Below are positions 1 to 64,000 of a stretch of 64,000 nucleotides of DNA, one piece after another. The notes under the pieces are model-generated. The model had not been told where the DNA came from, did not search any database, and was given only the letters and a program-made list of their open reading frames with translations. The DNA is from Mobula birostris. Lineage: Eukaryota. The DNA is taken from positions 176,586,647 through 176,650,646 of the forward strand of contig NC_092370.1 of assembly GCF_030028105.1 (NCBI RefSeq). The letters are read 5' to 3'. Position 1 is the first letter of the stretch; each line of letters opens with the position of its first letter. The position numbers and the translations under genes were made by a program.

Positions 1-95
1 GCAGCTTATTTTGATCCCGTGCGGTGGCCCCTCCATACCAGACGGTAATGCAGCCAGATAAAATGCTCCTCACGGTACATCTGTAGAAATTTTAA
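1..95 (-). mobile_element. Rex1/Babar LINE fragment (C-terminal part of ORF), cut by window edge
   Basis: Minus strand reads [30 protein letters not shown], the same motif as the other Rex1 copies in the window. Confidence 0.75.
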
Positions 96-3000
96 GTGCA
101 AAAGAATTTCAAGAGTTATCTCAAGCAAAAGAACAATTCTGATCAAGGTTAGAGGCAGAATAGGAGGCGAAATAGCATTGTAGATGGTGCAATTTTGCAA
201 AGAGAGAAGAACAGGAGCAGTGACACGGGCTTGCTTGGACCCAGTTTGCATTGGAATTGTATATGTGGTGGATCTGTTTGGAATCATCATGTTGCAGGCA
301 TTGAGTAGAGATAAATGGAAGCTAATGTACAAGCTGACATGGACTTTGCCTGTTTTGTTCATTCGATAGGCCTTAATCACATAACACTTCAGCAAGATGT
401 AATCCCTGTGAATTAATAGTACTTTTTAAATCAGTAGCTATTGGCTTTGTTACCTGTTTCAAGGAGTTCTACAGAACTTTGTACCACTGACACTTTGAGC
501 TTTATCCCACTTTTATAAATTTCATCTTGTGCATAGGATAGTATTATGGAAACATAGTTTCCTTGTTTAAACATCTCAATATCATCACAAAAATGATATC
601 ACATATAAATTAAGTCTATTAAGCTACAATATCTGCAGAAATTAAGTGGCAATACACTGCCAATCAGAATATTAGTTGCAGTATTTGTAAAAACTGATGA
701 AACATAATATTTACATTCACTTTGAAATCAAGTGGAAGGTAATATTTGCATTAACGTTGCATGAATTACAAGTTTAGAGGTGTGTAATTAATAGGTAACA
801 GGCATTTTTGAAAATCTTCACCAGTTTAAAAAATCACAAAAAATGAATATAATAAACTATTAATCCTGTGCAAATTTATCTGCTGTTTTCACATTTCGTC
901 TTTGAACATGAATTTTCAAATCTCCCTGAGATGATGTTTTATCTTGTTCCCTCGGTGGCCTGCAGTTACATATTGCTCGCTATGATCAAAGCAAGGGTGA
1001 CTCTTCATTGCATTCCTTTCACCTCTGAGAACCTGGAAACCATTCAGTACTACTTCATTAAGTATACGTCACTGATGTGCAGCTAAAAATATATTCAAAT
1101 TTTAATAGCATGGTTGCTAGGTGCCAAGTGAAGGAATCTTTTGGACAAAAGGTGACAGATTTGTTGTTTCATTCTCTTTGGACATTTGTGACTTTAATTC
1201 GTTGATTGTGATGGGATATAATGGCTGGTAGTGAAAGCACTGAATTCCTGAATTTTGCTGCGTCATTGTTTAAACTGCATCTATTAACACATTTTAACAA
1301 AGGGACCTGATTAAGCATGCATTCTCCCGTCTATTACATTCAGCTTTGCAAAGCTAGGTGTGAATATAATTATAAAACTTTTTCCCCAGTTGTTGAAGCT
1401 TTCCTTTGAAGCTTATTGTTTTTCCATATTTAGTGATACTAAATGTACCAGTTTTCCCTTGGTTGCACGAATTAGCAAGACTCATTGAAAGATTATTTTT
1501 TTAGAAGAGCAGTAAACCATTCCTGAGACAATAGCAATGAATTGATTCATGGAATTTGTTATGACAAAGCAGGCGTTAGAACCTATCTGTGGCCATTATT
1601 TTTCTGTGTAGACAGCTTGGATTCACTACAAATTGTGTTTCAAATATTTATTGAAAAAAGGAAAACCATTTCCTTAACCAGGTATTTAGTGTTGCATTAC
1701 ATTTGCAAAATATTAGTTCCTCTGAACATATGGAAAAATATGAAAATTGCAATAATCTATTTAACAGAATTTTTCATTTATGATTTGAATTGAATTGTTA
1801 TTGTCACACATACCAAATGAAAAGTAAGATGAAAACACACAATTTTAATTTTCTTGAACAGAAATGTTGCATCAAATCAAAGAGTTAGGGCAATCTCTGA
1901 TGGCAGGTTTCCCAAGTCTCTAATGTTTTTGTGTTTCATGGAATAATTGAGATCTAAAGTGGAGTTAGATATAAAGCAGATTAAAGCTTGCATTTCTTCA
2001 CCAACACCCTTCTTATCATCACTGTTTCCTGCTGGCACTTCATATAAATATGCCAGCAATGCTTTTTTATCAGATATGCAGGCACATTCCATTCTTCTTA
2101 AACTTTTCCGTTACGGTTAATAGAAATATTCATTTGGGTTGAAAGTACCGTACCGAGGTTCAGATAAAATAAATGCTAAATTTGATTGCTCCCAAAAATG
2201 TTTGCCGGCATCACAATACAGGATTAAATTACATCTGTTGCTTCTGATGCAGGTAGCATTTGAATTTTGTTGTACTTGCCACTTTCAGTGATTGCCGGAT
2301 GGCTGCATGCCTCAAATTGTGAGAGGCTAGCGCCTCTTGAAGTTAGGCAGCACTGCGCAATACCAAGTTGAGTCTCTTAAAGAGGAGCTACATTGAGGCT
2401 GCAGTTACTGGCATTTTTCAATGAAGATGTCGACACTGACAACAGACAATGTGCATTCTGTTCCCCACTGAGGTTCAGTCAGTAGAGTTTGTCCTTAAAA
2501 TCCTCGGGCTGATGTGTTCTCCTGTTGAGCCCTTCTTTCCCTTCTCTTTTTATGAGCTTTCCCTGCACTCCATGCTCTTTGCTCATCAGTTACCGAGATT
2601 GTGGAGCTGAGGCTGCAATTAGATTATCAATAATCTCACTGAATGTTCGAGTAGCCTACTCCTGCTCCAAAAATTAGTATGCATAATTCAACCATCTGTA
2701 TTCTGGTATGCTCGGGACCCCTAACCCCTCACAAATCCACCTCAAGCCTACTCACCATCATTTCATTGTGTTTTCTCTTGCAGAAATGCAATGATTTGCG
2801 TACTTAGAATGCTAGGAGCTGTGAATCCTGCTGTTGGGCGGAGATGAGCATTCAACTGATACACTGCTAAGTACTCTCTGGATCAATGGCAGACAAGATC
2901 TGTGCTTACAGAATGAATAGAATGATGGAGTGAAAGTAGATAAGGGAGTGGATACTTCACTTAAGGTACTTGCAGGTCATACCTGTTCTTCCAATTTATC

Positions 3001-3212
3001 CAAACATGGCAGGGCTGTCATCTGGCTGTAAAACACAAAGAATATTTGAAACATTTTAGCTACTACTTGGCTGTAACTACCTCTAACTTTGCTGAAGCCA
3101 CATGAGTTACCTAACATAGAAATTCTAGGAAGAGGAGCAATGGAGACTTTGGTATTTCATTTGATATACATGGCCGAGCTACACATTCTTCAAATGTTCA
3201 GTTTCAGTTGTA

Positions 3213-3856
3213 GGTAATGCCCTGGTTCACATCTGTATTGTCATGCTGTAGGCGTTTCATTTAGCAGCTCTGTAAGAGCTGCTGTTCTACTTTCAGCCTG
3301 TTTGGGTTATGGTTGAAGATAAGGGATGATTTGGAATGTGTGCCATCCAATTAGTGGGAGGTTTTCTTGGGGAAGGACAATAAGGTTGGGCTTGGGGCCT
3401 TTGTTCAAGAGAGGTGAAGAGATAAGACGTTGGGGAGAACTGGTCATAGCATACGATCTGGTGGGAGACCCATTTGTTCAAGATAGATTGCGAGCAACAT
3501 TCAAAAGGTGATGTGGTCTTTCTCGTTGGCTGAGGGCCCAGTGCGTGAGTGACAGAGAAGTTCAAGATGAGCTCTAATTCATGCACATTTGACTGTTCAA
3601 TTGGAATGTGCCCTTTTCTTTTTGTTATTCTTTACTAACCCTTCAGTTAAGATTCATAAATATAATTCCTTTCATCGTATGCAGTGTACTGTCGGTTATT
3701 TCGTGGCATTAATTTATAGCAGGGTAGCAAATGACACAGCATCCACACAAACTGAGGTTTGGGGTGGACTCAAGTGTGCCCCAATCTCACGAGTTTGGCG
3801 TGGCCAGAGGTCGTCTTCCCTAGACTTACGCAGCTGAGGAAACCAGAGTGGTTTCA
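3213..3856 (+). mobile_element. Probable solo LTR (~644 bp)
   Basis: Ends in ...gtttCA and starts ggtaatgccctggtt (presumed TG>GG change). The ends are weakly inverted and flanked by a 4-bp duplication tgta (3209-3212, 3857-3860). No coding content. Confidence 0.55.
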
Positions 3857-4099
3857 TGTATATATAAAACACACATAAATATTATTGTTTTGCACTATTT
3901 ACATGTCTTGCCCAATTAGCTTGCAGAAAGCAAGTGACCTTACATTTGTGTGATGATGAATGGGAAAGTATAAATTGCTGCAGATATTAGTTGGGTGTTG
4001 GGAGAGAGACTTGGTTGTTCGTGTTTGCAGAACTGTTTGGTGTCAATAACATGGAGGAGGTGTATGCAGGGTAAAAAAGTAGAGTTTGTATTAGATTAG

Positions 4100-5030
4100 T
4101 CAAAGTCTAAGTAAATTTATTATCACAGATATATCATCATATACTACCTTGAGATTCATTTTCTTGCAGCTATTTACAAGAAAATAAAAAGAAGTTATGA
4201 AAAAACTACAAACGGTATATTAAACAAAGCCTTACAAACAACCAATATGCAGAAGATAAATTATGCTAGTAAAAATATAAATAATATTGAGGATATGAAT
4301 TGTCGAGTCCTTGAAAGTGAGTCTGTAAGATGTGGAATCAGTTTAGAGTTGAGGTGTGTAAAGTTACATGTCAGTTGAGTTACTTGGTGGTTGTTGGATA
4401 ATTACTGTTCCTTGGTGGTTGTAGGATAATTACTGGTGTGGACTTAAGACTCCTGTACCTCCTGCCCAATGGTATTTGTGGGAAGAGAGCATGACCTGGA
4501 TGATGAGTGTCTTTCATGATGGATGCTCCTTTCATATGGCAATGTTCCATGTAACGGTGCTGAATGGTGGGGAGGGCTTTGCCTGTGATGGACTGGGCAA
4601 TATCCACCACTTTGTGTAGACTTTTCCATTCCTGGGATTTGGTGTTTCCATAGCAGGCCATGATGCAACCAGTTAAGATTCTCTCCACTCTGCATCTATA
4701 GAAATTTGTTGAAGTTTTTGATGGCGTGCTGAACCAACACAAACCTCTAAGTAGAGGCACAGTTGACCTTCTTTATGATGGCATTTATGTGTTGGTCCTA
4801 GGACAGATCCTCTAATATGATAACAGTAAGGAATTTATAATTACCCACTCTCTCCATCTACAATCCTTTAATGAAAACCGGTTCATTGACTGAGGGTTTC
4901 TTTGGTTTTGCTGATGTTGAGTGAGAGGTTGTTGTGGCACCATTGGACCACATTTTCAATCTCAATCCTATGTATGTGCCGATTCATTATAACCTTTGAT
5001 TCGACTAGCAACAGAGATGTTATCACCAAC
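4100..5030 (-). mobile_element. Rex1/Babar LINE, 3' half of a copy interrupted at ~5030
   Basis: ORF 4380-4760 (NFYRCRVERILTGCIMACYG...HPGHALF...GRRYRSLK) followed by the 3' UTR. Confidence 0.85.
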
Positions 5031-6150
5031 TCTCACAGCCCCTAGGACCCTGTAATTTCAACCTATGAGTCCGATGTGGGAAGATCCCTTCTGGAGGGTG
5101 AACCCTTGGAAAGCATCCAGCCCAGGTGGGGAACCTGACCGAGTACTAAAGACCTGTGCTGAAACTGGCTGGAGTGTTCATTGAGATCTTTAATCTTTCA
5201 CTTTGGCAGTCTGAAGTACCCACCTGTTTCAAACAGACTTCAGTTATACCAGTACCTAAGAAGAATGTGATAACCTGCCACATATCCAGTAGCACTTACC
5301 TCCATAGTGATGAAGTGTTGGTGAAGAAACGTATCACTCCTGCTTGAGAAGTGACTTGGATCCACTCCAATTTGCCTACCAGCACAATAGATTCACGCAA
5401 ATGCCATTTCATGGGCTCTTTATACATACGTCAGAGTGCTCTTTATTGACTACAGCTCGGCATTTAGTACTATCATCCCCTCAAAACTAATCAATAAGCT
5501 CCAAGACCTGGGCCTCAATACTTGCTTGTGCAATTGGATCCTTGATTTCCTCACTTGCAGACCCTAGTCAGTTTCAATTGACAACACCTCCTCCACAATG
5601 TCCATCACTGCAGGTACACCACAAGGCTGTGTGCTTAGCCCCCTGCTCTACTCAGTCTAAACTTATGATTGTGTGGCTAAGCACAGCTCCAACGTCATAT
5701 CTGTTTGCTGACGACACCACTGTTGTAGGCCGAATTAGAGGAGGTGATGAATCAGCATAGAAGAGGGAGATTGAAACAACAACAGTCTCTTACTCAATGT
5801 CAGCAAGACCAAGCAGTTGATTATCGACTTCAGAAGGAGGAAACTGGAGGTCCATGAACCAGTCCCCATTGGGGAATCAGAGGCGGAGAACGTCAGCAAC
5901 TTTAAATTCCTCAGTTTTTTTCATTTCAGAGGATCTGTCCTGGGTCCAGCATGTAGTTCTTTTTTTCTTCTTTCTTTTTGTATTTGAACAATTTGTTGTC
6001 TTCTGCACACTGGTTGTCTGCTCTTTTGGTGTGGACTTTCATTGATTCTATTATGGTTATTGGATTTATTGAGTATGCCTGTAAGCAAATGATTCTCAGG
6101 ATTGTATATGACATATATGTACTTTGATAATAAATATGCTTTGATATTCG
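5030..6150 (+). mobile_element. Rex1/Babar LINE, 5'-truncated, nested in an opposite-strand Rex1
   Basis: [13 protein letters not shown]...PTCFK...IPVPKK; LDPLQFAY; LFIDYSSAF; LFADDTTVVGRI; 3' end with aataaa near 6128. Confidence 0.85.
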
Positions 6151-6151
6151 A

Positions 6152-6845
6152 AACTTAAATATGATGTTGGAGCTGCGCTTAGCCACACAATCATAGGTAT
6201 AAAATGAGTAGAGTAGGGGGTTAAGCTCACAGCTTGCTGAAGGCGATGGTAGATTAGATGTTGTTGCCAATCCATACTAACTGGGGTATGCAAGCGAGAA
6301 AATAAAGGATCCAGTTGCATAGGAAAGTATTAAGACCTAGGTCTTGGAGCTTAGTGATTAGATTCAAGGGGATGATAGTATCGAATGCTGAGCTGTAGCC
6401 AATGAAGAGCATCCTGATATAGGCACCTTCATTGTCCAGATGCTCCAGAGCTGAGTCAAGGGCCAATGAAATGGCATCTGCAGTTGACCTGTTGTGACAG
6501 TAGGCAAACTGGAATAGATCCCAGTCACTCCTCAGACAAGAATTGCTATGCTTCACGACCAACCTCTCAAAGAACTTCATCACAGTGGATGTGAGTGCTA
6601 CTGGACTAAATAGTCACTGAGGCAGGTTACCACGTTCCTCTTGGGTACCTCAGACTCCAAAACAAGAAGCTGAAGATGTCCATAAACTCTGCAACCAGTA
6701 AATTAGCACAGGTCTTTAGAACTGGGCCAGTTGAGCTATCTGGGCCAGATGCTTTCCATGGATTCATATTCCTGCAGGAAAGTCTCTCATTAGCCTCAGA
6801 GAATGAAATCACAGTATCATTAGGGACTGTGGGGGTTCATGAGAT
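6152..6845 (-). mobile_element. Rex1/Babar LINE, RT portion continuous with 4100-5030
   Basis: ORF 6254-6583 (QFAYCHNRSTADAISLAL...YIRMLFIGYSSAFDTIIP). Ends at SSNIIFKF and resumes at ~5030. Confidence 0.85.
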
Positions 6846-7093
6846 TATGAGTGAATACATTAGTGGAATCAAAGTGAACCTTACAAAGTGAGTAAATCGA
6901 GCTGAACAATCACCTTTTCACCATTCTTCTCTGACTCAACTTTGTTCTTTTCCTTGGGTAATAGGAAGGGGTTCACTGCCCTATATCTTGTCCTTCTATA
7001 GATCCAAGTTTTGCTGCTGCTCACATCTCCAACCTAACAGTATGTTTTTCAGTGACACGCCTAGTGATAATATAGTTTTTATTGTATCACTTC

Positions 7094-7294
7094 TCTTGTG
7101 TATGTGGCCTGTTTACACAACTATGTTATTAATAAAAACGTGGGAGACAGGAGCTAAGTTTCATGGTTCCTTACTGGTAGAGTCTGAACTTTTACTCACA
7201 CACATACAGATCCCTACGCACCTAATAGCGCATGCAATGATGTGTTACTACAACATAAAGTAGACCCTTATTATAATGTAGGCCATACAGTACA
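7094..7294 (-). repeat. 3' LTR (201 bp)
   Basis: Aligns without gaps to 10750-10950 with 22 mismatches by manual count. Minus strand begins TGTAC; the terminal CA is mutated to GA. Confidence 0.95.
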
Positions 7295-7307
7295 CTCCTC
7301 CCCTTTT
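7295..7307 (-). other. Polypurine tract
   Basis: Minus strand AAAAGGGGAGGAG immediately upstream of the 3' LTR. Confidence 0.9.
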
Positions 7308-7403
7308 ATTTTAATAGTGTATCAACTGTTTTTTTTTTACTGGGTCACTATGCTAAACAAATTTGTCTACCCCAACATACAAACACCTACCATTTGTTTA
7401 CTT

Positions 7404-7461
7404 AGTAACTTAATAATATCAAATCATAACAAAGTAACTTAATAATATCAAATTATAACAA
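7404..7461. repeat. 29-bp tandem duplication in the 3' untranslated part of the LTR element
   Basis: agtaacttaataatatcaaat(c/t)ataacaa twice. Confidence 0.9.
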
Positions 7462-7493
7462 GCCTTTTTTTTTACTTTGGGTCTAAGACCCAT

Positions 7494-7555
7494 TTATAAC
7501 TCAAGTCTCTAGGGGGAGGGGTGGTTCTTCTCTGCCTCTCTGGATAACGACTGTC
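7494..7555 (-). pseudogene. Residual C-terminal tail of Gypsy pol/integrase
   Basis: Reads DSRYPERQRR..PP..RLEL* with a frameshift, matching the RYPxRxRxPPxRL ending typical of Mag-type polyproteins. Confidence 0.6.
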
Positions 7556-7658
7556 AATAAACTTGTTTGTTTTAATACAAATTTCCATATAAAAATCATG
7601 AAAAGTTGACCTCTGAGAATAGGGAGTTAAGATGTGCGCCTCCAACTTGCTAAGAGTT

Positions 7659-8595
7659 CTAGGCAGCAGATCGTCTCTGTATAATGAAGACTGCTCTGTG
7701 CAGCTGTCCTAGATATATACGCATCTTTGTGCTATCACTTGTCTTCCTTACCCATATCTCATTTGTTCCCCAACTGAGCTAATTACATAGCCAATCTTCG
7801 TATTCTCCTTAGATTCCAAATAGATAGCCTGACCTTTATGATACCATCTCTTATTGTAATATAACTTTCCATCTTCTATTCGTCCTTCATATCTTTGTGC
7901 TAGTGATTCAGCAGGAGTGCTGAGAAGATGCTCAGTAGAAGATAGAGATGCTGGTCTTTTTGGAGATTTAAGCCGATTGAGAGTTTGCAGATCTTCCGTT
8001 ATCTGTTCATCTGTTAACAAGTAATGTAACTGCACAGGTGCAGGTTTTCATCTTCTGTCTGTAATTGGAACAGGGTCATTAGGTCTCCTCCTTAGTTTCC
8101 TAGTCGTTATTGGCTCTATCTCCATAGACTCTCCTGTGAGTTCCATTGTTAGCCTCTCATTCTCAATCATCTTTTTTCTTTTCTTCTAACTCAATCTTTT
8201 TAACTTCAAATCTCTTCACTGCAGCTTTCTTCTCTTTAATATAATTCCTTTCCACTTGTTCTGTCTCCAGTTGCAGAAAAAGCTCTGCATTTCGTATTGT
8301 TTCCTTGTATTTTTGATCTAGTTTCTTCACCCTTTTCTGATACTCCTGCAAAGTGTCTTCCTATAACTGCTGTAGCTGTCCTTTGAGAGATGTCAATTTC
8401 TCCTGGTACATCTGCCCTTTTACTTCCAGGTAGTCTTCATCATCCTGCTTATTGGCAATATCTGTCTCTCTTGCTTCCTCTGTATCTTTATCCGAGTCGT
8501 GGCCACGGATACTGCATTCGTCCTCATCGTCAACGCTGTTTAGCTCCTCCTTGTCGTTGTAATAGTCGACAATGGATGAGGAGAGCTGTGGACAT
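7659..8595 (-). pseudogene. SUDS3: Intronless, start-to-stop retrocopy of Sin3 histone deacetylase corepressor complex component SDS3
   Basis: [17 protein letters not shown]...[17 protein letters not shown]...[17 protein letters not shown]...[20 protein letters not shown]...[13 protein letters not shown]...LLTDEQI...KSPKRP...[25 protein letters not shown]...[21 protein letters not shown]....IIQRRSAA*. Disabled by frameshifts (~8575, ~8170, ~7768), stops (8361-8363, ~8050) and a 24-nt deletion. About 100 nt of putative 3' UTR with ATTAAA follows (7556-7658). Confidence 0.95.
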
Positions 8596-8633
8596 CTTCC
8601 CAACCGAGCTGCCCTCCTTTGTTGACGCATCTT

Positions 8634-9199
8634 TATTCGTCCATCGTCATCATCGATGAAGACCTCGACACCATTGATGGTGCCCAGACTAGCTCATGAT
8701 TTGGATTTAAGTGAGGGAGAGTTGCGCAGCGTCAGCCTCACTCTCTCTTCCCAATTCCCATCTGGATCCAATGGCAAGACAGAGTCGAGATAGCTGGAGA
8801 TGGGACTAGGCACAGTGGATAACCAGGATGTCTTCTGTGTCTTGTTGTGCTCTACCCGTTCCATGACGCTTGCAGAGTCTGTCTTCTTGACCATTGGACC
8901 TTCCATTAGTTTCATCCACTCAATCCGCCGGAGTCTGTCTTCACATGCTGGGATAGACATCTCCCTATCTCACCGAGGGTTTGAGACCCATCGGCTTCCC
9001 TCACCTGGTTTAGCCGTTTAGCCGGCTTGTTGAAGTCGTTGCCCGGGGTGTGGCCACTGTCACATGCAAACAGCTACGAGGAGCCACAGGTGAGAGCTGA
9101 GTGCCAGGTGGGGACCAAAGGTGGACTAACCGCCTTGAAAAGGACGTGACATGTTCCCCCACCAGAGGTGCTACCACTCCCTGACACCCCATACACCCC
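8634..9199 (-). mobile_element. 566-bp non-autonomous retroposon (SINE/RTE-like) inserted secondarily into the LTR element
   Basis: Flanked by an 11-bp imperfect TSD tgacgcatctt (8623-8633) / taacacatctt (9200-9210). Minus-strand 3' end is gatgatgacgatg-like. Confidence 0.7.
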
Positions 9200-9530
9200 T
9201 AACACATCTTGTGCCTTGATGGTGTGCCAATCCAACTGGATTTTCCTGAGCCATTCCCGTCCTAGCAACAGTGGTCCTCCATTTTTCAGTACATAGCGGT
9301 TCAGCTGCTGTGTTTTGTCTTCGTAGGTCACTGTCACTTTAATTTTGGCTTTGGGACGCACTTTCTGTCCTGTGTAAGTCTTTAGCAGTAGTTTAGTTCG
9401 TTTCAGAGGTATGTGAGAAAACAGTCGTTAGTAGTCATGTACAGAGATCACTGTTAAAGCTGGGCCTGTGTCCAACTCCATTTTCAGTCTCACGCTTGCC
9501 ACTTGTGGAGTGATCCTTATCACTCTTCAA
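9200..9530 (-). pseudogene. Gypsy aspartic protease (disrupted)
   Basis: LKMELDTGPALTV...LKTYTGQK...GGPLLLGREWLRKIQLDW. Confidence 0.9.
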
Positions 9531-10367
9531 TCATCTGTCTCTTTCACGCTGTGAAGCAGCAGACAAGACAATTCACTTTCGTCTGAGTTGTTTTCATCAG
9601 AACTGATTTCTTCCATTTTGTGTACATTGTTGTGTTTTCCTTTCTGGGGTTTCTTGTTTCTCTGTATTTTGTCTGTTTTCTGTTGTTTACTAGCTTTGCA
9701 TACTCTGCCAGTGTGGCCCTGTTTGCCACAGTTTCTGCATTCTTTGTCTTTAAACCAACAGTCCTCAGGGTCATGTGACATGTTCCCATAATTGTAACAT
9801 TTATTTCCTTCATTTCTGTTTGGTGACATTTTATTCGTAGCATACTCGAGAGATTTTTTTGTACCTCTGAAGCAGCTCGTGCTTCTGTTTCCGTTGATAT
9901 TGCGATGTTCGGCACCTTCTGTAATTAAGGTCTTTTTCACTCAGGAGCTTCTTCTGTGTGGTTTCACATTCCGCACACTAACCTGTCCCTCAATGTATCC
10001 GATAGACAAGGTTCAAATTGACAACGTTCCAATAACTTGCGCAATTCACAATATTCAGAAATGCTTTCATTTTTGCTCTAATTCTGTTTGTGAAATTTAA
10101 ATCTTTCAGCAATGACCAGTGGTTTGGGGTTTAATGCTGTTGGAGAGTGTCTACTATTTGCTTGAATGTTTTGTCAGCTGGCTTTTCAGGGGTTAACAAG
10201 CTCTGTAGCAGCCCATATGTTTTTGCTGTCATAATACTGAGTAAGACACTGGCTTTCTTTTCATCATTAACACCATTAGCCTCATTATATAACTCCACTC
10301 TCTCAATGTAAGTTGCCCAGTCTTCAATGCCACTATCAAATGCTGTAATGGTTCCAATCATTGCCAC
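9530..10367 (-). pseudogene. Gypsy gag (disrupted) with two zinc knuckles
   Basis: IGTITAFDSGIEDWATYIERVELY..ANGV..EKKASVLLS...YGLLQSLLTPEKP...LVIAERFKFH...LRDRLVCG...CYNYGNMSHDPEDC....ECRNCGKQGHTGRVC. Confidence 0.92.
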
Positions 10368-10519
10368 CTTTGTTATGTTAATTTAGCCCCTTTTCCCCCT
10401 TTTTTTCTTTTTGACTCATGTGTCCTTTTTGCTAGCCCCACGAGCGCACTCTGTCTAGATGTGTGTGTCGCTCCTTTTTATCTCCCTTCTGGGGCAGGCA
10501 GACCCTCAGCCCCTGGGGG

Positions 10520-10693
10520 TCAGCGCTGGCTGTGGTCTCGGCTGGACATGCTGCGGCTCCGACTGTGTTTCTTGGCCTCCCGATGTTCCTGACTCCGGCT
10601 GTGCTCCTGCTTCCTTTCGGACTCGTGGCCTTGCTCTGTCTCCTTCTCCCACTCCTTGGCTTGTTCCTTGCGCTCTTCCTCCAAGTGTCGCTT
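10520..10693 (-). pseudogene. Captured 3' coding end of an RS/RE-rich splicing-factor mRNA, ACIN1 (Acinus)-like
   Basis: A frame absent from the ORF track reads KRHLEEERKEQAKEWEKETEQGHESERKQEHSRSQEHREAKKHSRSRSMSSRDHSQR*. Reverting CpG-decay codons gives ...KEREKETER...REHSR...KKHSRSRS..SRDRSRR*, resembling the ACIN1 C-terminus as I recall it. Confidence 0.6.
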
Positions 10694-10735
10694 TCAACTA
10701 AAACCCGGCGTTCCGATAAGATGTAGGTTCATTAA

Positions 10736-10746
10736 CCTCGTCACCA
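10736..10746 (-). other. Primer-binding site
   Basis: TGGTGACGAGG, 3 nt downstream of the 5' LTR end (TGG is complementary to tRNA CCA). Confidence 0.75.
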
Positions 10747-10749
10747 ATT

Positions 10750-10950
10750 TGTTGTGTATGTGGCCTGTTTACACAACTATGTTATTAATAAAAACACAAG
10801 AGACGGCAGCTAAGTTTCATGGTTCTTTACTGGTAGAGTCCAAACTTTTACTCACACACATACAGATCCCTACACGCCCAATACTACATGCAACAGCATG
10901 TTACTACAACATAAAGTAGTCCCTTATTATAATGTAGGCCATACAGTACA
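10750..10950 (-). repeat. 5' LTR (201 bp)
   Basis: TGTAC...CAACA termini on the minus strand; pairs with 7094-7294. Confidence 0.95.
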
Positions 10951-11241
10951 ACTTCCGTGCGACACTCCGTGTTTTTGAGAGATGTATTTAACCATGATTA
11001 AAATAGCTATCTCGTGTCTCAGATGATAGGTCTGGTGAAATGGACTGACACAGGGTGACTTCAGAAGTAATTTGTGTGCACAAGTGTGATCTTATTATTT
11101 GTGAAGTCTTATTTGACTCTGATGGCAAATTTTGATAATTATGTTGTTCAAGTATGTACTGTAGTTTTAAATACTTTACTGTCCATCATTTTGATGTCTT
11201 TTACTTCAGGGTTTCCATACTCATAGGGCCTATATCCAAAT

Positions 11242-14180
11242 AATCAGAATCAGGTTTATTATCACTGGCATGTGTCATGAAATTTGTTAACTTAGCAGCA
11301 GCAGTTCAATGCAATACATAATATAGAAGGAAAAAAATAAGTAAGTCAATTACAGTATACGTATATTGAATAGATTGAAAATCATGCAAAAACAGAAATA
11401 ATGCACTGTATATTTAAAAAAGTGAGGTAGTGTTCAAGGGTTCAACGTCCATTTAGGAATCAGATGGCAGAGGACAAGAAGCTGTTTCTGAATCACTGAG
11501 TGTGTGCCTTCAGGCTTCTGTACCTCCTACTTGATGGTAACAGTGAGAAAAGGACATGCCCTGGGTGCTGGAGGTCCTTAGTAATGAACACTGCATTTCT
11601 GAGACACCGCTCCTTGAAGATGTGCTGGATACTTTGTAGGCTAGTACCCAAGATGGAACTGACTAAATTTGCAACCCTCTCCAGCTTCTTTTGGTCCTGT
11701 GCAGTCATTCCCCCAAACCAGACAGTGATGCAGCCTGTCAGAATGCTCTCCACGGTACATGTATAGAAGTTTTTGAGTGTATTTGTTGACGTACCAAATC
11801 TCTTCAAACTGTTAATGAAATATAGTGTTTGTCTTTCCTTCTTTATAACTGTATTGATATGTTGGGACCAGGTGAGGTCCTCAGAGATCTTGACACTCAA
11901 AAACTTGAAACTACCTACTCTCTCCACTTCTGATCCCTCTATAAGGATTGGTATGTGTTTGTCTTACCCTTCCTGAAGTGCACAATCAGCTCTTTCGTCT
12001 TACTGACATTGGAATGCCAGGTTGTTGCTACAGCACCACTCCACTAGTCGGCATATCTCACTCCTGTATGCCCTCTCCTCTCCATCTGAGATTCTACCAA
12101 CAATGGTTGTATCATCAACAAACTTATACATGGTATTTGAGCTACGCCTAGCCACACAGTCATGGGTATAGACAGAGTGGAGCAGTGGGCTAAGCATACA
12201 TCCCAGAGGTGCACCAGTGTTGATAGTCAGTGAGGAGGAGATATTATCACCAATCCCCACAAATTGTGGTCTTCCAGTTAGGAAGTCGAAGATCCAATTG
12301 CAGAGGGAGGTACAAAGGCCCAGGTTCTGTAACTTCTCAATCAGAATTGTGGGAATGATGGTATTAAATGCTGAGCTATAGTCGATGAACAGCATTCTGA
12401 CATAGGTGTTTGTGTTGTCCTAGTGGTTAAAAGCTGTGTGAAGAGCCATTGAGATTCCATCTACTGTTGACCTGTTGTGGCGATAGGCAAATTGCAATGG
12501 GTCCAGGTCCTTGCTGAGGCAGGAGTTCAGTCTAGTCATGACCAACCACTCAAAGCATTTCATCATTGTTGATGTGAGTGCTACCAGGTAATAGTTATTA
12601 AGGCAGCTCACATTACTCTTCTTAGGCACTGGTATAATTGTTGCCTTTTTGAAACAAGTAGGAACTTCTGCCTGAAGCAGTGAGAGGTTGAAAATGTCCT
12701 TGAATACTCTCGCCAGTTGGTTGGCACAGGTTTTCAGAACCTTACCAGGTACTCCATCGGGACCTTCTGCCTTGCGAGGGTTCAGTCTCTTTAAAGACAG
12801 CCTAACATCGGCCTCTGAGACAGAGATCACAGGGTCATCAGGTGCAGCAGGGATCTTCACAGCTGTAGTTATATTCTCCCTTTCAAAGTGAGCATAGAAG
12901 GTGTTGAGTTCATGTGGTAGTGAAGCATCGCTGCCATTCATGCTATTGGGTTTTGTTTTGTAGGAAGTAATGTATTGCAAACCCTGCCAGAGTTGTCATA
13001 CATTCGAAGTCGCCTCTTTGCCCTTGAAACATCTCTCCGCAAATCATACCTGGTTTACCGGGGTGGGTCGCAGACTTGAATGCCACAGATCTAGCCTTCA
13101 GCAGATGACGTACCTCCTGGTTCGTCCACGGCTTTTGGTTTGGGAATGTACAGTAAATCTTTGTAGGCACACACACATCCACACAGGTTTTAATGAAGTC
13201 AGCAACAACTGCAGCATACTCATCCAGGTTCGAAGATGAATTCCTGAATACAGTCCAGTCCACCAGTTCAAAGCAGTACTGTAGGCACTCCTGCGCTTCC
13301 CTTGTCCAAAGCTTCTTGGTCCTCACTACTGGTGCTGCAGTCTTCAGTCTCTGCCTGTACTCAGGGAGTAGAAGTACAGCCAGGTGATCACACTTCCAGA
13401 AGTGAGGGCATGGAACAGCATGGTAGGCATTCTTGATGGTAGTGTAGCAATGGTCCAGTGTGTTGTTTACTCTAGTATTGCAAGTGATCTGTTGGTGGTA
13501 ATTGCTTAGTTTTTTCAGACTGGTCTGGTTAAAATCCTTGAAAATGATGGTGAAGGCATTAGGGTGCGCTGTTTCATGCATGTTGATCCCATTGCTCAGA
13601 TCATCTAAAGCCTGATTGACATTGGCCTGAGGTGGAATGTAAACTGCTACCAAAATGATCCCAGAAATCTCCCGCGGTAAGTAAAAAGGACAACACTTAA
13701 CTGCTAGATATTCCAGGTCTGATGAGCAGAGTTGGGACAGCACTAGTATATTTGTGCACCTAGAAGAATTGATCATGAGGCTTACTCCTCCACCTCTGCT
13801 TTTGAGAGACCCTATAGATCTATCCTGACAGTGTATAGTAAACCTGTCAATCTGAATCACTGCATCTGGTACAGAAGGGGTTAACTAGGATTCTGTGAAA
13901 CAAAGGACACATGCTGTCCTACTGTCCCTCTGATTCAGCACCCTAGCTCTGAGACCATCGATTTTATTCACCAGAGACTGCATGTTTACCAGCAAGCTAG
14001 TCAGTATTGGGAGTTTAAAACCCCGTTTCCTTAAACACGCTTGTATCGCTGACCTGCTGCCATGTTTCCTGCATCGAATCCTGTGACAACTCTGTCCCCA
14101 GTCAGCATTGTTTGTGTCAGTTTCAAGCAGCAATAGTTTTAAGGCATCTTTGTTGACTGTACTGACTTTGGAAGCAGTTG
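11242..14180 (-). mobile_element. Near full-length Rex1/Babar LINE (APE endonuclease + RT, frameshifted)
   Basis: VLCFTES, RGGGV, VYIPP, DFN, TLDHCY, DHLAV (endonuclease); [32 protein letters not shown] (RT); (ctgatt)n tail at 11242-11253. Confidence 0.93.
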
Positions 14181-15030
14181 TGCTTTTTAGCTGTATTTCC
14201 TTTATCCCTCTGTCTATCTAAGAGACTCTTAAGTGTCCCCAATGTATTTGCCTCTACCACCACTCCCAGCAGCATGTTCTATGCACCCTTCTATGTAAAA
14301 AAATACTACCTCTGACATCACCCCTATACTTTCCTCCAATCATCTTATAAATATGACCACTGGTCTTAGTCATTTCTGCCTTGGGAAAATGTCTCTGGCT
14401 GTCCACACTATCTATGCCTCTCATACATCTCTATCAAGTCACCTTTTATCCTCCTTCACTCCAGAGAGAAACACCCTAGCTTGCTCAACCTATCCTCATA
14501 AGACATGCTCTCATATGGTCACATGAGGTGACCAGAACTGGACACAATACTCAAAGTGTGGTCTAACCAGAATTTTATTGAACTAAAACATTTTGCAGCT
14601 CTTGAACTCAATCCCTTGACTAATGAAGGCCAACACACCTTATGTCTTCTTAACTACCCTATTAACTTGTGCTGCAACTTTGAGGGACCGATGGCTGCGG
14701 ACTCAAAATTTCTCTGCTCAGAATCCTGCCATCAACTCTGTACTCTGCCTTCAAGTGTGGCTTTCTAAAGTGAATCACCTCACCCTTTCCATCTGACACT
14801 CCTCAGCCCTGCTCTGCATCCTATAAATGTCCCATTGTAACCTATACCAACCTTCTACACTATCCACAACCTTCATGTTACCTGCAAACTTACTAGCCCA
14901 CCCTTCCACTTCCACATCTAAATCATTTATAAAAATCACTGGTCACCGATCTCCGGGCAGAATACGCTCCACCCTCTGCTTTCTGTGGACAAGCCAGTTC
15001 TGAATCCAAACAGCCAGGTTCCCATAGACC
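14180..15030 (-). mobile_element. CR1 LINE 3' portion, degraded; continues at 16257-16535
   Basis: Resembles the CR1 copies at 37.5 kb and 58-59 kb. The 16277-16519 ORF has SQHGFLRGRLCL...IDVVYRDFS. Confidence 0.8.
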
Positions 15031-15046
15031 TTCTATTCATTATTCC

Positions 15047-16256
15047 ATGAATAATATGAGCTGCCTTAATGACTATCACCCGGTAGCACTCACATCTACA
15101 GTGATGAAATGCTTTGAGTGGTTGGTCATGACTAGACTGAACTCCTGCCTCAGCAAGGACCTGGACCCATTGCAATTTGCCTATCGCCACAATAGGGCAA
15201 TGGCAGATGCAATCTCAATTGCCCTTCACACAGCTTTAGACCACCTGGACAACACAAACACCTATGTCAGGATGCTGTTCATCGACTACAGATCAGCATT
15301 TAATATCATCATTCCCACAATCCTGATTGAGAAGTTACAGAACCTGGGCCTCTGTACCTCCCCCCGCAATTCAATCCTTGACTTCCTAACCGGAGGACCA
15401 CAATCTGAGTGGATTCGTGATAACATCTCCTCCTCACTGATGATCAACATTGGTCCACTTCAGGGATGTGTGCTTAGCCCTCTGCTCTGCTCTCTATATA
15501 CCCATAACTGTGTGGCTAGGCATAGCTCAAATACCATCTATAAATTTGCTGATGATACAACCATTGTTGGTAGAATCTCAGGTGGTGACGAGAGGGCAGA
15601 CAAGAAAGAGATATCCCAACTAGTGGAGTGGTGTCGCAGCAACAACCTGGCACACAATGTTAGTAAGAGGAAAGAGCTGATTGTGGACTGGAAGAGATTT
15701 GGTATGTCAACAAATACACTAAAAAACTTCTATAGATATACCGTGGAGAGCATTCTGACAGGCTGCATCACTGTCTGGTATGGGGTGGGGGCTACTGCAC
15801 AGGACCGAAAGAAGTTGCAGAGGGTTTTAAGTTTAGTTGGCTCCATCTTGGGTACTAGCCTACAAAGGAGTGGTGTCTTAGAAAGGCAGCGTTTATTATT
15901 AAGGACCTCCAACACCCAGGGCATGCCTTTTTCTTACTGTTACCAACAGGTAGGAGGTACAGAAGCCTGAAGGCACACACTCAGTGATTTAAGAACAGCT
16001 CCTTCCACTTTGCTATCTGATTCCTAAATGGACATTGAGCCCTTGGACACTACCTCACTTTTTAAATATATATTATTTCTGTTCTTGCATGATTTTTAAT
16101 CTATTCAATATACGTATACTGTTATTGATTTACTTATTATTATTATTATTATTTTATTTTTTTTTCTTCTATATTATGTATTGGATTGAACTGCTGCTGC
16201 TAAGTTAATAAATTTCATGACACAAGCTGGTGATAATAAACCTGATTCTGATTCTG
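15047..16256 (+). mobile_element. Rex1/Babar LINE, 5'-truncated with internal deletion, inserted in CR1
   Basis: ORF 15047-15970 RT with KFADDTT, very similar to 11242-12620 in inverted orientation; (ctgatt)n tail. Confidence 0.92.
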
Positions 16257-16535
16257 AACCCATGCCTCCTGACTTTCTAAATGGGCCCTGCTATGGAGAA
16301 CCATGTCAAACACCTACTAAAATCCCTGTACACCACATCAATTACTCTAACTTCATCAATTTGTTTTGTCACTTCCTCAAAGATTTCAGCCAGGCATAAC
16401 CTGCCCCTTAAAAAGCCATGTTGACTATCTATAATCAAACTATGCTTCTCCAAATACTCATAAATTCTATCTCTAAGAATTCTTTCCAATGATTTGCTCC
16501 CCACTGAGTTAAAAGTCACTGGTCTATAATTCCCA
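16257..16535 (-). mobile_element. CR1 RT fragment
   Basis: SVGSKSLERILRDRIYEYLEKHSLIIDSQHGF. Confidence 0.8.
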
Positions 16536-16759
16536 TATTTTATTTGTAGTGTCTTCTTTTGGATATGTGGAGCTCAATATATTAACAACAACCTTGGCCC
16601 TCTTTTGTAATAAGATACTCAAGAATCTATCATTTTCATTATTATCGTTATTCAGTCTGAGAAACAATGACTCCTTTACAGATGTTATCAGAAGAAAAAT
16701 ATATTGCTGGAGCTTACTTCATACTGAATTTCAAACTATGACACTTTTTCCCCTTAGTT

Positions 16760-17080
16760 GGGTGGCATTGAACACAACAGCGCTCCTGTCCCCCAGCTGC
16801 TCCAGTGACCCTGGCCCATGGTAAGTCTCTGTGGAGTACTTGAGATTTTCCCAAGTGCTCTAGTTTCCTTGCATGTCTAAATACATGCTGGTTGATAAAT
16901 CAGTTGACTACTATAAAATACAAATTATGTGGAATATTTAGAAATGGGGGTGGGGGGAATTAATGGGCATGTAAAAGAAAATAAGTTACAGTGCAATAAA
17001 TGGAGGCAGGATGGGTTTGCCCTGAGAGTTGGCCGTACATCATTGTAGAGAATGGCCTCCTTTATGGTTGTGTACATATA
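16760..17080 (+). mobile_element. Old tRNA-derived SINE remnant
   Basis: Decayed cagctccagtgaccctgg ... ctgtggag ... gtgctctagtttcc pattern with a CR1-like tail (aatggcctcct). Confidence 0.4.
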
Positions 17081-17700
17081 TGAGACAAAATTGTGCAACA
17101 AATTATCTTTACAAATAATGTTATGTCTGAAATCTTAACAATGAAAACTATATTCAAATATTGTCAGGAAAAACACACTGTAAATATTGCAGTAAAATAA
17201 AAATTTAAGTCTTGTGTCTTCTGTCTTCTCCTATCATGAATAATGAATATGCTTGAAATGTTATAAAATCTGTTTTGTTTGCAGAGCCGTGATTTTTCCA
17301 TGGTTAAACTTTCAAAGCTTTATTATGTTTTTTCTTGTAAGTTCAGCCAACTAGATCATATGGATTACTGTTATATTAGGACACATCAACAGAAGAAACA
17401 TGATCCAGCAAAAATAGATCTTGACAAGAGGAAAGTCATTCAAATGAAAAAGCATTTTCTGTCACATTTTTAATATTTCTGTCTTCTCCTTTGCTGGGTG
17501 AGAATGCAGTCAGTTGGCAATCACAATGGAGTCTCTAAGTCTAATCTTGTTGCTGAGCTCATTGTTTCATACCTCAAGTCATTGACTGAATTTTAGACAA
17601 AAAAATGTAGCAAGACTACCTTATGCTTTGTGCAATGTGTTCACTCCTAATAAATAATGGCTAGCTTATGTGAGTTTCCTTGAACATGTTGGCTTGATCA

Positions 17701-17826
17701 GACTTTTTTCCCAGAAAATAAACTGTTTATCAGCCACCTATCTTTTTGTTAAAAATGGAACAGAGTGTTCCATAGTTAACAAAAAGATAGTAGGCTAATA
17801 AACAGTTTATTTTCTGAAAAAAAGTC
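17701..17826. repeat. 126-bp imperfect palindrome (foldback/MITE-like)
   Basis: gactttttt..cagaaaataaactgtttat..ctatctttttgttaa..atggaaca-gag-tgttccat..ttaacaaaaagatag..ataaacagtttattttctg..aaaaaagtc. Confidence 0.9.
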
Positions 17827-20800
17827 AGTTGGTACAACATATGCATTTCATGTATGTTCCGTTGTTTAAGAGTTGCAGAATACTTATTTCATGTAATATA
17901 CAGTAGTGTAACTCACACATACCATAAAATATTTTTGTTAATAAAGCTGTGAATGGGTGAGGAAATTCAATTCTGTCATAAATTACTCTAATCTTACATC
18001 TAGTGGGATAGGAAAACAAGATATTTTTCAATCTGAAATCCCGAATGTCAGATAAATCATCAAATTTATCAATAAGACAACTTTTAGGGCTTTATATTCA
18101 ATTGCAGCCTAATAAAATGTATTTTAAATGTGCTTTAGTGCATTGTTTCCCTGCTCTGTTATGCATCTCTCCAAATTATACATTTTTAGAAACACATATA
18201 CATAAACACTACAATTGCTCTTTATATCAAACTATTGTCAATAATAAGATTAACAGGCTTACTTTCCCCCTCCAAGAAACATTTTTATCTTGGGAATTCT
18301 TGTGACTTAGTTTTAAAACCTTTCAATGCTACCAACCACAAATTTATCATTCAAAGAATTGGTCTCCAGGAGGGAGAGGCATTCAGTAGCACAATTGCAC
18401 AACTTTCCCAAAATAGACACTTTGTTTGCTGGACTATACATTTTCAGAGGCAATAACTGACAGCAAGAATGTGAAATCTGGATTAGACACACATGCTTTG
18501 CATCAAGCCTACAAATCCCCAAAAGCTTTATTTAAACCTGATTCTTGCAGTTGGTGAAGTATTTATGTCTTGTGAAGTGCAAGTGTATTGCACAACAGTA
18601 CTGAAGGAAAACCACGATTCTTCACAGATTAGTACCATAAAATCATGAAGTTTCAAGCAAATAGTCACACAATGAAAGTTGTGGTTTTTGTACTCAATAT
18701 CATGTTGAGTCTTTTACCAACTGCTACAGAAAAGGACTTCCAAAAAAAGTTGTAATCTTAAGAATTATTTTTTTAATTGAATCCAATTATAGAACATTCA
18801 ATCGTGACTCGTATTTCCTGATATTCAAACCTAGCTATGGTCTCCTCATGTCAGAATTTAGTATTTAACATGATATCTTTAATTCAACTTTTATGATAAA
18901 GTTAATTTGGGACTGAGTACTCTTAGCAACCATAATGGTAAATGCTGATGTAAAATTATGCTTAATTAAAATTGTTTAAGAAACAACGAGATACCCTGCT
19001 ATTTATTTGATTTAATGGTTTTCCTTATCCATATCTACCTGGTAAGTTGTACCGCTATCTGCTTTTTCAAATAGGTTTATTTCAGCTTTACACAGTGAGT
19101 TGTTGTTCAAGAGTTTAAGCAATTTTGTTTTTGTTAAATTTGGATGGGAGTCTTTTGAGCCCTCGCAAATACCTTCACACCCGATTAGTGTGATTCATGG
19201 GTTTTTTTAACAACAATAATGCACGGCTCAAAAATCTGCTTTTTCAGTAAATTCTATTAAGATCTGGAATTCAGATTGGTGCAAGAGCATCTGTGTTAGA
19301 AGGTTTGATCAGTTTTCTTTTGAATTAAGGAGTCTCAATTGCATTATTCAAGCTATTATAGAGAATGATATAGTGAGCACATTTGTTACAATTTTTAATG
19401 AAATACTTACTCATTTGTATGCAGATGATGAGTGTGCATCTGTAACAGCAATATTAATGAATACATACATATTTATCATATTTGAAAAATTCTCATTTAT
19501 GTACAGAATTATCATTTTGTGAAACTTATTTCTTGTAGTAAGAATATACAGTGTTGAACATTTGAGTATCATGAACGTTCCTCACAGACTATAACTTTGC
19601 ATAACAGCACAACAAAATTATCTGGTTGATCTACTCAAAAAGAAAAGCTGATGGTCCTGTATCAAGCAGTTTAAAGACTGGAATGACTATGGTTTCTCTT
19701 CTATTGCTCGTCATATATATCTTTTCAAAGAATTCATTCCTCTTTACGTGAAGGAATACTTCCTGACATGTGTCTTAAATTTACTGTTCACTGGTATGAA
19801 CATAAGCTTCCTTGTCTTAAGAGTAATACATTTTTTCAATCTTTTGCCTTAGGTTTTTTTTTAACATTTTGTTAGAAGATTTCAATCCCTCTATGAAGTT
19901 GAACTGTCTCTTGTTTCCTTTCAGTTTTTCTCATTTTTCAGTTAAGTCTCTTGATAATGAAAAATCAGCTTTTAAGTCTATTTCCTGCAAAACACTAGGT
20001 TGGAATATTTCAATTATGTCTTACTAGTTAAAAATGGGCACAGGATTCAATGTACAGTACTACCAGCACATCACAGACAGAATACTATTTTCTCTGAGTC
20101 TAATAAAGATATTTAGTCTGTGTAATGTATTAAACACATTTGTTTTCACAAATAATTGGACACTAAAATAAAAAAAAAGTCAATTCTCAAAGCAACATTA
20201 GGATGTACATGTTCTAACAGGATTTATTTTGTCTTTCTTTGCCTTTATAGTCTTCACCCTTTTGATGTTTAGTATGACCCAGAACTTTAAATCTGGTTTC
20301 TAAATTTAAAGCAACTTGATATAGAAGCATTAAGGAAAAAAAAAGTGTTTCTTGAGGTTAGTAGAATCAACTAAAAATAAATTTCAATTTAATTTGCATG
20401 AACTTTCAATTATTTTAGATTTTTTGGCTTTATATTGGTCAAGGTAGATAATCAAACCATCAGTGGTGACTCAATTTGAGTACTGTGTTAACGCTTTCAT
20501 TGAACTAACTTATGAGACATTGAAATTCTAGTGCTATTACTTGTGGTATGAAGAGATAAAGGAAGATTTTCTGCAAGATCTGTGAAATTGTCAGATGTAC
20601 CTTTTAGGAGCATTATCCAGATGAATTATTGCCAATTAGCAGCATCGTTTCAAATGCTTTAATACTTCCATGGAGAATTGAATTTGGGCTCTTTTTTATA
20701 TAGTATTTTAGTACTCACTAAAATAAAAACATGGGGTATGCAGAATCAGTATTTTTAAAAGGTAAAAAGAATCTATGCTACTTTCTGTCAAAAAAAGGAC

Positions 20801-23049
20801 TTATGTTCAATGTAAACATTTGTAACTGGAAGCAACCCTGCACTTTGCTCATTAGATATTTAGAAAAAGGTTCTCTGTTTCCAAGTTATTGGAATATCTA
20901 TAAATTCTCTAACCAGCCCCAGATGATTGTAGCTGGTAGCAGTGAATATTTTCATTCAGCGATGTTTTCATGTTATGACAAAACCAATCAAGTTAATTTA
21001 CACTTTTGGTCATGACAGGGCTTTCACCCAAGAACTCCATAGCTAATCAAAAACGCATATGCTCAACCTTCTCCCATGATACAGATGGGTAGAATTTGGG
21101 TGATTTTACCATTGTTTTCACCTTATAGACTGTTAATTCTTAAACACATGTTGTGAAACCCATAAGGTATCTAATATATTGCATTATTCTATAGAAATAT
21201 ACACATAGGGAGCAAATATGAATATATGACATCACTAAATCATTCTTCAGTATGCTAATATTACTATATAATTAGTTGTTTTCTGTCCTTTTAGTTCAAA
21301 TAATAATAGCCCTTACCAATGTTTACTCTTTGTTCTGAATTGAGCTCTGATAGAAAGGATGAATGATATTTGAATAGCACTAAGTAAATGTCAATTTATC
21401 TGTTTGGTATCCATGAGTCTTTATATTGTGACGAGTCAGGACCAGATTGAATTTCTTGGTTGGATTTGGCGTATTTTAGAATCCAGTACAAATATATCTA
21501 AAATATCCCTTTGCATAATAAAGAGCCTGCAAATATATTACAGGCTAGATCATGGAAAATCTATAGTTTGTTTTGTTAAATATGTAAGTACCATATATAA
21601 CATGAAAAACAGGGGAAAACCCTATTGATCTTATACTTATTTATGTTATATCATGTTATATGTCTGGTTGTACATTATTTTTACTTTGTTTGACCTAAGC
21701 ATTCAAAGGAAAGATAAAATTAATTCCGATAAATTTTGTATCATTTTTATCTACCCATTTTCTTTAATAAACTCTATCTCATTTTCTTCAGTGCCTTTCT
21801 TACCGCCGTCAAAACTTCTTAAAATACTAATAAGCCCAAACTCAGCATGTTCTATCTCCTTATCTTCATTGCTTTATCATGAACAATATTGTCAACCTAT
21901 TTCAGACTCTTATCTCTGACCATTTCTGTATGTCCTCTGACACTGTTTCATGATTATTGTTAAATCTTTTGGATACCTAGTCTTTGCTCTATGAGCTTTC
22001 TTTCCAAACCAACCCATACCTTCTTTTCCTACCTTGCTCTAACCAATTTTTTTGGAACCATCTCCTATAAGTCTCACTGAAGTTTAGCATGCAGTTGCTT
22101 TCCCCTTTAAAGTATCTTTGAAAACTTTACTATATTAACGATACTTCATTAGGGCAAGTTATTCGCTTATTCTTGAATTTTCTTACTTCTTTCTTTCAAA
22201 ATGTGTTTTATAATCATAAATTAGCAATAAGATTTTGTGGCTCTATAATGCAACAAATATAACAGTCTTAATTAGAACATTGAGGCCTGGTCTGTGTTTG
22301 GTAACAGATGTATTAGATCCACCAAAATATTTCAGTCACGGAGATGTTAGTATAGAACTGTGGGAGGAATGGGTAGGAGTTTAGTGGCAGCTGAAGATTG
22401 GAATTTCAATATGTGAGCTGAAAATTGGCCAGAACAATAGAGCTGCTTTTTCATAAAAATATGTATGAGTGAGGCAGCTGTAAAACCACATCTACGAGCA
22501 TTCCTCCAATAGAATTTATTATTCTAATTACTAAATAATGATTCCTAGCCTATCTAATTATGACCTGAGTTACATTGCACTCTTCCTCCTCCAGCTATTA
22601 AGTCCAAATCTTGAAGTTGCTTCTAACGTTTTCCTCACTTCAGTGATTCCATTTCTGGAGTCATCCTTTATTACTGCTTTCTTTAGCAATTTCAAAGTAT
22701 TCTGTGCATCAGCTACTGGATGTTTTAAGAGAATCATTAAGTTGCTACTGGTTGGGAGAATTAGACATTTCTTAAAGCACTTGCCAGTGGTACTGTGGCA
22801 TGCAATGCTCCTCCAGTATTATGTAGGCAAATGATTAAGAATGGAGATATGCGAAGTCAAATTAGATACTGACACTGTTATCCTCTGGATTTTAAAACTA
22901 TAACTAAATGCTGTATTTCAGAGATTATGATATTTTACTAGGATATAGAAGCAAACAGTGTCCATTAAAGGGAATCACTGTTTTAATTTTATCAATCTAA
23001 TTTGATTTATATATTGTGGAATCTAACATTCCAAATAAAGATATAAAAG

Positions 23050-23330
23050 ATTATTTTTTAAAGATAGCTTTATTTGTCACACATACATTGAAACATATAG
23101 TAAGATCTGTAGTTTGCCTCAATGACCGAGGATTGCTGAGGGTGGCCCGCAAGTGTTGCTATACTTCAACATACCATGTCTGAAAATTACTAGCCCTTAC
23201 AAACTCATACGTCTTCAGAATTTGGGGAGAGAACCGAAGCACCTGGAGGTCACAGGGAGAATGTAGTGGCGTACATTGGACCTCGATCACTGGTGCTGTA
23301 AAGTGTTATGCTGACCACTGTGCTACCACA
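23050..23330 (-). mobile_element. tRNA-derived SINE with Rex1-like 3' end
   Basis: Minus strand tggtagcacagtggtcagc (A-box-like head), central acattctccctgtgac..ggtgcttcggtt, tail gtgacaaataaagcta. Confidence 0.55.
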
Positions 23331-25457
23331 CGCACCCCCCCCCCCAAAGCTGTCCCCAGAAATGCTGTAGCTCTGCAAAGATTCATTACAATTGTAGATA
23401 AACTTAATTATCTACAATTATAGTGAATTTATTTAATCTGTCTAACTTCATTATTTTGTTAGACTTACCAGCTCTGGAGTATAATAACTAAACTATGATG
23501 CTAGCTAATACAAGCATACTACCATAATAATTTGTGTAGTACATACATAATTGAGTTGTTAATGCATTCATGCCAAACTTTTCGGTTTCTGTATCCCTTC
23601 AGTGATTAACATTATGATAGAAAATTCATATTTCGACTTCAGAGATCTTAATTTCCATTCTATAATTTATTCATTGAATTAGGGCCAATACAGTTTGATG
23701 TCTTTATGTCATAACCAAGTCGTAGATGCTGCACTGAGATAAAGTTGTGTCAGAGTGATTGGGCTCATGAGACAGCATTTTGGTCTATTTCATTCCATTG
23801 GATTTAAACTAAACTCAATACACATAATGTGCACAGAAGGATTGTCCTGGCTGGATCGAAAGTTCTGTAAATAATTATGTTCTGAGAAGCAGTTCAATCC
23901 ACCCCAGCATAGTTTAATATGATTGATGGAATTTCACAATGCATTTGTAAGCATCAAGTCAAAGTAGATGTTTTTCTTTTAATCAATTATAAATGGAGTG
24001 CCCTTCTGAACTATATTTTATACTCTAATTCCTGAATGACAATAACAAGTAACTTTTTAAAATCAGTTGTTAAAATGAGCATGAAATTAAAGAAGATGGA
24101 TAAGTCTTTAGCCACCGACCTATGTGTGCTATTCCTAATAGCATAAGCAGCAATATCTGAGCTTTCTGTTATGACTTAACCAAAAGCTTGCTATATATTC
24201 TTATTTTATTAGTACTCAGAAGTAAAATTATGCTAAATGAATTCATAATAAGTCCATTGGGATATGTTCATGAAAAGTTTGATTGTGAAGCATGCTGACC
24301 CTGAAGGTCACAGTAAAAAGTTAGTTGAGGCACTTAAAAGTCGAAAAAGGGTATTGAGGAAAAAACTGGAAATACCATAGTGAGAGTAGTAATACGAACT
24401 CTATTGCTGATCTTTCTTTGACCTGAAAGTTGTTTTAAACATTCATAAGCTCAATTAGTCTTGGTCTGTGATGATATTCAGATCAAAGATATAGTTAATG
24501 AGTAGGAAAACTTTATGCTTTTCTATTAGTTTCACTGTACCAGTCTGGTGATTTTGAATTATAGTGCGTAGTGTTTACCTTGTAATAGAATATGAGCACA
24601 ATTAATATAATAGATGATTAAATGGTCATTTCCCGATCATTTCATTTCAACACCCTAGCATCTGACAGGTTACCTTGAAATATATCGGATCTGGTGATTG
24701 CCCCTGGAGTTTCTTCATTCTTGTTTGCAACAATTAGTGTGCATCTGAACTAAGTTCTTGAGCTGCAAAGATATCTCTGAACAATCTTTAAAAAGACTAT
24801 TCTATCTTCACTGTTGTGGTACAGGAGGATGAATGTAGGTAGAAGAGGATCTGTGCTTTGCTCTTGAAGTTTTAGCAATATTTTGTTATTGCCCATACAC
24901 AGAATTATAAACAAGTACACAATTTGAACTCAGTGTGCAAAAGGTATGACACCAAGCCCAAAGAAACATTCACGGAACTTTTACTCATTCAGAATTCAAA
25001 ACACTTCTTGGGAATATTAAAGCATTATCGTGCCAGCTGGAGGGAAATTGTAATTACACTGAGTGGTATTTCCCTCAATGTCTTGGGCTGCAGAGCAATA
25101 GTGGAAGACATCTAATGCCCTCAATAGGCAGGCAGTATAGCACACTGCACATACTTCCCATTTCTTTCTTTCCTCCGAATGCCATCATCACTTTTGCCCC
25201 TGAAAGGACCATCTCAAGAATAACTGCTTTCAATGATCTTTTATTAAGTAGGCCCATGTTCTATTATAAATGTCACCTCAGCAACACGTGCTCTGGCCAC
25301 CCATTCCCTTCACAACAGCTATTAGCAAAAATAGTACTAAATAAAAACATGCATGTGCCCATATATTTCTTATTTCACCCTTTTTTTGCCAGCTGTCACT
25401 CATCTGTTAATCCAGTCATCATTTTCTCTAATAATGTGTAGAGTATGAGAGAAGGTT

Positions 25458-25552
25458 TGTTTTAATGTAAGTGCTGCTTCCACTTTAAAGAAGAGGTTGA
25501 ACATTTCAGTTTCTGGTAAAAAAACATTCCAACCTCTGCTATAGGAGATCAA
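25458..25552 (+). repeat. Copy 1 of a ~95-bp local direct repeat
   Basis: Matches 26268-26366 with a few substitutions and indels. Confidence 0.85.
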
Positions 25553-25929
25553 TGTTATTTTGCTATTACTAGATTTCTAGTTGTGCACAGATGCGGTCAA
25601 CATCTTACTTATCTCCCAATTTTCCATTCCCTCTTAACCCCATAATCTTGGTCCTCAAATGGCATTTAAGTGAACCTCAAGAATTTCCATTAACCACGGA
25701 CAATGGAACTATTTCAAGTGAGCAGCCAGCAGTAGTATTTTAGGAAGTAAGACTTGGTTGATGTTGTGCTCTTCGTTCTGTGGTTCAGGATTAGTTGTTA
25801 AAGCGAATATCTTTATTTTTTCTTTTATTGGCCAGAGGGAGGTAAGGCTGTGGTGCGAAAGCCAAAGAGAGAATGCTATTGTTCTGATGCATTTTAGACC
25901 AAATGCTGACTTTTTAAAATTAATTTTAG

Positions 25930-26720
25930 TTTCTGGGGATTGCTGGCAAGGCTGGTACATTTTGCTCATCCCTAATTGCTGGTGGTGATCTGGTTTTATG
26001 AGCCACTGCAGTCCCTCATATGAAAATACGGCATGGTGCATTTAAGGAGGACTTTTGAGATTTTGGCCTCATTAGAATGTAGGACAGTGATGCATTTGCA
26101 AGTCAGGAAGGACTGCATCTTGGAGGGGAATGTGCATGTAGTGGAATTCCCAAGAACTTGCTGTACTTGTCCTTGATAACTGGGTTTGCAAGTTTGGTCT
26201 AATTGCTGAAGTAGCTTCGTATAACAATTAATTGCAGTACGTTTTGTTCACAGGAGAGGAGTGGTGTTGTTTTAATGTGAAATGCTGCTTGCACTTTAAG
26301 GAAGAGGTTGAACATTTCAAGTTTCTGGTTTTAAAAAAACATTCAACCTCTGCTGTAGGAGATCAAGATCTCCATGTTTGGTCAAGATCGGCCACTCTCA
26401 CCTCAACTCAGTAATCTGACTCTTTGGTGCATGCTTGGAACAAGTCTGTGACAACATCTGGAGCCGAGTCATCTTGGCAAAACCCAAACTGAGAACTGGT
26501 ACGTAATTTACTTGCAACTAAGTGCTGCACAATAGCATAGAAAATTATACTTTTAATCTCTTTGTTGATGATAGGGAATAGAATGGCTGGGTGGTGCTGA
26601 GCCAAATTAGATATATTTCTGCTGAGCTGGTCATTTCTGCACATTATTGGGTGGATGCCAGTATTGTAAATGCTCCAACTTGTGCTGCTTGTGCATAGCT
26701 GTAATAATAGAATACATGTA
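25930..26720 (-). mobile_element. Ancient CR1/L2-group LINE remnant
   Basis: HLVASKLRTSSQFGFCQDDSAPDVVTDLFQACTKE is an RT-like motif. The 3'-end sequence is shared with remnants near 44.2 kb and 47.4 kb. Confidence 0.6.
26268..26366 (+). repeat. Copy 2 of the ~95-bp local direct repeat
   Basis: Matches 25458-25552. Confidence 0.85.
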
Positions 26721-27039
26721 CAGTATATGACCTTTGGGAGTTCCAGACCGGTTCCTGCCAAAATTGCCTATGGCCTAGGAGCAATGGTCTGAAAATCATT
26801 CAATGATGCACCCTGTGAGGAACAGTTAGAACTAATTACATATTAGGCAGATTGCAAAGAAGAAACACTTAAAAGTGTTTCCTGTATTTAAAAAATTGCA
26901 CAAAACAATCTGTTCTCAATCATGATTTTCTTTTTTTATCTGATCCTGGCAGCTGTTGTGCCTCATCCAGTCAAATGGTCTTTGTACCAACAGCAGTTGT
27001 GGAATAAAATAAGGAGACCAGCATCGATTGTGTCAAATG

Positions 27040-27850
27040 TAAAAGAGGCCATTGCTGCCATGCAAAACGTCTCCAGCCAAGGCTAGCATTCTGAGGAACG
27101 TCATTTTAAAATGCACAAACCCCTGCGTGGTAACTTTGAGGTATCTATGGGCTTGGATCCAAGATCCTCTGACCCTCCACACTGCTGAGAATCCTATCAA
27201 TAACTTTGTACTCTGCCTTTAAGTCATGCCTTTCAGCTTCTTTCCTATTTCCCCATATTTGCTTTTCAGGACCTCATCCCAGTACATACTGCATCTTCTG
27301 GCTACTCTCACTCCCCCTTTAGAATACTGTCGACTAGATCTGAGATCTCCCTGATCCTGGCACCACGGAGACATCATATTGTCCAGGAGTCTCTTATACA
27401 TAAACAGAATCACCTGTCTGTTTCCCTAACTGTTGAATCCCCTGTTATCTGCCTCCTGCAATTTAGGTGTGACTGCTTCTGTGTAGTTCCTATCTATCAA
27501 CTCCTCATTCACCTGACTGATCTGCTCATCCATCTTCAGCTGCAGATCCCTAATGTGGTCTACCAGGAACTGTAACCGGTACACTTGCAGGTACACTTAT
27601 CAGGGACACTAGAGGTCACCCTGACTTCCCACAACATGAAAGAAGAGCGCACCGCTGCCCTGGGTTCCATTCTCGCTGCTCTACCTGTGCAATAATAAAG
27701 GAAGAATGAGAAACACCAGAAACTCACCCTAGTTTCCACCTCTTCTTTCTGAAGCCTATTGAGGCAAAGCCTCAGTTCCACACTTTAAATCATACCCACT
27801 TACACTATGGCCATGCCCACAATGGCTGCTGTGCTTAATCCTCACTTTTT
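27040..27850 (-). mobile_element. Degraded CR1 fragments (RT end and ORF1/esterase-like region)
   Basis: SPWCQDQGDL (LPGARV-like) and MLWEVRVTSSVPDKCTC-like CR1 ORF1 motifs. Confidence 0.55.
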
Positions 27851-28047
27851 TTGTCAAGTTTATTTGTACTATATTATGTATTACTGACTGAGAATATTTA
27901 CGTTGACTAATTGTGTATTTGTTCTGCAAGTTTGGCTTTCTTGTGACCTATTTTGTACCAGTTTTAAATTTCACCTCAAGGAAGTCACTAACAATTACTG
28001 AAGCATACCACAGCCAAAATGCCATCAAACCCTGGGGATTTTTAGAA

Positions 28048-30030
28048 TAAATACTTTATACTTTATTGTCGCCAAACAATTGATACTAGAATGTACAATC
28101 ATCACAGCGATATTTGATTCTGTGCTTCCCACTCCCTAGATTACAAATATTAAATATTAAAAATATTAAAATAGTAAAAATTAGTAAATATTAAAAATTT
28201 AAATTATAAATCATAAATAGAAAATAGAAAAATGAAAAGTAAGGTAGTGCAAAAAAAACCGAGAGACAGGTCCGGATATTTGGAGGGTCCGGCCCAGATC
28301 TGGGTCAGGATCCGTTCAGCTGTCTTATCACAGTTGGAAAGAAGCTGTTCTGAAATCTGGCCGTACGAGTCTTCAAGCTCCTGAGCCTTCTCCCGGAGGT
28401 GTGTTGGCTGGCTGGATCGTGTCCTTGATTATCCTGGCAGCACTGCTCCGACAGCGTGCGGTGTAAAGTGAGTCCAAGGACGGAAGATTGGCTTGTGTGA
28501 TGTGCTGCGCCGTGTTCACGGTCTTCTGCAGCTTCTTTCGGTCTTGGACAGGATAACTTCCAGACCAGGTTGTGATGCACCCTAGAAGAATGCTTTCTAT
28601 GGTGCATTTATAAAAAATAGTGAGGGTTTTAAGGGACAGGCCAAATTTCTTTAGTTTTCTCAGGAAGTAAAGGCGCTGGTGGGCCTTCTTGGCAGTGAAC
28701 TCTGCTTGGTTGGACCAAGTCAGGTCATTTGTGATATTGACCCCGAGGAACTTAAAGCTTTTGACTTGCACACCACCTATGTAAATTGGGTCATGTGGTC
28801 CGCTACTCCTTCTGAAGTCAACAACCAATTCCTTCGTCTTGCTGACGTTGAGGGATAGGTTATTGTCTTCGCACCATGCCACCAGTTCTTAACTTCCTCT
28901 CTGTACTCAAACTCATCATTACCCGCGATACGGCCTACAATTGTGTCATCAGCAAACTTATATATTGAGTTTGATGGAAACTTGGCTACACAATCATGGG
29001 TGTACAGTGAGTACAGCAGGGGGCTGAGTACGCAGCCTTGTGGGGCACCGGTGCTCGGAGTGATTGTAGAGGAGTGCTTGTCCCCTATTTTTACAGCCTG
29101 GGTCCTGTCTGTGAGGAAGTTGAAGATCCAGCTGCAGATCTGAGTGCTAAGGCCCAGGTTCCGGAGCTTAGGAATCAGCTTATTCAGAATGATGGTACTA
29201 AAGACAGAGCTGTAGTCAATAAAAAGGAGCCTTACGTATGCGTCTTTATTCTCCAGGTGTTCTAAGGGGGAAGGTAGCCCTAGAGAGATGGCATCTGCCG
29301 TTGACCTGTTGCTCCAGTAGGCGAATTGCAAAGTGTCGAGGTTGACCGGTAGGCTGTGGTTGATGTGTGCCATAACCAATCTCTCGAAGCACTTCATAGC
29401 AATTGATGTTAGAGCCACAGGTCGATAGTCATTCGGGCATGCCACCTTACTCTTCTTTGGCACTGGGATTATCGTTGCCTTCTTAAAACACGAGGGGATC
29501 TTTGGCTGAAGCAAGGAGCAGCTGAAGATGTCAGCAAACACTCCAGCTAGCTCGCTTGCACAGGCCCGGAGAACCCATCCCAGGACGCCATCTGGGCCCG
29601 TCACCTTCCTCGGATTTATCTTCAGGAAGGCCCTTCTAACGTCCTCCTTGATGCCACCAGGTCCGGTTCATCTGGAGGGAGTGGGATGCTCCTCTTCTGT
29701 TAGAATCTTGCATAGAATACATTAAGTTCGTCAGGAAGAGAAGCGCCACAGTTATTGATATTCCCAGCTTTTTCTTTGCGCCCGGTGATCTCATTTAGAC
29801 CCTGCCATAGTCTACTGGCATCCCTCTGGTTAGCCTGGGCTTCCAACTTAGCTCAATATTGCCTCTTGGGGCCCTTAATGGCTTTCCGGAATATAGCGAC
29901 TGGTATGCCCGACCTAAAAGCCGCAGCTCTAGCCTTTAAAAGGGACTTGACCTCATAATTCATCCAAGGTTTCCGGTTAGGGAATACCTGAATCTTCTTG
30001 CGAGATACACAGTCCTCTGTGCATTTCCAA
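28048..30030 (-). mobile_element. Relatively young, 5'-truncated Rex1/Babar LINE
   Basis: ORF 28777-29604 RT (GPDGV...YRPVALTS...LQFAY...FIDYSS...[13 protein letters not shown]...KFADDT) plus the 28373-28882 C-terminus; CpG-rich; aataaagtataaagt tail. Confidence 0.95.
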
Positions 30031-30134
30031 ATATTGAGGTGCTTTCAAACTATTTTCAAATTCATAAGGGTGAACAGGTGAGAGGGTTATAGAGGTCTCC
30101 CCACCATTCATTGGGGAATTTATCAGGAGCTCTG

Positions 30135-30450
30135 TGTACGCAGGGGCCTTAGTATTATTAAGGATCCCACCCATCCATCCAGCATCCTCTTTGACTTTCT
30201 ACCATCAGAGAGGAGACTACAATGCATGAGAAACAGTTTCTTTCCCCAGGCTAATAGGGTTCTGAACACTTTGCTGCATCGTATTCGAAGTGTTACTGAT
30301 TAATCTGTTTTGAACCTTAGAATATTTAATATTAATGCACTTCAGTTCATTATTTATGTGTGATTCACCCATAGGTTTTATCCTTACCTTCTTAAGTTAT
30401 TGTGTGTTACTGTGCTTTACACTCTGGTTTGGAGTAATGTTGTTTCATTC
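30135..30450 (+). mobile_element. Rex1-type 3' end fragment
   Basis: IIKDPTHPSSILFDFLPS.RR...NSFF motif. Confidence 0.65.
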
Positions 30451-32900
30451 CAAAGTAATTTGGTGATTTATGGATCAAATGAAGCTACTCTGGATATTTG
30501 ACCAGATGCTTCTGGTCAGAAATCACTTTAATTCGATGACAACCCAGAGTGCTAAGGGCCTGGATGGGGTGGAGTTTGTGAAATGTGTCCAGAAAAGTTT
30601 TCTCTGTCAATAGATAGAGGGCCCTACTTGGGAGAGTGCAATACTGGGCCATCTCTTAGGGAGGGAGGCAAGGTAAGTAACTGAACTGGTAGTCAGGGGA
30701 GCACTTTGGCTTCAAAGACAATAGTTCTATCTGTTTTAAAATACTGATGGAAAAGGATAGTCCAGATCCACAGTTAGGGTCCTAAGCTAGAGCAAGACTA
30801 ATTACGGGGGAATTAGACAGAATCTAGCAGTTGTCAATTCAGTTAGCCTGTTTGAAAGGAAAGAATCAAATGGCAACTGGGAGACTTTTAAGAATGTGAA
30901 TGCAAATTTCCAGGAGCAGCACGTTCTTGTCAGGGTGAGGGTAAATGTGCCACGTCTGGCTTCTGCCACCACCCCCCTACCCCACCCATTCCTTTCTAAT
31001 CCTGATGATGAGTTTCAGCCCAAAATATCAATTTGCTGAGTTCCTCCTGTATTCTATGCATGCCAAGAGATATCCTGAAGCTCTGGTTACGAAATAGAAG
31101 AAAGTATACATTGGGTTTAGGCTTAGGAGGCCAGGATTGAGCCAATCGCTTGATGTCTATAAAAAGATTAAGAGGGATATCAGGAGAGCAAAGAGAGGTA
31201 TGAGATGGATCTGGCAGGTAAGATTAAGGAAAATCCCAAGAGATTCTATACCTATATTAAATATCAGAGGGTGCCTAGGGAGAGAGTAGCTCCTCTTAGA
31301 GATCAGCAGGGCTGTGTATATTTTGAGCTATGGTAGATGAGTGGTATTTTTAACAAATATTTCTTCTTGGCATTTACTGAGAAGAAAATCATGGTTGTTG
31401 AAGAGGTAAGGAAAACAAATACCGATGGTTTGGAAAATGTTCGTTTTACCAGATATATAAATCCCCAGGGCCTGACCATCCCAGGATTTTGTGGGAGGCT
31501 AGAGAGGACATTGCCGAGGCTCTTGTGGAGGTACTTATTTCATTCTTAGCCACTGCTGAGGTTGCTGAAGACCTGAAGTTAGTTAATGCTGCTTCATTGT
31601 TTAACAATTATGGCAAGGACAAACCAGGCAACCACAAGCTGGTCGGCTTGATGTCGGTAGTGGGGAAGTTACTGGAAGGATTTCTAAAGGGTAGGATTTA
31701 CCTGCATTTGAATAGACAGAGTCTGATTAGGACAAAGCTTTGTGGATGGAAATTTGTGCTTCATGAAGCTTTTAGAGTTTTTTGAAGAAGTGACGAAAAA
31801 GGCAGATGAAGGTACGGCAATGGATGCTTGTTTGGATTTTAACAAGGCCTTTGACAAGGTCCCACTTTGTATGCTGGTCAGGAAGATTAGGTTTTATGGA
31901 GTCCAGGGTGAGCTAGTAAGGTGGATTCACAATTGGCTCAGAGGTAGGGGGCAGAGGGTTGTGGTTGAAGGTTGTTTCTTGGAATGGAGGCTGGTGACAA
32001 GTGGTGTGCCACATGGTTCAGTGCTGGGACCGTCGTTATTCATTATTTCTGTAATAAATTGGATGCGAATGCACAAAGCTTGTTCAGTAAGTTTGTGGAT
32101 AACACAAAATCAGGAGCTGTTGTTGAAGGGTATTGTAGATTACAAGGGGATCTTGGTCAGTTAGGGGAATAGGCTGAAGAGTGGCAAATGAACTTCAATA
32201 AGATTGAAAAGTCAAACCAGTGAATGAATGGTAGGGCACTAGGGAGTGTAATTGAACAGAGGAACTTAGGGGTACAAGTGCAAAGTCCATTGAAAACGGT
32301 GTCACAGGTAGAAGGGTGGTGGAAAAAAAGTGTTACTATCTTGTCCTTTATCAGTTGGGGCACTGAGTATAGGAATTGTGACATTATATTGCAGAGGTAT
32401 TAGTTGTTGCTGAGGCTACATACACTTGGATACTGCATATAGTTTTGATCACCCTGTTACAGGAAAAACGTGGTTAAACTAGATAGAATGCAGAAAAAGA
32501 TTTGTGAGGACATTGACATGGCTAGAGGGCCTGAGTTAAAGGGAAATGATCGCCAGGTTGGGTCTTTATTCTTTTGACATATAAGATTGAGGGGGAACCT
32601 TATAGGAATGCATACAATTATGAGAGATATGGATGGAGTCCAAAACTAGTGGGAATAAACTTAGTGATAGGGTAAGATTTATACGGGACCTAAGGATCAA
32701 TTTTTTTTCATACGGTGCGATGAGTATACGGAATAAGCTGCCAGAGGAAGAGGTTGAGGCAGGTTCTGAATTGGTAGATAGAGAGGTGAGGCTTAGAAGG
32801 ATATGGGGTGAATATAGGAAATTGGAACTAACTGGGTGGTCACAGTGGTCAGCCTGGATTCATTGGGCTGAAGGGCCTCTGTTCATGTTTAATAACTCTA
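30450..32900 (+). mobile_element. Degraded CR1 LINE
   Basis: IKENPKRFY; DFNKAFDKVP; WRLVTSGVPHGSVLGP; 3' end gggctgaagggcct. Confidence 0.85.
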
Positions 32901-32997
32901 TGACCAGTTTTCCTAAAAGACATGCACCAAATGAAATCATTTCCTAGGAAGATTCATCCAGTTGTTCTGAGGGCAACCTTGATCAAGTAGATTATGA

Positions 32998-33675
32998 GGA
33001 CACTCAGTCCTCTTTTACTGTCATTTAGAAATGCATACATGCATTAAGAAATGATACAATGTTTCTCCGGAGTGATATCACAGAAAACAAGATAGACCAA
33101 AGACTAACACTGACAAGACCACATAATTATAACATATAGTTACAGCAGTGCAAAGCAATACCATAACTTGATAAAGAACAGACCATAGGCACAGTAAAAA
33201 ATAGTCTCAAAGTCCCCGAGTCAATCAACTCCCGAGTCCCTGATAGCAGGTGGCAAAAGGGAGAAACTCCCTGCCATAAACCTCCAGGCACCGTCAACTT
33301 GCCGATACCTTGGAAGGAGCCGACCCCAGCCGACCCTGAGTCCATCCATCCGAAAACTCCAAGCTTCCGAGCAGCCTCTCCGATACAGCCTCCCGAGCGC
33401 CATCCTCTGCCGAGCGCCTTCGATCTCTCCCCGGCCGCTGAAACACGCAAAGCCGAGGATTTCGGGGCCTTCAGCTCCAGAGATTCCAGTTACCACACAG
33501 TAGCAGCGGTAGCAAAGCAGTCATTTCAGAAGTTTTCCAGATGTTCCGCTGTGCTCTCACATCTGTCTCCATCAAATCAGGATTGTGCACAGTCCCCTAC
33601 TTGACAAATAACAGATATTCATCACCGAAGTGGCTGCGCGCGCTGCCGTCGCACCACCATTTTCTTCCTGCTCCG
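32998..33675 (-). mobile_element. CpG-rich non-autonomous retroposon-like repeat (~670 bp)
   Basis: Sharp GC/CpG island in an AT-rich background; LINE-like 5' start (gaaaatggtggtgcgacggcagcg) and Rex1-like 3' end; no credible ORF. Confidence 0.45.
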
Positions 33676-34929
33676 GGGTTTTAATAACTAGGTATTTAAA
33701 TGAGATTTCAATGCACAGGACATCTACATTGGCAGATCAACTTTAAATACATACTTTCTTTGTGTTGTCTATTGATCCCTATTTCCCCCAAGCATACGAC
33801 TCTTGACTGGGCCCCAAATGAGTGCACAAGCATTCCTTTCTATCTTGTGTTTCTTTAAGAGTTGTGCACACCACGTGGGTAAATTACTTTAGTATGCTTA
33901 TAGCTGCTTAATTGAGATTTATTCTGAAAAAAAAATGTCTGTTTAGAACCCTACCTCTGTTTTGTGAAGTTGCTGCCTAAACAATGACGATGTCATGCAC
34001 CAGGCCTGCTAAATGTGAAAGAGAGCTGGAGAGGTACGAGTAGAATTAGCCATTCACCCTGTTTCTGGAATGACTGGAAAGGTTTCTACAGGCAAATTAG
34101 ATTGTCAAAATCCTCGGAGAGGACACAGAATATGGAAATGCAACACATCTTGAAAAGATAAGGACAATTCTGTTAATTGTGGTGGAGATAAATGAGAGGT
34201 TAGAAAATCTACTAGAAGAACAAATAACAAACAGGCTGGAAGTCTTGAAGAGACATTTTAATTTAATGCTGTCAGAGAAATTAAAGAACTGCAAACTAGG
34301 GGCCAGAGAAGTAGTGTTGAATATTTGGTCAGGGTAATGACACTTGTAAAAGGATGCAGTTTCTAGAAATTTTAGTTTGGGCCTTGCGATATTGTGATAC
34401 TTCTATGGACTAGCAGATAAGAGAATTCAGACAACATTTTTAACACTGTGGATGTAGCGTTCAATGGAACGTATAGAATGGCTACCAGTGTGCATGTGGT
34501 GTCTAGAAATGAGTGGTAGTTTCACTCAGGTCATAATCCCCAGGTGCAAGAAGAGAACAAGCTTTCAGAGGTGGTAATGATAGCATAATCTTTTGCTTTG
34601 CTTTAAAGTTACAGGGCTATGCTGAGATGAGACAGCACAGCAGTAGGTGGGAACATGATGATTCCACATGTGGATTTATAATATGAGTGGATGTTATAAT
34701 CAAAAGGTATTCCTTCAGTAATGTGCTGAGCATTCTGAAGGCATTCTTTGAGAGTTATGGATTCACAACGCTAAGGCTTTATTTGGGCTATTTCAAGGTC
34801 TGTCAATAAGTGAAACTACTATTACATTCATGACAATGCTGAAGGTGTAGATTATAGAAGTTCCTGCAGATGCCAGCATGCAGCCCAGAAATGAACCTGC
34901 AAACCAAATAAAAAGACTCTGAAACTTTT

Positions 34930-36692
34930 CGATGATTTTAAGTTCCCTGGCCCCCACCGCTTTATTTTCACGATGGATGTCCAGTCCCTATATACTTCCA
35001 TCTCCCATCAAAAAGGTTTCAAAGCTCTCTGCGTCTTTTTGGATTCCAGACCTAACCAGTTCCCCTATACCACCACTCTGCTCCATCTAGCGGAATTAGT
35101 CCTTACTCTTAATAATTTCTCCTTTGGTTCCTCCCACTTCCTCCAAACTAAAGGTGTAGCCATGGGCACCCGTATGGGTCACAGCTATGCCTGCCTTTTT
35201 GTTGGCTTTGTGGAACAATCTATCTTCCAAACCTATTCTGGTATCTATACCCCACTTTTCCTTCGCTACATCGACAACTGCATTGGCGCTACTTCCTGCA
35301 TGCATGCTGAGCTCGTTAACTTAATTATCCTTGCTTCCAACTTTCACCCTGCCCTCAAGTTTACCTGGTCCATTTCCGACACCTCCCTCCCCTTTCTAGA
35401 TCTTTCTGTCTCTGTCTCTGGAGACAGCTTATCTACTGATGTCTACTATAAGCCTACTGACTCTCACAGCCATCTGGACTATTCCTCTTCTCACCCTGTC
35501 TCTTGCAAAAATGCCATCCCCTTCTCACAATTCCTCTGTCTCCGCCGCATCTGCTCTCAGGATGTGGCTTTTCATTCCAGGTCGAGGGAGATGCCCTCCT
35601 TTTTTAAAGAAAGGGGTTTCCCTTCCCCCACCATCAACTCTGCTCTCAAACACATCTCCCCCATTTCACGCACATCTGCTCTCACTCCATCCTCCCGCCA
35701 CCCCACTAGGAATAGGGTTCCCCTTGTCCTCACCTACCAGCCCACCAGCCTCCAGGTCCAACATATAATTCTCCGTAACTTCTGCCACCTCCAACCGGAT
35801 TCCACCATTAAGCACTTCTTTCCATAGGGATCGCTCCCTACATGACTCCCTTGTCCGTTCGTCCCCCCCATCCCTCCCCACCGATCTCCCTCCTGGCACT
35901 TATCCTTGTAAGCGGAACAAGTGCTACACATGCCCTTACACTCCCTCCCTCACTACCATTCAGGGCCCCAGACAGTCCTTCCAGGTGAGGCGACACTTCA
36001 CCTGTGAGTCAGCTGGGGTGATATACTGCATTCAGTGCTCCTGATGAGGCCTTCTATATATTGGTGAGACCCGACGCAGACTGGGAGATCGTTTCGCTGG
36101 ATACCTACGCTCTGTCCGCCAGAGAAAGCAGGATCTCCCAGTGGCCACACATTTTAATTCCACGTCCCATTCCCATTCTGATATGTCTATCCACGGCCTC
36201 CTCTGCTGTAAAGATGAAGCCACACTCAGGTTGGAGGAACAACACCTTATATTCCGTCTGGGTAGCCTCCAACCTGATGGCATGAACATTGACTTCTCAA
36301 ACTTCCGCTAATGCCCCACCTCCCCCTCGTACCCCATCTGTTATCTATTTATTTATATACACACTTTCTTTTTCTCCCTCTGTCCCTCTCACTATACCCC
36401 TTACCCATCCTCTGGGGTTCACACCCTCACACCCCCTTTCTCCCTGGGCCTCCTGTACCATGATCCTCTCATATCCCTTTTGCCAATCAAATCCAGCTCT
36501 TGGCTCCATCCCTCCCCCTCCTGTCTTCTCCTATCATTTTGGATCTCCCTCTCCCCCTCCCACTTTCAAATCTCTTACTAGCTCTTCTTTCAGTTAGTCC
36601 TGACGAAGGGTCTCGGCCCGAAACATCGACTGTACCTCTTCCTAGAGATGCTGCCTGGCCTGCTGCGTTCACCAGCAACTTTTATGTGTGTT
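34930..36692 (+). mobile_element. Penelope-like element (Neptune-type), 5'-truncated: RT + Cys linker + GIY-YIG + pLTR
   Basis: MDVQSLYTSI, GVAMGTRMG, LRYIDN, YYKPTDSH; CKRNKCYTC linker; VIYCIQC..LLYIGET..RL..R; LQPDGMN; stop at ~36312. Confidence 0.95.
36595..36633 (+). ncRNA. Minimal type I hammerhead ribozyme in Penelope pLTR
   Basis: agtc-CTGACGA-agggtctcggccc-GAAA-catc-gact: core boxes, stem II, and stem I agtc/gact. The cleavage triplet here is ATC. Confidence 0.8.
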
Positions 36693-37461
36693 GATCAGAA
36701 TATCAAGTTGGGTGAGGTCCCTCGGAGTAAAAGACCTTCTAAATCTGGGGCCAGTGGAAGATTGTAGTACAATTTAAAAACATCATTTCGGTAGTGGCTC
36801 GGCAATTTCAGAAGAATGGAATCTTTGACAAAATTTGAAGGCAGGAATGCAGGCCAAAGGAAGAGTGGAAGAGAACAAGCTCAAAGGTCACTGCCATGTC
36901 ATTGTAAGAGTCCACAAATCAATTGAAAAGCAACAGCTCAATACGAGGAGTTACACTGTTATAATATTAATTTATATTAATTGGGTCTGGCAAAATTGGT
37001 ATGGATAGAGGTGCTGGCATTGTTTAAATTCAATAGTACAACCAATGAGTGCAAGGCTCTTGCTCTTATAAAAGGCTGAAAGGACTAAATCAAACATGGA
37101 TTCTCTAGGAGCTTTGAGAGAGGACTGAATTGCAACGTGACGAATTTCCAAAGCTCTGGAAATCTCTGAAGCATGCTATAGCAAACATTAGTTAAATATT
37201 CACCAAACATTAATTTATTCATGTAAACCCAGTACAGAAGAGGAAGGCTTATTTATTATTATAGACCCAGTTTATTATTGTAAACCCAATAGAGAGGAGT
37301 CAGTGTGATAGGACAGACTGAAAACAGTCATGTCAGAATTGAAGTTAATGAAGATGAATTCAAAAGGATAATAAGATAACTCTGACTTCAAAGATGATAG
37401 TTGGAAAGAGGAAAGGTCTGGTGAAAAAGTCAGGGTGCAAGGTGCATGAAGACAGAAGTAT

Positions 37462-39200
37462 AAACATAAAACTTAGAACTTAGAAAATCTACAGCACATT
37501 ACAGGCCATTCGGCCCACAATGTTGTGCTGACCATGTAACCTGCTCTAGAAGCTGCCTAGAATTTCCCTACCACATTGCCTTCTATTTTTCTAAGCTCCA
37601 TGTGCTTACCTAAGAGTCTCTTAAAAGACCCTTTTGTATCCCTTCGCTGGCAGTGCATTCCATGCACCCATCACTCTCTGGGTTAAAAACTTACCTCTGA
37701 CATCCCCCTTGTACCTACTTCCAAGCACCTTAAAACTATGCCCCCTCGTGTTAGCCATTTCAGCCCTTGGAAAAAAGCCTCTGGCTATCCACATGATCAA
37801 TGCATCTCACCATCTTATACATCTCTCATCCTCCATCGCTCCGAGGAGAAAAGACCAAGTTCATTCAACATGAGACATGTTCTCCAATCCAGGTAACATC
37901 CTTGTAAACCTCCTCTGCACTGTCACTATAGCATCAACATTCTTCCTGTAATGAGGTAACCAGAACTGAAAACAGTTTTCCAAGTGGGGTCTAGCTAACA
38001 TCTTATATAGCTGTAACATTACCACATGCTCTTGAACTCAATCCCACAGTTGATGAAAGCCAACACATCATATACCTTCTTAACAACACTGTCAACCTAC
38101 GTAGCAGCTTTGAGGGTCATATGGACATGCACCCCAAGATCTCGCTGATCCTTCACTGTCAACAGTCTTAATATTAATATTATATTATGTCTTCAGATTT
38201 GACCTACCGAAATAAATCACTTCTCACTTATCTGGGTTGAACTCCATCTACCACTTCTCAGCCCAGTTCTGCATCCTATCGATGTCCCGCTGTAACCTCT
38301 GACAACCTTCAGACTATCCACAACACCCATAACTTTTGTGTTATCAGCAGCCTTACTAATCCACCCTTCTACTTCCTCATCCAGGTCATTTATGAAACTC
38401 AAAAAAAGGAGGGGTCCCAGAACAGATCCCTGCAGAACACCACTGGGCACTGTCCTCCATGCAGAATACAAACCATCCACAGCCACCCTTTGCCTTCTGT
38501 GGTCAAGTGAATTCTGGATCCACAAAGCAAGGTCTTCTTGGATTCCATGGCTTATCACTTTCTGAATGAACCTCGCATAGGGAACCTTATCAAGTGCCTT
38601 ACTGAAATCCATATACACTACATCCACTGCTCTACCTTCATCCACTACCTCCAAATTGCTCTCTCACTGAGAGATCTGACACCTGACCAGATTCATTTCC
38701 CAATACCAGATCAAGTACAGCCTCTTCTCTAGTTGGCTTATCTACATATTACATCTGGAAACCTTCCTGAACACACCTAACAAGCTCCACCCCATCTAAA
38801 CCCCTTGCTCTAAGGAGATGTCTGTCAATATTAAGAAAGCTATAATCACTCATCACAACAACCTTATTATTATTGCACCATTCCAGAATCTGCCTCCCTA
38901 TCTGCTCCTCGATGTTTCTGTTACTATAGGGGGTCTATAAAAAACACCCAGTGGAGTATTGCCCCCTTCCCGTTTCTGACTTCCACCCATAATGACTCAG
39001 TAGACAATCCCTCCTTTTCTGCAGCCATGATACTATCTCTGATTAGCAGTGCCACTCCCTCACCTCTTTTGCCTCCCTCACAGTCCTTCTTACCCCTGAG
39101 TCATCCAAATCTCTGTAGTGGCCACATCATAGTTCCATGTATTGATCCAGGCTCTAAGTTTATCCGCCTTGCTCATGATATTCCTTACATTAAACTAGCC
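37462..39200 (-). mobile_element. CR1 LINE with large internal deletion (endonuclease start joined to RT)
   Basis: ORF 38217-38654 VDVVYMDFSKALDKVP...SGVLQGSVLGP; short tandem tail at 37462-37485. Confidence 0.9.
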
Positions 39201-41479
39201 AAATCTCAAACCATTTGGCTGAGTCCATAAAGGTAGAAAGATTTACAAAGCATGTCATGACTTTGTCTTTTTCCTTGCTGTTAATTTGGACAAACATTGC
39301 CTTTGGTACTTCACAAGGAGACTTGTACAATTGGAGCCATACTTAAATTCCATGTGTTGATTTATTTCCTTTTAATTGTAATATCTTTTTCACTTTAATC
39401 ATGCATTGCATTTACATTGTTCAGAGAGTATGGTGCATTATGCAAAGTGTATTATAATAATGGGTGTACTTTAATGAATGATTGGGTCTGTATACATTCT
39501 GGTAGGCTGATTTCAGGACTAGAGTGTTTTTTTTTATTTGTTACACCAGAATCCCTTTGGGTTTATCAACAAAGCTTTAAGAGTTATCCTACGAAAAAAT
39601 ATCTAGAAATTAAACACTTGGTGTGCAACATGGAAAAGACTGATTTAAGTTTGAATAATTGTCATAGCAAAAATACACACAATTTTAAAAGCTTGTAACT
39701 AAATAAGTCTTCCTTTTGCCAAGGATAATAATCTCAATTTCCCCTATTGCTCCACATGATGGAAGTCCCTCATTCCTGCTGCCTTTTTAGTAAGCTACCT
39801 TAGCACCCTATCCAAAGTCTTGATATCCTTCTCAAAGGATCATGCCCAGAATCAGGCAAAAACCAATGACTATAGTTCAGCAGAATTATAGTATTTATGT
39901 TGCTATTTCAATACTCAGGAACCTGGTATGTTTTTCTAATTACAATATTAATGATCATACAAAGATTATTGTTTATATTAACCAAAAGATCTCACTTTTG
40001 TTATACTGCTTTGTTAAATTATGCTAGTTTGATGAAGTATTTGACAAAACAAATTATTTTCATTTATTTTATATACATGTTATTGAAGCTCTGAAGTTCT
40101 CCAAACTCCTTAGTATGTTTCATTAGAAATAACCAAGCTGGTTGATAACCAAGTTATGGTTTAGGAAAAGGTATATAAAAATCAGTCAATATAGTCTGAT
40201 GTCAAATAATTTACTACCTATTTCCATGCTGATGTTTGTCAAATAATATGCATCTATTATTTCAAAAGAAACTGTTAATTTATAAATATGTTAATTATTA
40301 GGAGAGTTCTCAGGATATTAAACTTATGTGAATGTAGTGAATCGTTTCAAAGCAGATTTGAGCCAGATAGAGATTTTCTTATTTTTATATAGGACAGCTC
40401 ATGAAGGAGAAACATAACAAAGCTAATTGTACATCTGTTCCTGCTGCCAAAGGCAGTGCCTGGCAACAGACTGCAAAGGAATTAAAGCTTGACCATTCCC
40501 ATGCTGAGCAGAAGAGGAAGGGACAGAATAACCCCCTGCCTGTTTGTGGTGTCTCATGGGCCACTGATCATGAAGTAGTTGGAGACATAGTGCGTTGAAC
40601 ATTTTGATGATGATTCTTGGTATGTGTAAATTCACTTGCATAACAAAATGTGTTTGTGTGAGAGAGTGAGGAAGGACTGCAGGTGCTAATTCTATAGCCT
40701 AACACTTTCTGTCTTTTCACTCTCTGAGATTTCATGGAAGGGCAGAGCCTTCCTTGTGCCTAAGTAATTATACAAGCGCAGGAGAAGCATAGTTTCCAAG
40801 GTCTGGTATTTCTTTCTTAACATCCCAGTTGCTTCTTTGTTTCTTGAAGCTATTTGACACCCCAAATGTTCCACACTGTAGTTACAATTGAAGTTGCTGC
40901 TTTATAACAAGACATACTTAGCTGAAATGTATGCTTTAACCAGAATAAGCATCAGAACATTTAAGAAAGACACTAATTGCTTTTAGTGAAAAATAAACTT
41001 GTGTATTTTTTTCTTGAAAACAGTAATTTAAGTACATAGCTTCTTCTGATATGAGGCTTCAGTCTACTTTTGGTTTTGTGATCTGATGTTTGGTTTGCTT
41101 ATAGGTATTACAAATTTACAGGTATAAATAAATTAAGATTAATAATTGCAAAAAATGACAAGATTCTTTGTGTATGAATCCTGCTACATGTTAACTCCTG
41201 CTATATTTTCAACAATATGTTTGGATTCCAAAGTAATGTAACTAATGATCATACTGCCCCACATTTATCTAGCATAATTTAGCACTGTTTATTGGGATTA
41301 ATGAACTTTTGAGAGCCAAAAAGATTATTTTTAAAATACTTTGTATTAAATAGTCATGTAAAAACAAAAGATGTTATATTTAATTGTTCTCAAGAGCTCA
41401 TTTCTGGTTCTCTTTCTGTATGTTAATGCTGTATTGAATGATGTGCATGGTTACAGATCCAGACTCTGATGCAGAGTTA

Positions 41480-41820
41480 ATGCCCAAAAATGCAAAGGAA
41501 AGATATAGATATCAGGACACATGCAAACAAAAACAACCTGTAAAGCAAAGCAGGGCTACAAATGATCAAGGTATGTAAAAAGAAAATATTGAGGTATTGT
41601 GCAGACTTACAATTAACAAAATGCAAGTCAGAATAGGATATGGCCAGCAATGGATGCTCTAGGAAACCTCACAGTTAGTGACAGCAAAATGGCAAAAATA
41701 TGGAATTATTTCTTTGCCTGGGTATTTACTGTTGAGATCACCAAAGATACAGATTTAAAGTGGTACTATGGAGATAATTTAAAAAAATCAAATTAGAGAG
41801 GGTCAAATTCCTGATCCAAA
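41480..41820 (+). mobile_element. Ancient CR1 remnant (continues ~43070-43680)
   Basis: Decayed INKMQVRIG..P.MDALGNL...DSKMA...YFFA.VFT.E motif. Confidence 0.55.
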
Positions 41821-42965
41821 ATCAGAATCAGAATCAGGTCTATTAACTCTCATGTTTTGTGGCCATAGTACAGTGCAAAGGCATAAAAAAAATCTATCAA
41901 TTACAAAAAATAGTTATGTCGGCTGGGGAAAGTACACACTCAGGATAACAAAAACTTTTTCGGGTTTTAATTCCTTTATCGGTTTTCGATGTTTAAGTGC
42001 CAGTAGAGGGTCGCGAAACAAAACGAACGAATTTACAACCAGTTCTTGTTGTTACAATCTCAGTTTAACTTTCGATCCACACCCTTGTGTACGGACAGAA
42101 TTGCGTATGCAGTGTAAAAAACACCAGAACTAATACGGTACTAATACGGTAGTGGCAATCCTGAAGGAACACAATACAAACAACATTAGAATCCCACCCA
42201 CCCTGCATCTTATACATAACAGCGAAAAATGTAAGCGAATACATCTCATCTAAGACATACACACGTGCTGAACTTCTGAACAGAGACTAAACATTCACGT
42301 TACACGGTTACATGCACAATCAGTCCCAATACAATAAAGTTAGACAAAAGGTACACTTTGGCACAACTTTTACAAGGTGTTGCCTGGTAGTTAAATTACA
42401 GGAAGACTGACCTACTTGGATGATGAGGAACTTTGCCCAAGCCACGCGATCCAGTGTTGAGTCATCCACTCGAGAAAATGTAAAGCATCCACATGTAAAA
42501 CATGTCAAGTTACCGACATTCGCAATTCGCCAGCAAGAATAAATGAATTCACATGGATATCGTCAAGTAATGGTCACCTTTCCTCACCACGCCCAGCACA
42601 CTCTGGGAGAGACCAGATTCCAACGCCCCACCAGCGTCTTCAGCAGAAACAAAATGGTCTCCCCACTATCCTGTGCATGTGTAATGACATCACAGTCTCC
42701 CTTAAAGGCACAGACAACTATTCTAGCATTACCTGGATGAATGTCTAAGTACACTTTTAACGATACTGAATAAGACCCAATGGTTACCTGGTTACAGGTA
42801 AATAGTGTAAAAAAGGGGAATAATGAGGTAGTGTTCATGGACTTTTCAGAGATCTGATGGCAGAGGAAGAGAAGTTATGTTTAAATGTTGAGTGTGGCTC
42901 TTGAGTTTACTGTACCTCCTCCCTGATGGTAGTATTGAGAAGAGGGCGTGTCCTAGGTGGTGAAG
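41820..42965 (-). mobile_element. Rex1 3' end fragment split by a solo LTR
   Basis: (ctgatt)n tail at 41820-41836; HHLGHALFSILPSGRRY at 42900-42965. Confidence 0.75.
41917..42796 (-). mobile_element. Probable solo LTR (880 bp)
   Basis: TG...CA termini; flanks gtta/ggta (4-bp TSD, 1 mismatch); minus-strand TATATAA near 42212 and ATTAAA near 41968; interrupts a Rex1 3' UTR. Confidence 0.65.
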
Positions 42966-42973
42966 GTCTAGAT

Positions 42974-43053
42974 CAGGGGTTCCCAAACTGGGTTCCATAG
43001 ACCCCTTGCTTAATGATATCAGTCTTTGGCATGACAAAGATTGGGACCCCCTG
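42974..43053. mobile_element. 80-bp hAT (Charlie-type) MITE
   Basis: TIRs caggggttcccaa / ttgggaccccctg; perfect 8-bp TSD gtctagat (42966-42973, 43054-43061) matching the NTCTAGAN preference. Confidence 0.9.
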
Positions 43054-43521
43054 GTCTAGATTAATTTCATTCACATTTAGAAGGAAGCTTGAGGAGGGAG
43101 GAAATTGGCAAATCTACAAGTAGCACCCACTAGAAAATAGTACCAAAAACTAGCTCAAATAACAAAAACATATGAAAACATAAAATATAAAAAGGGTCTC
43201 AGCAAAGATTTACATAAACACAACCATGCTTATTGAAACTCTTGAAAAAGTAACAGTGAGTTGCCAAGGCTAGTTTGGTAGTTGGCGACATAACAGAAAA
43301 TAAATATGTTGGGTCAAATGTAGTTACTTAGACTAGCAAAGGTGGAAAGCAGTTTTCCACCAGTACTGGTGTTAAGGCTACAATTGTACAAAAATGCATT
43401 GAGATCTAAGGGCAGGAAGTACAATATCATAAGATTGTAACAAAATAAAAGAGAGCATTAATGAATTTTCAGTTGGTGTTTTTATTGCAAATTACATTTA
43501 AACTGGATAAATGTGAGATAG

Positions 43522-43622
43522 CAACATACATCAAAGTTGCTGGTGAACGCAGCAGGCCAGGCAGCATCTGTAGGGAGAGGTGCAGTTGACGTTTCAGGCC
43601 GAGACCCTTCGTCAGGACTAAG
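43522..43622 (-). mobile_element. 101-bp Penelope pLTR fragment with hammerhead ribozyme
   Basis: Minus strand agtc-CTGACGA-agggtctcggcct-GAAA-cgtc-aact; 10-bp TSD tgtgagatag (43512-43521, 43623-43632). Confidence 0.88.
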
Positions 43623-45769
43623 TGTGAGATAGTACATTTTTCTGGGAAGAATAAAGATTAGGCTAGACCTGGATTAATAAAACCAAAACATATTTTAACC
43701 TTGGTAGAAATCGCATAACTATCAACATTTTGTGTCATTTAACCTGTAAGGAAAGGAATGGGGTATATTACATCATGTACCGAACTGGCATTTTGTTGAC
43801 ATTCCTTATGATGAGGATGCAAGGGGATGTTAATTTCTGTCTTTAATATTACTCCATCTAACCATTACTCAAGAAGTGTTCCAAGATCGCTAGCGTCATC
43901 TTTTTATCTCTTTGTTATAAAAGACCCTCATTGCAGCATTGCCTGAAGAAGCACGGGATAAAGCTCTTGCTTTGGCCTTCCTCCTGTCAATATTTGAGGA
44001 GAGAAAATTGCAAGAATTTCGAGATGCCTTCAGTTCAAGTTCCCAAAGCTATTTCCACCTTTTCTTACCATTTATAGCTCGTAGTACAAGACCCAACAAT
44101 GGTGCTTTTCTTATGTTGTGAGCTTCCTGGCTAATGACTGTGGTCAACAAATTCAGATATTCTCTGGTCTGAGTCGGGATTGTGGACATTTATTTTTAAT
44201 TGTGTGTTGTGATTGTTGGTGAGAAGGCTAGCACTAATTGCTTCCCCCGCTTGCCTCTGAGTGGCAATTTCAGATAGAAGTTAAGCATTGGCATGTGACT
44301 GGAGTTGTATACTGTCCAGATCAAGGTAGGATAAACACATTTCCTTCTCTAAAAAGTATCGGGAAACCAATAGAAATTTCCCAAAGTCTTTTGCATTCTC
44401 ATTGATGTTGCAGTCTGCTGACTTAGAAGGCTGCACAAGTATATGTTGTTGCACAATCAGATTTGGCTAGCAAATTCATGCTGCAAATATCTCTCCAGAT
44501 GTAGGCAATGTATTGGAACCAGATTGGTGCCTGTAGGTCATAAATGCAAATCTACTTGGTTTAGGGGATTAAAGGATTCTGATTTTATTCTCTAATTACC
44601 ACAAACCAGAGTGCATAAATAACCCAAATACCTTTTGACAATTTTAAATACCGGTAGAATCAATAGTGAGTACCATTCATTCTCTCTGACCAGACCATCT
44701 GAGCCAACAACAACATTTGGAAATAAAAGTAGTATTGATTTAATTTTGTAATATGGCAAATTAGTTTTAGATTGTTTTGAAAATATTACAAATTAATGAG
44801 AAAAGTTTATAGGTTAATAAGTTAAGCTAACATGAACATTTATTTATTTACCATTTCTCCCAGAGGTTAGTTGGCAGAAAGCAACCTGTCATATATTCTA
44901 AAATTCTAACTAATACATGTAAGCATATGAATAAATACAGCAACATTTTGTTATTTGCTTGAAACCATTCATTCTATAGGTGCCTCCCTGTCTTGCTTGA
45001 CAATAATATCTTACAGTTTAAATGAAATGTCTTTCTTTCCTCATGTTAACAGCCATACACATTTACAAGTAGCAGTGTTCTGTGCTTACAGTTTAAGGAT
45101 TAATGATATTTATATATCCAGCAGTGGGTTACAAAGCAGAATGTTATTCAACAATATATTCTTAGAACAGAACAGCTTATAATTAACTGTTATGGAATGG
45201 TGGTGAAAATTGCAGCCCATAAAACTCACCATGGAATAAGACAAAACTTTAAAAGCTATTTAAATTACTTCTGTCATTTTAGAGTAATAGGTTAAAATAG
45301 GAGGCAGAAGTAAACAGTGAGAGTCATACAAATCACATTTTTGCTCTTGGAAAAATTAGTTTAATTTATGAGAAGTTTCTGGAGTGAAAGCCCCACAGTC
45401 TCTGCACCCATTACTCTTTAATTCCAGCATCTTCAGACAGAGCAGTGTTCAGTCCCATAACTCCAGAGCTTTCGCATATCTTGACACCCACACCCCTCTG
45501 GATCAAAAACATCTTACAAAGCATCCAGGGCTAAGTCCCAACACCAAGGCTATCCTAGATTAACTTCTCCTCAGGACTTTTAAAACAGCATGGGTACAAC
45601 AACTTACTTTAAAGGCCAGCTGAAGCTATTCCAGATCTGCCCAGAAGAAATCACATATCTTCTAGTCCAGATGAATCCATTTCAGGTCTTCCAGGTCTAT
45701 GCTTAAGCAATCACTTACCCTTCAGGCCAGGCCGCTCCTCTTAAGAACTGATTGGATGCAGCCACATAC

Positions 45770-47295
45770 CTCAGAAGTGTGGTAGAAGGGTTGGGTTGTA
45801 GGTAAGGCTAAAACAATATGGGTTCAAGTCCTCTCTCCCTAGCATACTACTAGCTAAAGTTCAGGCCACCAAGAACAAGGTTATTAATCTAAGAGTGAGA
45901 ATGACCTACCAAAGGGAACTGAGAGACTGCTCTGTGCTATGTTTCATGGAAACATTGTTTATATCTGCATTGCCTGTCTACACTGTACAGTGTGGTGGTT
46001 TCTCAGTTCGTGGATTGAACCACATGGCATTTTCTGGCAAACTTATGGGTGGACAGGTCTGTTTCGTAAACAACTCCTCATGGTGCTTGGATATGACGGT
46101 CTGGCGAGTTCCTGATAATGCAACCTGGAAGACCTAACAGTAAAATGTTACCAATATTACCTGTCATGGAGTTCACTTCAACTGCTTTGACGTCAATACA
46201 TCTGAGAGAACTCACCAGCAAACTCCAAATGGTGGGACTCAACACCTCCCTTTGCAATTGGGTCTTTGACTTTCTGACCAACAACTGCAGTCAGTAAAGA
46301 TGGGTAGCAACACCTCCATCACAATTATTCACAACACTGGTACGCCACAAGGCTGCAACCTCAGACCCTTATTCAAACTGTTTGGCCAGATTTTACTCTA
46401 ACTCTATCCAGAAGTTTGCAGATGATGCCACCATAGCGGACTTTATCTGAAAGAACAAAGTGAGTTGGAGTACAGGAAGGAGCTTAGTGATACGGTGCCA
46501 TGATAACAAACTTTCTCTCAATGTCAGCAACAAAAAAACGTTGCTCATTGACGTCAGGAAAGGGGAGGTGTGTGTACATCAGTGGTGCTAAGGTCAGGAG
46601 GGTGAGAGTTTCAGTTTCCTAGGAGTGAACATCATTAATAGCCTGTCCTGGTCCAATCACATTGATGCCATGGCCAAACTTACCAGTGCCTCCATTTTTT
46701 CAAAAGGCTAAAGAACTTTTCAAGTACTCTTTCTACCCTTACCAAATTTTATCAATGCACTATAGAAAGGATCCTATCGAATGCATCACAGCTGGCTATG
46801 GCAACTATAGTGGCATCATATGCAAACTTGACTGCAAGAAACTGCAGATTTGTGAATACAGCATACATATCACAGAATACAGCCTCCCTTTTATGTAATC
46901 TGTCTCTACTTCTTGCTGCCTTGGTAAAGAAGCCAGCATAATCAAAGATCCCACCTACTCTGAACACTCTCTCTTCTCCTTCTCCTATTATGCAGAAGAC
47001 GCAAAAGCCTGAAAACACAAACCACCAGGCTCAAGGATGGTTTCTATCCCACTGTCATTAGATTATTGAATGGTTCCCTAGTACAACAAGATGGAATCTT
47101 TAGACCTCATTGTGACCTTGAACTTTACCGACTACCTGCATGGAAATTTCTCTTTATCCATAATACTTTATTCTGTGTTCTTTTATTGTTTTACTTTGTA
47201 TACCTCAATGGTCTGTTGTAATGAATTTATCTGTATAGGACTAAGATAGGTTTTTCATTGTAACTCAGAACAATGAACGACAGTAAACCAATTTA
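45770..47295 (+). mobile_element. Old, internally deleted Rex1/Babar LINE
   Basis: RELRDCSVLCFMET; GTPQGC; KFADDATI; 3' end. Confidence 0.8.
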
Positions 47296-47634
47296 ATAAT
47301 ATCAAAACCATTTGTCACTGTGAACAGAGATACCATTATTTGAATTATTAAACTGAGACCCCTCTCTGCTTTCTATGGTGGAAGTTCTCTGAAGCTCAGT
47401 TGTTCAAGCTATATCACCTAAAGAGATGTTTTTCAAGGAAGTGGGTATTGCTGGTAAGGCCAGTTTGTATTTTCCACCCATTGTTGGCCTGGAAAGGTGC
47501 AGGTTAGCTATCACCGTACATCACTAGAGTTATTAAGGGAAAGATGTCCTCCTACAAGAATGAAGAAGAAGGTACTAGTATTTAATTAGAGGCTAAATAT
47601 TTCCAAGTCAGTCAGGCATGTGAGTTGAAGGGGA

Positions 47635-48240
47635 ACACACACAAAATATAGGAGGAACTCAGCAAGTCAGGCACTCGTCTATGGAAAGGAGTAAGCAATC
47701 AACGTTTTGTTTCAAGACCCTTCATTAGGACTGAAAAGGAAAGGTGCAGAAGCCAGAATAAGAAATTGGGGTGCAGGACGCAATACAAGCTAGCGGATAG
47801 TAGGTAAGACTAGGTGAGGGGAGTAGATGTGTGGGTGGGGGGAGGTGGGATGAAGAAAGAAGCTGGGAGAAGTAGGCAGATGAGATAAAGGCTGAAGAAG
47901 AAGGAATATTACAGGAGAGAACAACAGTGGACCATAGAAGAAAGGGAAGGAGAAGGGACATCAGGGGGAGGTGATGGGCAGGTGAGGTGTGTGAGGGTAA
48001 CCAGACAGGGATAGGATTCCCTTGTACTTAACTACTTCCCCATAAGCATCAGTATCCAGCACATCATTCTCTGTAATTTCTACATTCTCAAATGGGATCC
48101 TACCGCTAACCCCATCTATCTCTTCCCTCTCCCCCGCCTCCACTTTCGATAGAGATTCCCTTGTTCACTCATCCATTGTCAATGATCTCCCTCCTGGCAC
48201 TTAGTCCTGCAAAGATGTCAAGTGCCATACCTGCACCATC
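47635..48240. mobile_element. Old Penelope fragments in inverted arrangement, inserted into an ancient LINE 3' end
   Basis: Minus-strand pLTR-like region with decayed hammerhead (47697-47733), then plus-strand RDRIPLVL...PGT..C...CHTC. Confidence 0.65.
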
Positions 48241-48789
48241 TCTTGTGTTTATGATTTGGAAGGGAAATTATTGGTGGTCGAGTTGTCTTGTGTCTTCTTC
48301 CTTTAGCCTTCTACATTAAAGTAATGAAAAGTGGCTTTGAGAGGTGCATTGGAAGAAGGTTTGGTGAAGTCTTGCATTACATTTTGTTGGTAGTATATAA
48401 TATAGCCCTATGTTGTGAATGTGTAAGGTAATGGATGCATGTAGGGTGAATTTGTGAGTAACGTTGAAGCACTTTTTGGCTAGGCAAATAGAAAATATTT
48501 CTACCTCCTGCAAACTTGTGATTTGTTGTTGTTGTAATGGCTCTGTGAAGTCATGAGGAGTGTTTCTCAACACAGAGTTCTTGCTCTGTACTCTGCAGTA
48601 TCTGTTTGCTGATTCACTTGTATTTCTGGTTAGAAGGTTGGAGTGGGGGACGTAGAACAAAGGTAATATTTAACTTCAAGGATAAATTATTGCAATGTAC
48701 TATGTGTATCTTATGACAGAAGTGAAATATATGCATGAATGAATCTGTCAAATTTTGTATTATAATGGCACAGTACATGCTAATAGTTC

Positions 48790-49230
48790 ATGCCAGAAAT
48801 TTAGATATTTCTTCCATTTTCCTCAAATGTAAATTCTGCTCTGCCACAGTTTCATCCCACCAGCATTCACAAACAAGAAATTGTTCTCTGGAATTTCCAA
48901 CATCTCAACCATGTTGACCATCTCAACCACAATACCTTCATTAAATACATCATTCCTCATCTACTCCCTTTTCAACATTCCAAAGGCATTCCACATGCCT
49001 CTGCCAAACTTCATTTCATTGCCCCATTTTCTCTAGCACATTGACCCGTAAATCAAGACAAGGGTGTAATGCTCGCTGTTTTATCTTCTCCCTTCCCATT
49101 ATCTAGGGCTGCAAACTTTCTTCCCTGGTGAAGCAATAGTTTATTTGTATTTCTTTCTGCTTAGTGCACTGTTATTCATTGCTTGTGATTGCCAAAAATC
49201 TACATAGTTGATAAGCATGAAGACTTTCGT
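48790..49230 (+). mobile_element. Very old Penelope remnant
   Basis: Colinear, decayed similarity to 35590-36070. Confidence 0.4.
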
Positions 49231-49274
49231 ATCCATATGTACGATTCCTTAAAAGTGCTAGACCAAGTTGGTGG

Positions 49275-49557
49275 TCTTCTTCGGCTGTCCATCGATTTTC
49301 GATGATGACTGAGGCCTGGGCAAGGTTGTACGGAAAACCGGGAGTTGCCCGTGCTTCAAGTCTCCCCTCTCCATGCCACCGATGTTGTCCAAGGAAAGGG
49401 CAATAGGACCCATACAGCTTGGCACCGGTGTCATCACAGAGCAATGTGTGGTTAAGTGCCTTGCTCAAGGACACAACAAGCTGCCTCAGCTGAGACTCGA
49501 ACTAGCGACCTTCAGATCACTAAACCGAAGTCTTAACCACTTGGCCACACGCCACAC
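49275..49557 (-). mobile_element. tRNA-derived SINE with CORE-like domain and RTE-type tail
   Basis: A box TGGCCAAGTGG, B box GTTCGAGTC, gtgtccttgagcaaggcacttaacc, gaagaaga tail. Confidence 0.85.
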
Positions 49558-49634
49558 TGGTAGGCATTAAGACCTGTATGGGTTGGTTAGATTTACAAAC
49601 AGAGACAGAGAACATAAAAACAAAGAAATAAGAG

Positions 49635-52390
49635 TAAAGGACGGCTGCCACTGGGAGTTGAATGTCCAAGCATATACGGTGTATCGGAAAGATAGGTTAG
49701 TAGGCAGAGGGGATGGTGTGGCCCTATGTATAAGAAATAATATTAAATCATTAGAAAGGGATGACATAGGATCGGAAGGTGTAGAATCTCTATGGGTTGA
49801 GTTAAGAAATGGCAAGGGTAAAAGGCAGTTGTATACAAGTCTCCAAACAGCAGCTGGGATGTGGATTACAAATTACAGCAGGAGATAGAAAAGGCATGTC
49901 AGAAGGGCAATGTCATGATAATTGTTGGGGATTTTAACATGAAAGTGGATTGGGAAAACCAGGCCAGTACTGGACCTCAAGAGAGAGAATTTGTAAAATG
50001 TCTAAGGGATGGCTGTTTAGAACAGCTTGTTGTTGAGCCCTCTAGGAGATTGGCTGTGCTGGATTGGGTGTTGTGCAATGATCCAGAAGTGATAAGAGAG
50101 CCTAAGGTTAAGAAACCCTTAGGGAACAGTGATCACAATATGTTCGAGTTCACTTGGAAATTTAAGAAGGAGAAACTAAATTCCAATGTGTCGGTATTTC
50201 AGTGGAATAAAAGAAATTACAATGGCATGAGAGGGGAACTAGCCAAGGTTGACTGGAAAGGGACACTAGCAGGAAGGACAGAAGAGCAGCAATGGCTGGA
50301 GTTTCTGCGAAAAATGGGAGAAGTGCAAGATAGATATATTCCAAATAAGAAGAAATTTTCAAATGGAAGAAGGACACTACTGTGGCTGACAAATGAAGTC
50401 AGAGCCAAAGTAAAAGCAAAAGAGAGGGCATACAAGGAAGCCAAAGCTAGTGGGAAGATAGTGGATCGAGAAGCTTTTAAAAACTTTCAGAATGAAACTA
50501 AGAAGGTCATTTGGAAGGAAAAGATGAATTATGAAAGGAAGCTGGTGAATAATATCAAAGAAGATACTGAAAGCTTTTTTAAGTATATGAAGGGTAAAAG
50601 AGAGTTGAGGGTAAATATAGGACCAATAGAAAATGATACTGGAGATATTGTAGTGAGAGATGCAGAGATGGGCAGAAGAACTGAATGCGTATTTTGCATC
50701 AGTCTTTACAGTGGATGACACCTGCAGTATATTGGACATTCAAGAGTGTCAAGGAAGTGAAGTATGTGCAGTAAAAATTATGACGAGAAGGTGCTCAGGA
50801 AGTTTAATGGTCTGAGGGTAGATAAATCTCCTGGACCTGATGGAATGCTCCCTCGGGTTCTGAAGGAAGTAGCTGGAGAGGTATTAACAATGATCTTTCA
50901 AGAATCGATAGATTCTGGCATTGTACTGGATGACTGGAAAATTACAAATGTTACTCCGCTATTTAAGAAGGGTGGGAAGCAGCAGAAAGGAAAATATAGA
51001 CCTGTTAGCCTGACATCAGTGGTTGGGAAGTTGTTGGAATCGATTGTTAGGGATGAGATTACGGAATACCTGGAGACACATGACAAGATAGGCCAAAGCC
51101 AGCATGGTTTCCTGAAAGGAAAATCCTGCCTGACTAACTTACTGCAATTTTCTTGAGGAAATTACAAGCAGTGTAGACAAAGGATATGCAGTAGACGTGG
51201 TGTACTTGGATTTTCAGAAGGCCTTTGAGAAGGTGTCGCACATGAGGCTGCTTAGCAAGATAAGAGCCCATGGAATTACAGGGAAGTTACTAGCATGGGT
51301 GGAGCATTGGCTGATCGGCAGAAAACAGAGAGTGGGAATAAAGGGATCTTATTCCGGCAGGCTGCCGGTTACCAGTGGAGTTCCACAGGGGTCGGTGTTG
51401 GGACTGCTGCTTTTTACGATGTATGTCAATGATTTGGACTATGGGATTAATGGATTTGTGGCTAACTTTGCCAATAATACAAAAATAGGTGGAGGAGTGG
51501 GTAGTGTTGAGGAAACAGAGAGCCTGCAGAAAGACTTGGATAGTTTAGGGGAATGGGAAAGAAGTGGCAAATGAAATACAATGTTGGAAAGTGTATGGTC
51601 ATACACTTTGGTGGAAGAAATAAATGGGCAGATTATTATTTAGATGGGGAGAGAATTCAAAATGCAGAGATGCAAAGGAACTTGGGAGTCCTTGTGCAGG
51701 ATACCCTAAAGGTTAACCTCCAAGTTGAGTCCGTGGAGAAGAAGGTGAATGCAATATTGGCATTCATTTCTAGAGGTATAGAATATAAGTGCAGGGATGT
51801 GATGTGAGGCTCTATAAGGTACTTGTGAGACCACACTTGGAGCATTGTGTGCAGTTTTGGGCTCCTTACTTTAGAAAGGATATACTGATATTGGAGAGGG
51901 TTCAGAGAAGATTCACAAGAATGATTCCAGGAATGAAAGGGTTACCGTATGAGGAACGTCTGGCAGCTCTTGGGCTGTATTCCCTGGAGTTCAGGAGAAT
52001 GAGGGGGGCTCTCATAGAAATATTCCAAATGTTAAAAGGCCTGAACAGATTAGATATGGTAAAGTTATTTCCCATGGTAGGGGAGTCAAAGACATGAGGA
52101 CATGACTTCAGGATTGAAGGACGTCCATTTAGAACTGAGCTGCAGAGAAATTACTTTAGTCAGAGGGTAGTAAATCTGTGTAATTTGTTGCCACACGCGA
52201 TTAAAGTCATTGGGTGCATTTAAGGCAGAGATAGATAGGTTCTTGATTAGCCAGGGCATCAAAGGGTAGGGGGAGTGGGGAATGACTGGAAGAATTGGAT
52301 CATCCCATGGTTGAATGGTAGAGCAGACACAATGGGCTGAATGGCCTGCTTTTGCTCCAATATCTTATGGTCTTGTGGTCTTACGGTCTA
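49635..52390 (+). mobile_element. CR1 LINE ORF2 (endonuclease + RT), frameshifted, with 3' tail
   Basis: IVGDFN, LDWVL, SDHN, KSPGPDG, YRPVSLTS, SQHGF, SGVPQGSVLG, VRPHLE..VQFW; (tcttatgg)n-like tail at 52363-52388. Confidence 0.95.
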
Positions 52391-54029
52391 ACAGTAAAAT
52401 GTTAAAATCTATTGGTTAGTTACCGAATGAAGTTACAACGTTTAACTTTGGACATCATTATTTAAAGAAAATGAGAAGGCTTGTTGTCCTTGAAACAAAG
52501 AAAGTTGTTGAGGTTTTATAAACAAAGAGGGTTTTTATATATGAAATAAGCTTGGCTGATCTGGTGAGTGATGAATCAACTAGAAATGTTGCATTTAATA
52601 ATCACAGGGGAAGTAAGGAGATTTTTTCCCCCTTTGGTTAGCATGTTCAGGATTTGGAACACCGCTGGAAAAGAGAGTTATTCAGGCATTTTAAGATGAG
52701 GATAAGACTTATGGACAAAAATGCACTTGTGGACCATGCATGACTGCTTTTTCAAAATAAACCGAATGAGCACAATTGGGTCAAATGGCCTCTTCTAACC
52801 TTGTTGCAGGTGTGATTACCTACAATAATCTGATCTCTTTGAATTTTTCACCAAGAGAAGTTGAAAGGTAGAGGCACACATTGTATAACAGCTAATGATC
52901 ATAACAAAAAAAAAATCACAATCCAGACTATCCGTGAATACCAGTACAAACAACCCTAATAATTTAGGCTGTACAACTGGGATGAATGATAAGAAGCAGT
53001 AAAGCATATTTCTCATCATGAAAATGTGACTTTCTTGGATCCATCTGGATTATTGTGTCTGATGATAATCCACAATACTGGTGGAGAATATTGAATTAGG
53101 CCTAAAGTTCAGGGTGTGTCACTTGATTAATGGCTGTCTTAAGGACCTTTAGAAATCATGGTTGACTTGGAAAGTTAGAATTTCTTTTGAAAGCTGTGGG
53201 AAAGTATACTCTTTATGAGAATATGATTGAGCTTTAGCATAATGGAGGATAAGAAGCTATCCAAATAGATAGGTTACCAAATTTGACAGGCAATGGAAAA
53301 CTTAAGAGTGGGGAATATATTCAACAAATGAAAGGAATTATTTTGATGCCAGTGAGAAATTCATTTTGCAGTGGGATGTTAATCTCTGGAATACATTAGC
53401 AGTATGTGCAATGAATGTTTGTTCACCGTATGGCAAGATTGCCTAATGAATTGCAATGAATGAAAGATATTTTGAGTCTTAAAGGTGGGTGCATTAGTTT
53501 GTCTTGTAATTGCTATCCTGATACATGTTCAATTTGCTAAGGGAACAGAGAGCCATTTCTCAGCTGATTTTCTAAAATTAGCCTGATATTTTTTTCTCAT
53601 TCCTTGCATTTCAAGTGCCTCTACAATACATCCCATTAGATTCGGACAGCTTCTTCTCTTCCTTGTTCTTCCTTATATGCAATATTTAAGATGTTGTATT
53701 TGTTAGTACATTTGTACCTCACTGGCAAACTAAATCTGGTTTTGATTGTGACGTCCATGCATTAAGATGAAAAAAATATTTTTTGTAGAATGCTCTTTGA
53801 CCTGATATTATGAAAATGAATAATGCAATCATTGAATAGAAGGAGCAGATGTATATTTTTAGGTTTACATATTTACAGTCATAGGTCTACTACCTTTGTA
53901 AAACAACATCACATTCACAACAAAATATCAATTGTTTGCAGACATTTTGAAATAGGGTAAATTATTTAAATAAACACAAGCAGCCTCACACTTCTTTAGT
54001 GATACATCAACCTTACTCAACCCATTATA

Positions 54030-54272
54030 TGCAAACAACAGGAATTCTGCAGATGCTGGAAATTCAAGCAACACACATCAAAGTTGCTGGTGAACGCAGC
54101 AGGCCAGGCAGCATCTCTAGGAAGAGGTACAGTCGACGTTTCAGGCCGAGACCCTCCGTCAGAACTAACGTTAGTTCTGACGAAGGGTCTCGGCCTGAAA
54201 TGTCGACTGTACCTCTTCCTAGAGATGCTGCCTGGCCTGTTGTGTTCACCAGCAACTTTGATGTGTGTTGCT
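54030..54272. mobile_element. Inverted dimer of Penelope pLTR fragments (206-bp palindrome, two hammerheads)
   Basis: 54067-54272 is self-complementary about 54169/54170 with no spacer; 14-bp TSD ctcaa(c/t)ccattata at 54016-54029 and 54271-54284. Confidence 0.92.
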
Positions 54273-55984
54273 CAATCCATTATACAATGGGTTTTCTGCT
54301 CAAATCACCAAGAATGTCTATGACTTACTCTGTAGTTATGTCCTAGCTCCATTGTTCAGAGATTTGTGAGCAAGGAACTTAGTTATTATTCCCAGAATGA
54401 ATATAACTGCAGGTATCAGGTTGGCTGTGGGAATAGGAAGAAAGTAATTTACTGCTGTCTCTTCATTTAATGTCAGCATGAATCTGGGAATTGGTTTGAG
54501 GTGGAGATCGTTACCCTGGGACATTAAAATGTGCAAATCTAAAGGAAAATATTTTTCTTGTTTGAAAAAGCCAGAGCTTATATATTTGGCAAAATCTCTG
54601 TTTTCCAATTAGCCAATAGCAATGTATCTTTAGCATCTTTTATTGCTAGTTCTAAGCTTAGGTTATACATGGATGATTTAGACAAAGGATGCTGTGGTAT
54701 CTGTCAAAAAAGGTTCAGACATAGTTTTAACACTAATTAGTATTATTCTAGTTGAGAACAGTTGAAATTCTTCTGAGAATCTGAGGAACTGTTGTGATGT
54801 GTAAGTATAATCGCTGTGGATTTACTGCAGCTTTGGTTCAATGTTGTTAGCTTTATAAGTACATGAATTGTTTTGATTGTGGGAGGTGTAAAGTTGAAGA
54901 AGGTGCCAAAATGCTGCTACTATTTAGAATAACAAGCTATAAACCAGAGGATTATGAATTAAGAAAACACTAAGTTAAATGGTACTAAGTACAGTATAAG
55001 ATATTGTACAGTTTGTCACATACGTCATTACCTATTCTTCCTTTCACAGGTCGCATTGAAACTATGAAAAATAATCCCGAAGAATATAGCAACACAAAAG
55101 CTATGAAAATGTAGAATGCAAATAGTAGTTTTCAAGGAAAAATCCTGAAATATTAGAAAGGTATTGAGATTGTTCACTTGTAGATTAATGGAGGTTTGGG
55201 ATTCATCACATGGAAGTATGGTGGAGCAGAAATCCCACATTTAAAATGGATCTGGATAAATACTTGAAAAATCATAGTCTTCAAGGCTCTAGATTGAGCA
55301 TTGAAAAAGAAGAATAACTAAAATTGCTAAAATTTTGGCTGCTATTGACCTGATTGGTTGAATTGCTTCCTTCCATATCATAATCTTTAATGATTCAATG
55401 TTTTCCATTATCATATGCAGAATAAATGTAGTTGTCTTATTGATAGCTTTATTCTTATGATATAAGGACACTTAAAGGAGGGAAAGTTGGTGAAAGTTTG
55501 ACTTTATAACAAATTAAAATGCCGTAGATAATAACATGGCAGAACAGGCGGCCTGACCTATTCCAGTTTCCATGAAAATAGACCTTTATCTTTCACAAGT
55601 TACAGTGGAATCATACTGATTTTACCATTGCTACTTTCCATTATTTTTAAATGTTTGTTTGAAAATATTGACAAAAACAAATCCTACCAGACTAACCCAC
55701 ATAGAAAAGTTAAAAATCATGAAATGAAAACCAGCTGAGCAGATGTATTATGTCTATTTATTTGTTCATGAAGTAATACTCCAGATGAGAGTAGTCAGTT
55801 ACTGTCTGGATGTTGTTAGTAAGCAAATGTTAGATGCGTTTTAAGAAGTCCTGCGAGTCAATGAATCTCGATGCTCCTTCATAAGCCAAAAATGACCAGG
55901 TGTATATTCATTCGTACATATCCTCCGTGAAGTACACTGTAACTGGGAGAATAAGCAGATGTAATATCTAGAAGGATGAGCCAG

Positions 55985-56160
55985 TACAAGAAGAAAGAGA
56001 AGGAGGAGGAGGATGAGGATGTGTACAAAGGCTCTCAACAGAAGGTCATGTACTGTATGCCCACAGTTTACAAAGAGCATTTTCCAACCTGAACCACAGA
56101 AGCCAACAATAGGACAGACCTTGCAATCAGTGGTGAGCACTTACAGCTCACTTAACCATG
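55985..56160 (+). mobile_element. Possible decayed PIF/Harbinger transposase N-terminus
   Basis: RRRR....ALNRR...(fs)VYKEHF.NL resembles the Arg-rich start of HARBI1-like transposases; weak. Confidence 0.25.
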
Positions 56161-56479
56161 ATAAAATCCCAAAATTACTTGAGACAATCATTCCAAAGGA
56201 AATTTGGAGAAAGTACTGGGAGAGTTCTCTAGGCTGAAGCCTTGCACAGAAAGGAGATTTATGTCATGACTTTGGCTAACCAAACTAATTCTTGTCTATA
56301 AAACAAGTAAAAAAATTATTGTTGGATATGTTTTATTCTCCGATTAAATTGGAACTGTATGACTTCAAAGTAATTGCAACATACTCGATTAGTTTTTATT
56401 CTTTGAGTTGTCCCAAATAATCAGCTGCTCCAAGAGAGAAGGTGTGCCAATCAGTGATAGACAATATGATTGTTGCAGT

Positions 56480-59365
56480 TGAATATCTAGCAATGTGTTT
56501 AAACTAGATGGGAACTGAACTGAAGAGACGGAGGGGTGGTTGGCTCACAAATAGAGAAAGCTTGGAGACAGTGCAAGAGGAAGGATAGGCAGGTGATGGA
56601 GAAGGGCTGCACTCAGACCAATTGTTTGAAGTGTCTATTTTAATGCAGGAAGCATCATGAACAAAGGGGAAGAGCTTAGAGCATAGATTAGTATTTGGAA
56701 CTATGATGTTGTGGACATTACAGAGACTTGGATGGCTCAGGGGCAGGAATGGTTACTTAGAGTGCCAGGCCTTAGATGTTTCAGAAAGGACAGGGAGGGA
56801 GGCAAAAGAGGTGGGGGAGTGGCACTGCTGCTCAGAGATAGTGTCACAGCTAAAGAAAAGGAGGAAGTCATGGAGGGTTTGTCTACTGAGTCTCTGTGGG
56901 TGGAAGTTTAGAAACAGGAAGGGATCAATAACTCTACTGGGTGTTTTTTAAAAACCACCCAATAGTAACAGGGACATCGAGGAGCAGATAGGGTGACAGA
57001 TTCTGGAAAGGTGTAATAATAACGGGGATGTCACGGTGGGAGATTTTAATTTTCCAAATAGAGCAAGGGGTTTAGATGAGGTGGAATTTGTTAGGTGTGT
57101 TCAGGAAAGTTTCCTGACACAATATGTAGATAAGCCTACAAGAGGAGAGGCTGTACTTGATCTGGTGTTGGGAAATGAACCTGGTCAGGTGTCAGGTCTC
57201 TCAGCGGGAGAACATTTTGGGGATAGTGATCACAATTCTATCTCCTTTACCTTAGCATTGGAGAGAGATAGGAACAGACAAGTTAGGAAAGTGTTTAATT
57301 GGAGTAAGGGGAAATATGAAGCTATCAGACAGGAACTTGGAAGCATAAACTGGGAACAAGTGTTCTCAGGGAAATGTATGGCAGAAATGTGGCAAATGTT
57401 CAGGAGATATTTGCATGGGATTCTGCATAGGTACATTCCAATGAGGCAGGGAAAGGATGGTAGGGTACAGGAACCATGGTGTACAAAGGCTGTTGAAAAT
57501 CTAGTCAAGAAGAAAAGAAAAGCTTACGAAAGGTATAACAAACTAGGTAATGATAGAGATCTAGAAGATTATAAGGCTAGCAGGAAGGAGCTAAGGAATG
57601 AAATTAGGAGAGCCAGAAGGGGCCATGAGAAGGCATTGGCAAACAGGATTAAGGAAAACCCCAAGGCATTCTTCAAGTATGTGAAGAGCAAGAGGATAAG
57701 GCATGAGAGAATAGGACCAACCAAGTGTGGCAGTGGAAAAGTGTGTATGGAACCGGTGGAGATAGCAGAGGTACTTAATGAATACTTTGCAACAGTATTC
57801 ACTACGGAAAAGGATCTTGGCGGTTGTAGAGATGACTTACAGCGGATTGAAAAGCTTGAGCATATAGACATTAAGAAAGAGGATGTGCTGGAGCTTTTGG
57901 AAAGCATCAAGTTGGATAAGTCTCCGTGACTGGACGAGATGTACCCCAGGCTACCGTGGGAGGTGAGGGAGGAGATTTCTGAGCCTCTGGCAATGATCTT
58001 TGCATCATCAATGGGGACGGAAGAGGTTCCGCAGGATTGGAGGTTTGTAGATGTTATTCCCTTGTTCAAGAAAGAGAGTAGACATAGCCCAGGAAATTAT
58101 AGACCAGTGAGTCTTACTTCAGTGGTTGGTAAGTTGATGGAGAGATCCTGAGAGACAGGATTTATGAACATTTGGAGAGGCATAATATGATTAGAAATAG
58201 TCAGCATGGCTTTGTCAAAGGCAGGTCGTGCCTTACGAGCCTGATTGAATTTTTTGAGGATGTGACTAAACATGTTGATGAAGGTAGAGTAGTAGATGTA
58301 GTGCATATGGATTTCAGCAAGGCACTTGATAAGATACCCCATGCAAGGCTTATTGAGAAAGTAAGGAGGCATGGGATCCAAGGGGATCTTGTTTTGTGGA
58401 TCCAGATTTGGCCTGCCCATAGAAGGCAGAGAGTAGTTATAGACAGGTCATAATTTGCAAGGAGGTTGGTGACCAGTGGTGTGCCTCAGGGTTCTGTTCT
58501 GGGACCCCCTTCTCTTCGTGGATTTTATAAATGATCTGTATGAGGAAGTGGAGGGATGGGTTAGTAAATTTGCTGATGACACAAAGGTTGGGGCTGTTAT
58601 GAGGGCTGTCAGAGGTTACAGTAGGACATTGATGGGATGAAAAACTGGGCTGAGAAGTGGCAGTTGGAGGTTAACCCAGATAAGTGTGAGGTGGTTCACT
58701 TTGGTAGGTCAAATATGATGGCAGAATATAGTATTAATGGTAAGACTCTTGGCAGTGTGGAGGATCAGAGGGATCTTGGGGTCTGAATCCATAGGGCACT
58801 CAAAGCTTCTGTGCAGGTTGACTCTGTGGTTAAAAAAACATACAGTGCATTGGCTTTCACCAACCATGGGATTGAGTTTAAGAGCTGAGAAGTAATGTTA
58901 CAGCTACATAGGACCCTGTTCAGACCCTACTTGGAGTACTGTGCTCATTTCAGGTCACCTCACTACAGAAATGATGTGGAAACTATAGGAAGGGTGCAGA
59001 GGAGATTTACAAGGATGTTCCCAGGATTGGGGAGCATACCTTATGGGAAGGGGTTGAGTGAATTCGGCCTTTTCTCCTTGGAGCGGCAGAGCATAAGAGG
59101 CGACCTGATAGAGGTGTATAAGATGATGAGAGGCATTGATCATGTGGATAGTCAGAGGCTTTTTCCCAGGGCTGAAATGGCTAACACGAGAGGGTACAGT
59201 TTTAAGGTGCTTGAAAGTAGGTACAGAGGAGATGTCAGGGCTAAGTTTTTTACGCAGAGAGTGGTGAGTGCGTGGGGTAGGCTGCCAGCGATGGTGGTGG
59301 AGGTGGATACAATAGGGTCTCTTAAGAGACTCCTGGACAGGTACATGGAGCTTAGAAAAACAGAG
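56480..59365 (+). mobile_element. CR1 LINE ORF2, near complete, disrupted; 3' end cut by L1
   Basis: ITETW, RGGGVAL, GDFN, SDHN, IKENPKAFF, SQHGF, KFADDTK, RPYLEYC, LRGDLIEVYK-like motifs. Confidence 0.95.
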
Positions 59366-59503
59366 GGGGGTGTCACGTGGGGTCTTGGTATGGAGTGGAC
59401 GTGTGTCCCGGGAGCTGCACCTACCTTCACCTTTACCTCACCCAAACAGCAGTTAATTCTTATCTTTTAAGAGACTGAAGTGAGCTGTAACGGGCTGAAT
59501 GAA

Positions 59504-60376
59504 ATGACGAAGCCAGGTAAAGGGAAGAAACAAGAAAAGGGTGCACGAGAAGAAGATCCTGACGAGGGCTCCGTGAAGCTAGTGGGCCCAGGAGAAGCTA
59601 AAGCCAATGCTGCTGGGGCCCCGGTCCCAACTACCGTTGAAGAAGTCCTTGTGGCAGTAAACAAACTGTACAGTTTGGTAGACGGAAGACATGCAGAGCA
59701 TAGTAAGTCAATCATGAACCTAACAGCGGCTCTAACTGAAGTCAGTAAGCATGTTTCTTTAATGGAGGATACTGCCAAATCGTATGAGAGGCGAATTGAT
59801 GAGTTGGAGAGGCGGCTTGAAAGCCTAATATCCCAAAACACACAGCTACAGGCTAAGTTGGATGACCTTGAAGCTCGGTCTCACCGTCAAAACATTCGCA
59901 TTATCGGGGTTCCGGAGAAAGCCGAAAACAATATGCCGACAGAATTTGTAGCCACGTTGCTTCCGAAGTTGCTGGGGGAAGAACGTTTCCACCAGCCGAT
60001 TGAAGTGGACCATGCCTACTGGAGCCTAGCACCTGCTGAAAATGGTAGGCCAAGAGCCATTATTGCGAGGCTACACCACTACCAGGTTAAAGAGCTGGTG
60101 CTACGATTGTCCAGGGAGAGAGCTCCGCTGCTATATGACGGGCGCCTGGTGTTCATTTACCCGGATTTAACCTCGGCTACCATGAGGAAATGTCAAGATT
60201 TTCAGCACATTAAGGAGAAATGCAAAGCCAGGAAAATTAGGTGTGGATTCCAGTATCTGGAGAGGTTTGTGGTTACAGTTAACAACACCACCAGTACATT
60301 CAGCACTGCAGCTGTAGCGGAGGAGTTCCTGAGCCGAGAAGTTAAAGGTTGGCATTTGGACACCGTATCAACTTAA
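59504..60376 (+). CDS. L1 ORF1p (coiled coil, RRM, CTD), open reading frame intact, 290 aa
   Basis: Uninterrupted ORF from ATG 59504 with NIRIIGVPE, PRAIIARL and IYPDL motifs. Confidence 0.85.
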   Translation: MTKPGKGKKQEKGAREEDPDEGSVKLVGPGEAKANAAGAPVPTTVEEVLVAVNKLYSLVDGRHAEHSKSIMNLTAALTEVSKHVSLMEDTAKSYERRIDELERRLESLISQNTQLQAKLDDLEARSHRQNIRIIGVPEKAENNMPTEFVATLLPKLLGEERFHQPIEVDHAYWSLAPAENGRPRAIIARLHHYQVKELVLRLSRERAPLLYDGRLVFIYPDLTSATMRKCQDFQHIKEKCKARKIRCGFQYLERFVVTVNNTTSTFSTAAVAEEFLSREVKGWHLDTVST

Positions 60377-60789
60377 AAATGGATTAACACTGGGTTACTG
60401 GATTTGTCGTTGATCGATGGCAGCTTCATCTGGAGACTGTTTGTTAGTTCAGCGCATGAGGAACTGAAAAATAAGCTCACTCTAAGATGTGGGTGAGGAC
60501 TAATTGTTATTGTTTATTTTTATATTTCATAGTGTATTTGTGAAGAGGTGTTTCTCCCGTGTTTAGTGAGTAATGGGTAGTTATCTCACTATTCTGGGCC
60601 ATGTGTTGGCTCTTGGATATAGCTTTGACTCTAGGTTAGGGGTATGGAAGTACTACTCCTGGTGTGTTTTTATTTTTGGGAGGGTACTTTGTGTTTCTCA
60701 AGGGGTTGTTACAGCACATCTATTTGTTCTAGTTACAGTTTGTGTTATGCCACGACCATACAGCATATTTTTTTTGTTAAGCAGCAGAT

Positions 60790-63700
60790 ATGACATCTAA
60801 TTCGCATATGCACAGCATTGGTGAGACTAAACTTGTCAGCTGGAATGTACGGGGAATGAATAGTCCACTGAAGAGAGGGAAGGTGTATGCATATTCTCGT
60901 ACACTCAAAGCTGATATTTGTTTTCTCCAAGAAACGCACATTAAGAAAACAGCAGCGTGAATTTGGAGAAAATTAGAAGCAATCTTTATGACTCCTCATT
61001 TAAATTTGAACAGAACTGGAGATCTTTTATTCAATATTTTCATTTAATGTAATATATACCCTTCTTGTTTTTTTTTACTGTTTTTTATGGAGGTCGGGAT
61101 TGAGGACGTGATTTTAAGTTTTTTTAACTCTGTTTGGTTTCAAGTTAGCCCATTGCTTTGCTTTGCTTTTAGTTAGTTGCATGGTGGGTTTTTTTTGGGT
61201 TTTTTATTTCCTTTTCTCTATTGATATATATATAAAAATTAGTATACTATTATGTCACCTTGGTACGTTATGTTTAAATTACATTGTTTGTATTTTTTTT
61301 GTATTAATATCTCCTGTAATTTTATTATATTCTAACAGTGTATTAGTGCCTATATGGCTTACCTTTTTGTATACTTATTCAATAAAAAGATTTAAAAAGA
61401 AAGAAGAAAACAGCAGCGAAAGTGCTTTGTCCCTCCTGAGCATCTCAGGTCTACTAGTTGAACTTTAGTACTAAAACTAGCAGTGTTGCAATCCTAATAA
61501 AAAGACCATACCGTTTATTCATACATAAACTATCACTGACCAGATGGGCAGATATGTAATAGTAAGTGGAATATTAAATTCTATACCATTGACACTAGTG
61601 AACGTGTACGGGCCCAACTTTGATGATCCAATTCTTTATTCAGAACCTCTTTAAGGCCATACCTAATCTGTCTGACTATAACATAATTGTAGGTGGAGAC
61701 TTGCATCTTAAACTCCCTACTAGATAGACAACGTCCCCAAGTTTGTTCACTTAAAAATAGTGTAACACTTGATAATCTCATGCAATTGTATAACATGGTG
61801 GATATTTGGAGGCTTCTTAATCCCATGAAGAAGGATTTTTCATATTTCTCTGCAGCATATAAATCTTACTCTAGGATTGATTATTTTCTGTTAGATTCGA
61901 AATTGGTCTCGTCAGTAGTCGGTTGCACTTGCCATAATATACTTATATCGGATCATGCTCCTGTCTCCCTTATACTCAAATTGAACGACAAAAGAGGTGA
62001 ATATAGTTGGCGTTTAAATAATGCTTTGCTAAAGGATAAGGATTTTTTCTCTTATCTTTCAGATAAGATAGATCTATACTTAAGCACCAATGATGTGGGC
62101 GCTGTTGATGATTCCACTCTTTGGGAGGCCATGAAGGCGGTTATTAGAGGTTACATAACATCATATGAGACAGCGGAAAAAAGGACATTCAAGAAAAGGT
62201 TAACTGAAGTAGATGATCAGTTGGCAAATCTGGAAGCTTCTTACAAAATAAACCAGGAAGCAGAACTACTTAGTAAGATTACTGCCTTATGGTATGAGTA
62301 TAGTTCTATAATGTCCAAGAGTGTTTCAAAACTACTGACACAAGTCAGACAGAGGTATTTTGAGCTTAGTGAAAAGCCCCATAAGTTATTAGCCCGCCAG
62401 TTAAGACAGATGCAGGCCTCCAGGGCCATATATCATATAAAGGCGAAAGATGGCTTTTTATTGGCAGACCCGGAAAAAATTAATAAGTGTTTTGCGGAGT
62501 TCTATGCTAATATTTACCAATCACAAGGCAGTCTGGACGTTGAAGCTATGGAAGCATTTTTTGATAATCTGAATCTGCCCACACTGTCAACAGATTCAGT
62601 AAATACACTTGATGCTGATAAAAGCCTAGATGAGATCAAGAAGGTCATCTCTTCCCTCCCCAATAATAAGGCAGCGGGTCCGGATGGTTTTAGCATGGAA
62701 TTCTTCAAAGTATTTGGTCCAAAATTGTCACCTCTGCTCTTACGAATGTTGAATCACTCTAGGACAGCTTCCAGATTGCCACCCACTTTATGTAAAGCCA
62801 ATGTTTCTCTGATTCCAAAACCCGGCCATGATGCCGAGGTGGTTTCATCATATCGCCCCATTTCGCTGCTGCCCATTGAAACCAAAATTCTTGGGGAAGT
62901 CCTGGCCAATAGGTTAAAATAATGTGTTTGTTCTATTATTCATCCAGATCAAACTGGCTTTATGCCAGGTAGACATATGTATTTCAATTTGCATCATCAT
63001 TTCAATATTTTGTATACAAAACATGCAGAAGAGGCTGTAGTCATTTCATTAGATGTGCAAAGTGCGTTTGACCAAGTGGAATGGCCATATATGATGTTTG
63101 CACTTAAGAAGTTTGGATTTGGACCATCTTTCATTAAATGGATTGAGATAATTTATTCACACCCATCTGCTTCTATTATCACTATTCAGAATATTTCCTC
63201 CCCTTTTACAATTTATCATGGGACTCGTCAAGGCTGCCCCTTTTCTCCATTTTTGTTTGCAGTTATCATTGAGCCACTGGCTGTTAGCATCCGACAGGAC
63301 CTTTTGATATCTCCCATTGATATGCATGGGCATAAACATCACCTTTTGTTATATGCTGATGATATCCTTTTATATATCTCCAGCCCACAATCATCAATAC
63401 CCGCCCTTCTGAGTCTAATTAATAATCTTGGTAGTTTCTCAGATTTCTCTATCAATTGGGAAAAGAGTGAACTAACGTCAGTCACTGCAGTGGTTAATAC
63501 AGCATATTTACAGTCCATTCCCTTTAAAATAACTTACGATAATTTTTCCTATCTTGATGTGACTATTACAAAAAACCCAGATGATCTTTTGCAAGTGAAT
63601 TGGCGAAACAAATTTGAGCAGGTTAAATGCAATATTGACGTTTGGAAAACCCTTCCAATTTCTTTGGTGGGGAGGGTTAACACAATCAAGATGATTGTAC

Positions 63701-64000
63701 TGCCACGATTTCATCATCTTTTCCAGTCAATTCCATGTTTTATTCCTCTGTCATATTTTAAGCAATTGGATTCAATTATTATACCCTTCATTTGGAATTA
63801 TAAAACCATTAAAATTACTAAAAAATACTTGTCAAAGCCCAAGGAAGCAGGTGGTTTTGCCCTACCGGACATTAAAATGTATTACTGGGCTGCCCACCTA
63901 TCCATTCTTGCATGGTGGAAGAAAGGCCCACCCTCTACCTCAGACTCATGCCCAGCATGGTTACTCATAGAGCGAATGCTTTGTAAGAAGACTTCCTTAC
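60790..64000 (+). pseudogene. L1 ORF2 (APE endonuclease + RT), disrupted
   Basis: Interrupted by a 446-bp insert, frameshifts and a TAA at 62920-62922; YADD near 63352. Confidence 0.9.
60958..61403 (+). mobile_element. 5'-truncated 3' end of a second L1, nested in ORF2
   Basis: Perfect 15-bp TSD aagaaaacagcagcg (60943-60957, 61404-61418) at a TT/AAGA site; LEKIR.....KFEQNW.SFI* C-terminus; AATAAA plus A-rich tail. Confidence 0.9.

Follow-up and report, generated by a model that had tools for sequence, protein, structure and literature searches.

Capture of host cDNA by LTR elements has been described in several systems. The mouse "Super" retrocopy fuses four genes (PMC5131818); maize Bs1, which joins three genes, and HERV-K/FAM8A1 transduce spliced host sequence (cited in PMC5131818), and acutely transforming retroviruses carry v-src and v-kit (cited in PMC4299795). 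In the LTR-mediated retrocopies of metazoans, host cDNA replaces the internal ORFs between the LTRs, and the available text of that survey describes microsimilarity at the switch points (median 6 bp), absence of poly(A), frequent in-frame fusion and an ability to move again as non-autonomous elements, with each retrocopy at a single locus or a few sites (Tan et al. 2016, PMC5131818). Crocodilian endogenous retroviruses captured KIT-ligand (CrocERV29) and nectin3 (CrocERV31); according to the available text, whole host mRNAs were captured and later multiplied to 9 and 6 copies, respectively, with shared in-frame indels, before speciation; the captured gene forms its own ORF, next to env or in its place, and purifying selection on it is reported (PMC4299795).

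The locus described here lies in a window of 64,000 nucleotides (the whole stretch of Mobula birostris DNA that was analysed) and is very probably a dead gypsy-type copy from a family founded by a single template-switch capture of SUDS3 and amplified by the enzymes of its parent family, SUDS3 itself being a likely passenger. The family resembles the metazoan retrocopies in its junctions, lack of poly(A), reading frame and renewed mobility, but occupies at least 331 loci, outnumbers its pol-bearing form and has diversified into cargo subfamilies. With CrocERV29 and CrocERV31 it has in common a whole captured mRNA that was later multiplied, shared in-frame indels and an apparent origin before speciation; unlike them it is gypsy-type, its pol is replaced by an in-frame polyprotein fusion, its copies number in the hundreds and they carry no signal of selection. 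Like Bs1, HERV-K/FAM8A1 and the transforming retroviruses, it is helper-dependent and carries spliced host sequence, whereas its cargo is a chromatin corepressor subunit, its setting is the vertebrate germline and there is no evidence of a phenotype.

All the parts of the element listed in the preliminary description, from TSD to TSD, were found in that order on the minus strand (Table 1). The replacement of pol by SUDS3 was likewise borne out, although the in-frame nature of the fusion and a private 569-nt insertion parting the protease from SUDS3 had been overlooked. This insertion is flanked by an 8-nt duplication (7 of 8 positions matching), is missing at the corresponding site in all 29 other copies compared and has 89% copies elsewhere, in L018 and L023. 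Only gag, the protease and the final pol codons are retained in the window copy, and its SUDS3 frame carries two stops and three frameshifts, in agreement with the earlier view that the copy is dead. The two LTRs are identical at 179 aligned columns and differ at 22 (K2P 0.12); lengths of 198 and 223 nt do not define LTR "subtypes", as both occur inside one element. Rfam and tRNA scans of the 64-kb window returned no match.

Table 1. Features of the SUDS3-carrying element in the window, in the order of the element
Feature	Positions	Strand	Remarks
5' TSD GAAGT	10951..10955	-	
5' LTR, 201 nt, TG..CA	10750..10950	-	72-87% identity to LTRs of pol-bearing copies
PBS-like sequence TGGTGACGAGG	10736..10746	-	TGGCGACGAGG instead in many copies
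Leader	10368..10735	-	
gag with zinc knuckle(s), frame interrupted by stops and frameshifts	9530..10367	-	blastx to P0122-P0127
Aspartic protease region and start of protease/RT linker	9202..9529	-	blastx; Pfam protease at corresponding P0123 residues
Private 569-nt insertion of dispersed repeat	8633..9201	-	later event, outside family structure
5' junction, 7-nt microhomology GGGCAGC	8608..8614	-	common to pol linker and SUDS3 5'UTR
Intronless SUDS3 CDS, ATG 8595 to TAG 7659	7659..8595	-	12 host exons joined
SUDS3 3'UTR, short form, ~110 nt, ending at host nt 1073	7556..7658	-	without poly(A)
3' junction, 5-7 nt microhomology (GA)CAGAC	7549..7555	-	SUDS3 3'UTR / pol end
Last ~18 pol codons and stop	7494..7548	-	match L107, L188, L191
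PPT	7295..7312	-	
3' LTR, 201 nt, TG..GA	7094..7294	-	
3' TSD GAAGT	7089..7093	-	

The gag and protease of the element align to single-ORF gag-pol proteins, and fish Ty3/gypsy elements ("K02A2.6-like", P0122-P0135) share 53-63% identity with it in this region among the ten best matches. They also have short LTRs, a 5-bp TSD and one ORF of ~1311 aa encoding protease-RT-RNaseH-integrase; the window element differs in carrying host cDNA in place of RT, RNaseH and integrase. These fish elements may belong to the Mag clade, an assignment that the single ORF, the CCHC knuckle and the Ser-type likeness of the PBS would suggest; the PBS-like sequences of the SUDS3-carrying family presumably match tRNA-Ser. 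A Pfam scan of the broken frames of the window yielded sub-threshold matches and nothing more, the CCHC knuckle of gag among them (zf-CCHC, E 0.026, under the Pfam cut-off), and the protease active-site motif (9472-9461) is decayed in this copy.

The identity of the cargo was established by a match to PDB 7SXI (E 7e-19) and by full alignment to the host SUDS3 mRNA, while an N-terminal fragment compared with PDB gave no match. The host carries one SUDS3 gene, of 12 exons, and all 11 introns, including an AT-AC intron whose spliced junction is present, are gone from the captured cDNA. Described earlier as a start-to-stop cDNA, the cargo does run from ATG to TAG, but it also includes 19-21 nt of the 5'UTR and misses 24 nt of exon 6, in the coiled coil of SDS3. 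As this deletion is present in all copies of the family, which also share a single 5' junction, one capture was amplified. SUDS3 follows gag-protease in frame in 87 of 94 copies.

The ends of the cDNA bear on the mode of capture. The preliminary description had proposed RT template switching rather than LINE-mediated retroposition, and neither a poly(A) tail (longest A-run, 4 nt) nor a TSD around the cDNA, the marks of a LINE processed pseudogene, was found. The cDNA ends inside the SUDS3 3'UTR, abutting pol sequence, and does so at two distinct internal points in short and long forms, the host UTR extending well past both. Alignment to the parent element and the SUDS3 mRNA revealed the anticipated microhomologies: 7 nt are shared at the 5' junction (probability of at least this length by chance, 0.0006) and 5-7 nt at the short-form 3' junction (0.006 for 5 nt or longer), with zero at the long-form 3' junction. 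An intronless multi-exon gene thus replaces internal ORFs with microhomology at the switch points, as in LTR-mediated retrocopies, and microhomology at the 5' and short 3' junctions is the signature of template switching. The stretch of pol retained in the short form exceeds that in the long form by ~15 nt, which excludes a simple deletion of the long form as the source of the short one and points to re-recombination. Junctions and gag mosaicism together suggest that co-packaging and switching took place at the RNA level.

A search of the genome with junction patterns identified at least 331 dispersed SUDS3-chimera copies and 208 junctions of the pol-bearing parent (recall 35/44 and 24/28 for the chimeric and pol patterns, respectively); reversed-pattern controls gave 0 matches, so the matches are not due to chance. 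Both LTRs were called at 26 of 75 SDS3 loci, with 5-bp TSDs that were perfect in 15 and matched at 4/5 positions in 9, and 25 distinct TSD 5-mers occur among them. The same junctions therefore stand beside separate TSDs, and the element integrated as a unit many times, as had been proposed. Its helper dependence was also upheld, since an autonomous partner with matching LTR, cis signals and gag-PR is present in the same genome: gag-PR with 82-92% identity to that of the window element is present at 28 of 30 RT loci, and two full-length parent copies (L190 and L191) measure 4.7 kb, against 3.3-3.5 kb for the chimeric RNA. The parent has the features of a Ty3/gypsy family, with TG..CA LTRs, PBS, PPT, a short TSD and one pol in the order protease-RT-RNaseH-integrase (by Pfam in P0123 and by collinear tblastn along L188, L190 and L191), and the chimera those of a non-autonomous derivative, lacking RT and integrase while present in many copies with their own TSDs.

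Further cargoes were identified within the family. One offshoot carries RNF213 in antisense (58 junctions), the SDS3 frame ending ~10 or ~30 codons past the joins, and another carries YBX1 in sense (31 junctions), joined in frame in 4 of 4 copies; in both, continuous protein matches suggest that the cargo was spliced. A DZIP3-like cDNA is present, as a single copy, in one sister element that has lost gag. Subfamilies with the SDS3 frame cut short account for 25 of the 54 resolved copies picked by their junctions. Residues 1-125 of SDS3 are retained in every subfamily seen, and the coil and Sin3-interaction helix in all except the YBX1 type. The commonest truncation retains the 2N2H helix (195-219) and loses the 7SXI Tudor domain, the 24-nt deletion falls within residues 80-163, the coiled-coil region of 4ZQA, and an amplified 57-nt deletion preserves the reading frame. 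In the gag tree, two YBX1-type copies cluster with 13 autonomous gags (support 0.99).

Under the preferred reading, RT switched templates, likely once, onto a co-packaged SUDS3 mRNA, generating a chimeric RNA that would have kept the LTRs, PBS, leader, gag-protease and PPT. These signals would have allowed packaging, reverse transcription by helper RT and insertion by helper integrase, so that hundreds of sites were probably filled using the enzymes of the pol-bearing parent. Further rounds of packaging together with helper RNA and cellular mRNAs may then have produced the second 3' junction, the gag haplotypes that also occur in the helper and the later captures of antisense RNF213, sense YBX1 and, in the sister element, the DZIP3-like cDNA. 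A Gag-protease-SDS3 polyprotein is predicted to have been translated, from which the protease likely freed near-full-length SDS3 at the slot where RT is normally released. The success of the family is most simply attributed to its having kept the cis signals and gag, to the reduced length of its RNA and to an open frame, and not to SDS3 activity.

Low-frequency variants of SDS3 give an omega of 1.02 over 114 copies, stops number 112 against 111.9 expected and 0 of 80 copies are undisrupted against 1.7 expected, values that mainly reflect decay after insertion. Neither the purifying selection nor the ORF retention of a functional transduced gene was thus found. The tree of the family is star-like, with a length of 4.86 in terminal and 0.30 in internal branches, and only a handful of SDS3 variants are shared, and selection during replication is therefore barely testable. 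The suggestion that a lone copy with neutral dN/dS would leave a one-off capture devoid of functional meaning holds as to neutrality and fails as to copy number, while a dN/dS signal of function in the captured SUDS3 did not emerge, in a tree that gives little power. In these copies omega is slightly under 1 for gag (0.88) and protease (0.87), values too near neutrality to prove cis use of gag. Four amplified rearrangements, namely the 5' junction, the deletions of 24 and 57 nt and the YBX1 join, all preserve the frame. By a post hoc estimate, chance would give this about once in 80, so it may have been of some importance that the cargo could be translated throughout. The differences fixed between family and host (10 synonymous, 3 non-synonymous) were dropped as a test of selection because the synonymous share resembles that of the UTR and, with no outgroup DNA, may lie on the host branch.

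It is unlikely, though worth weighing, that after the same origin the freed, coil-shortened SDS3 was useful, either as a dominant-negative Sin3-HDAC decoy or by supplying the particle with nucleic-acid-binding or oligomerising domains, a benefit that would explain why the chimera outnumbers the helper (331:208). The in-frame fusion at the protease/RT linker, the preservation of frame by every amplified indel and by the YBX1 join, and the positions of the 24-nt deletion and of the commonest truncation relative to the coil, helix and Tudor domain are compatible with such a use, as is the description, in the available text of PMC8800102, of SDS3 as targeting Sin3L to pericentric heterochromatin and of its Tudor domain as binding nucleic acids. 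Neutral omega and stop counts and the lack of any undisrupted copy argue against it, and so does the founder lineage, which fixed three amino-acid changes and the loss of 8 residues in a protein that otherwise shows no difference among three batoid records. The YBX1 subfamily, moreover, spread without the Sin3-binding helix, and non-autonomous derivatives often outnumber their helpers without any cargo function. The decoy or modulator of host repression proposed earlier fares poorly on the same neutrality and on the truncated subfamilies. It is equally improbable that an anti-silencing SDS3 decoy let the element overtake its helper and then shuffle the YBX1 cold-shock domain (in frame) and RNF213 (antisense), in the manner of an acutely transforming retrovirus in the germline; if true, a transposon would here have turned a stolen silencing subunit into a counter-defence.

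An origin at the DNA level, with a LINE pseudogene or a DNA-repair capture entering a genomic gypsy copy, pol lost by microhomology-mediated repair and LTR amplification afterwards, is already disfavoured and appears highly improbable. Such an origin would suit a LINE-rich genome and the long 3' junction devoid of microhomology, and would more easily account for antisense RNF213, but it sits badly with a cDNA lacking poly(A) and flanking TSD, with two cut points inside the 3'UTR, with microhomology at the 5' and short 3' ends and with the independent capture of four genes in one LTR family, which favours recombination in the particle. No more credible is the domestication of one or more copies as host-selected SUDS3-like retrogenes, even though the NCBI annotation of two Mobula species includes several "SDS3-like" proteins and the open frame of one copy, L014, spans 331 codons and has 15 private residues in common with P0001, which suggests an orthologous insertion. 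L014 and P0001 have each gained 11-13 more changes while the host protein stayed unchanged, L014 has an N:S of 28:9, near the family average, and a late stop, and, when copies are taken singly, the smallest P values (0.006 among 80) are those of disrupted ones; domestication of L014 is thus unsupported.

The mechanism of capture is already known, while its scale and the serial captures appear to be unreported: no description of a SUDS3-carrying gypsy family was found in the literature searched (Repbase, Dfam and most subscription papers being outside its scope), and the available text of the VGP preprint PMC13320880 does not mention SUDS3. One LTR gene capture in a vertebrate has here given rise to hundreds of copies, exceeding the helper and still acquiring host mRNAs, and the family provides a natural record, dated and countable, of transduction in the retroviral style. 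In the available text of a 2026 preprint (10.64898/2026.06.26.734816), SUDS3 is one of the top five genes by retrocopying in cartilaginous fishes, and abundance is framed there in terms of non-LTR activity, expression in the germline and filtering by selection. SLU7, also on that list, is represented here by exons only (5 matches, at one of the 7 candidate loci), so the other genes of the list are unexplained by the SUDS3-chimera family in this genome. The SUDS3 copies of this genome, several of them annotated as "SDS3-like" genes, are transposon cargo from a single capture, and the family likely accounts for the high retrocopy rank of SUDS3 in cartilaginous fishes.

The element lies on the minus strand within exactly the limits of the preliminary description, with a 5-bp target site duplication (TSD; GAAGT), LTRs of 201 nt each (179 columns identical and 22 mismatched), a PBS-like site and a PPT. 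A 569-nt dispersed repeat inside it had been overlooked. The corresponding site is empty in all the 29 other copies compared and the repeat is sited elsewhere in two loci, so it is a later insertion that entered three family copies independently; we take it to be a likely non-LTR element. Its gag and protease can be aligned with gag-pol proteins encoded by one ORF (~1311 aa; Pfam domain order protease-RT-RNaseH-integrase), and the SUDS3 segment matches the solved SDS3 domains and the SDS3 proteins named from rays. All 12 host exons are joined in this copy, with 19-21 nt of 5' UTR and ~110 nt of 3' UTR, and no poly(A) was found on the cDNA. With two stops and three frameshifts in SUDS3, the copy is dead, as had been stated.

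Host SUDS3, on contig G000:C36, comprises 12 exons (CDS 960 nt) and encodes the protein P0002, isoform-specific insert included. Its intron 7 is of the AT-AC (U12) type and the captured cDNA is spliced correctly across it. A 24-nt deletion within the coiled-coil region solved as 4ZQA is present in every copy covering the site; the undeleted form occurs in none of the 115 copies, and the missing stretch, used as a genome-wide pattern, gave a single match, the host gene. The shared deletion thus indicates that one capture founded the whole SUDS3 family.

The heptamer GGGCAGC is common to the pol linker and the SUDS3 5' UTR at the 5' junction. In 87 of 94 copies the SUDS3 ATG follows 42 nt past the protease codons, in frame; open frames that occur naturally, 331-428 codons long, span the protease into SDS3. 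Two 3' junctions exist, a short form, seen in the window, with 5-7 nt of microhomology, and a long form with ~345 nt of UTR and ~15 nt less pol. When switch points were placed at random, at least 7 nt arose in 0.06% and at least 5 nt in 0.6% of trials. Microhomology, anticipated at the junctions, holds for the 5' and short 3' joins but is absent from the long one. As the short form holds more pol, its origin by deletion of the long form is ruled out, and a second recombination with helper RNA would have produced the other 3' form.

A DNA search returned 504 candidate family loci, and all 40 scored (the window itself excepted) were near-full-length with 87-93% identity. Genome-wide junction patterns, with up to 2 mismatches tolerated and no matches for reversed-pattern controls, gave 331 protease/SUDS3 vs 208 protease/RT sites, a few of which may be duplicates on unplaced contigs; these are lower bounds, since recall on independently found copies was 35/44 and 24/28, respectively. 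Copies sharing the junction do carry different TSDs: in the 26 of 75 SUDS3 loci where a strict motif called both LTRs, 15 TSDs were perfect, 9 matched at 4/5 and 2 were worse, with 25 distinct 5-mers. The LTR-LTR K2P distance has a median of 0.11 (range 0.05-0.18) in SUDS3 loci and is 0.08-0.09 in the autonomous loci (3 of 12 callable). The pol-bearing parent family occurs in the same genome, including two full copies of 4.7 kb (L190 and L191), and gag-protease is 82-92% identical to that of the window element in 28 of 30 RT loci. Among 30 loci picked by tail sequence, 26 (window included) carry SUDS3, three integrase and one another cargo. LTRs of loci L046-L191 measure ~198 or ~223 nt, and the two LTRs of an element are often unequal, suggesting that an internal repeat of ~25 nt collapses. 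The bases 3' of the PBS in SUDS3-type copies are unlike those of most pol-type copies. Four pol-type junction matches inside 150 kb probably stem from a single autonomous copy that was duplicated, in tandem or segmentally.

Further captured genes were found in the first 60 new copies among 100 zero-mismatch 5'-junction sites listed, chosen by the 5' junction only. These include the short form (17), the long form (12), SUDS3 ending at nt 698 with RNF213 coding sequence after it in antisense (17; 16 by script plus locus L142), RNF213 inserted at SUDS3 nt 677 (4) and SUDS3 1-377 followed by YBX1 and RNF213 (4), with six copies not placed in a class. The RNF213 cargo matches human residues 4091-4334 (E 1e-52) and the YBX1 cargo a cold-shock domain (E 1e-49), the latter joined in frame in all four copies; genome-wide junction counts are 58 and 31, respectively. 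A 57-nt in-frame deletion is common to 8 copies. A single-copy sister element (L113) with the same LTR and tail carries a spliced DZIP3-like cDNA (E3 ligase) where gag-pol would be; six exon matches lie elsewhere on its contig and 283 nt of the cargo recur in locus L152. A tree built from the gag-protease region of 114 copies has a star-like shape with the cargo classes intermixed, and two YBX1-type copies group with 13 autonomous ones.

Coordinates of the features identified
Feature	Location	Remarks
569-nt dispersed repeat	window 8633-9201; L018:795-1353; L023:797-1098	GAT-rich 3' end
29-nt tandem duplication	window 7404-7461	element's 3' untranslated region
Host SUDS3 intron 7, AT-AC type (L035)	G000:C36:8205909-8208993	
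Pol-type junction matches	G000:C21:824552-971008	
DZIP3-like cargo	L113:1740-2820 (G000:C7, ~102.149 Mb)	donor exons G000:C7:35.92-35.94 Mb
331-codon open frame	L014:1624-2616 (-)	nearly all SDS3
AT-rich stretch	window 16535-28048	GC 31-36%
Decayed LINE-type RT/endonuclease frames	window 5000-6900, 11490-16000, 28400-29700, 34900-35800, 49800-50700, 57000-64000	many
RT/endonuclease stretch	window 61693-63999	409 + 359 codons

SUDS3 was probably captured and amplified with SDS3 as a passenger. Template switching would have taken place inside co-packaged particles, helper RT and integrase would serve for copying, and a Gag-protease-SDS3 polyprotein may be translated, from which the protease could free SDS3. 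An origin of the chimera at the DNA level is highly improbable. Selection was assessed column by column from non-CpG low-frequency variants. In 114 copies, the decay of SDS3 is neutral, with an omega of 1.02 (1731 non-synonymous variants observed vs 1695 expected) and 112 stops against 111.9 expected, and each of 80 well-covered copies has at least one stop or frameshift (1.7 copies without any were expected). Omega is 0.88 for gag, 0.87 for protease and 0.91-0.93 for the autonomous pol frames, where shared variants are mostly synonymous (25:15 and 28:17); SDS3 variants common to several copies are too few to judge.

That the SDS3 fusion is useful to the element is unlikely, even though two observations count against a pure passenger: four amplified rearrangements keep the frame (~1 in 80, post hoc) and SDS3 residues 1-125 are always kept. 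In the RNF213-bearing subfamilies the frame stops ~10 or ~30 codons past the join, so spread did not require the Tudor domain; the Sin3-binding helix, too, is missing from the YBX1 type. Domestication of a SUDS3-like copy by the host has very little probability. The open frame of locus L014, apparently orthologous to the annotated M. hypostoma 'SDS3-like' protein P0001, bears no sign of constraint. The two have 15 private residues in common, compared with 2-6 for five other copies, and a further 11-13 changes are particular to each, which points to an insertion at an orthologous site with about double the age of the species split.

Two Mobula species have proteins annotated as 'SDS3-like' in which the family's 8-residue gap is likewise present, and the five best matches of one family copy are Mobula records. 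In a sequencing-run search, five organisms contain 25-40% of the sampled words; all 30 bins and the 57-nt deletion joint were covered in each of four runs examined, and contigs bridging the protease/SUDS3 junction were found in two (among 32 pieces listed). Among the best 120 matches listed, Hemitrygon and Pristis were represented by the parent SUDS3 gene only, which is weak evidence for absence of the family.

The SUDS3 family has the testable features of an LTR-mediated retrocopy and of a non-autonomous gypsy derivative, and lacks those of a LINE-made pseudogene and of a functional retrogene. In the portions consulted, PMC5131818 (Tan et al. 2016) describes the same mechanism and PMC4299795 a parallel, crocodilian ERVs with KIT-ligand and nectin3 captures; the SUDS3 family differs from both in scale, in having an in-frame fusion in the place of pol and in exchanging its cargo serially. 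No description of a SUDS3-bearing family was found in the literature searched. In cartilaginous fishes, SUDS3 is one of the genes with most retrocopies according to a 2026 preprint (10.64898/2026.06.26.734816), which in the part consulted does not offer this explanation.

Elsewhere in the window, the long AT-rich stretch gave no match to repeats in the loci compared. The RT/endonuclease stretch of 409 plus 359 codons at the window's end is presumably L1/Tx1-like.

Follow-up and report, generated by a model that had tools for sequence, protein, structure and literature searches.

The window, by which we mean the whole 64,000-nucleotide stretch analysed here (G000:C1:176586647-176650646 in the 4.0-Gb genome of Mobula birostris), carries on its minus strand a decayed LTR element in which the coding sequence of the host gene SUDS3 occupies the place of reverse transcriptase (RT). 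With a probability of roughly 55%, we read it as a dead, helper-dependent Ty3/gypsy copy that obtained SUDS3 through template switching, the cargo being a passenger whose open frame was favoured for RNA stability or translation. The family to which it belongs is a non-autonomous Ty3/gypsy lineage whose RT-RNase H-integrase segment was swapped for SUDS3 cDNA, likely by template switching at a 7-nt microhomology, and comparison of frames across copies confirms Gag-protease-SDS3 as a single predicted frame in active elements.

Structure of the element, its parent and its subfamilies

The element lies between two LTRs and a 5-bp target-site duplication, and its features are listed below from its 5' to its 3' end.

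10951..10955, unstranded: target-site duplication, outer copy, 5 bp, identical to 7089-7093
10750..10950, minus strand: 5' LTR (TG...CA), 89% identical to the 3' LTR over 199 nt
10733..10746, minus strand: primer-binding site, the same motif following the 5' LTR in SDS3-type and parent copies
9580..10367, minus strand: gag with two Cys/His knuckle motifs (9799, 9739), broken in the window, from sister-copy comparison
9211..9579, minus strand: linker and aspartic protease, DTG at 9472-9464, from Pfam gag-asp_proteas on sister copies
8634..9199, minus strand: later 566-bp high-copy retroposon insertion, absent from sister copies
8608..8614, minus strand: 5' capture junction, 7-nt microhomology GGGCAGC, from parent copies and host exon 1
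7659..8595, minus strand: intronless SUDS3 coding sequence, all 12 exons, broken, from host gene comparison
7551..7658, minus strand: host SUDS3 3' UTR, about 110 nt, class B end, from host comparison
7308..7550, minus strand: the parent's last integrase codons and 3' untranslated part, window 7573-7096 being 74-85% identical to parent 3' ends
7295..7307, minus strand: polypurine tract, from the sequence
7094..7294, minus strand: 3' LTR, from the LTR pair alignment
7089..7093, unstranded: target-site duplication, inner copy, 5 bp, from the sequence

The primer-binding site is one that we take to be complementary to tRNA-Ser. Exact 5-bp duplications flank 10 of the 15 copies with both ends located. 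The gag start codon, ATG in 98/99 copies, is GTG in the window, where gag-protease also holds four frameshifts and three stops and SDS3 three frameshifts and two stops. The protease assignment comes from natural sister copies, whose Pfam matches (E 1.6e-4 and 5.9e-4) fall under the curated cut-off. A family-wide 24-nt in-frame deletion in the SUDS3 coding sequence maps to about 8193 in the window. Over 7000-11000, Rfam returned one chance-level match and ARAGORN none.

The original prediction described an 11-bp imperfect duplication with two transitions around a 566-bp piece, and this duplication is present at 8623-8633 / 9200-9210. The piece is a high-copy repeat, with at least 5,684 first-look candidates, and recurs in 14 other copies, where its 5' end is constant, the flanking duplications vary and a short microsatellite tail is often present. 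The constant 5' end and the variable duplications identify it as a later retroposon insertion; this short retroposon-like repeat (8634-9199; L062-L075) had no match in Rfam. The insert does not mark the join between element and host, the junction being intact at 8608-8614, about 10 nt beyond the duplication. The family of hundreds of copies and its further captures had been overlooked.

Junction patterns gave 274 SDS3-type and 173 parent-type matches, with 0 for the SDS3-type pattern in a reversed control. The SDS3-type pattern finds 27/47 independently found copies, from which we estimate about 480 copies; the parent-type pattern finds 2/5, too few for scaling the 173. Among the best 29 other protease matches, 24 run on into SUDS3 and five into RT. 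The copy set, after removal of 19 duplicates, comprises 161 SDS3-type copies (window included) and 34 of parent type.

The parent is an element of 5.1-5.4 kb that encodes gag, protease, RT, RNase H and integrase and leaves no space for env; in five parents the end of integrase sits just ahead of the polypurine tract and 3' LTR, with no env found. The order protease-RT-RNaseH-integrase was established with Pfam (RVT_1 and RT_RNaseH) and, for integrase, from translations, as the C-terminal integrase piece tried gave no Pfam match. The best PDB match of the parent RT is Ty3 RT (E 6e-11), and among named proteins the nearest relative found is a 'K02A2.6-like' protein of a fish (P0124).

Host SUDS3 consists of 12 exons at G000:C36:8191k-8252k, all of which are held by the copies in intron-free form, and its spliced product equals the Mobula birostris protein except for one 8-residue alternative segment. 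One of its introns, at G000:C36:8208994-8205908, is of the AT-AC (minor) type and was correctly removed in the captured cDNA. The cDNA replaces about 2.7 kb of pol between the protease and the last integrase codons. The heptamer GGGCAGC occurs both in the parent linker that follows the protease and 12 nt upstream of the host SUDS3 start codon, which fits the template-switch model of Tan et al. as set out in parts of PMC5131818. At the 3' join of class B (defined below), an apparent 7-nt microhomology emerges from the copies and the parent's translation. The copies thus combine features of an LTR-mediated retrocopy, namely an intronless mRNA in an ORF, joins with microsimilarity, LTRs, primer site, polypurine tract and target duplication, with the 274 dispersed matches expected of secondary retrotransposition.

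Subfamilies A-E were defined by the end point of the host sequence.

Class A: 342 nt of SUDS3 3' UTR; 39/161 copies
Class B: about 113 nt of SUDS3 3' UTR; 58/161 copies, window included
Class C: SDS3 cut near codon 232, followed by antisense RNF213; 27 copies, 52 pattern matches
Class D: deletion variant of C; 4 copies
Class E: SDS3 cut at about codon 125, then YBX1 5' UTR and coding region, then the tail of C; 6 copies at first

The remaining 27/161 copies are broken off by unrelated insertions or locus ends. The class C tail was identified as antisense RNF213 at E 1e-52. For class E, 32 pattern matches were found, one of which is the host YBX1 gene, leaving 31. Host YBX1, on C32, has a microhomology of 11 nt with SDS3 and one of 10 nt with the RNF213 tail. 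One class C copy (L192:837-1157) has an acidic, serine-rich open stretch ahead of the element's 3' end, with no Pfam match. With the tails of classes C, D and E, dozens of loci would putatively transcribe antisense RNF213 from the LTR, which could supply silencing RNA against an innate-immunity gene.

Reading frame across gag, protease and SDS3

We checked phase on natural insert-free copies and not by excising the 566-bp insert. In the 159 copies with both anchors, the distance from protease to SDS3 codon 13 is exactly in-frame in 138 and at -3 in two, so that protease and SDS3 are in phase in 140/159; the remaining 19 differ by assorted small shifts or by insertions of their own, among them the window at +575 (a 577 insert and a -2 deletion). 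About half of the copies were chosen by a junction-spanning pattern, which biases the count toward an intact join; copies chosen by protease DNA alone include none out of phase, with one listed, L028, at -3. The window alone has the -2 change near 8580, so the frameshift around 8575 that could have been ancestral to all copies is not. As natural copies are in phase, the 1-in-3 chance attached to the frame match in the original prediction no longer weighs on the frame itself. The in-phase copies and the private frameshift together support one Gag-protease-SDS3 frame in active elements, and the phase and codon-column data bear out the predicted ancestral arrangement, with SDS3 standing where the parent has RT.

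Over longer distances this frame is scrambled: between the gag and SDS3 starts (1.2 kb), 31 of 98 copies are in net phase and 44 and 23 are shifted, as private indels accumulate. Each 120-nt window from gag to the SDS3 end is unshifted or in-frame in most copies, while straight read-through from the gag start to the SDS3 end meets fewer than 10 stops in only 6/73 spanning copies. Natural stop-free frames nevertheless occur, with Pfam identifying protease plus Sds3 in one of 428 aa and gag plus protease plus Sds3 in one of 512 aa. No annotated full Gag-protease-SDS3 protein of near length was found, P0048 alone containing the junction peptide. A protease cleavage site could lie on either side of the junction, depending on the yardstick: by HIV RT spacing, RT would start about 25 residues past the junction, and by Ty3 spacing, with boundaries as we take them to be, about 10 residues ahead of it.

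A stop is the commonest codon in 0/304 SDS3 columns (deletion zone excluded) and in 1/402 gag-protease columns. The exception, protease codon 318, is stopped in 70/149 copies, in 10/31 parents and in 24/37 class A copies; it is a CpG site and the most mutated of 31 such sites (0.49). Its stop has no linkage to 26 neighbouring shared variants. Inheritance of the stop was considered and rejected for lack of excess rare-variant sharing (220/300 shuffles reach the observed value); one gag marker, among about 75 tested, is associated with it (p=0.006). We regard codon 318, with some doubt, as a mutational hot spot, partial inheritance being possible.

The YBX1 part behaves similarly. From 30 loci, the host YBX1 gene (L257/L274/L279) among them, the SDS3-to-YBX1 distance is in phase in 22/26; with the host gene left out, the linker has host length in 22/27 and a stop is the commonest codon in 0/218 columns. 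A -1 slip recurs in four YBX1 copies. The inherited SDS3 deletions, of 24, 57 and 9 nt, are all in frame, compared with 32/94 single-copy indels of at least 4 nt. Together with the SUDS3 and YBX1 captures, this makes 5/5 frame-keeping events, with a joint chance of 0.01-0.015, or 0.03-0.046 once the event that led to the finding is left out, in a test of just five events judged post hoc. By comparison, about 45% of repeats within the SDS3 coding sequence are in-frame, three divides the length of 2/4 recurrent changes in the non-coding RNF213 tail and of 3/5 in gag-protease, and two out-of-frame deletions recur in gag in three copies each.

Selection on the cargo and competing explanations

Rare variants have N/S ratios of 2.6 in gag, 2.3 in protease, and 2.7 and 3.7 in two parts of SDS3, with stops in every region, which indicates that copies decay neutrally after insertion. 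Shared non-CpG variants, some of which may be mutational hot spots, are 27:24 in gag (p=0.004) and 1:9 in protease (p=0.0002), compared with 9:3 in SDS3 (neutral expectation about 2.9:1) and 16:2 in YBX1. The cargo as a whole (25:5) differs from gag/protease (28:33; p=0.0007), and SDS3 alone does so at p=0.11. Many gag and protease variants are common to SDS3-type and parent copies, and part of the synonymous bias may thus have been imported by recombination; family-specific variants number 11 N:10 S (p=0.09). A duplication of ~118 nt in the Cys/His knuckle region (window-equivalent 9683-9801), seen in L007, L008, L026, L077, L078, L093 and L100, is present in SDS3-type copies and a parent, marking recombination between them. 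In L025, letters of parent type reach a few bases beyond the switch point of the other copies, which hints that the junction recombined a second time.

The ~24-nt deletion is present in 136 of the 144 copies that cover it, the other eight having fragmented gaps at the site, and removes KENLIAEL, which is exact in 108/114 host proteins. The residues S43, P187, D94 and R100, invariant in 114/114 host proteins, are altered in the family or in subfamilies, S43R and P187T being family changes. Of ten columns with synonymous differences between SDS3 and host, those at codons 61 and 92 have the element's letter in contigs from organisms C and E, so at least 2/10 arose in the host lineage. These observations, with neutral-like inherited changes and a C-terminal part replaced in classes C, D and E, do not support the idea of a useful gag-onc-like cargo that accompanied the frame prediction. 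That the cargo keeps its frame without keeping its sequence is better explained by selection on the RNA, or by luck, than by SDS3 function. Constraint on the cargo protein is judged from few sites, where changes look neutral-like, and a new or dominant-negative function is conceivable.

In the reading we prefer, a single RNA would be transcribed from the LTR and translated as Gag-protease-SDS3; RT and integrase supplied in trans by the parent would copy this RNA and insert it. Template switching by reverse transcriptase would join the SUDS3 message to element RNA; co-packaged parent or host RNAs could supply recombinants, with recombination with parent RNA presumably repeated. Selection would then favour an open frame, for example against nonsense-mediated decay. 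Nonsense-mediated decay targets long 3' UTRs. Some translation may also be needed for RNA stability, as parts of PMC3945221 describe for Ty1. Two observations sit poorly with selection for frame: the class C frame ends within about 25 codons of the cut, leaving a long untranslated tail, yet there are 52 matches; and, again in parts of PMC3945221, defective yeast Ty1 elements move as well as intact ones. It is possible, though clearly less probable, that the in-frame joins are luck and the cargo a spacer between cis signals, spread resulting from shortness and the right ends, with no selection downstream of the protease or even on gag. Such luck would leave neutral-like N:S, as both cargos show, and a tree of 153 copies is star-like (length 6.03 on tips, 0.21 inside), allowing little time for frame-breaking changes. 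The junctions fall at long microhomologies, which set the frame mechanically, chance 6-mer switch points are in frame in 4/14 and 16/32 cases, and an antisense RNF213 cargo is tolerated. What speaks against luck is that all five inherited events within translated cargo are in frame (joint 0.01-0.05) and that the family-specific shared protease variants are 4/4 synonymous.

A role for the cargo as protein seems unlikely to us. Released, altered SDS3 would disturb Sin3-HDAC silencing of the element or bind its RNA, and the YBX1 cold-shock domain would serve as an RNA chaperone. SDS3 forms a coiled-coil dimer, interacts with Sin3 and HDACs and can bind nucleic acids through its C-terminal domain (from portions of PMC8800102); both in-frame cargos are nucleic-acid binders. 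SDS3 was captured whole and in frame and rose above the parent in number (274 vs 173 matches), residues 1-120 are present in every subfamily, and the 8-residue loss could yield a dominant-negative form. Against this, the shared changes (9:3 in SDS3, 16:2 in YBX1) and the altered invariant residues give no sign of constraint, classes C, D and E lack the C-terminus with its capped Tudor domain, and some synonymous differences belong to the host lineage. Similarly improbable is an env-less, oncoretrovirus-like element with a Sin3-HDAC subunit in the polymerase's place, trimmed by eight residues into an interfering form that blunts its own silencing, outnumbers its parent and samples YBX1 in the same slot; an interfering role for SDS3 is conceivable but without support here. 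Very improbable, and refuted for the family, is a processed pseudogene made by LINEs and inserted into an LTR element, or else a domesticated retrogene, even though mobulid genomes are LINE-dominated (from parts of 10.64898/2026.10.27.761883) and RefSeq labels several copies 'SDS3-like'. The cDNA takes the place of pol and is no mere interruption, the host 3' UTR breaks off early where it meets the parent's 3' end inside the element, and one junction is common to hundreds of loci. As for domestication, purifying selection after insertion is not seen: the SDS3 frame is open in 1/92 full-length copies, where decay predicts 2.2, and N:S is 17:6.

Age, range and relation to known elements

Template switching of this kind is already known. 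Cases of LTR-mediated retroposition in the parts of Tan et al. 2016 (PMC5131818) likewise have mRNA replacing internal ORFs, both LTRs, secondary rounds and multi-gene chimeras, with a median microsimilarity at joins of 6 bp compared with 7-11 in the ray family. Those cases are mostly partial cDNAs at one or a few sites, whereas the ray family has a whole coding sequence fused in frame, hundreds of copies and serial captures. Maize Bs1, as outlined in parts of PMC7264820 and PMC5131818, also transduces pieces of several host genes in an LTR element; it is a plant element described as having turned into a chimeric gene, in contrast to the neutrally decaying ray copies. With the Mag lineage of Ty3/gypsy (parts of PMC3286476), the parent shares a length of about 5.4 kb, ~200-bp LTRs, mostly 5-bp duplications and gag-pol without env, and its presumed tRNA-Ser primer site would fit the Ser/Leu type, which makes Mag a candidate lineage by such features. 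The mechanism, then, is known as LTR-mediated retroposition and is Bs1-like; for the scale and for repeated in-frame captures in a vertebrate we found no published precedent.

Acutely transforming retroviruses are defective and helper-dependent, with host cDNA in frame behind gag (gag-onc). The ray family resembles them in its in-frame gag-host fusion and its need of a helper, and differs in a parent without env, a retained protease and no sign of selection on the cargo protein. It is a large natural record of gag-host fusions arising and being re-edited in a vertebrate germline without a virus, and its events can be counted to learn whether filtering of captured frames acts on RNA or on protein.

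The literature searched on SUDS3 retrocopies and in-frame LTR captures yielded no description of the family, which may be catalogued in Repbase/Dfam. The mobulid genome preprint returned no match to SDS3 or Sin3; its supplements, and those of the retrocopy preprint cited next, could hold copy counts. SUDS3 is among the top retrocopied genes of cartilaginous fishes in parts of bioRxiv 10.64898/2026.06.26.734816, which tie retrocopies to non-LTR elements and selective filtering; the ray count, by contrast, comes from one LTR-amplified capture. Lists of most retrocopied genes and RefSeq 'SDS3-like' paralogues in rays can therefore owe their entries to a single LTR family and not to expression bias or selection, and the same LTR origin is predicted for other listed genes (MIPOL1, SDF2L1, SLU7, ZNF276).

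The median non-CpG divergence of the copies from the host is 0.042, and LTR pairs differ by a median of 0.099 (range 0.045-0.177, 30 copies). The ~24-nt deletion is also found in the M. hypostoma proteins P0003, P0048, P0051 and P0122. For Hemitrygon and Pristis, the host protein alone is among the matches listed, which does not imply absence of the family. Eight runs were available as contigs of unspecified library type, which makes them evidence neither for nor against expression. The protease-SDS3 junction is bridged by contigs from organisms B, C, D and F, and the YBX1 join by contigs from C and F; organism E gave a host-type contig alone. In X2 and X9, contigs were seen that fuse a start of element type to SDS3 of host type, with the 24 nt present; these were set aside as possible assembly chimeras.

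Run X15 on L050:1691-1872 has an SDS3 contig with a 1-nt insertion at a depth of 1747, vs 4-61 in the others listed, and also has the YBX1 join; with the library type unspecified, the high-depth contig could be highly expressed or amplified. Elsewhere in the window, 54067-54272 forms a spacer-free, head-to-head palindrome of a 103-nt repeat, 96% complementary, and this repeat recurs at 36593 and 43520.

Follow-up and report, generated by a model that had tools for sequence, protein, structure and literature searches.

A host ACIN1 exon fragment in the leader of an LTR retrotransposon family of Mobula birostris, and its combinations with a captured SUDS3 transcript

How did the end of a host coding sequence come to lie in the non-coding leader of an LTR retrotransposon, and how does it relate to a second host transcript carried by the same element? 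We addressed these questions in a 64,000-nt stretch of the 4.0-Gb Mobula birostris genome (G000:C1:176586647-176650646; here called the window). A preliminary description, made from the letters alone, had read a GC-rich block in front of gag as the captured end of an ACIN1 mRNA and had proposed that the element took up two transcripts serially, over more than one replication round.

The element is a Ty3/Gypsy-type LTR retrotransposon, identified by its LTRs, tRNA primer-binding site (PBS), polypurine tract (PPT), short target-site duplication (TSD), and pol order (Table 1). In a pol-bearing relative (L058) the Pfam matches follow the Ty3/Gypsy order RVT_1, RT_RNaseH, Integrase_H2C2, rve_3. Within that group we guess it to be Mag-like. 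No env was seen in the element. The PBS of the window copy carries one CpG-type change; its complement forms the end of 86 genomic tRNA-like sites, and both loci fetched were called tRNA-Ser(gct). These tRNA-Ser(GCT)-type 3′ ends are mostly (73 of 86) scattered along a single contig, C17. The gag-protease (PR) region gives weak Pfam matches to DUF7083 and zf-CCHC and is 86%–90% identical to pol-bearing relatives; what we take to be the protease was recognized by its DTG motif alone and has no Pfam match.

Two inserts were considered as third captures and rejected. The 568-bp insert of the window copy (9201-8634) is a high-copy repeat, with 5793 first-look candidates genome-wide and a flanking duplication of ∼8–9 bp. 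An insert of ∼1 kb at one gag site (∼window 10240) in several copies (L079, L087, L094, and L044) is bounded by terminal inverted repeats and is found in either orientation; the site is an insertion hot spot for this element, which is presumably Harbinger-like. Elsewhere in the window, two LINE-like reverse transcriptase (RT) elements lie in opposite orientation at 11240-16250 (88%–95% complementary), and the rest holds many further LINE fragments.

Table 1. Features of the element in the window, ordered along its sense strand
Feature	Position	Strand	Remarks
5-bp TSD, upstream copy	10951..10955	-	Same 5-mer on both flanks
5′ LTR, 201 bp, TG...CA	10750..10950	-	89% identity to 7094-7294 over 199 nt
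PBS, complementary to 3′ end of tRNA-Ser(GCT)	10736..10746	-	Copies aligned
Captured ACIN1 last-exon fragment, 193 nt, sense orientation	10490..10682	-	Host L034:3336-3540 less a 12-nt repeat unit
ACIN1 stop codon	10520..10522	-	Aligned to host stop L034:3508-3510
ACIN1 3′ UTR in block, 30 nt	10519-10490	-	Follows the stop
Element's own leader, downstream of capture	10368..10489	-	Common to ACIN1-less relatives
Decayed gag (CCHC knuckles) and protease	9202..10367	-	From translation; stops and frameshifts break the frame
Nested high-copy interspersed repeat, 568 bp	8634..9201	-	Missing from other copies examined
End of the element's protease region, up to SUDS3 junction	8608..8633	-	Common to pol-bearing L058
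Captured spliced SUDS3 mRNA	7551..8607	-	Replaces RT-RNaseH-integrase
Element's pol tail and 3′ untranslated region	7308..7550	-	Common to pol-bearing L002, L012, L059
PPT	7295..7307	-	In sequence, immediately before 3′ LTR
3′ LTR	7094..7294	-	10.6% divergence from 5′ LTR
5-bp TSD, downstream copy	7089..7093	-	Matches upstream copy

The block region has a GC content of 63%, compared with 41% in gag-PR. As the preliminary description noted, it holds a 57-codon stop-free frame on the minus strand, which is the sense strand of the element, between the PBS (10746-10736) and gag (start ∼10367). The frame spans 10693-10523, ends in KKHSRSRSMSSRDHSQR before a stop at 10522-10520, and has no start codon; its first four codons are the element's own leader. 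BLASTN against 60 kb of the host ACIN1 locus aligned 10682-10490 (minus strand) to the last exon with 85% identity over 192 nt (E 4e-55), the one match that the whole 4.2-kb element gave there. The corresponding host span (L034:3336-3540, equal to G000:C4338:107336-107540) comprises 175 nt of the ACIN1 coding end, including the stop, and 30 nt of 3′ UTR; the block lacks 12 nt of this span. The expected stretch of 3′ UTR was thus present, if short. Of the proposed extent of 10430-10700, the host-derived core was upheld and the limits were not: 10489-10430 is element leader.

Between the window copy and the host exon there are 14 amino acid differences in 54 aligned codons, eight of them from Arg to Gln, Trp, or His at host codons that start with CG, which bears out the earlier remark that many such codons are one CpG deamination from Arg. 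In a set of 41 copies (30 block-selected loci and 11 of 20 SUDS3-selected loci with a near-full block), CpG transitions made up 253 of 429 private changes, with CpG positions at 40 of 205. We attribute the Arg changes to decay of methylated CpGs after insertion. The sequence is purine-rich and RE/RS-repetitive, and neither the block nor the host last exon matched Pfam. Its local score against the exon was 235; when the codons of the host exon were shuffled 500 times, no score exceeded 50. This control and the BLASTN match led us to reject low-complexity coincidence. A 4-residue repeat at L034:3367-3378 is present twice in host and stingray ACIN1 and once in most element copies and the relative P0122, reflecting either slippage in the element or a donor that predated the duplication.

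The donor of the block is the host ACIN1 ortholog. The ACIN1/Pinin RSB motif (PF16294) has a single genomic match among 11 candidates scored, and the exon upstream of that gene's last exon is 99% identical to stingray (Hypanus) acin1b; the named matches listed are ACIN1, and Pinin was set aside on that ground. The last exon starts after an AG at L034:3250, has its stop at 3508-3510, and is followed by a polyadenylation-like signal near 3945. Its translation is the C terminus of named Mobula ACIN1-like proteins, confirming the gene that the preliminary description had named, and is conserved in stingray and coelacanth ACIN1. No LTR or gag sequence matched in the 60 kb around the gene, and the host site is therefore a real exon.

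The ACIN1-bearing leader is the commonest one in the family and not peculiar to the window copy. All 30 block-matching loci fetched (30 of the 40 listed, among 586 candidates) match the ACIN1 exon. The ends of the piece are fixed: all 41 copies have the 5′ end at host 3336-3340, and 39 of them share a 3′ end at 3540. The whole host exon as query gave 459 candidates; the best 39 non-self matches all lie inside the captured span, and none of these is a longer variant crossing the upstream splice junction. An exact 18-mer across the ACIN1 junction occurs at least 199 times in the genome (control 4). The block is likely one old capture, amplified with the family into hundreds of copies.

Relatives lacking the block also exist. 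The first intact leader without ACIN1 was found in a SUDS3-selected copy (L046), and a query made from it returned 30 loci, 0/30 with an ACIN1 match. These empty leaders fall into two types, the longer of which reads straight through the site and retains the downstream leader of ACIN1 copies. Comparison with them indicated that the capture replaced ∼9 nt of a GA-rich run in the parent leader. Both types retain the ∼9 nt and are therefore not deletion products of ACIN1 copies; simple deletion was rejected, as they keep parent bases missing from ACIN1 copies. The notion of a leader without cellular homolog was likewise rejected, by the exon match and by these relatives. An empty-leader 18-mer occurs at least 39 times (control 9), seven of the matches forming one evenly spaced series at G000:C21:793184-972351 that suggests a tandem segmental array; three similarly spaced matches lie at C6:60.7-61.0 Mb.

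At the 5′ junction, 6 nt in a purine-rich context are common to parent and exon (7 nt with today's host base, which is absent from the copies), and 1 nt is common to them at the 3′ junction; these matches, like that at a SUDS3 junction below, are candidate microhomologies. Neither ACIN1 junction showed a poly(A) tail or a TSD of its own. The piece falls within one exon and spans no intron, and for this reason we infer, rather than read directly, that it came from mRNA.

For the second cargo the mRNA origin is direct, with 11 host SUDS3 exons (G000:C36:8222448-8191420) joined without introns at 82%–100% identity. The cargo has its ATG at 8595, its stop at 7661-7659, and part of the 3′ UTR, and lacks 27 nt of one exon; the 80 kb of host locus searched contained no exon for 8607-8491 (SUDS3 exon 1). 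The element therefore holds cargoes from two unrelated host genes, as first described, SUDS3 as a spliced mRNA and ACIN1 as a probable mRNA capture. First-look searches gave ∼400–470 SUDS3 candidates in the genome, which appear to descend from one capture amplified by the LTR element. In 27 copies (L038-L067) we found two 3′ junctions, at host C36:8191419-21 in 12 and at ∼8191187-8191203 in another 12 (three were interrupted), one of them with 5 nt of microhomology; the two junctions point to a second template switch after capture.

In all 13 copies in which both motifs were found, of 23 examined (L039-L057; window 8633-8593), the SUDS3 ATG lies in the reading frame of the protease, so that the non-autonomous form encodes a Gag-PR-SDS3 fusion layout. 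"SDS3-like" database models from two Mobula species (P0001, P0031, P0101, and P0118) contain the element's 9-aa deletion, and the start of P0101 is the ACIN1 block in another frame (78% over 41 aa); the double-cargo family is thus present in both species and annotated as genes. The two cargoes lie ∼1.3 kb apart in typical copies.

Copies with only one of the captures occur in both kinds, making four combinations in all. ACIN1 accompanies pol in L058-L060 and in nine of 30 loci from a PR-RT query (the query's own locus counted), and an empty leader accompanies pol in most of L069-L097. Among 20 SUDS3-selected copies, 14 carry ACIN1, one has an intact empty leader, and five have no leader in view; L046 and L080 carry SUDS3 without ACIN1. 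If each insertion arose once, recombination is needed to produce all four combinations. Both L046 and L080 look like recombinants: at the 5′ side they have the alleles of empty-leader copies, with none of the four strongest ACIN1-linked alleles (10735, 10733, 10698, and 10439), and at the 3′ side those linked to SUDS3, at three and four of five sites from 9941 to 9517, a pattern as expected for crossovers in gag. The ACIN1-bearing pol elements have alleles of their own at 9916 and 9910 (11 of 11, compared with 12 of 34–35) and shared deletions inside the block (L110/L120 and L116/L129). Over 9700-9205, which adjoins the SUDS3 junction, the distance of SUDS3 copies is 7.3% and 7.1% to ACIN1-less pol copies and 8.2% to ACIN1-bearing pol copies; the latter have longer branches of their own, so that the gap is small.

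We compared each cargo with today's host gene, counting differences common to at least two thirds of copies (for SUDS3, nine of 11 exons in 23–24 copies). ACIN1 differs at eight of 55 third positions (seven synonymous), 0 of 108 first and second positions, and five of 30 UTR positions; SUDS3 differs at five of 241 third, three of 242 first, 0 of 243 second, and three of 113 UTR positions. The ACIN1 piece is thus about five times further from its host gene. Leaving out a junction-adjacent site and one nonsynonymous site in ACIN1, the third-position contrast is six of 54 versus five of 241 (P = 0.006; P = 1e-4 with UTRs added). Because the ACIN1 changes in coding sequence are confined to third positions, they would have arisen in a working ACIN1 gene and not in the element. 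The donor was further from today's gene for one of three reasons: the capture is older, the donor was foreign, or the locus evolves faster. Synonymous rates (Ks) are higher on small GC-rich elasmobranch chromosomes (PMC10620051), and ACIN1 is GC-rich (GC3 of 0.89 compared with 0.36 for SUDS3), so the extra divergence may reflect rate, not age. ACIN1 is probably the older of the two captures, and separate captures are favored.

Insertion ages do not order the captures, as LTR–LTR divergence is alike in all classes, with means of 7%–9% (n = 4, 4, 4, and 12) and 12% in one ACIN1-less SUDS3 copy. These values average 25 of 41 loci; ten had no second LTR in view and six had <140 aligned nt. A gag-PR tree (FastTree, 60 copies) was star-like, gave little support for cargo classes, and left the captures without an order.

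Most likely, the cargo is carried as a passenger. Among variants common to three or more copies, no selection was seen on the SUDS3 frame (13 nonsynonymous to two synonymous) or on the ACIN1 frame (3:1, only four variants in all); in the gag-PR control, synonymous changes were enriched (P = 5e-5 and 0.002). The captured host span contains no ATG, which is likely why the gag leader tolerated it. Alternatively, the transposon may have domesticated a host exon, the purine-rich, ATG-free piece being retained because it aids element RNA, through SR-protein binding for export or packaging or by blunting silencing; the capture might then have occurred well before the family burst, or in another ray species followed by horizontal transfer. 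Such a retained benefit would account for about five of six detected leaders carrying ACIN1. We think this improbable. The abundance of ACIN1 tracks the SUDS3 subfamily: pol-bearing loci with the leader in view carry ACIN1 in nine cases and lack it in ∼11, and because this is under half, the abundance may be hitchhiking.

Starting from the observed identity, sense orientation, and fixed ends of the piece, the ∼9 nt that it replaced, the 6-nt match at its 5′ end, its presence in gag-PR-RT-RH-IN elements, and the four combinations, we consider it likely that part of the ACIN1 last exon was fixed in the leader of a Ty3/Gypsy-type element, probably by one template-switch capture, and was then amplified as a neutral passenger, with SUDS3 acquired separately and the cargoes assorted by recombination. 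The RT would have switched onto a co-packaged ACIN1 mRNA and back, entering at the purine-rich match between the parent leader and the exon. With the piece outside any ORF and free of ATG, the element would have stayed mobile. SUDS3 mRNA may have been taken in a separate event that replaced pol and gave rise to a non-autonomous subfamily, and template switching between co-packaged element RNAs would have assorted the two cargoes. The double-cargo form presumably underwent the greatest amplification, and the ACIN1 block would have been copied into hundreds of elements, likely as a neutral passenger.

A strictly serial history in one lineage, in which an ACIN1-bearing pol element later took SUDS3 and the ACIN1-less SUDS3 copies are late recombinants, departs from this explanation in one respect, that it specifies the background on which SUDS3 was captured, and we put its chances slightly below even. 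The 14 of 20 SUDS3-selected copies with ACIN1, against a single intact empty leader and five with no leader in view, speak for it, as do the apparently greater age of ACIN1 and the recombinant look of L046 and L080. However, near the SUDS3 junction the copies are slightly closer to ACIN1-less pol (7.3%/7.1%) than to ACIN1-bearing pol (8.2%), and it fits equally that an empty-leader element took up SUDS3 and later recombined. Of the serial captures first proposed, more than one replication round is supported; the one-lineage order is not established, and all four combinations need recombination. It seems unlikely that both transcripts entered in one multi-switch round of reverse transcription, with the single-cargo forms arising by later recombination with the parent. 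Multi-gene captures in one locus are documented (PMC5131818), LTR ages are similar across classes, and recombination is evident in the family, but divergence from the host gene is about five times greater for ACIN1 than for SUDS3, and the alleles and block deletions of the ACIN1-bearing pol elements imply an independent history.

That ACIN1 entered an already integrated element at the DNA level, through break repair or gene conversion, would fit a piece that spans no intron, has no poly(A), and has a 3′ junction almost without microhomology. Yet the piece lies in sense orientation with both ends inside exon sequence, 6 nt of microhomology mark its 5′ junction, and a spliced SUDS3 mRNA was demonstrably captured in this family, which together make such an entry quite unlikely. 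We give hardly any weight to a low-complexity coincidence, which a purine-rich, RE/RS-repetitive sequence might invite, or to a host exon derived from the element: the nucleotide match continues through the stop into the UTR, shuffles scored at most 50 against 235, the exon protein is conserved in stingray and coelacanth ACIN1, and parent elements lack the block.

It is rare for a gene-capturing LTR element to survive, in hundreds of copies, as the parent without cargo, as each of the single-cargo forms, and with both cargoes, and the steps of the proposed template-switch capture and of reassortment can therefore be followed within a single genome. The ACIN1-bearing pol elements show that an element can keep its coding genes after a capture in its non-coding leader. 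A search of the literature, with most subscription papers and Repbase outside its scope, returned no earlier description of this ACIN1/SUDS3 LTR family. A 2026 preprint (10.64898/2026.06.26.734816) counts SUDS3 as one of the five genes most often retrocopied in cartilaginous fishes and interprets such lists as repeated independent capture with selective filtering; the passages found make no mention of ACIN1, Mobula, or LTR capture. Retrocopy counts call for caution, as the ∼400–470 SUDS3 candidates here appear to be one amplified capture.

In its structure the family resembles Ty3/Gypsy elements in its TG...CA LTRs, PBS, PPT, 5-bp TSD, CCHC gag, and RT-RNaseH-integrase order; unlike in full elements, RT, RNase H, and integrase are missing from the window copy. 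Acutely transforming retroviruses carry transduced host genes. In these, and when HERV-K captured FAM8A1 (PMC5131818), template switching put host mRNA in place of internal coding sequence, as would be the case for SUDS3 here, and helper-dependent spread can be surmised for the SUDS3 cargo too; unlike in them, no env was seen in the element and no selection was detected on the cargo frames.

For flies, mosquito, zebrafish, chicken, and mammals, Tan et al. (2016, PMC5131818) report LTR-mediated retroposition by microsimilarity-dependent template switching, along with multi-gene chimeras, secondary retroposition, and a median junction microhomology of 6 bp. As in those cases, the family in the ray carries pieces of host genes, probably taken from transcripts, in sense orientation between both LTRs, with apparent short junction microhomology; it forms multi-gene chimeras, and its copies share switch points through secondary retroposition. 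The SUDS3 cargo replaces element ORF sequence, as did the 15 Drosophila retrocopies described there, whereas ACIN1 replaces only ∼9 nt of the non-coding leader and is present together with pol, and the family here, unlike those cases, reaches hundreds of copies. According to PMC5131818, maize Bs1 (pieces of three host genes, 1–5 copies) is likewise a non-autonomous LTR element with pieces of several unlinked genes and switch points common to all copies. Unlike Bs1, in which the pieces merged in one gene, ACIN1 and SUDS3 lie apart and assort separately, and the ray genome retains the parent and single-cargo forms. Set against what these sources describe, template-switch gene capture is a known process, and what is unusual in the ray is the position in the leader and the copy number.
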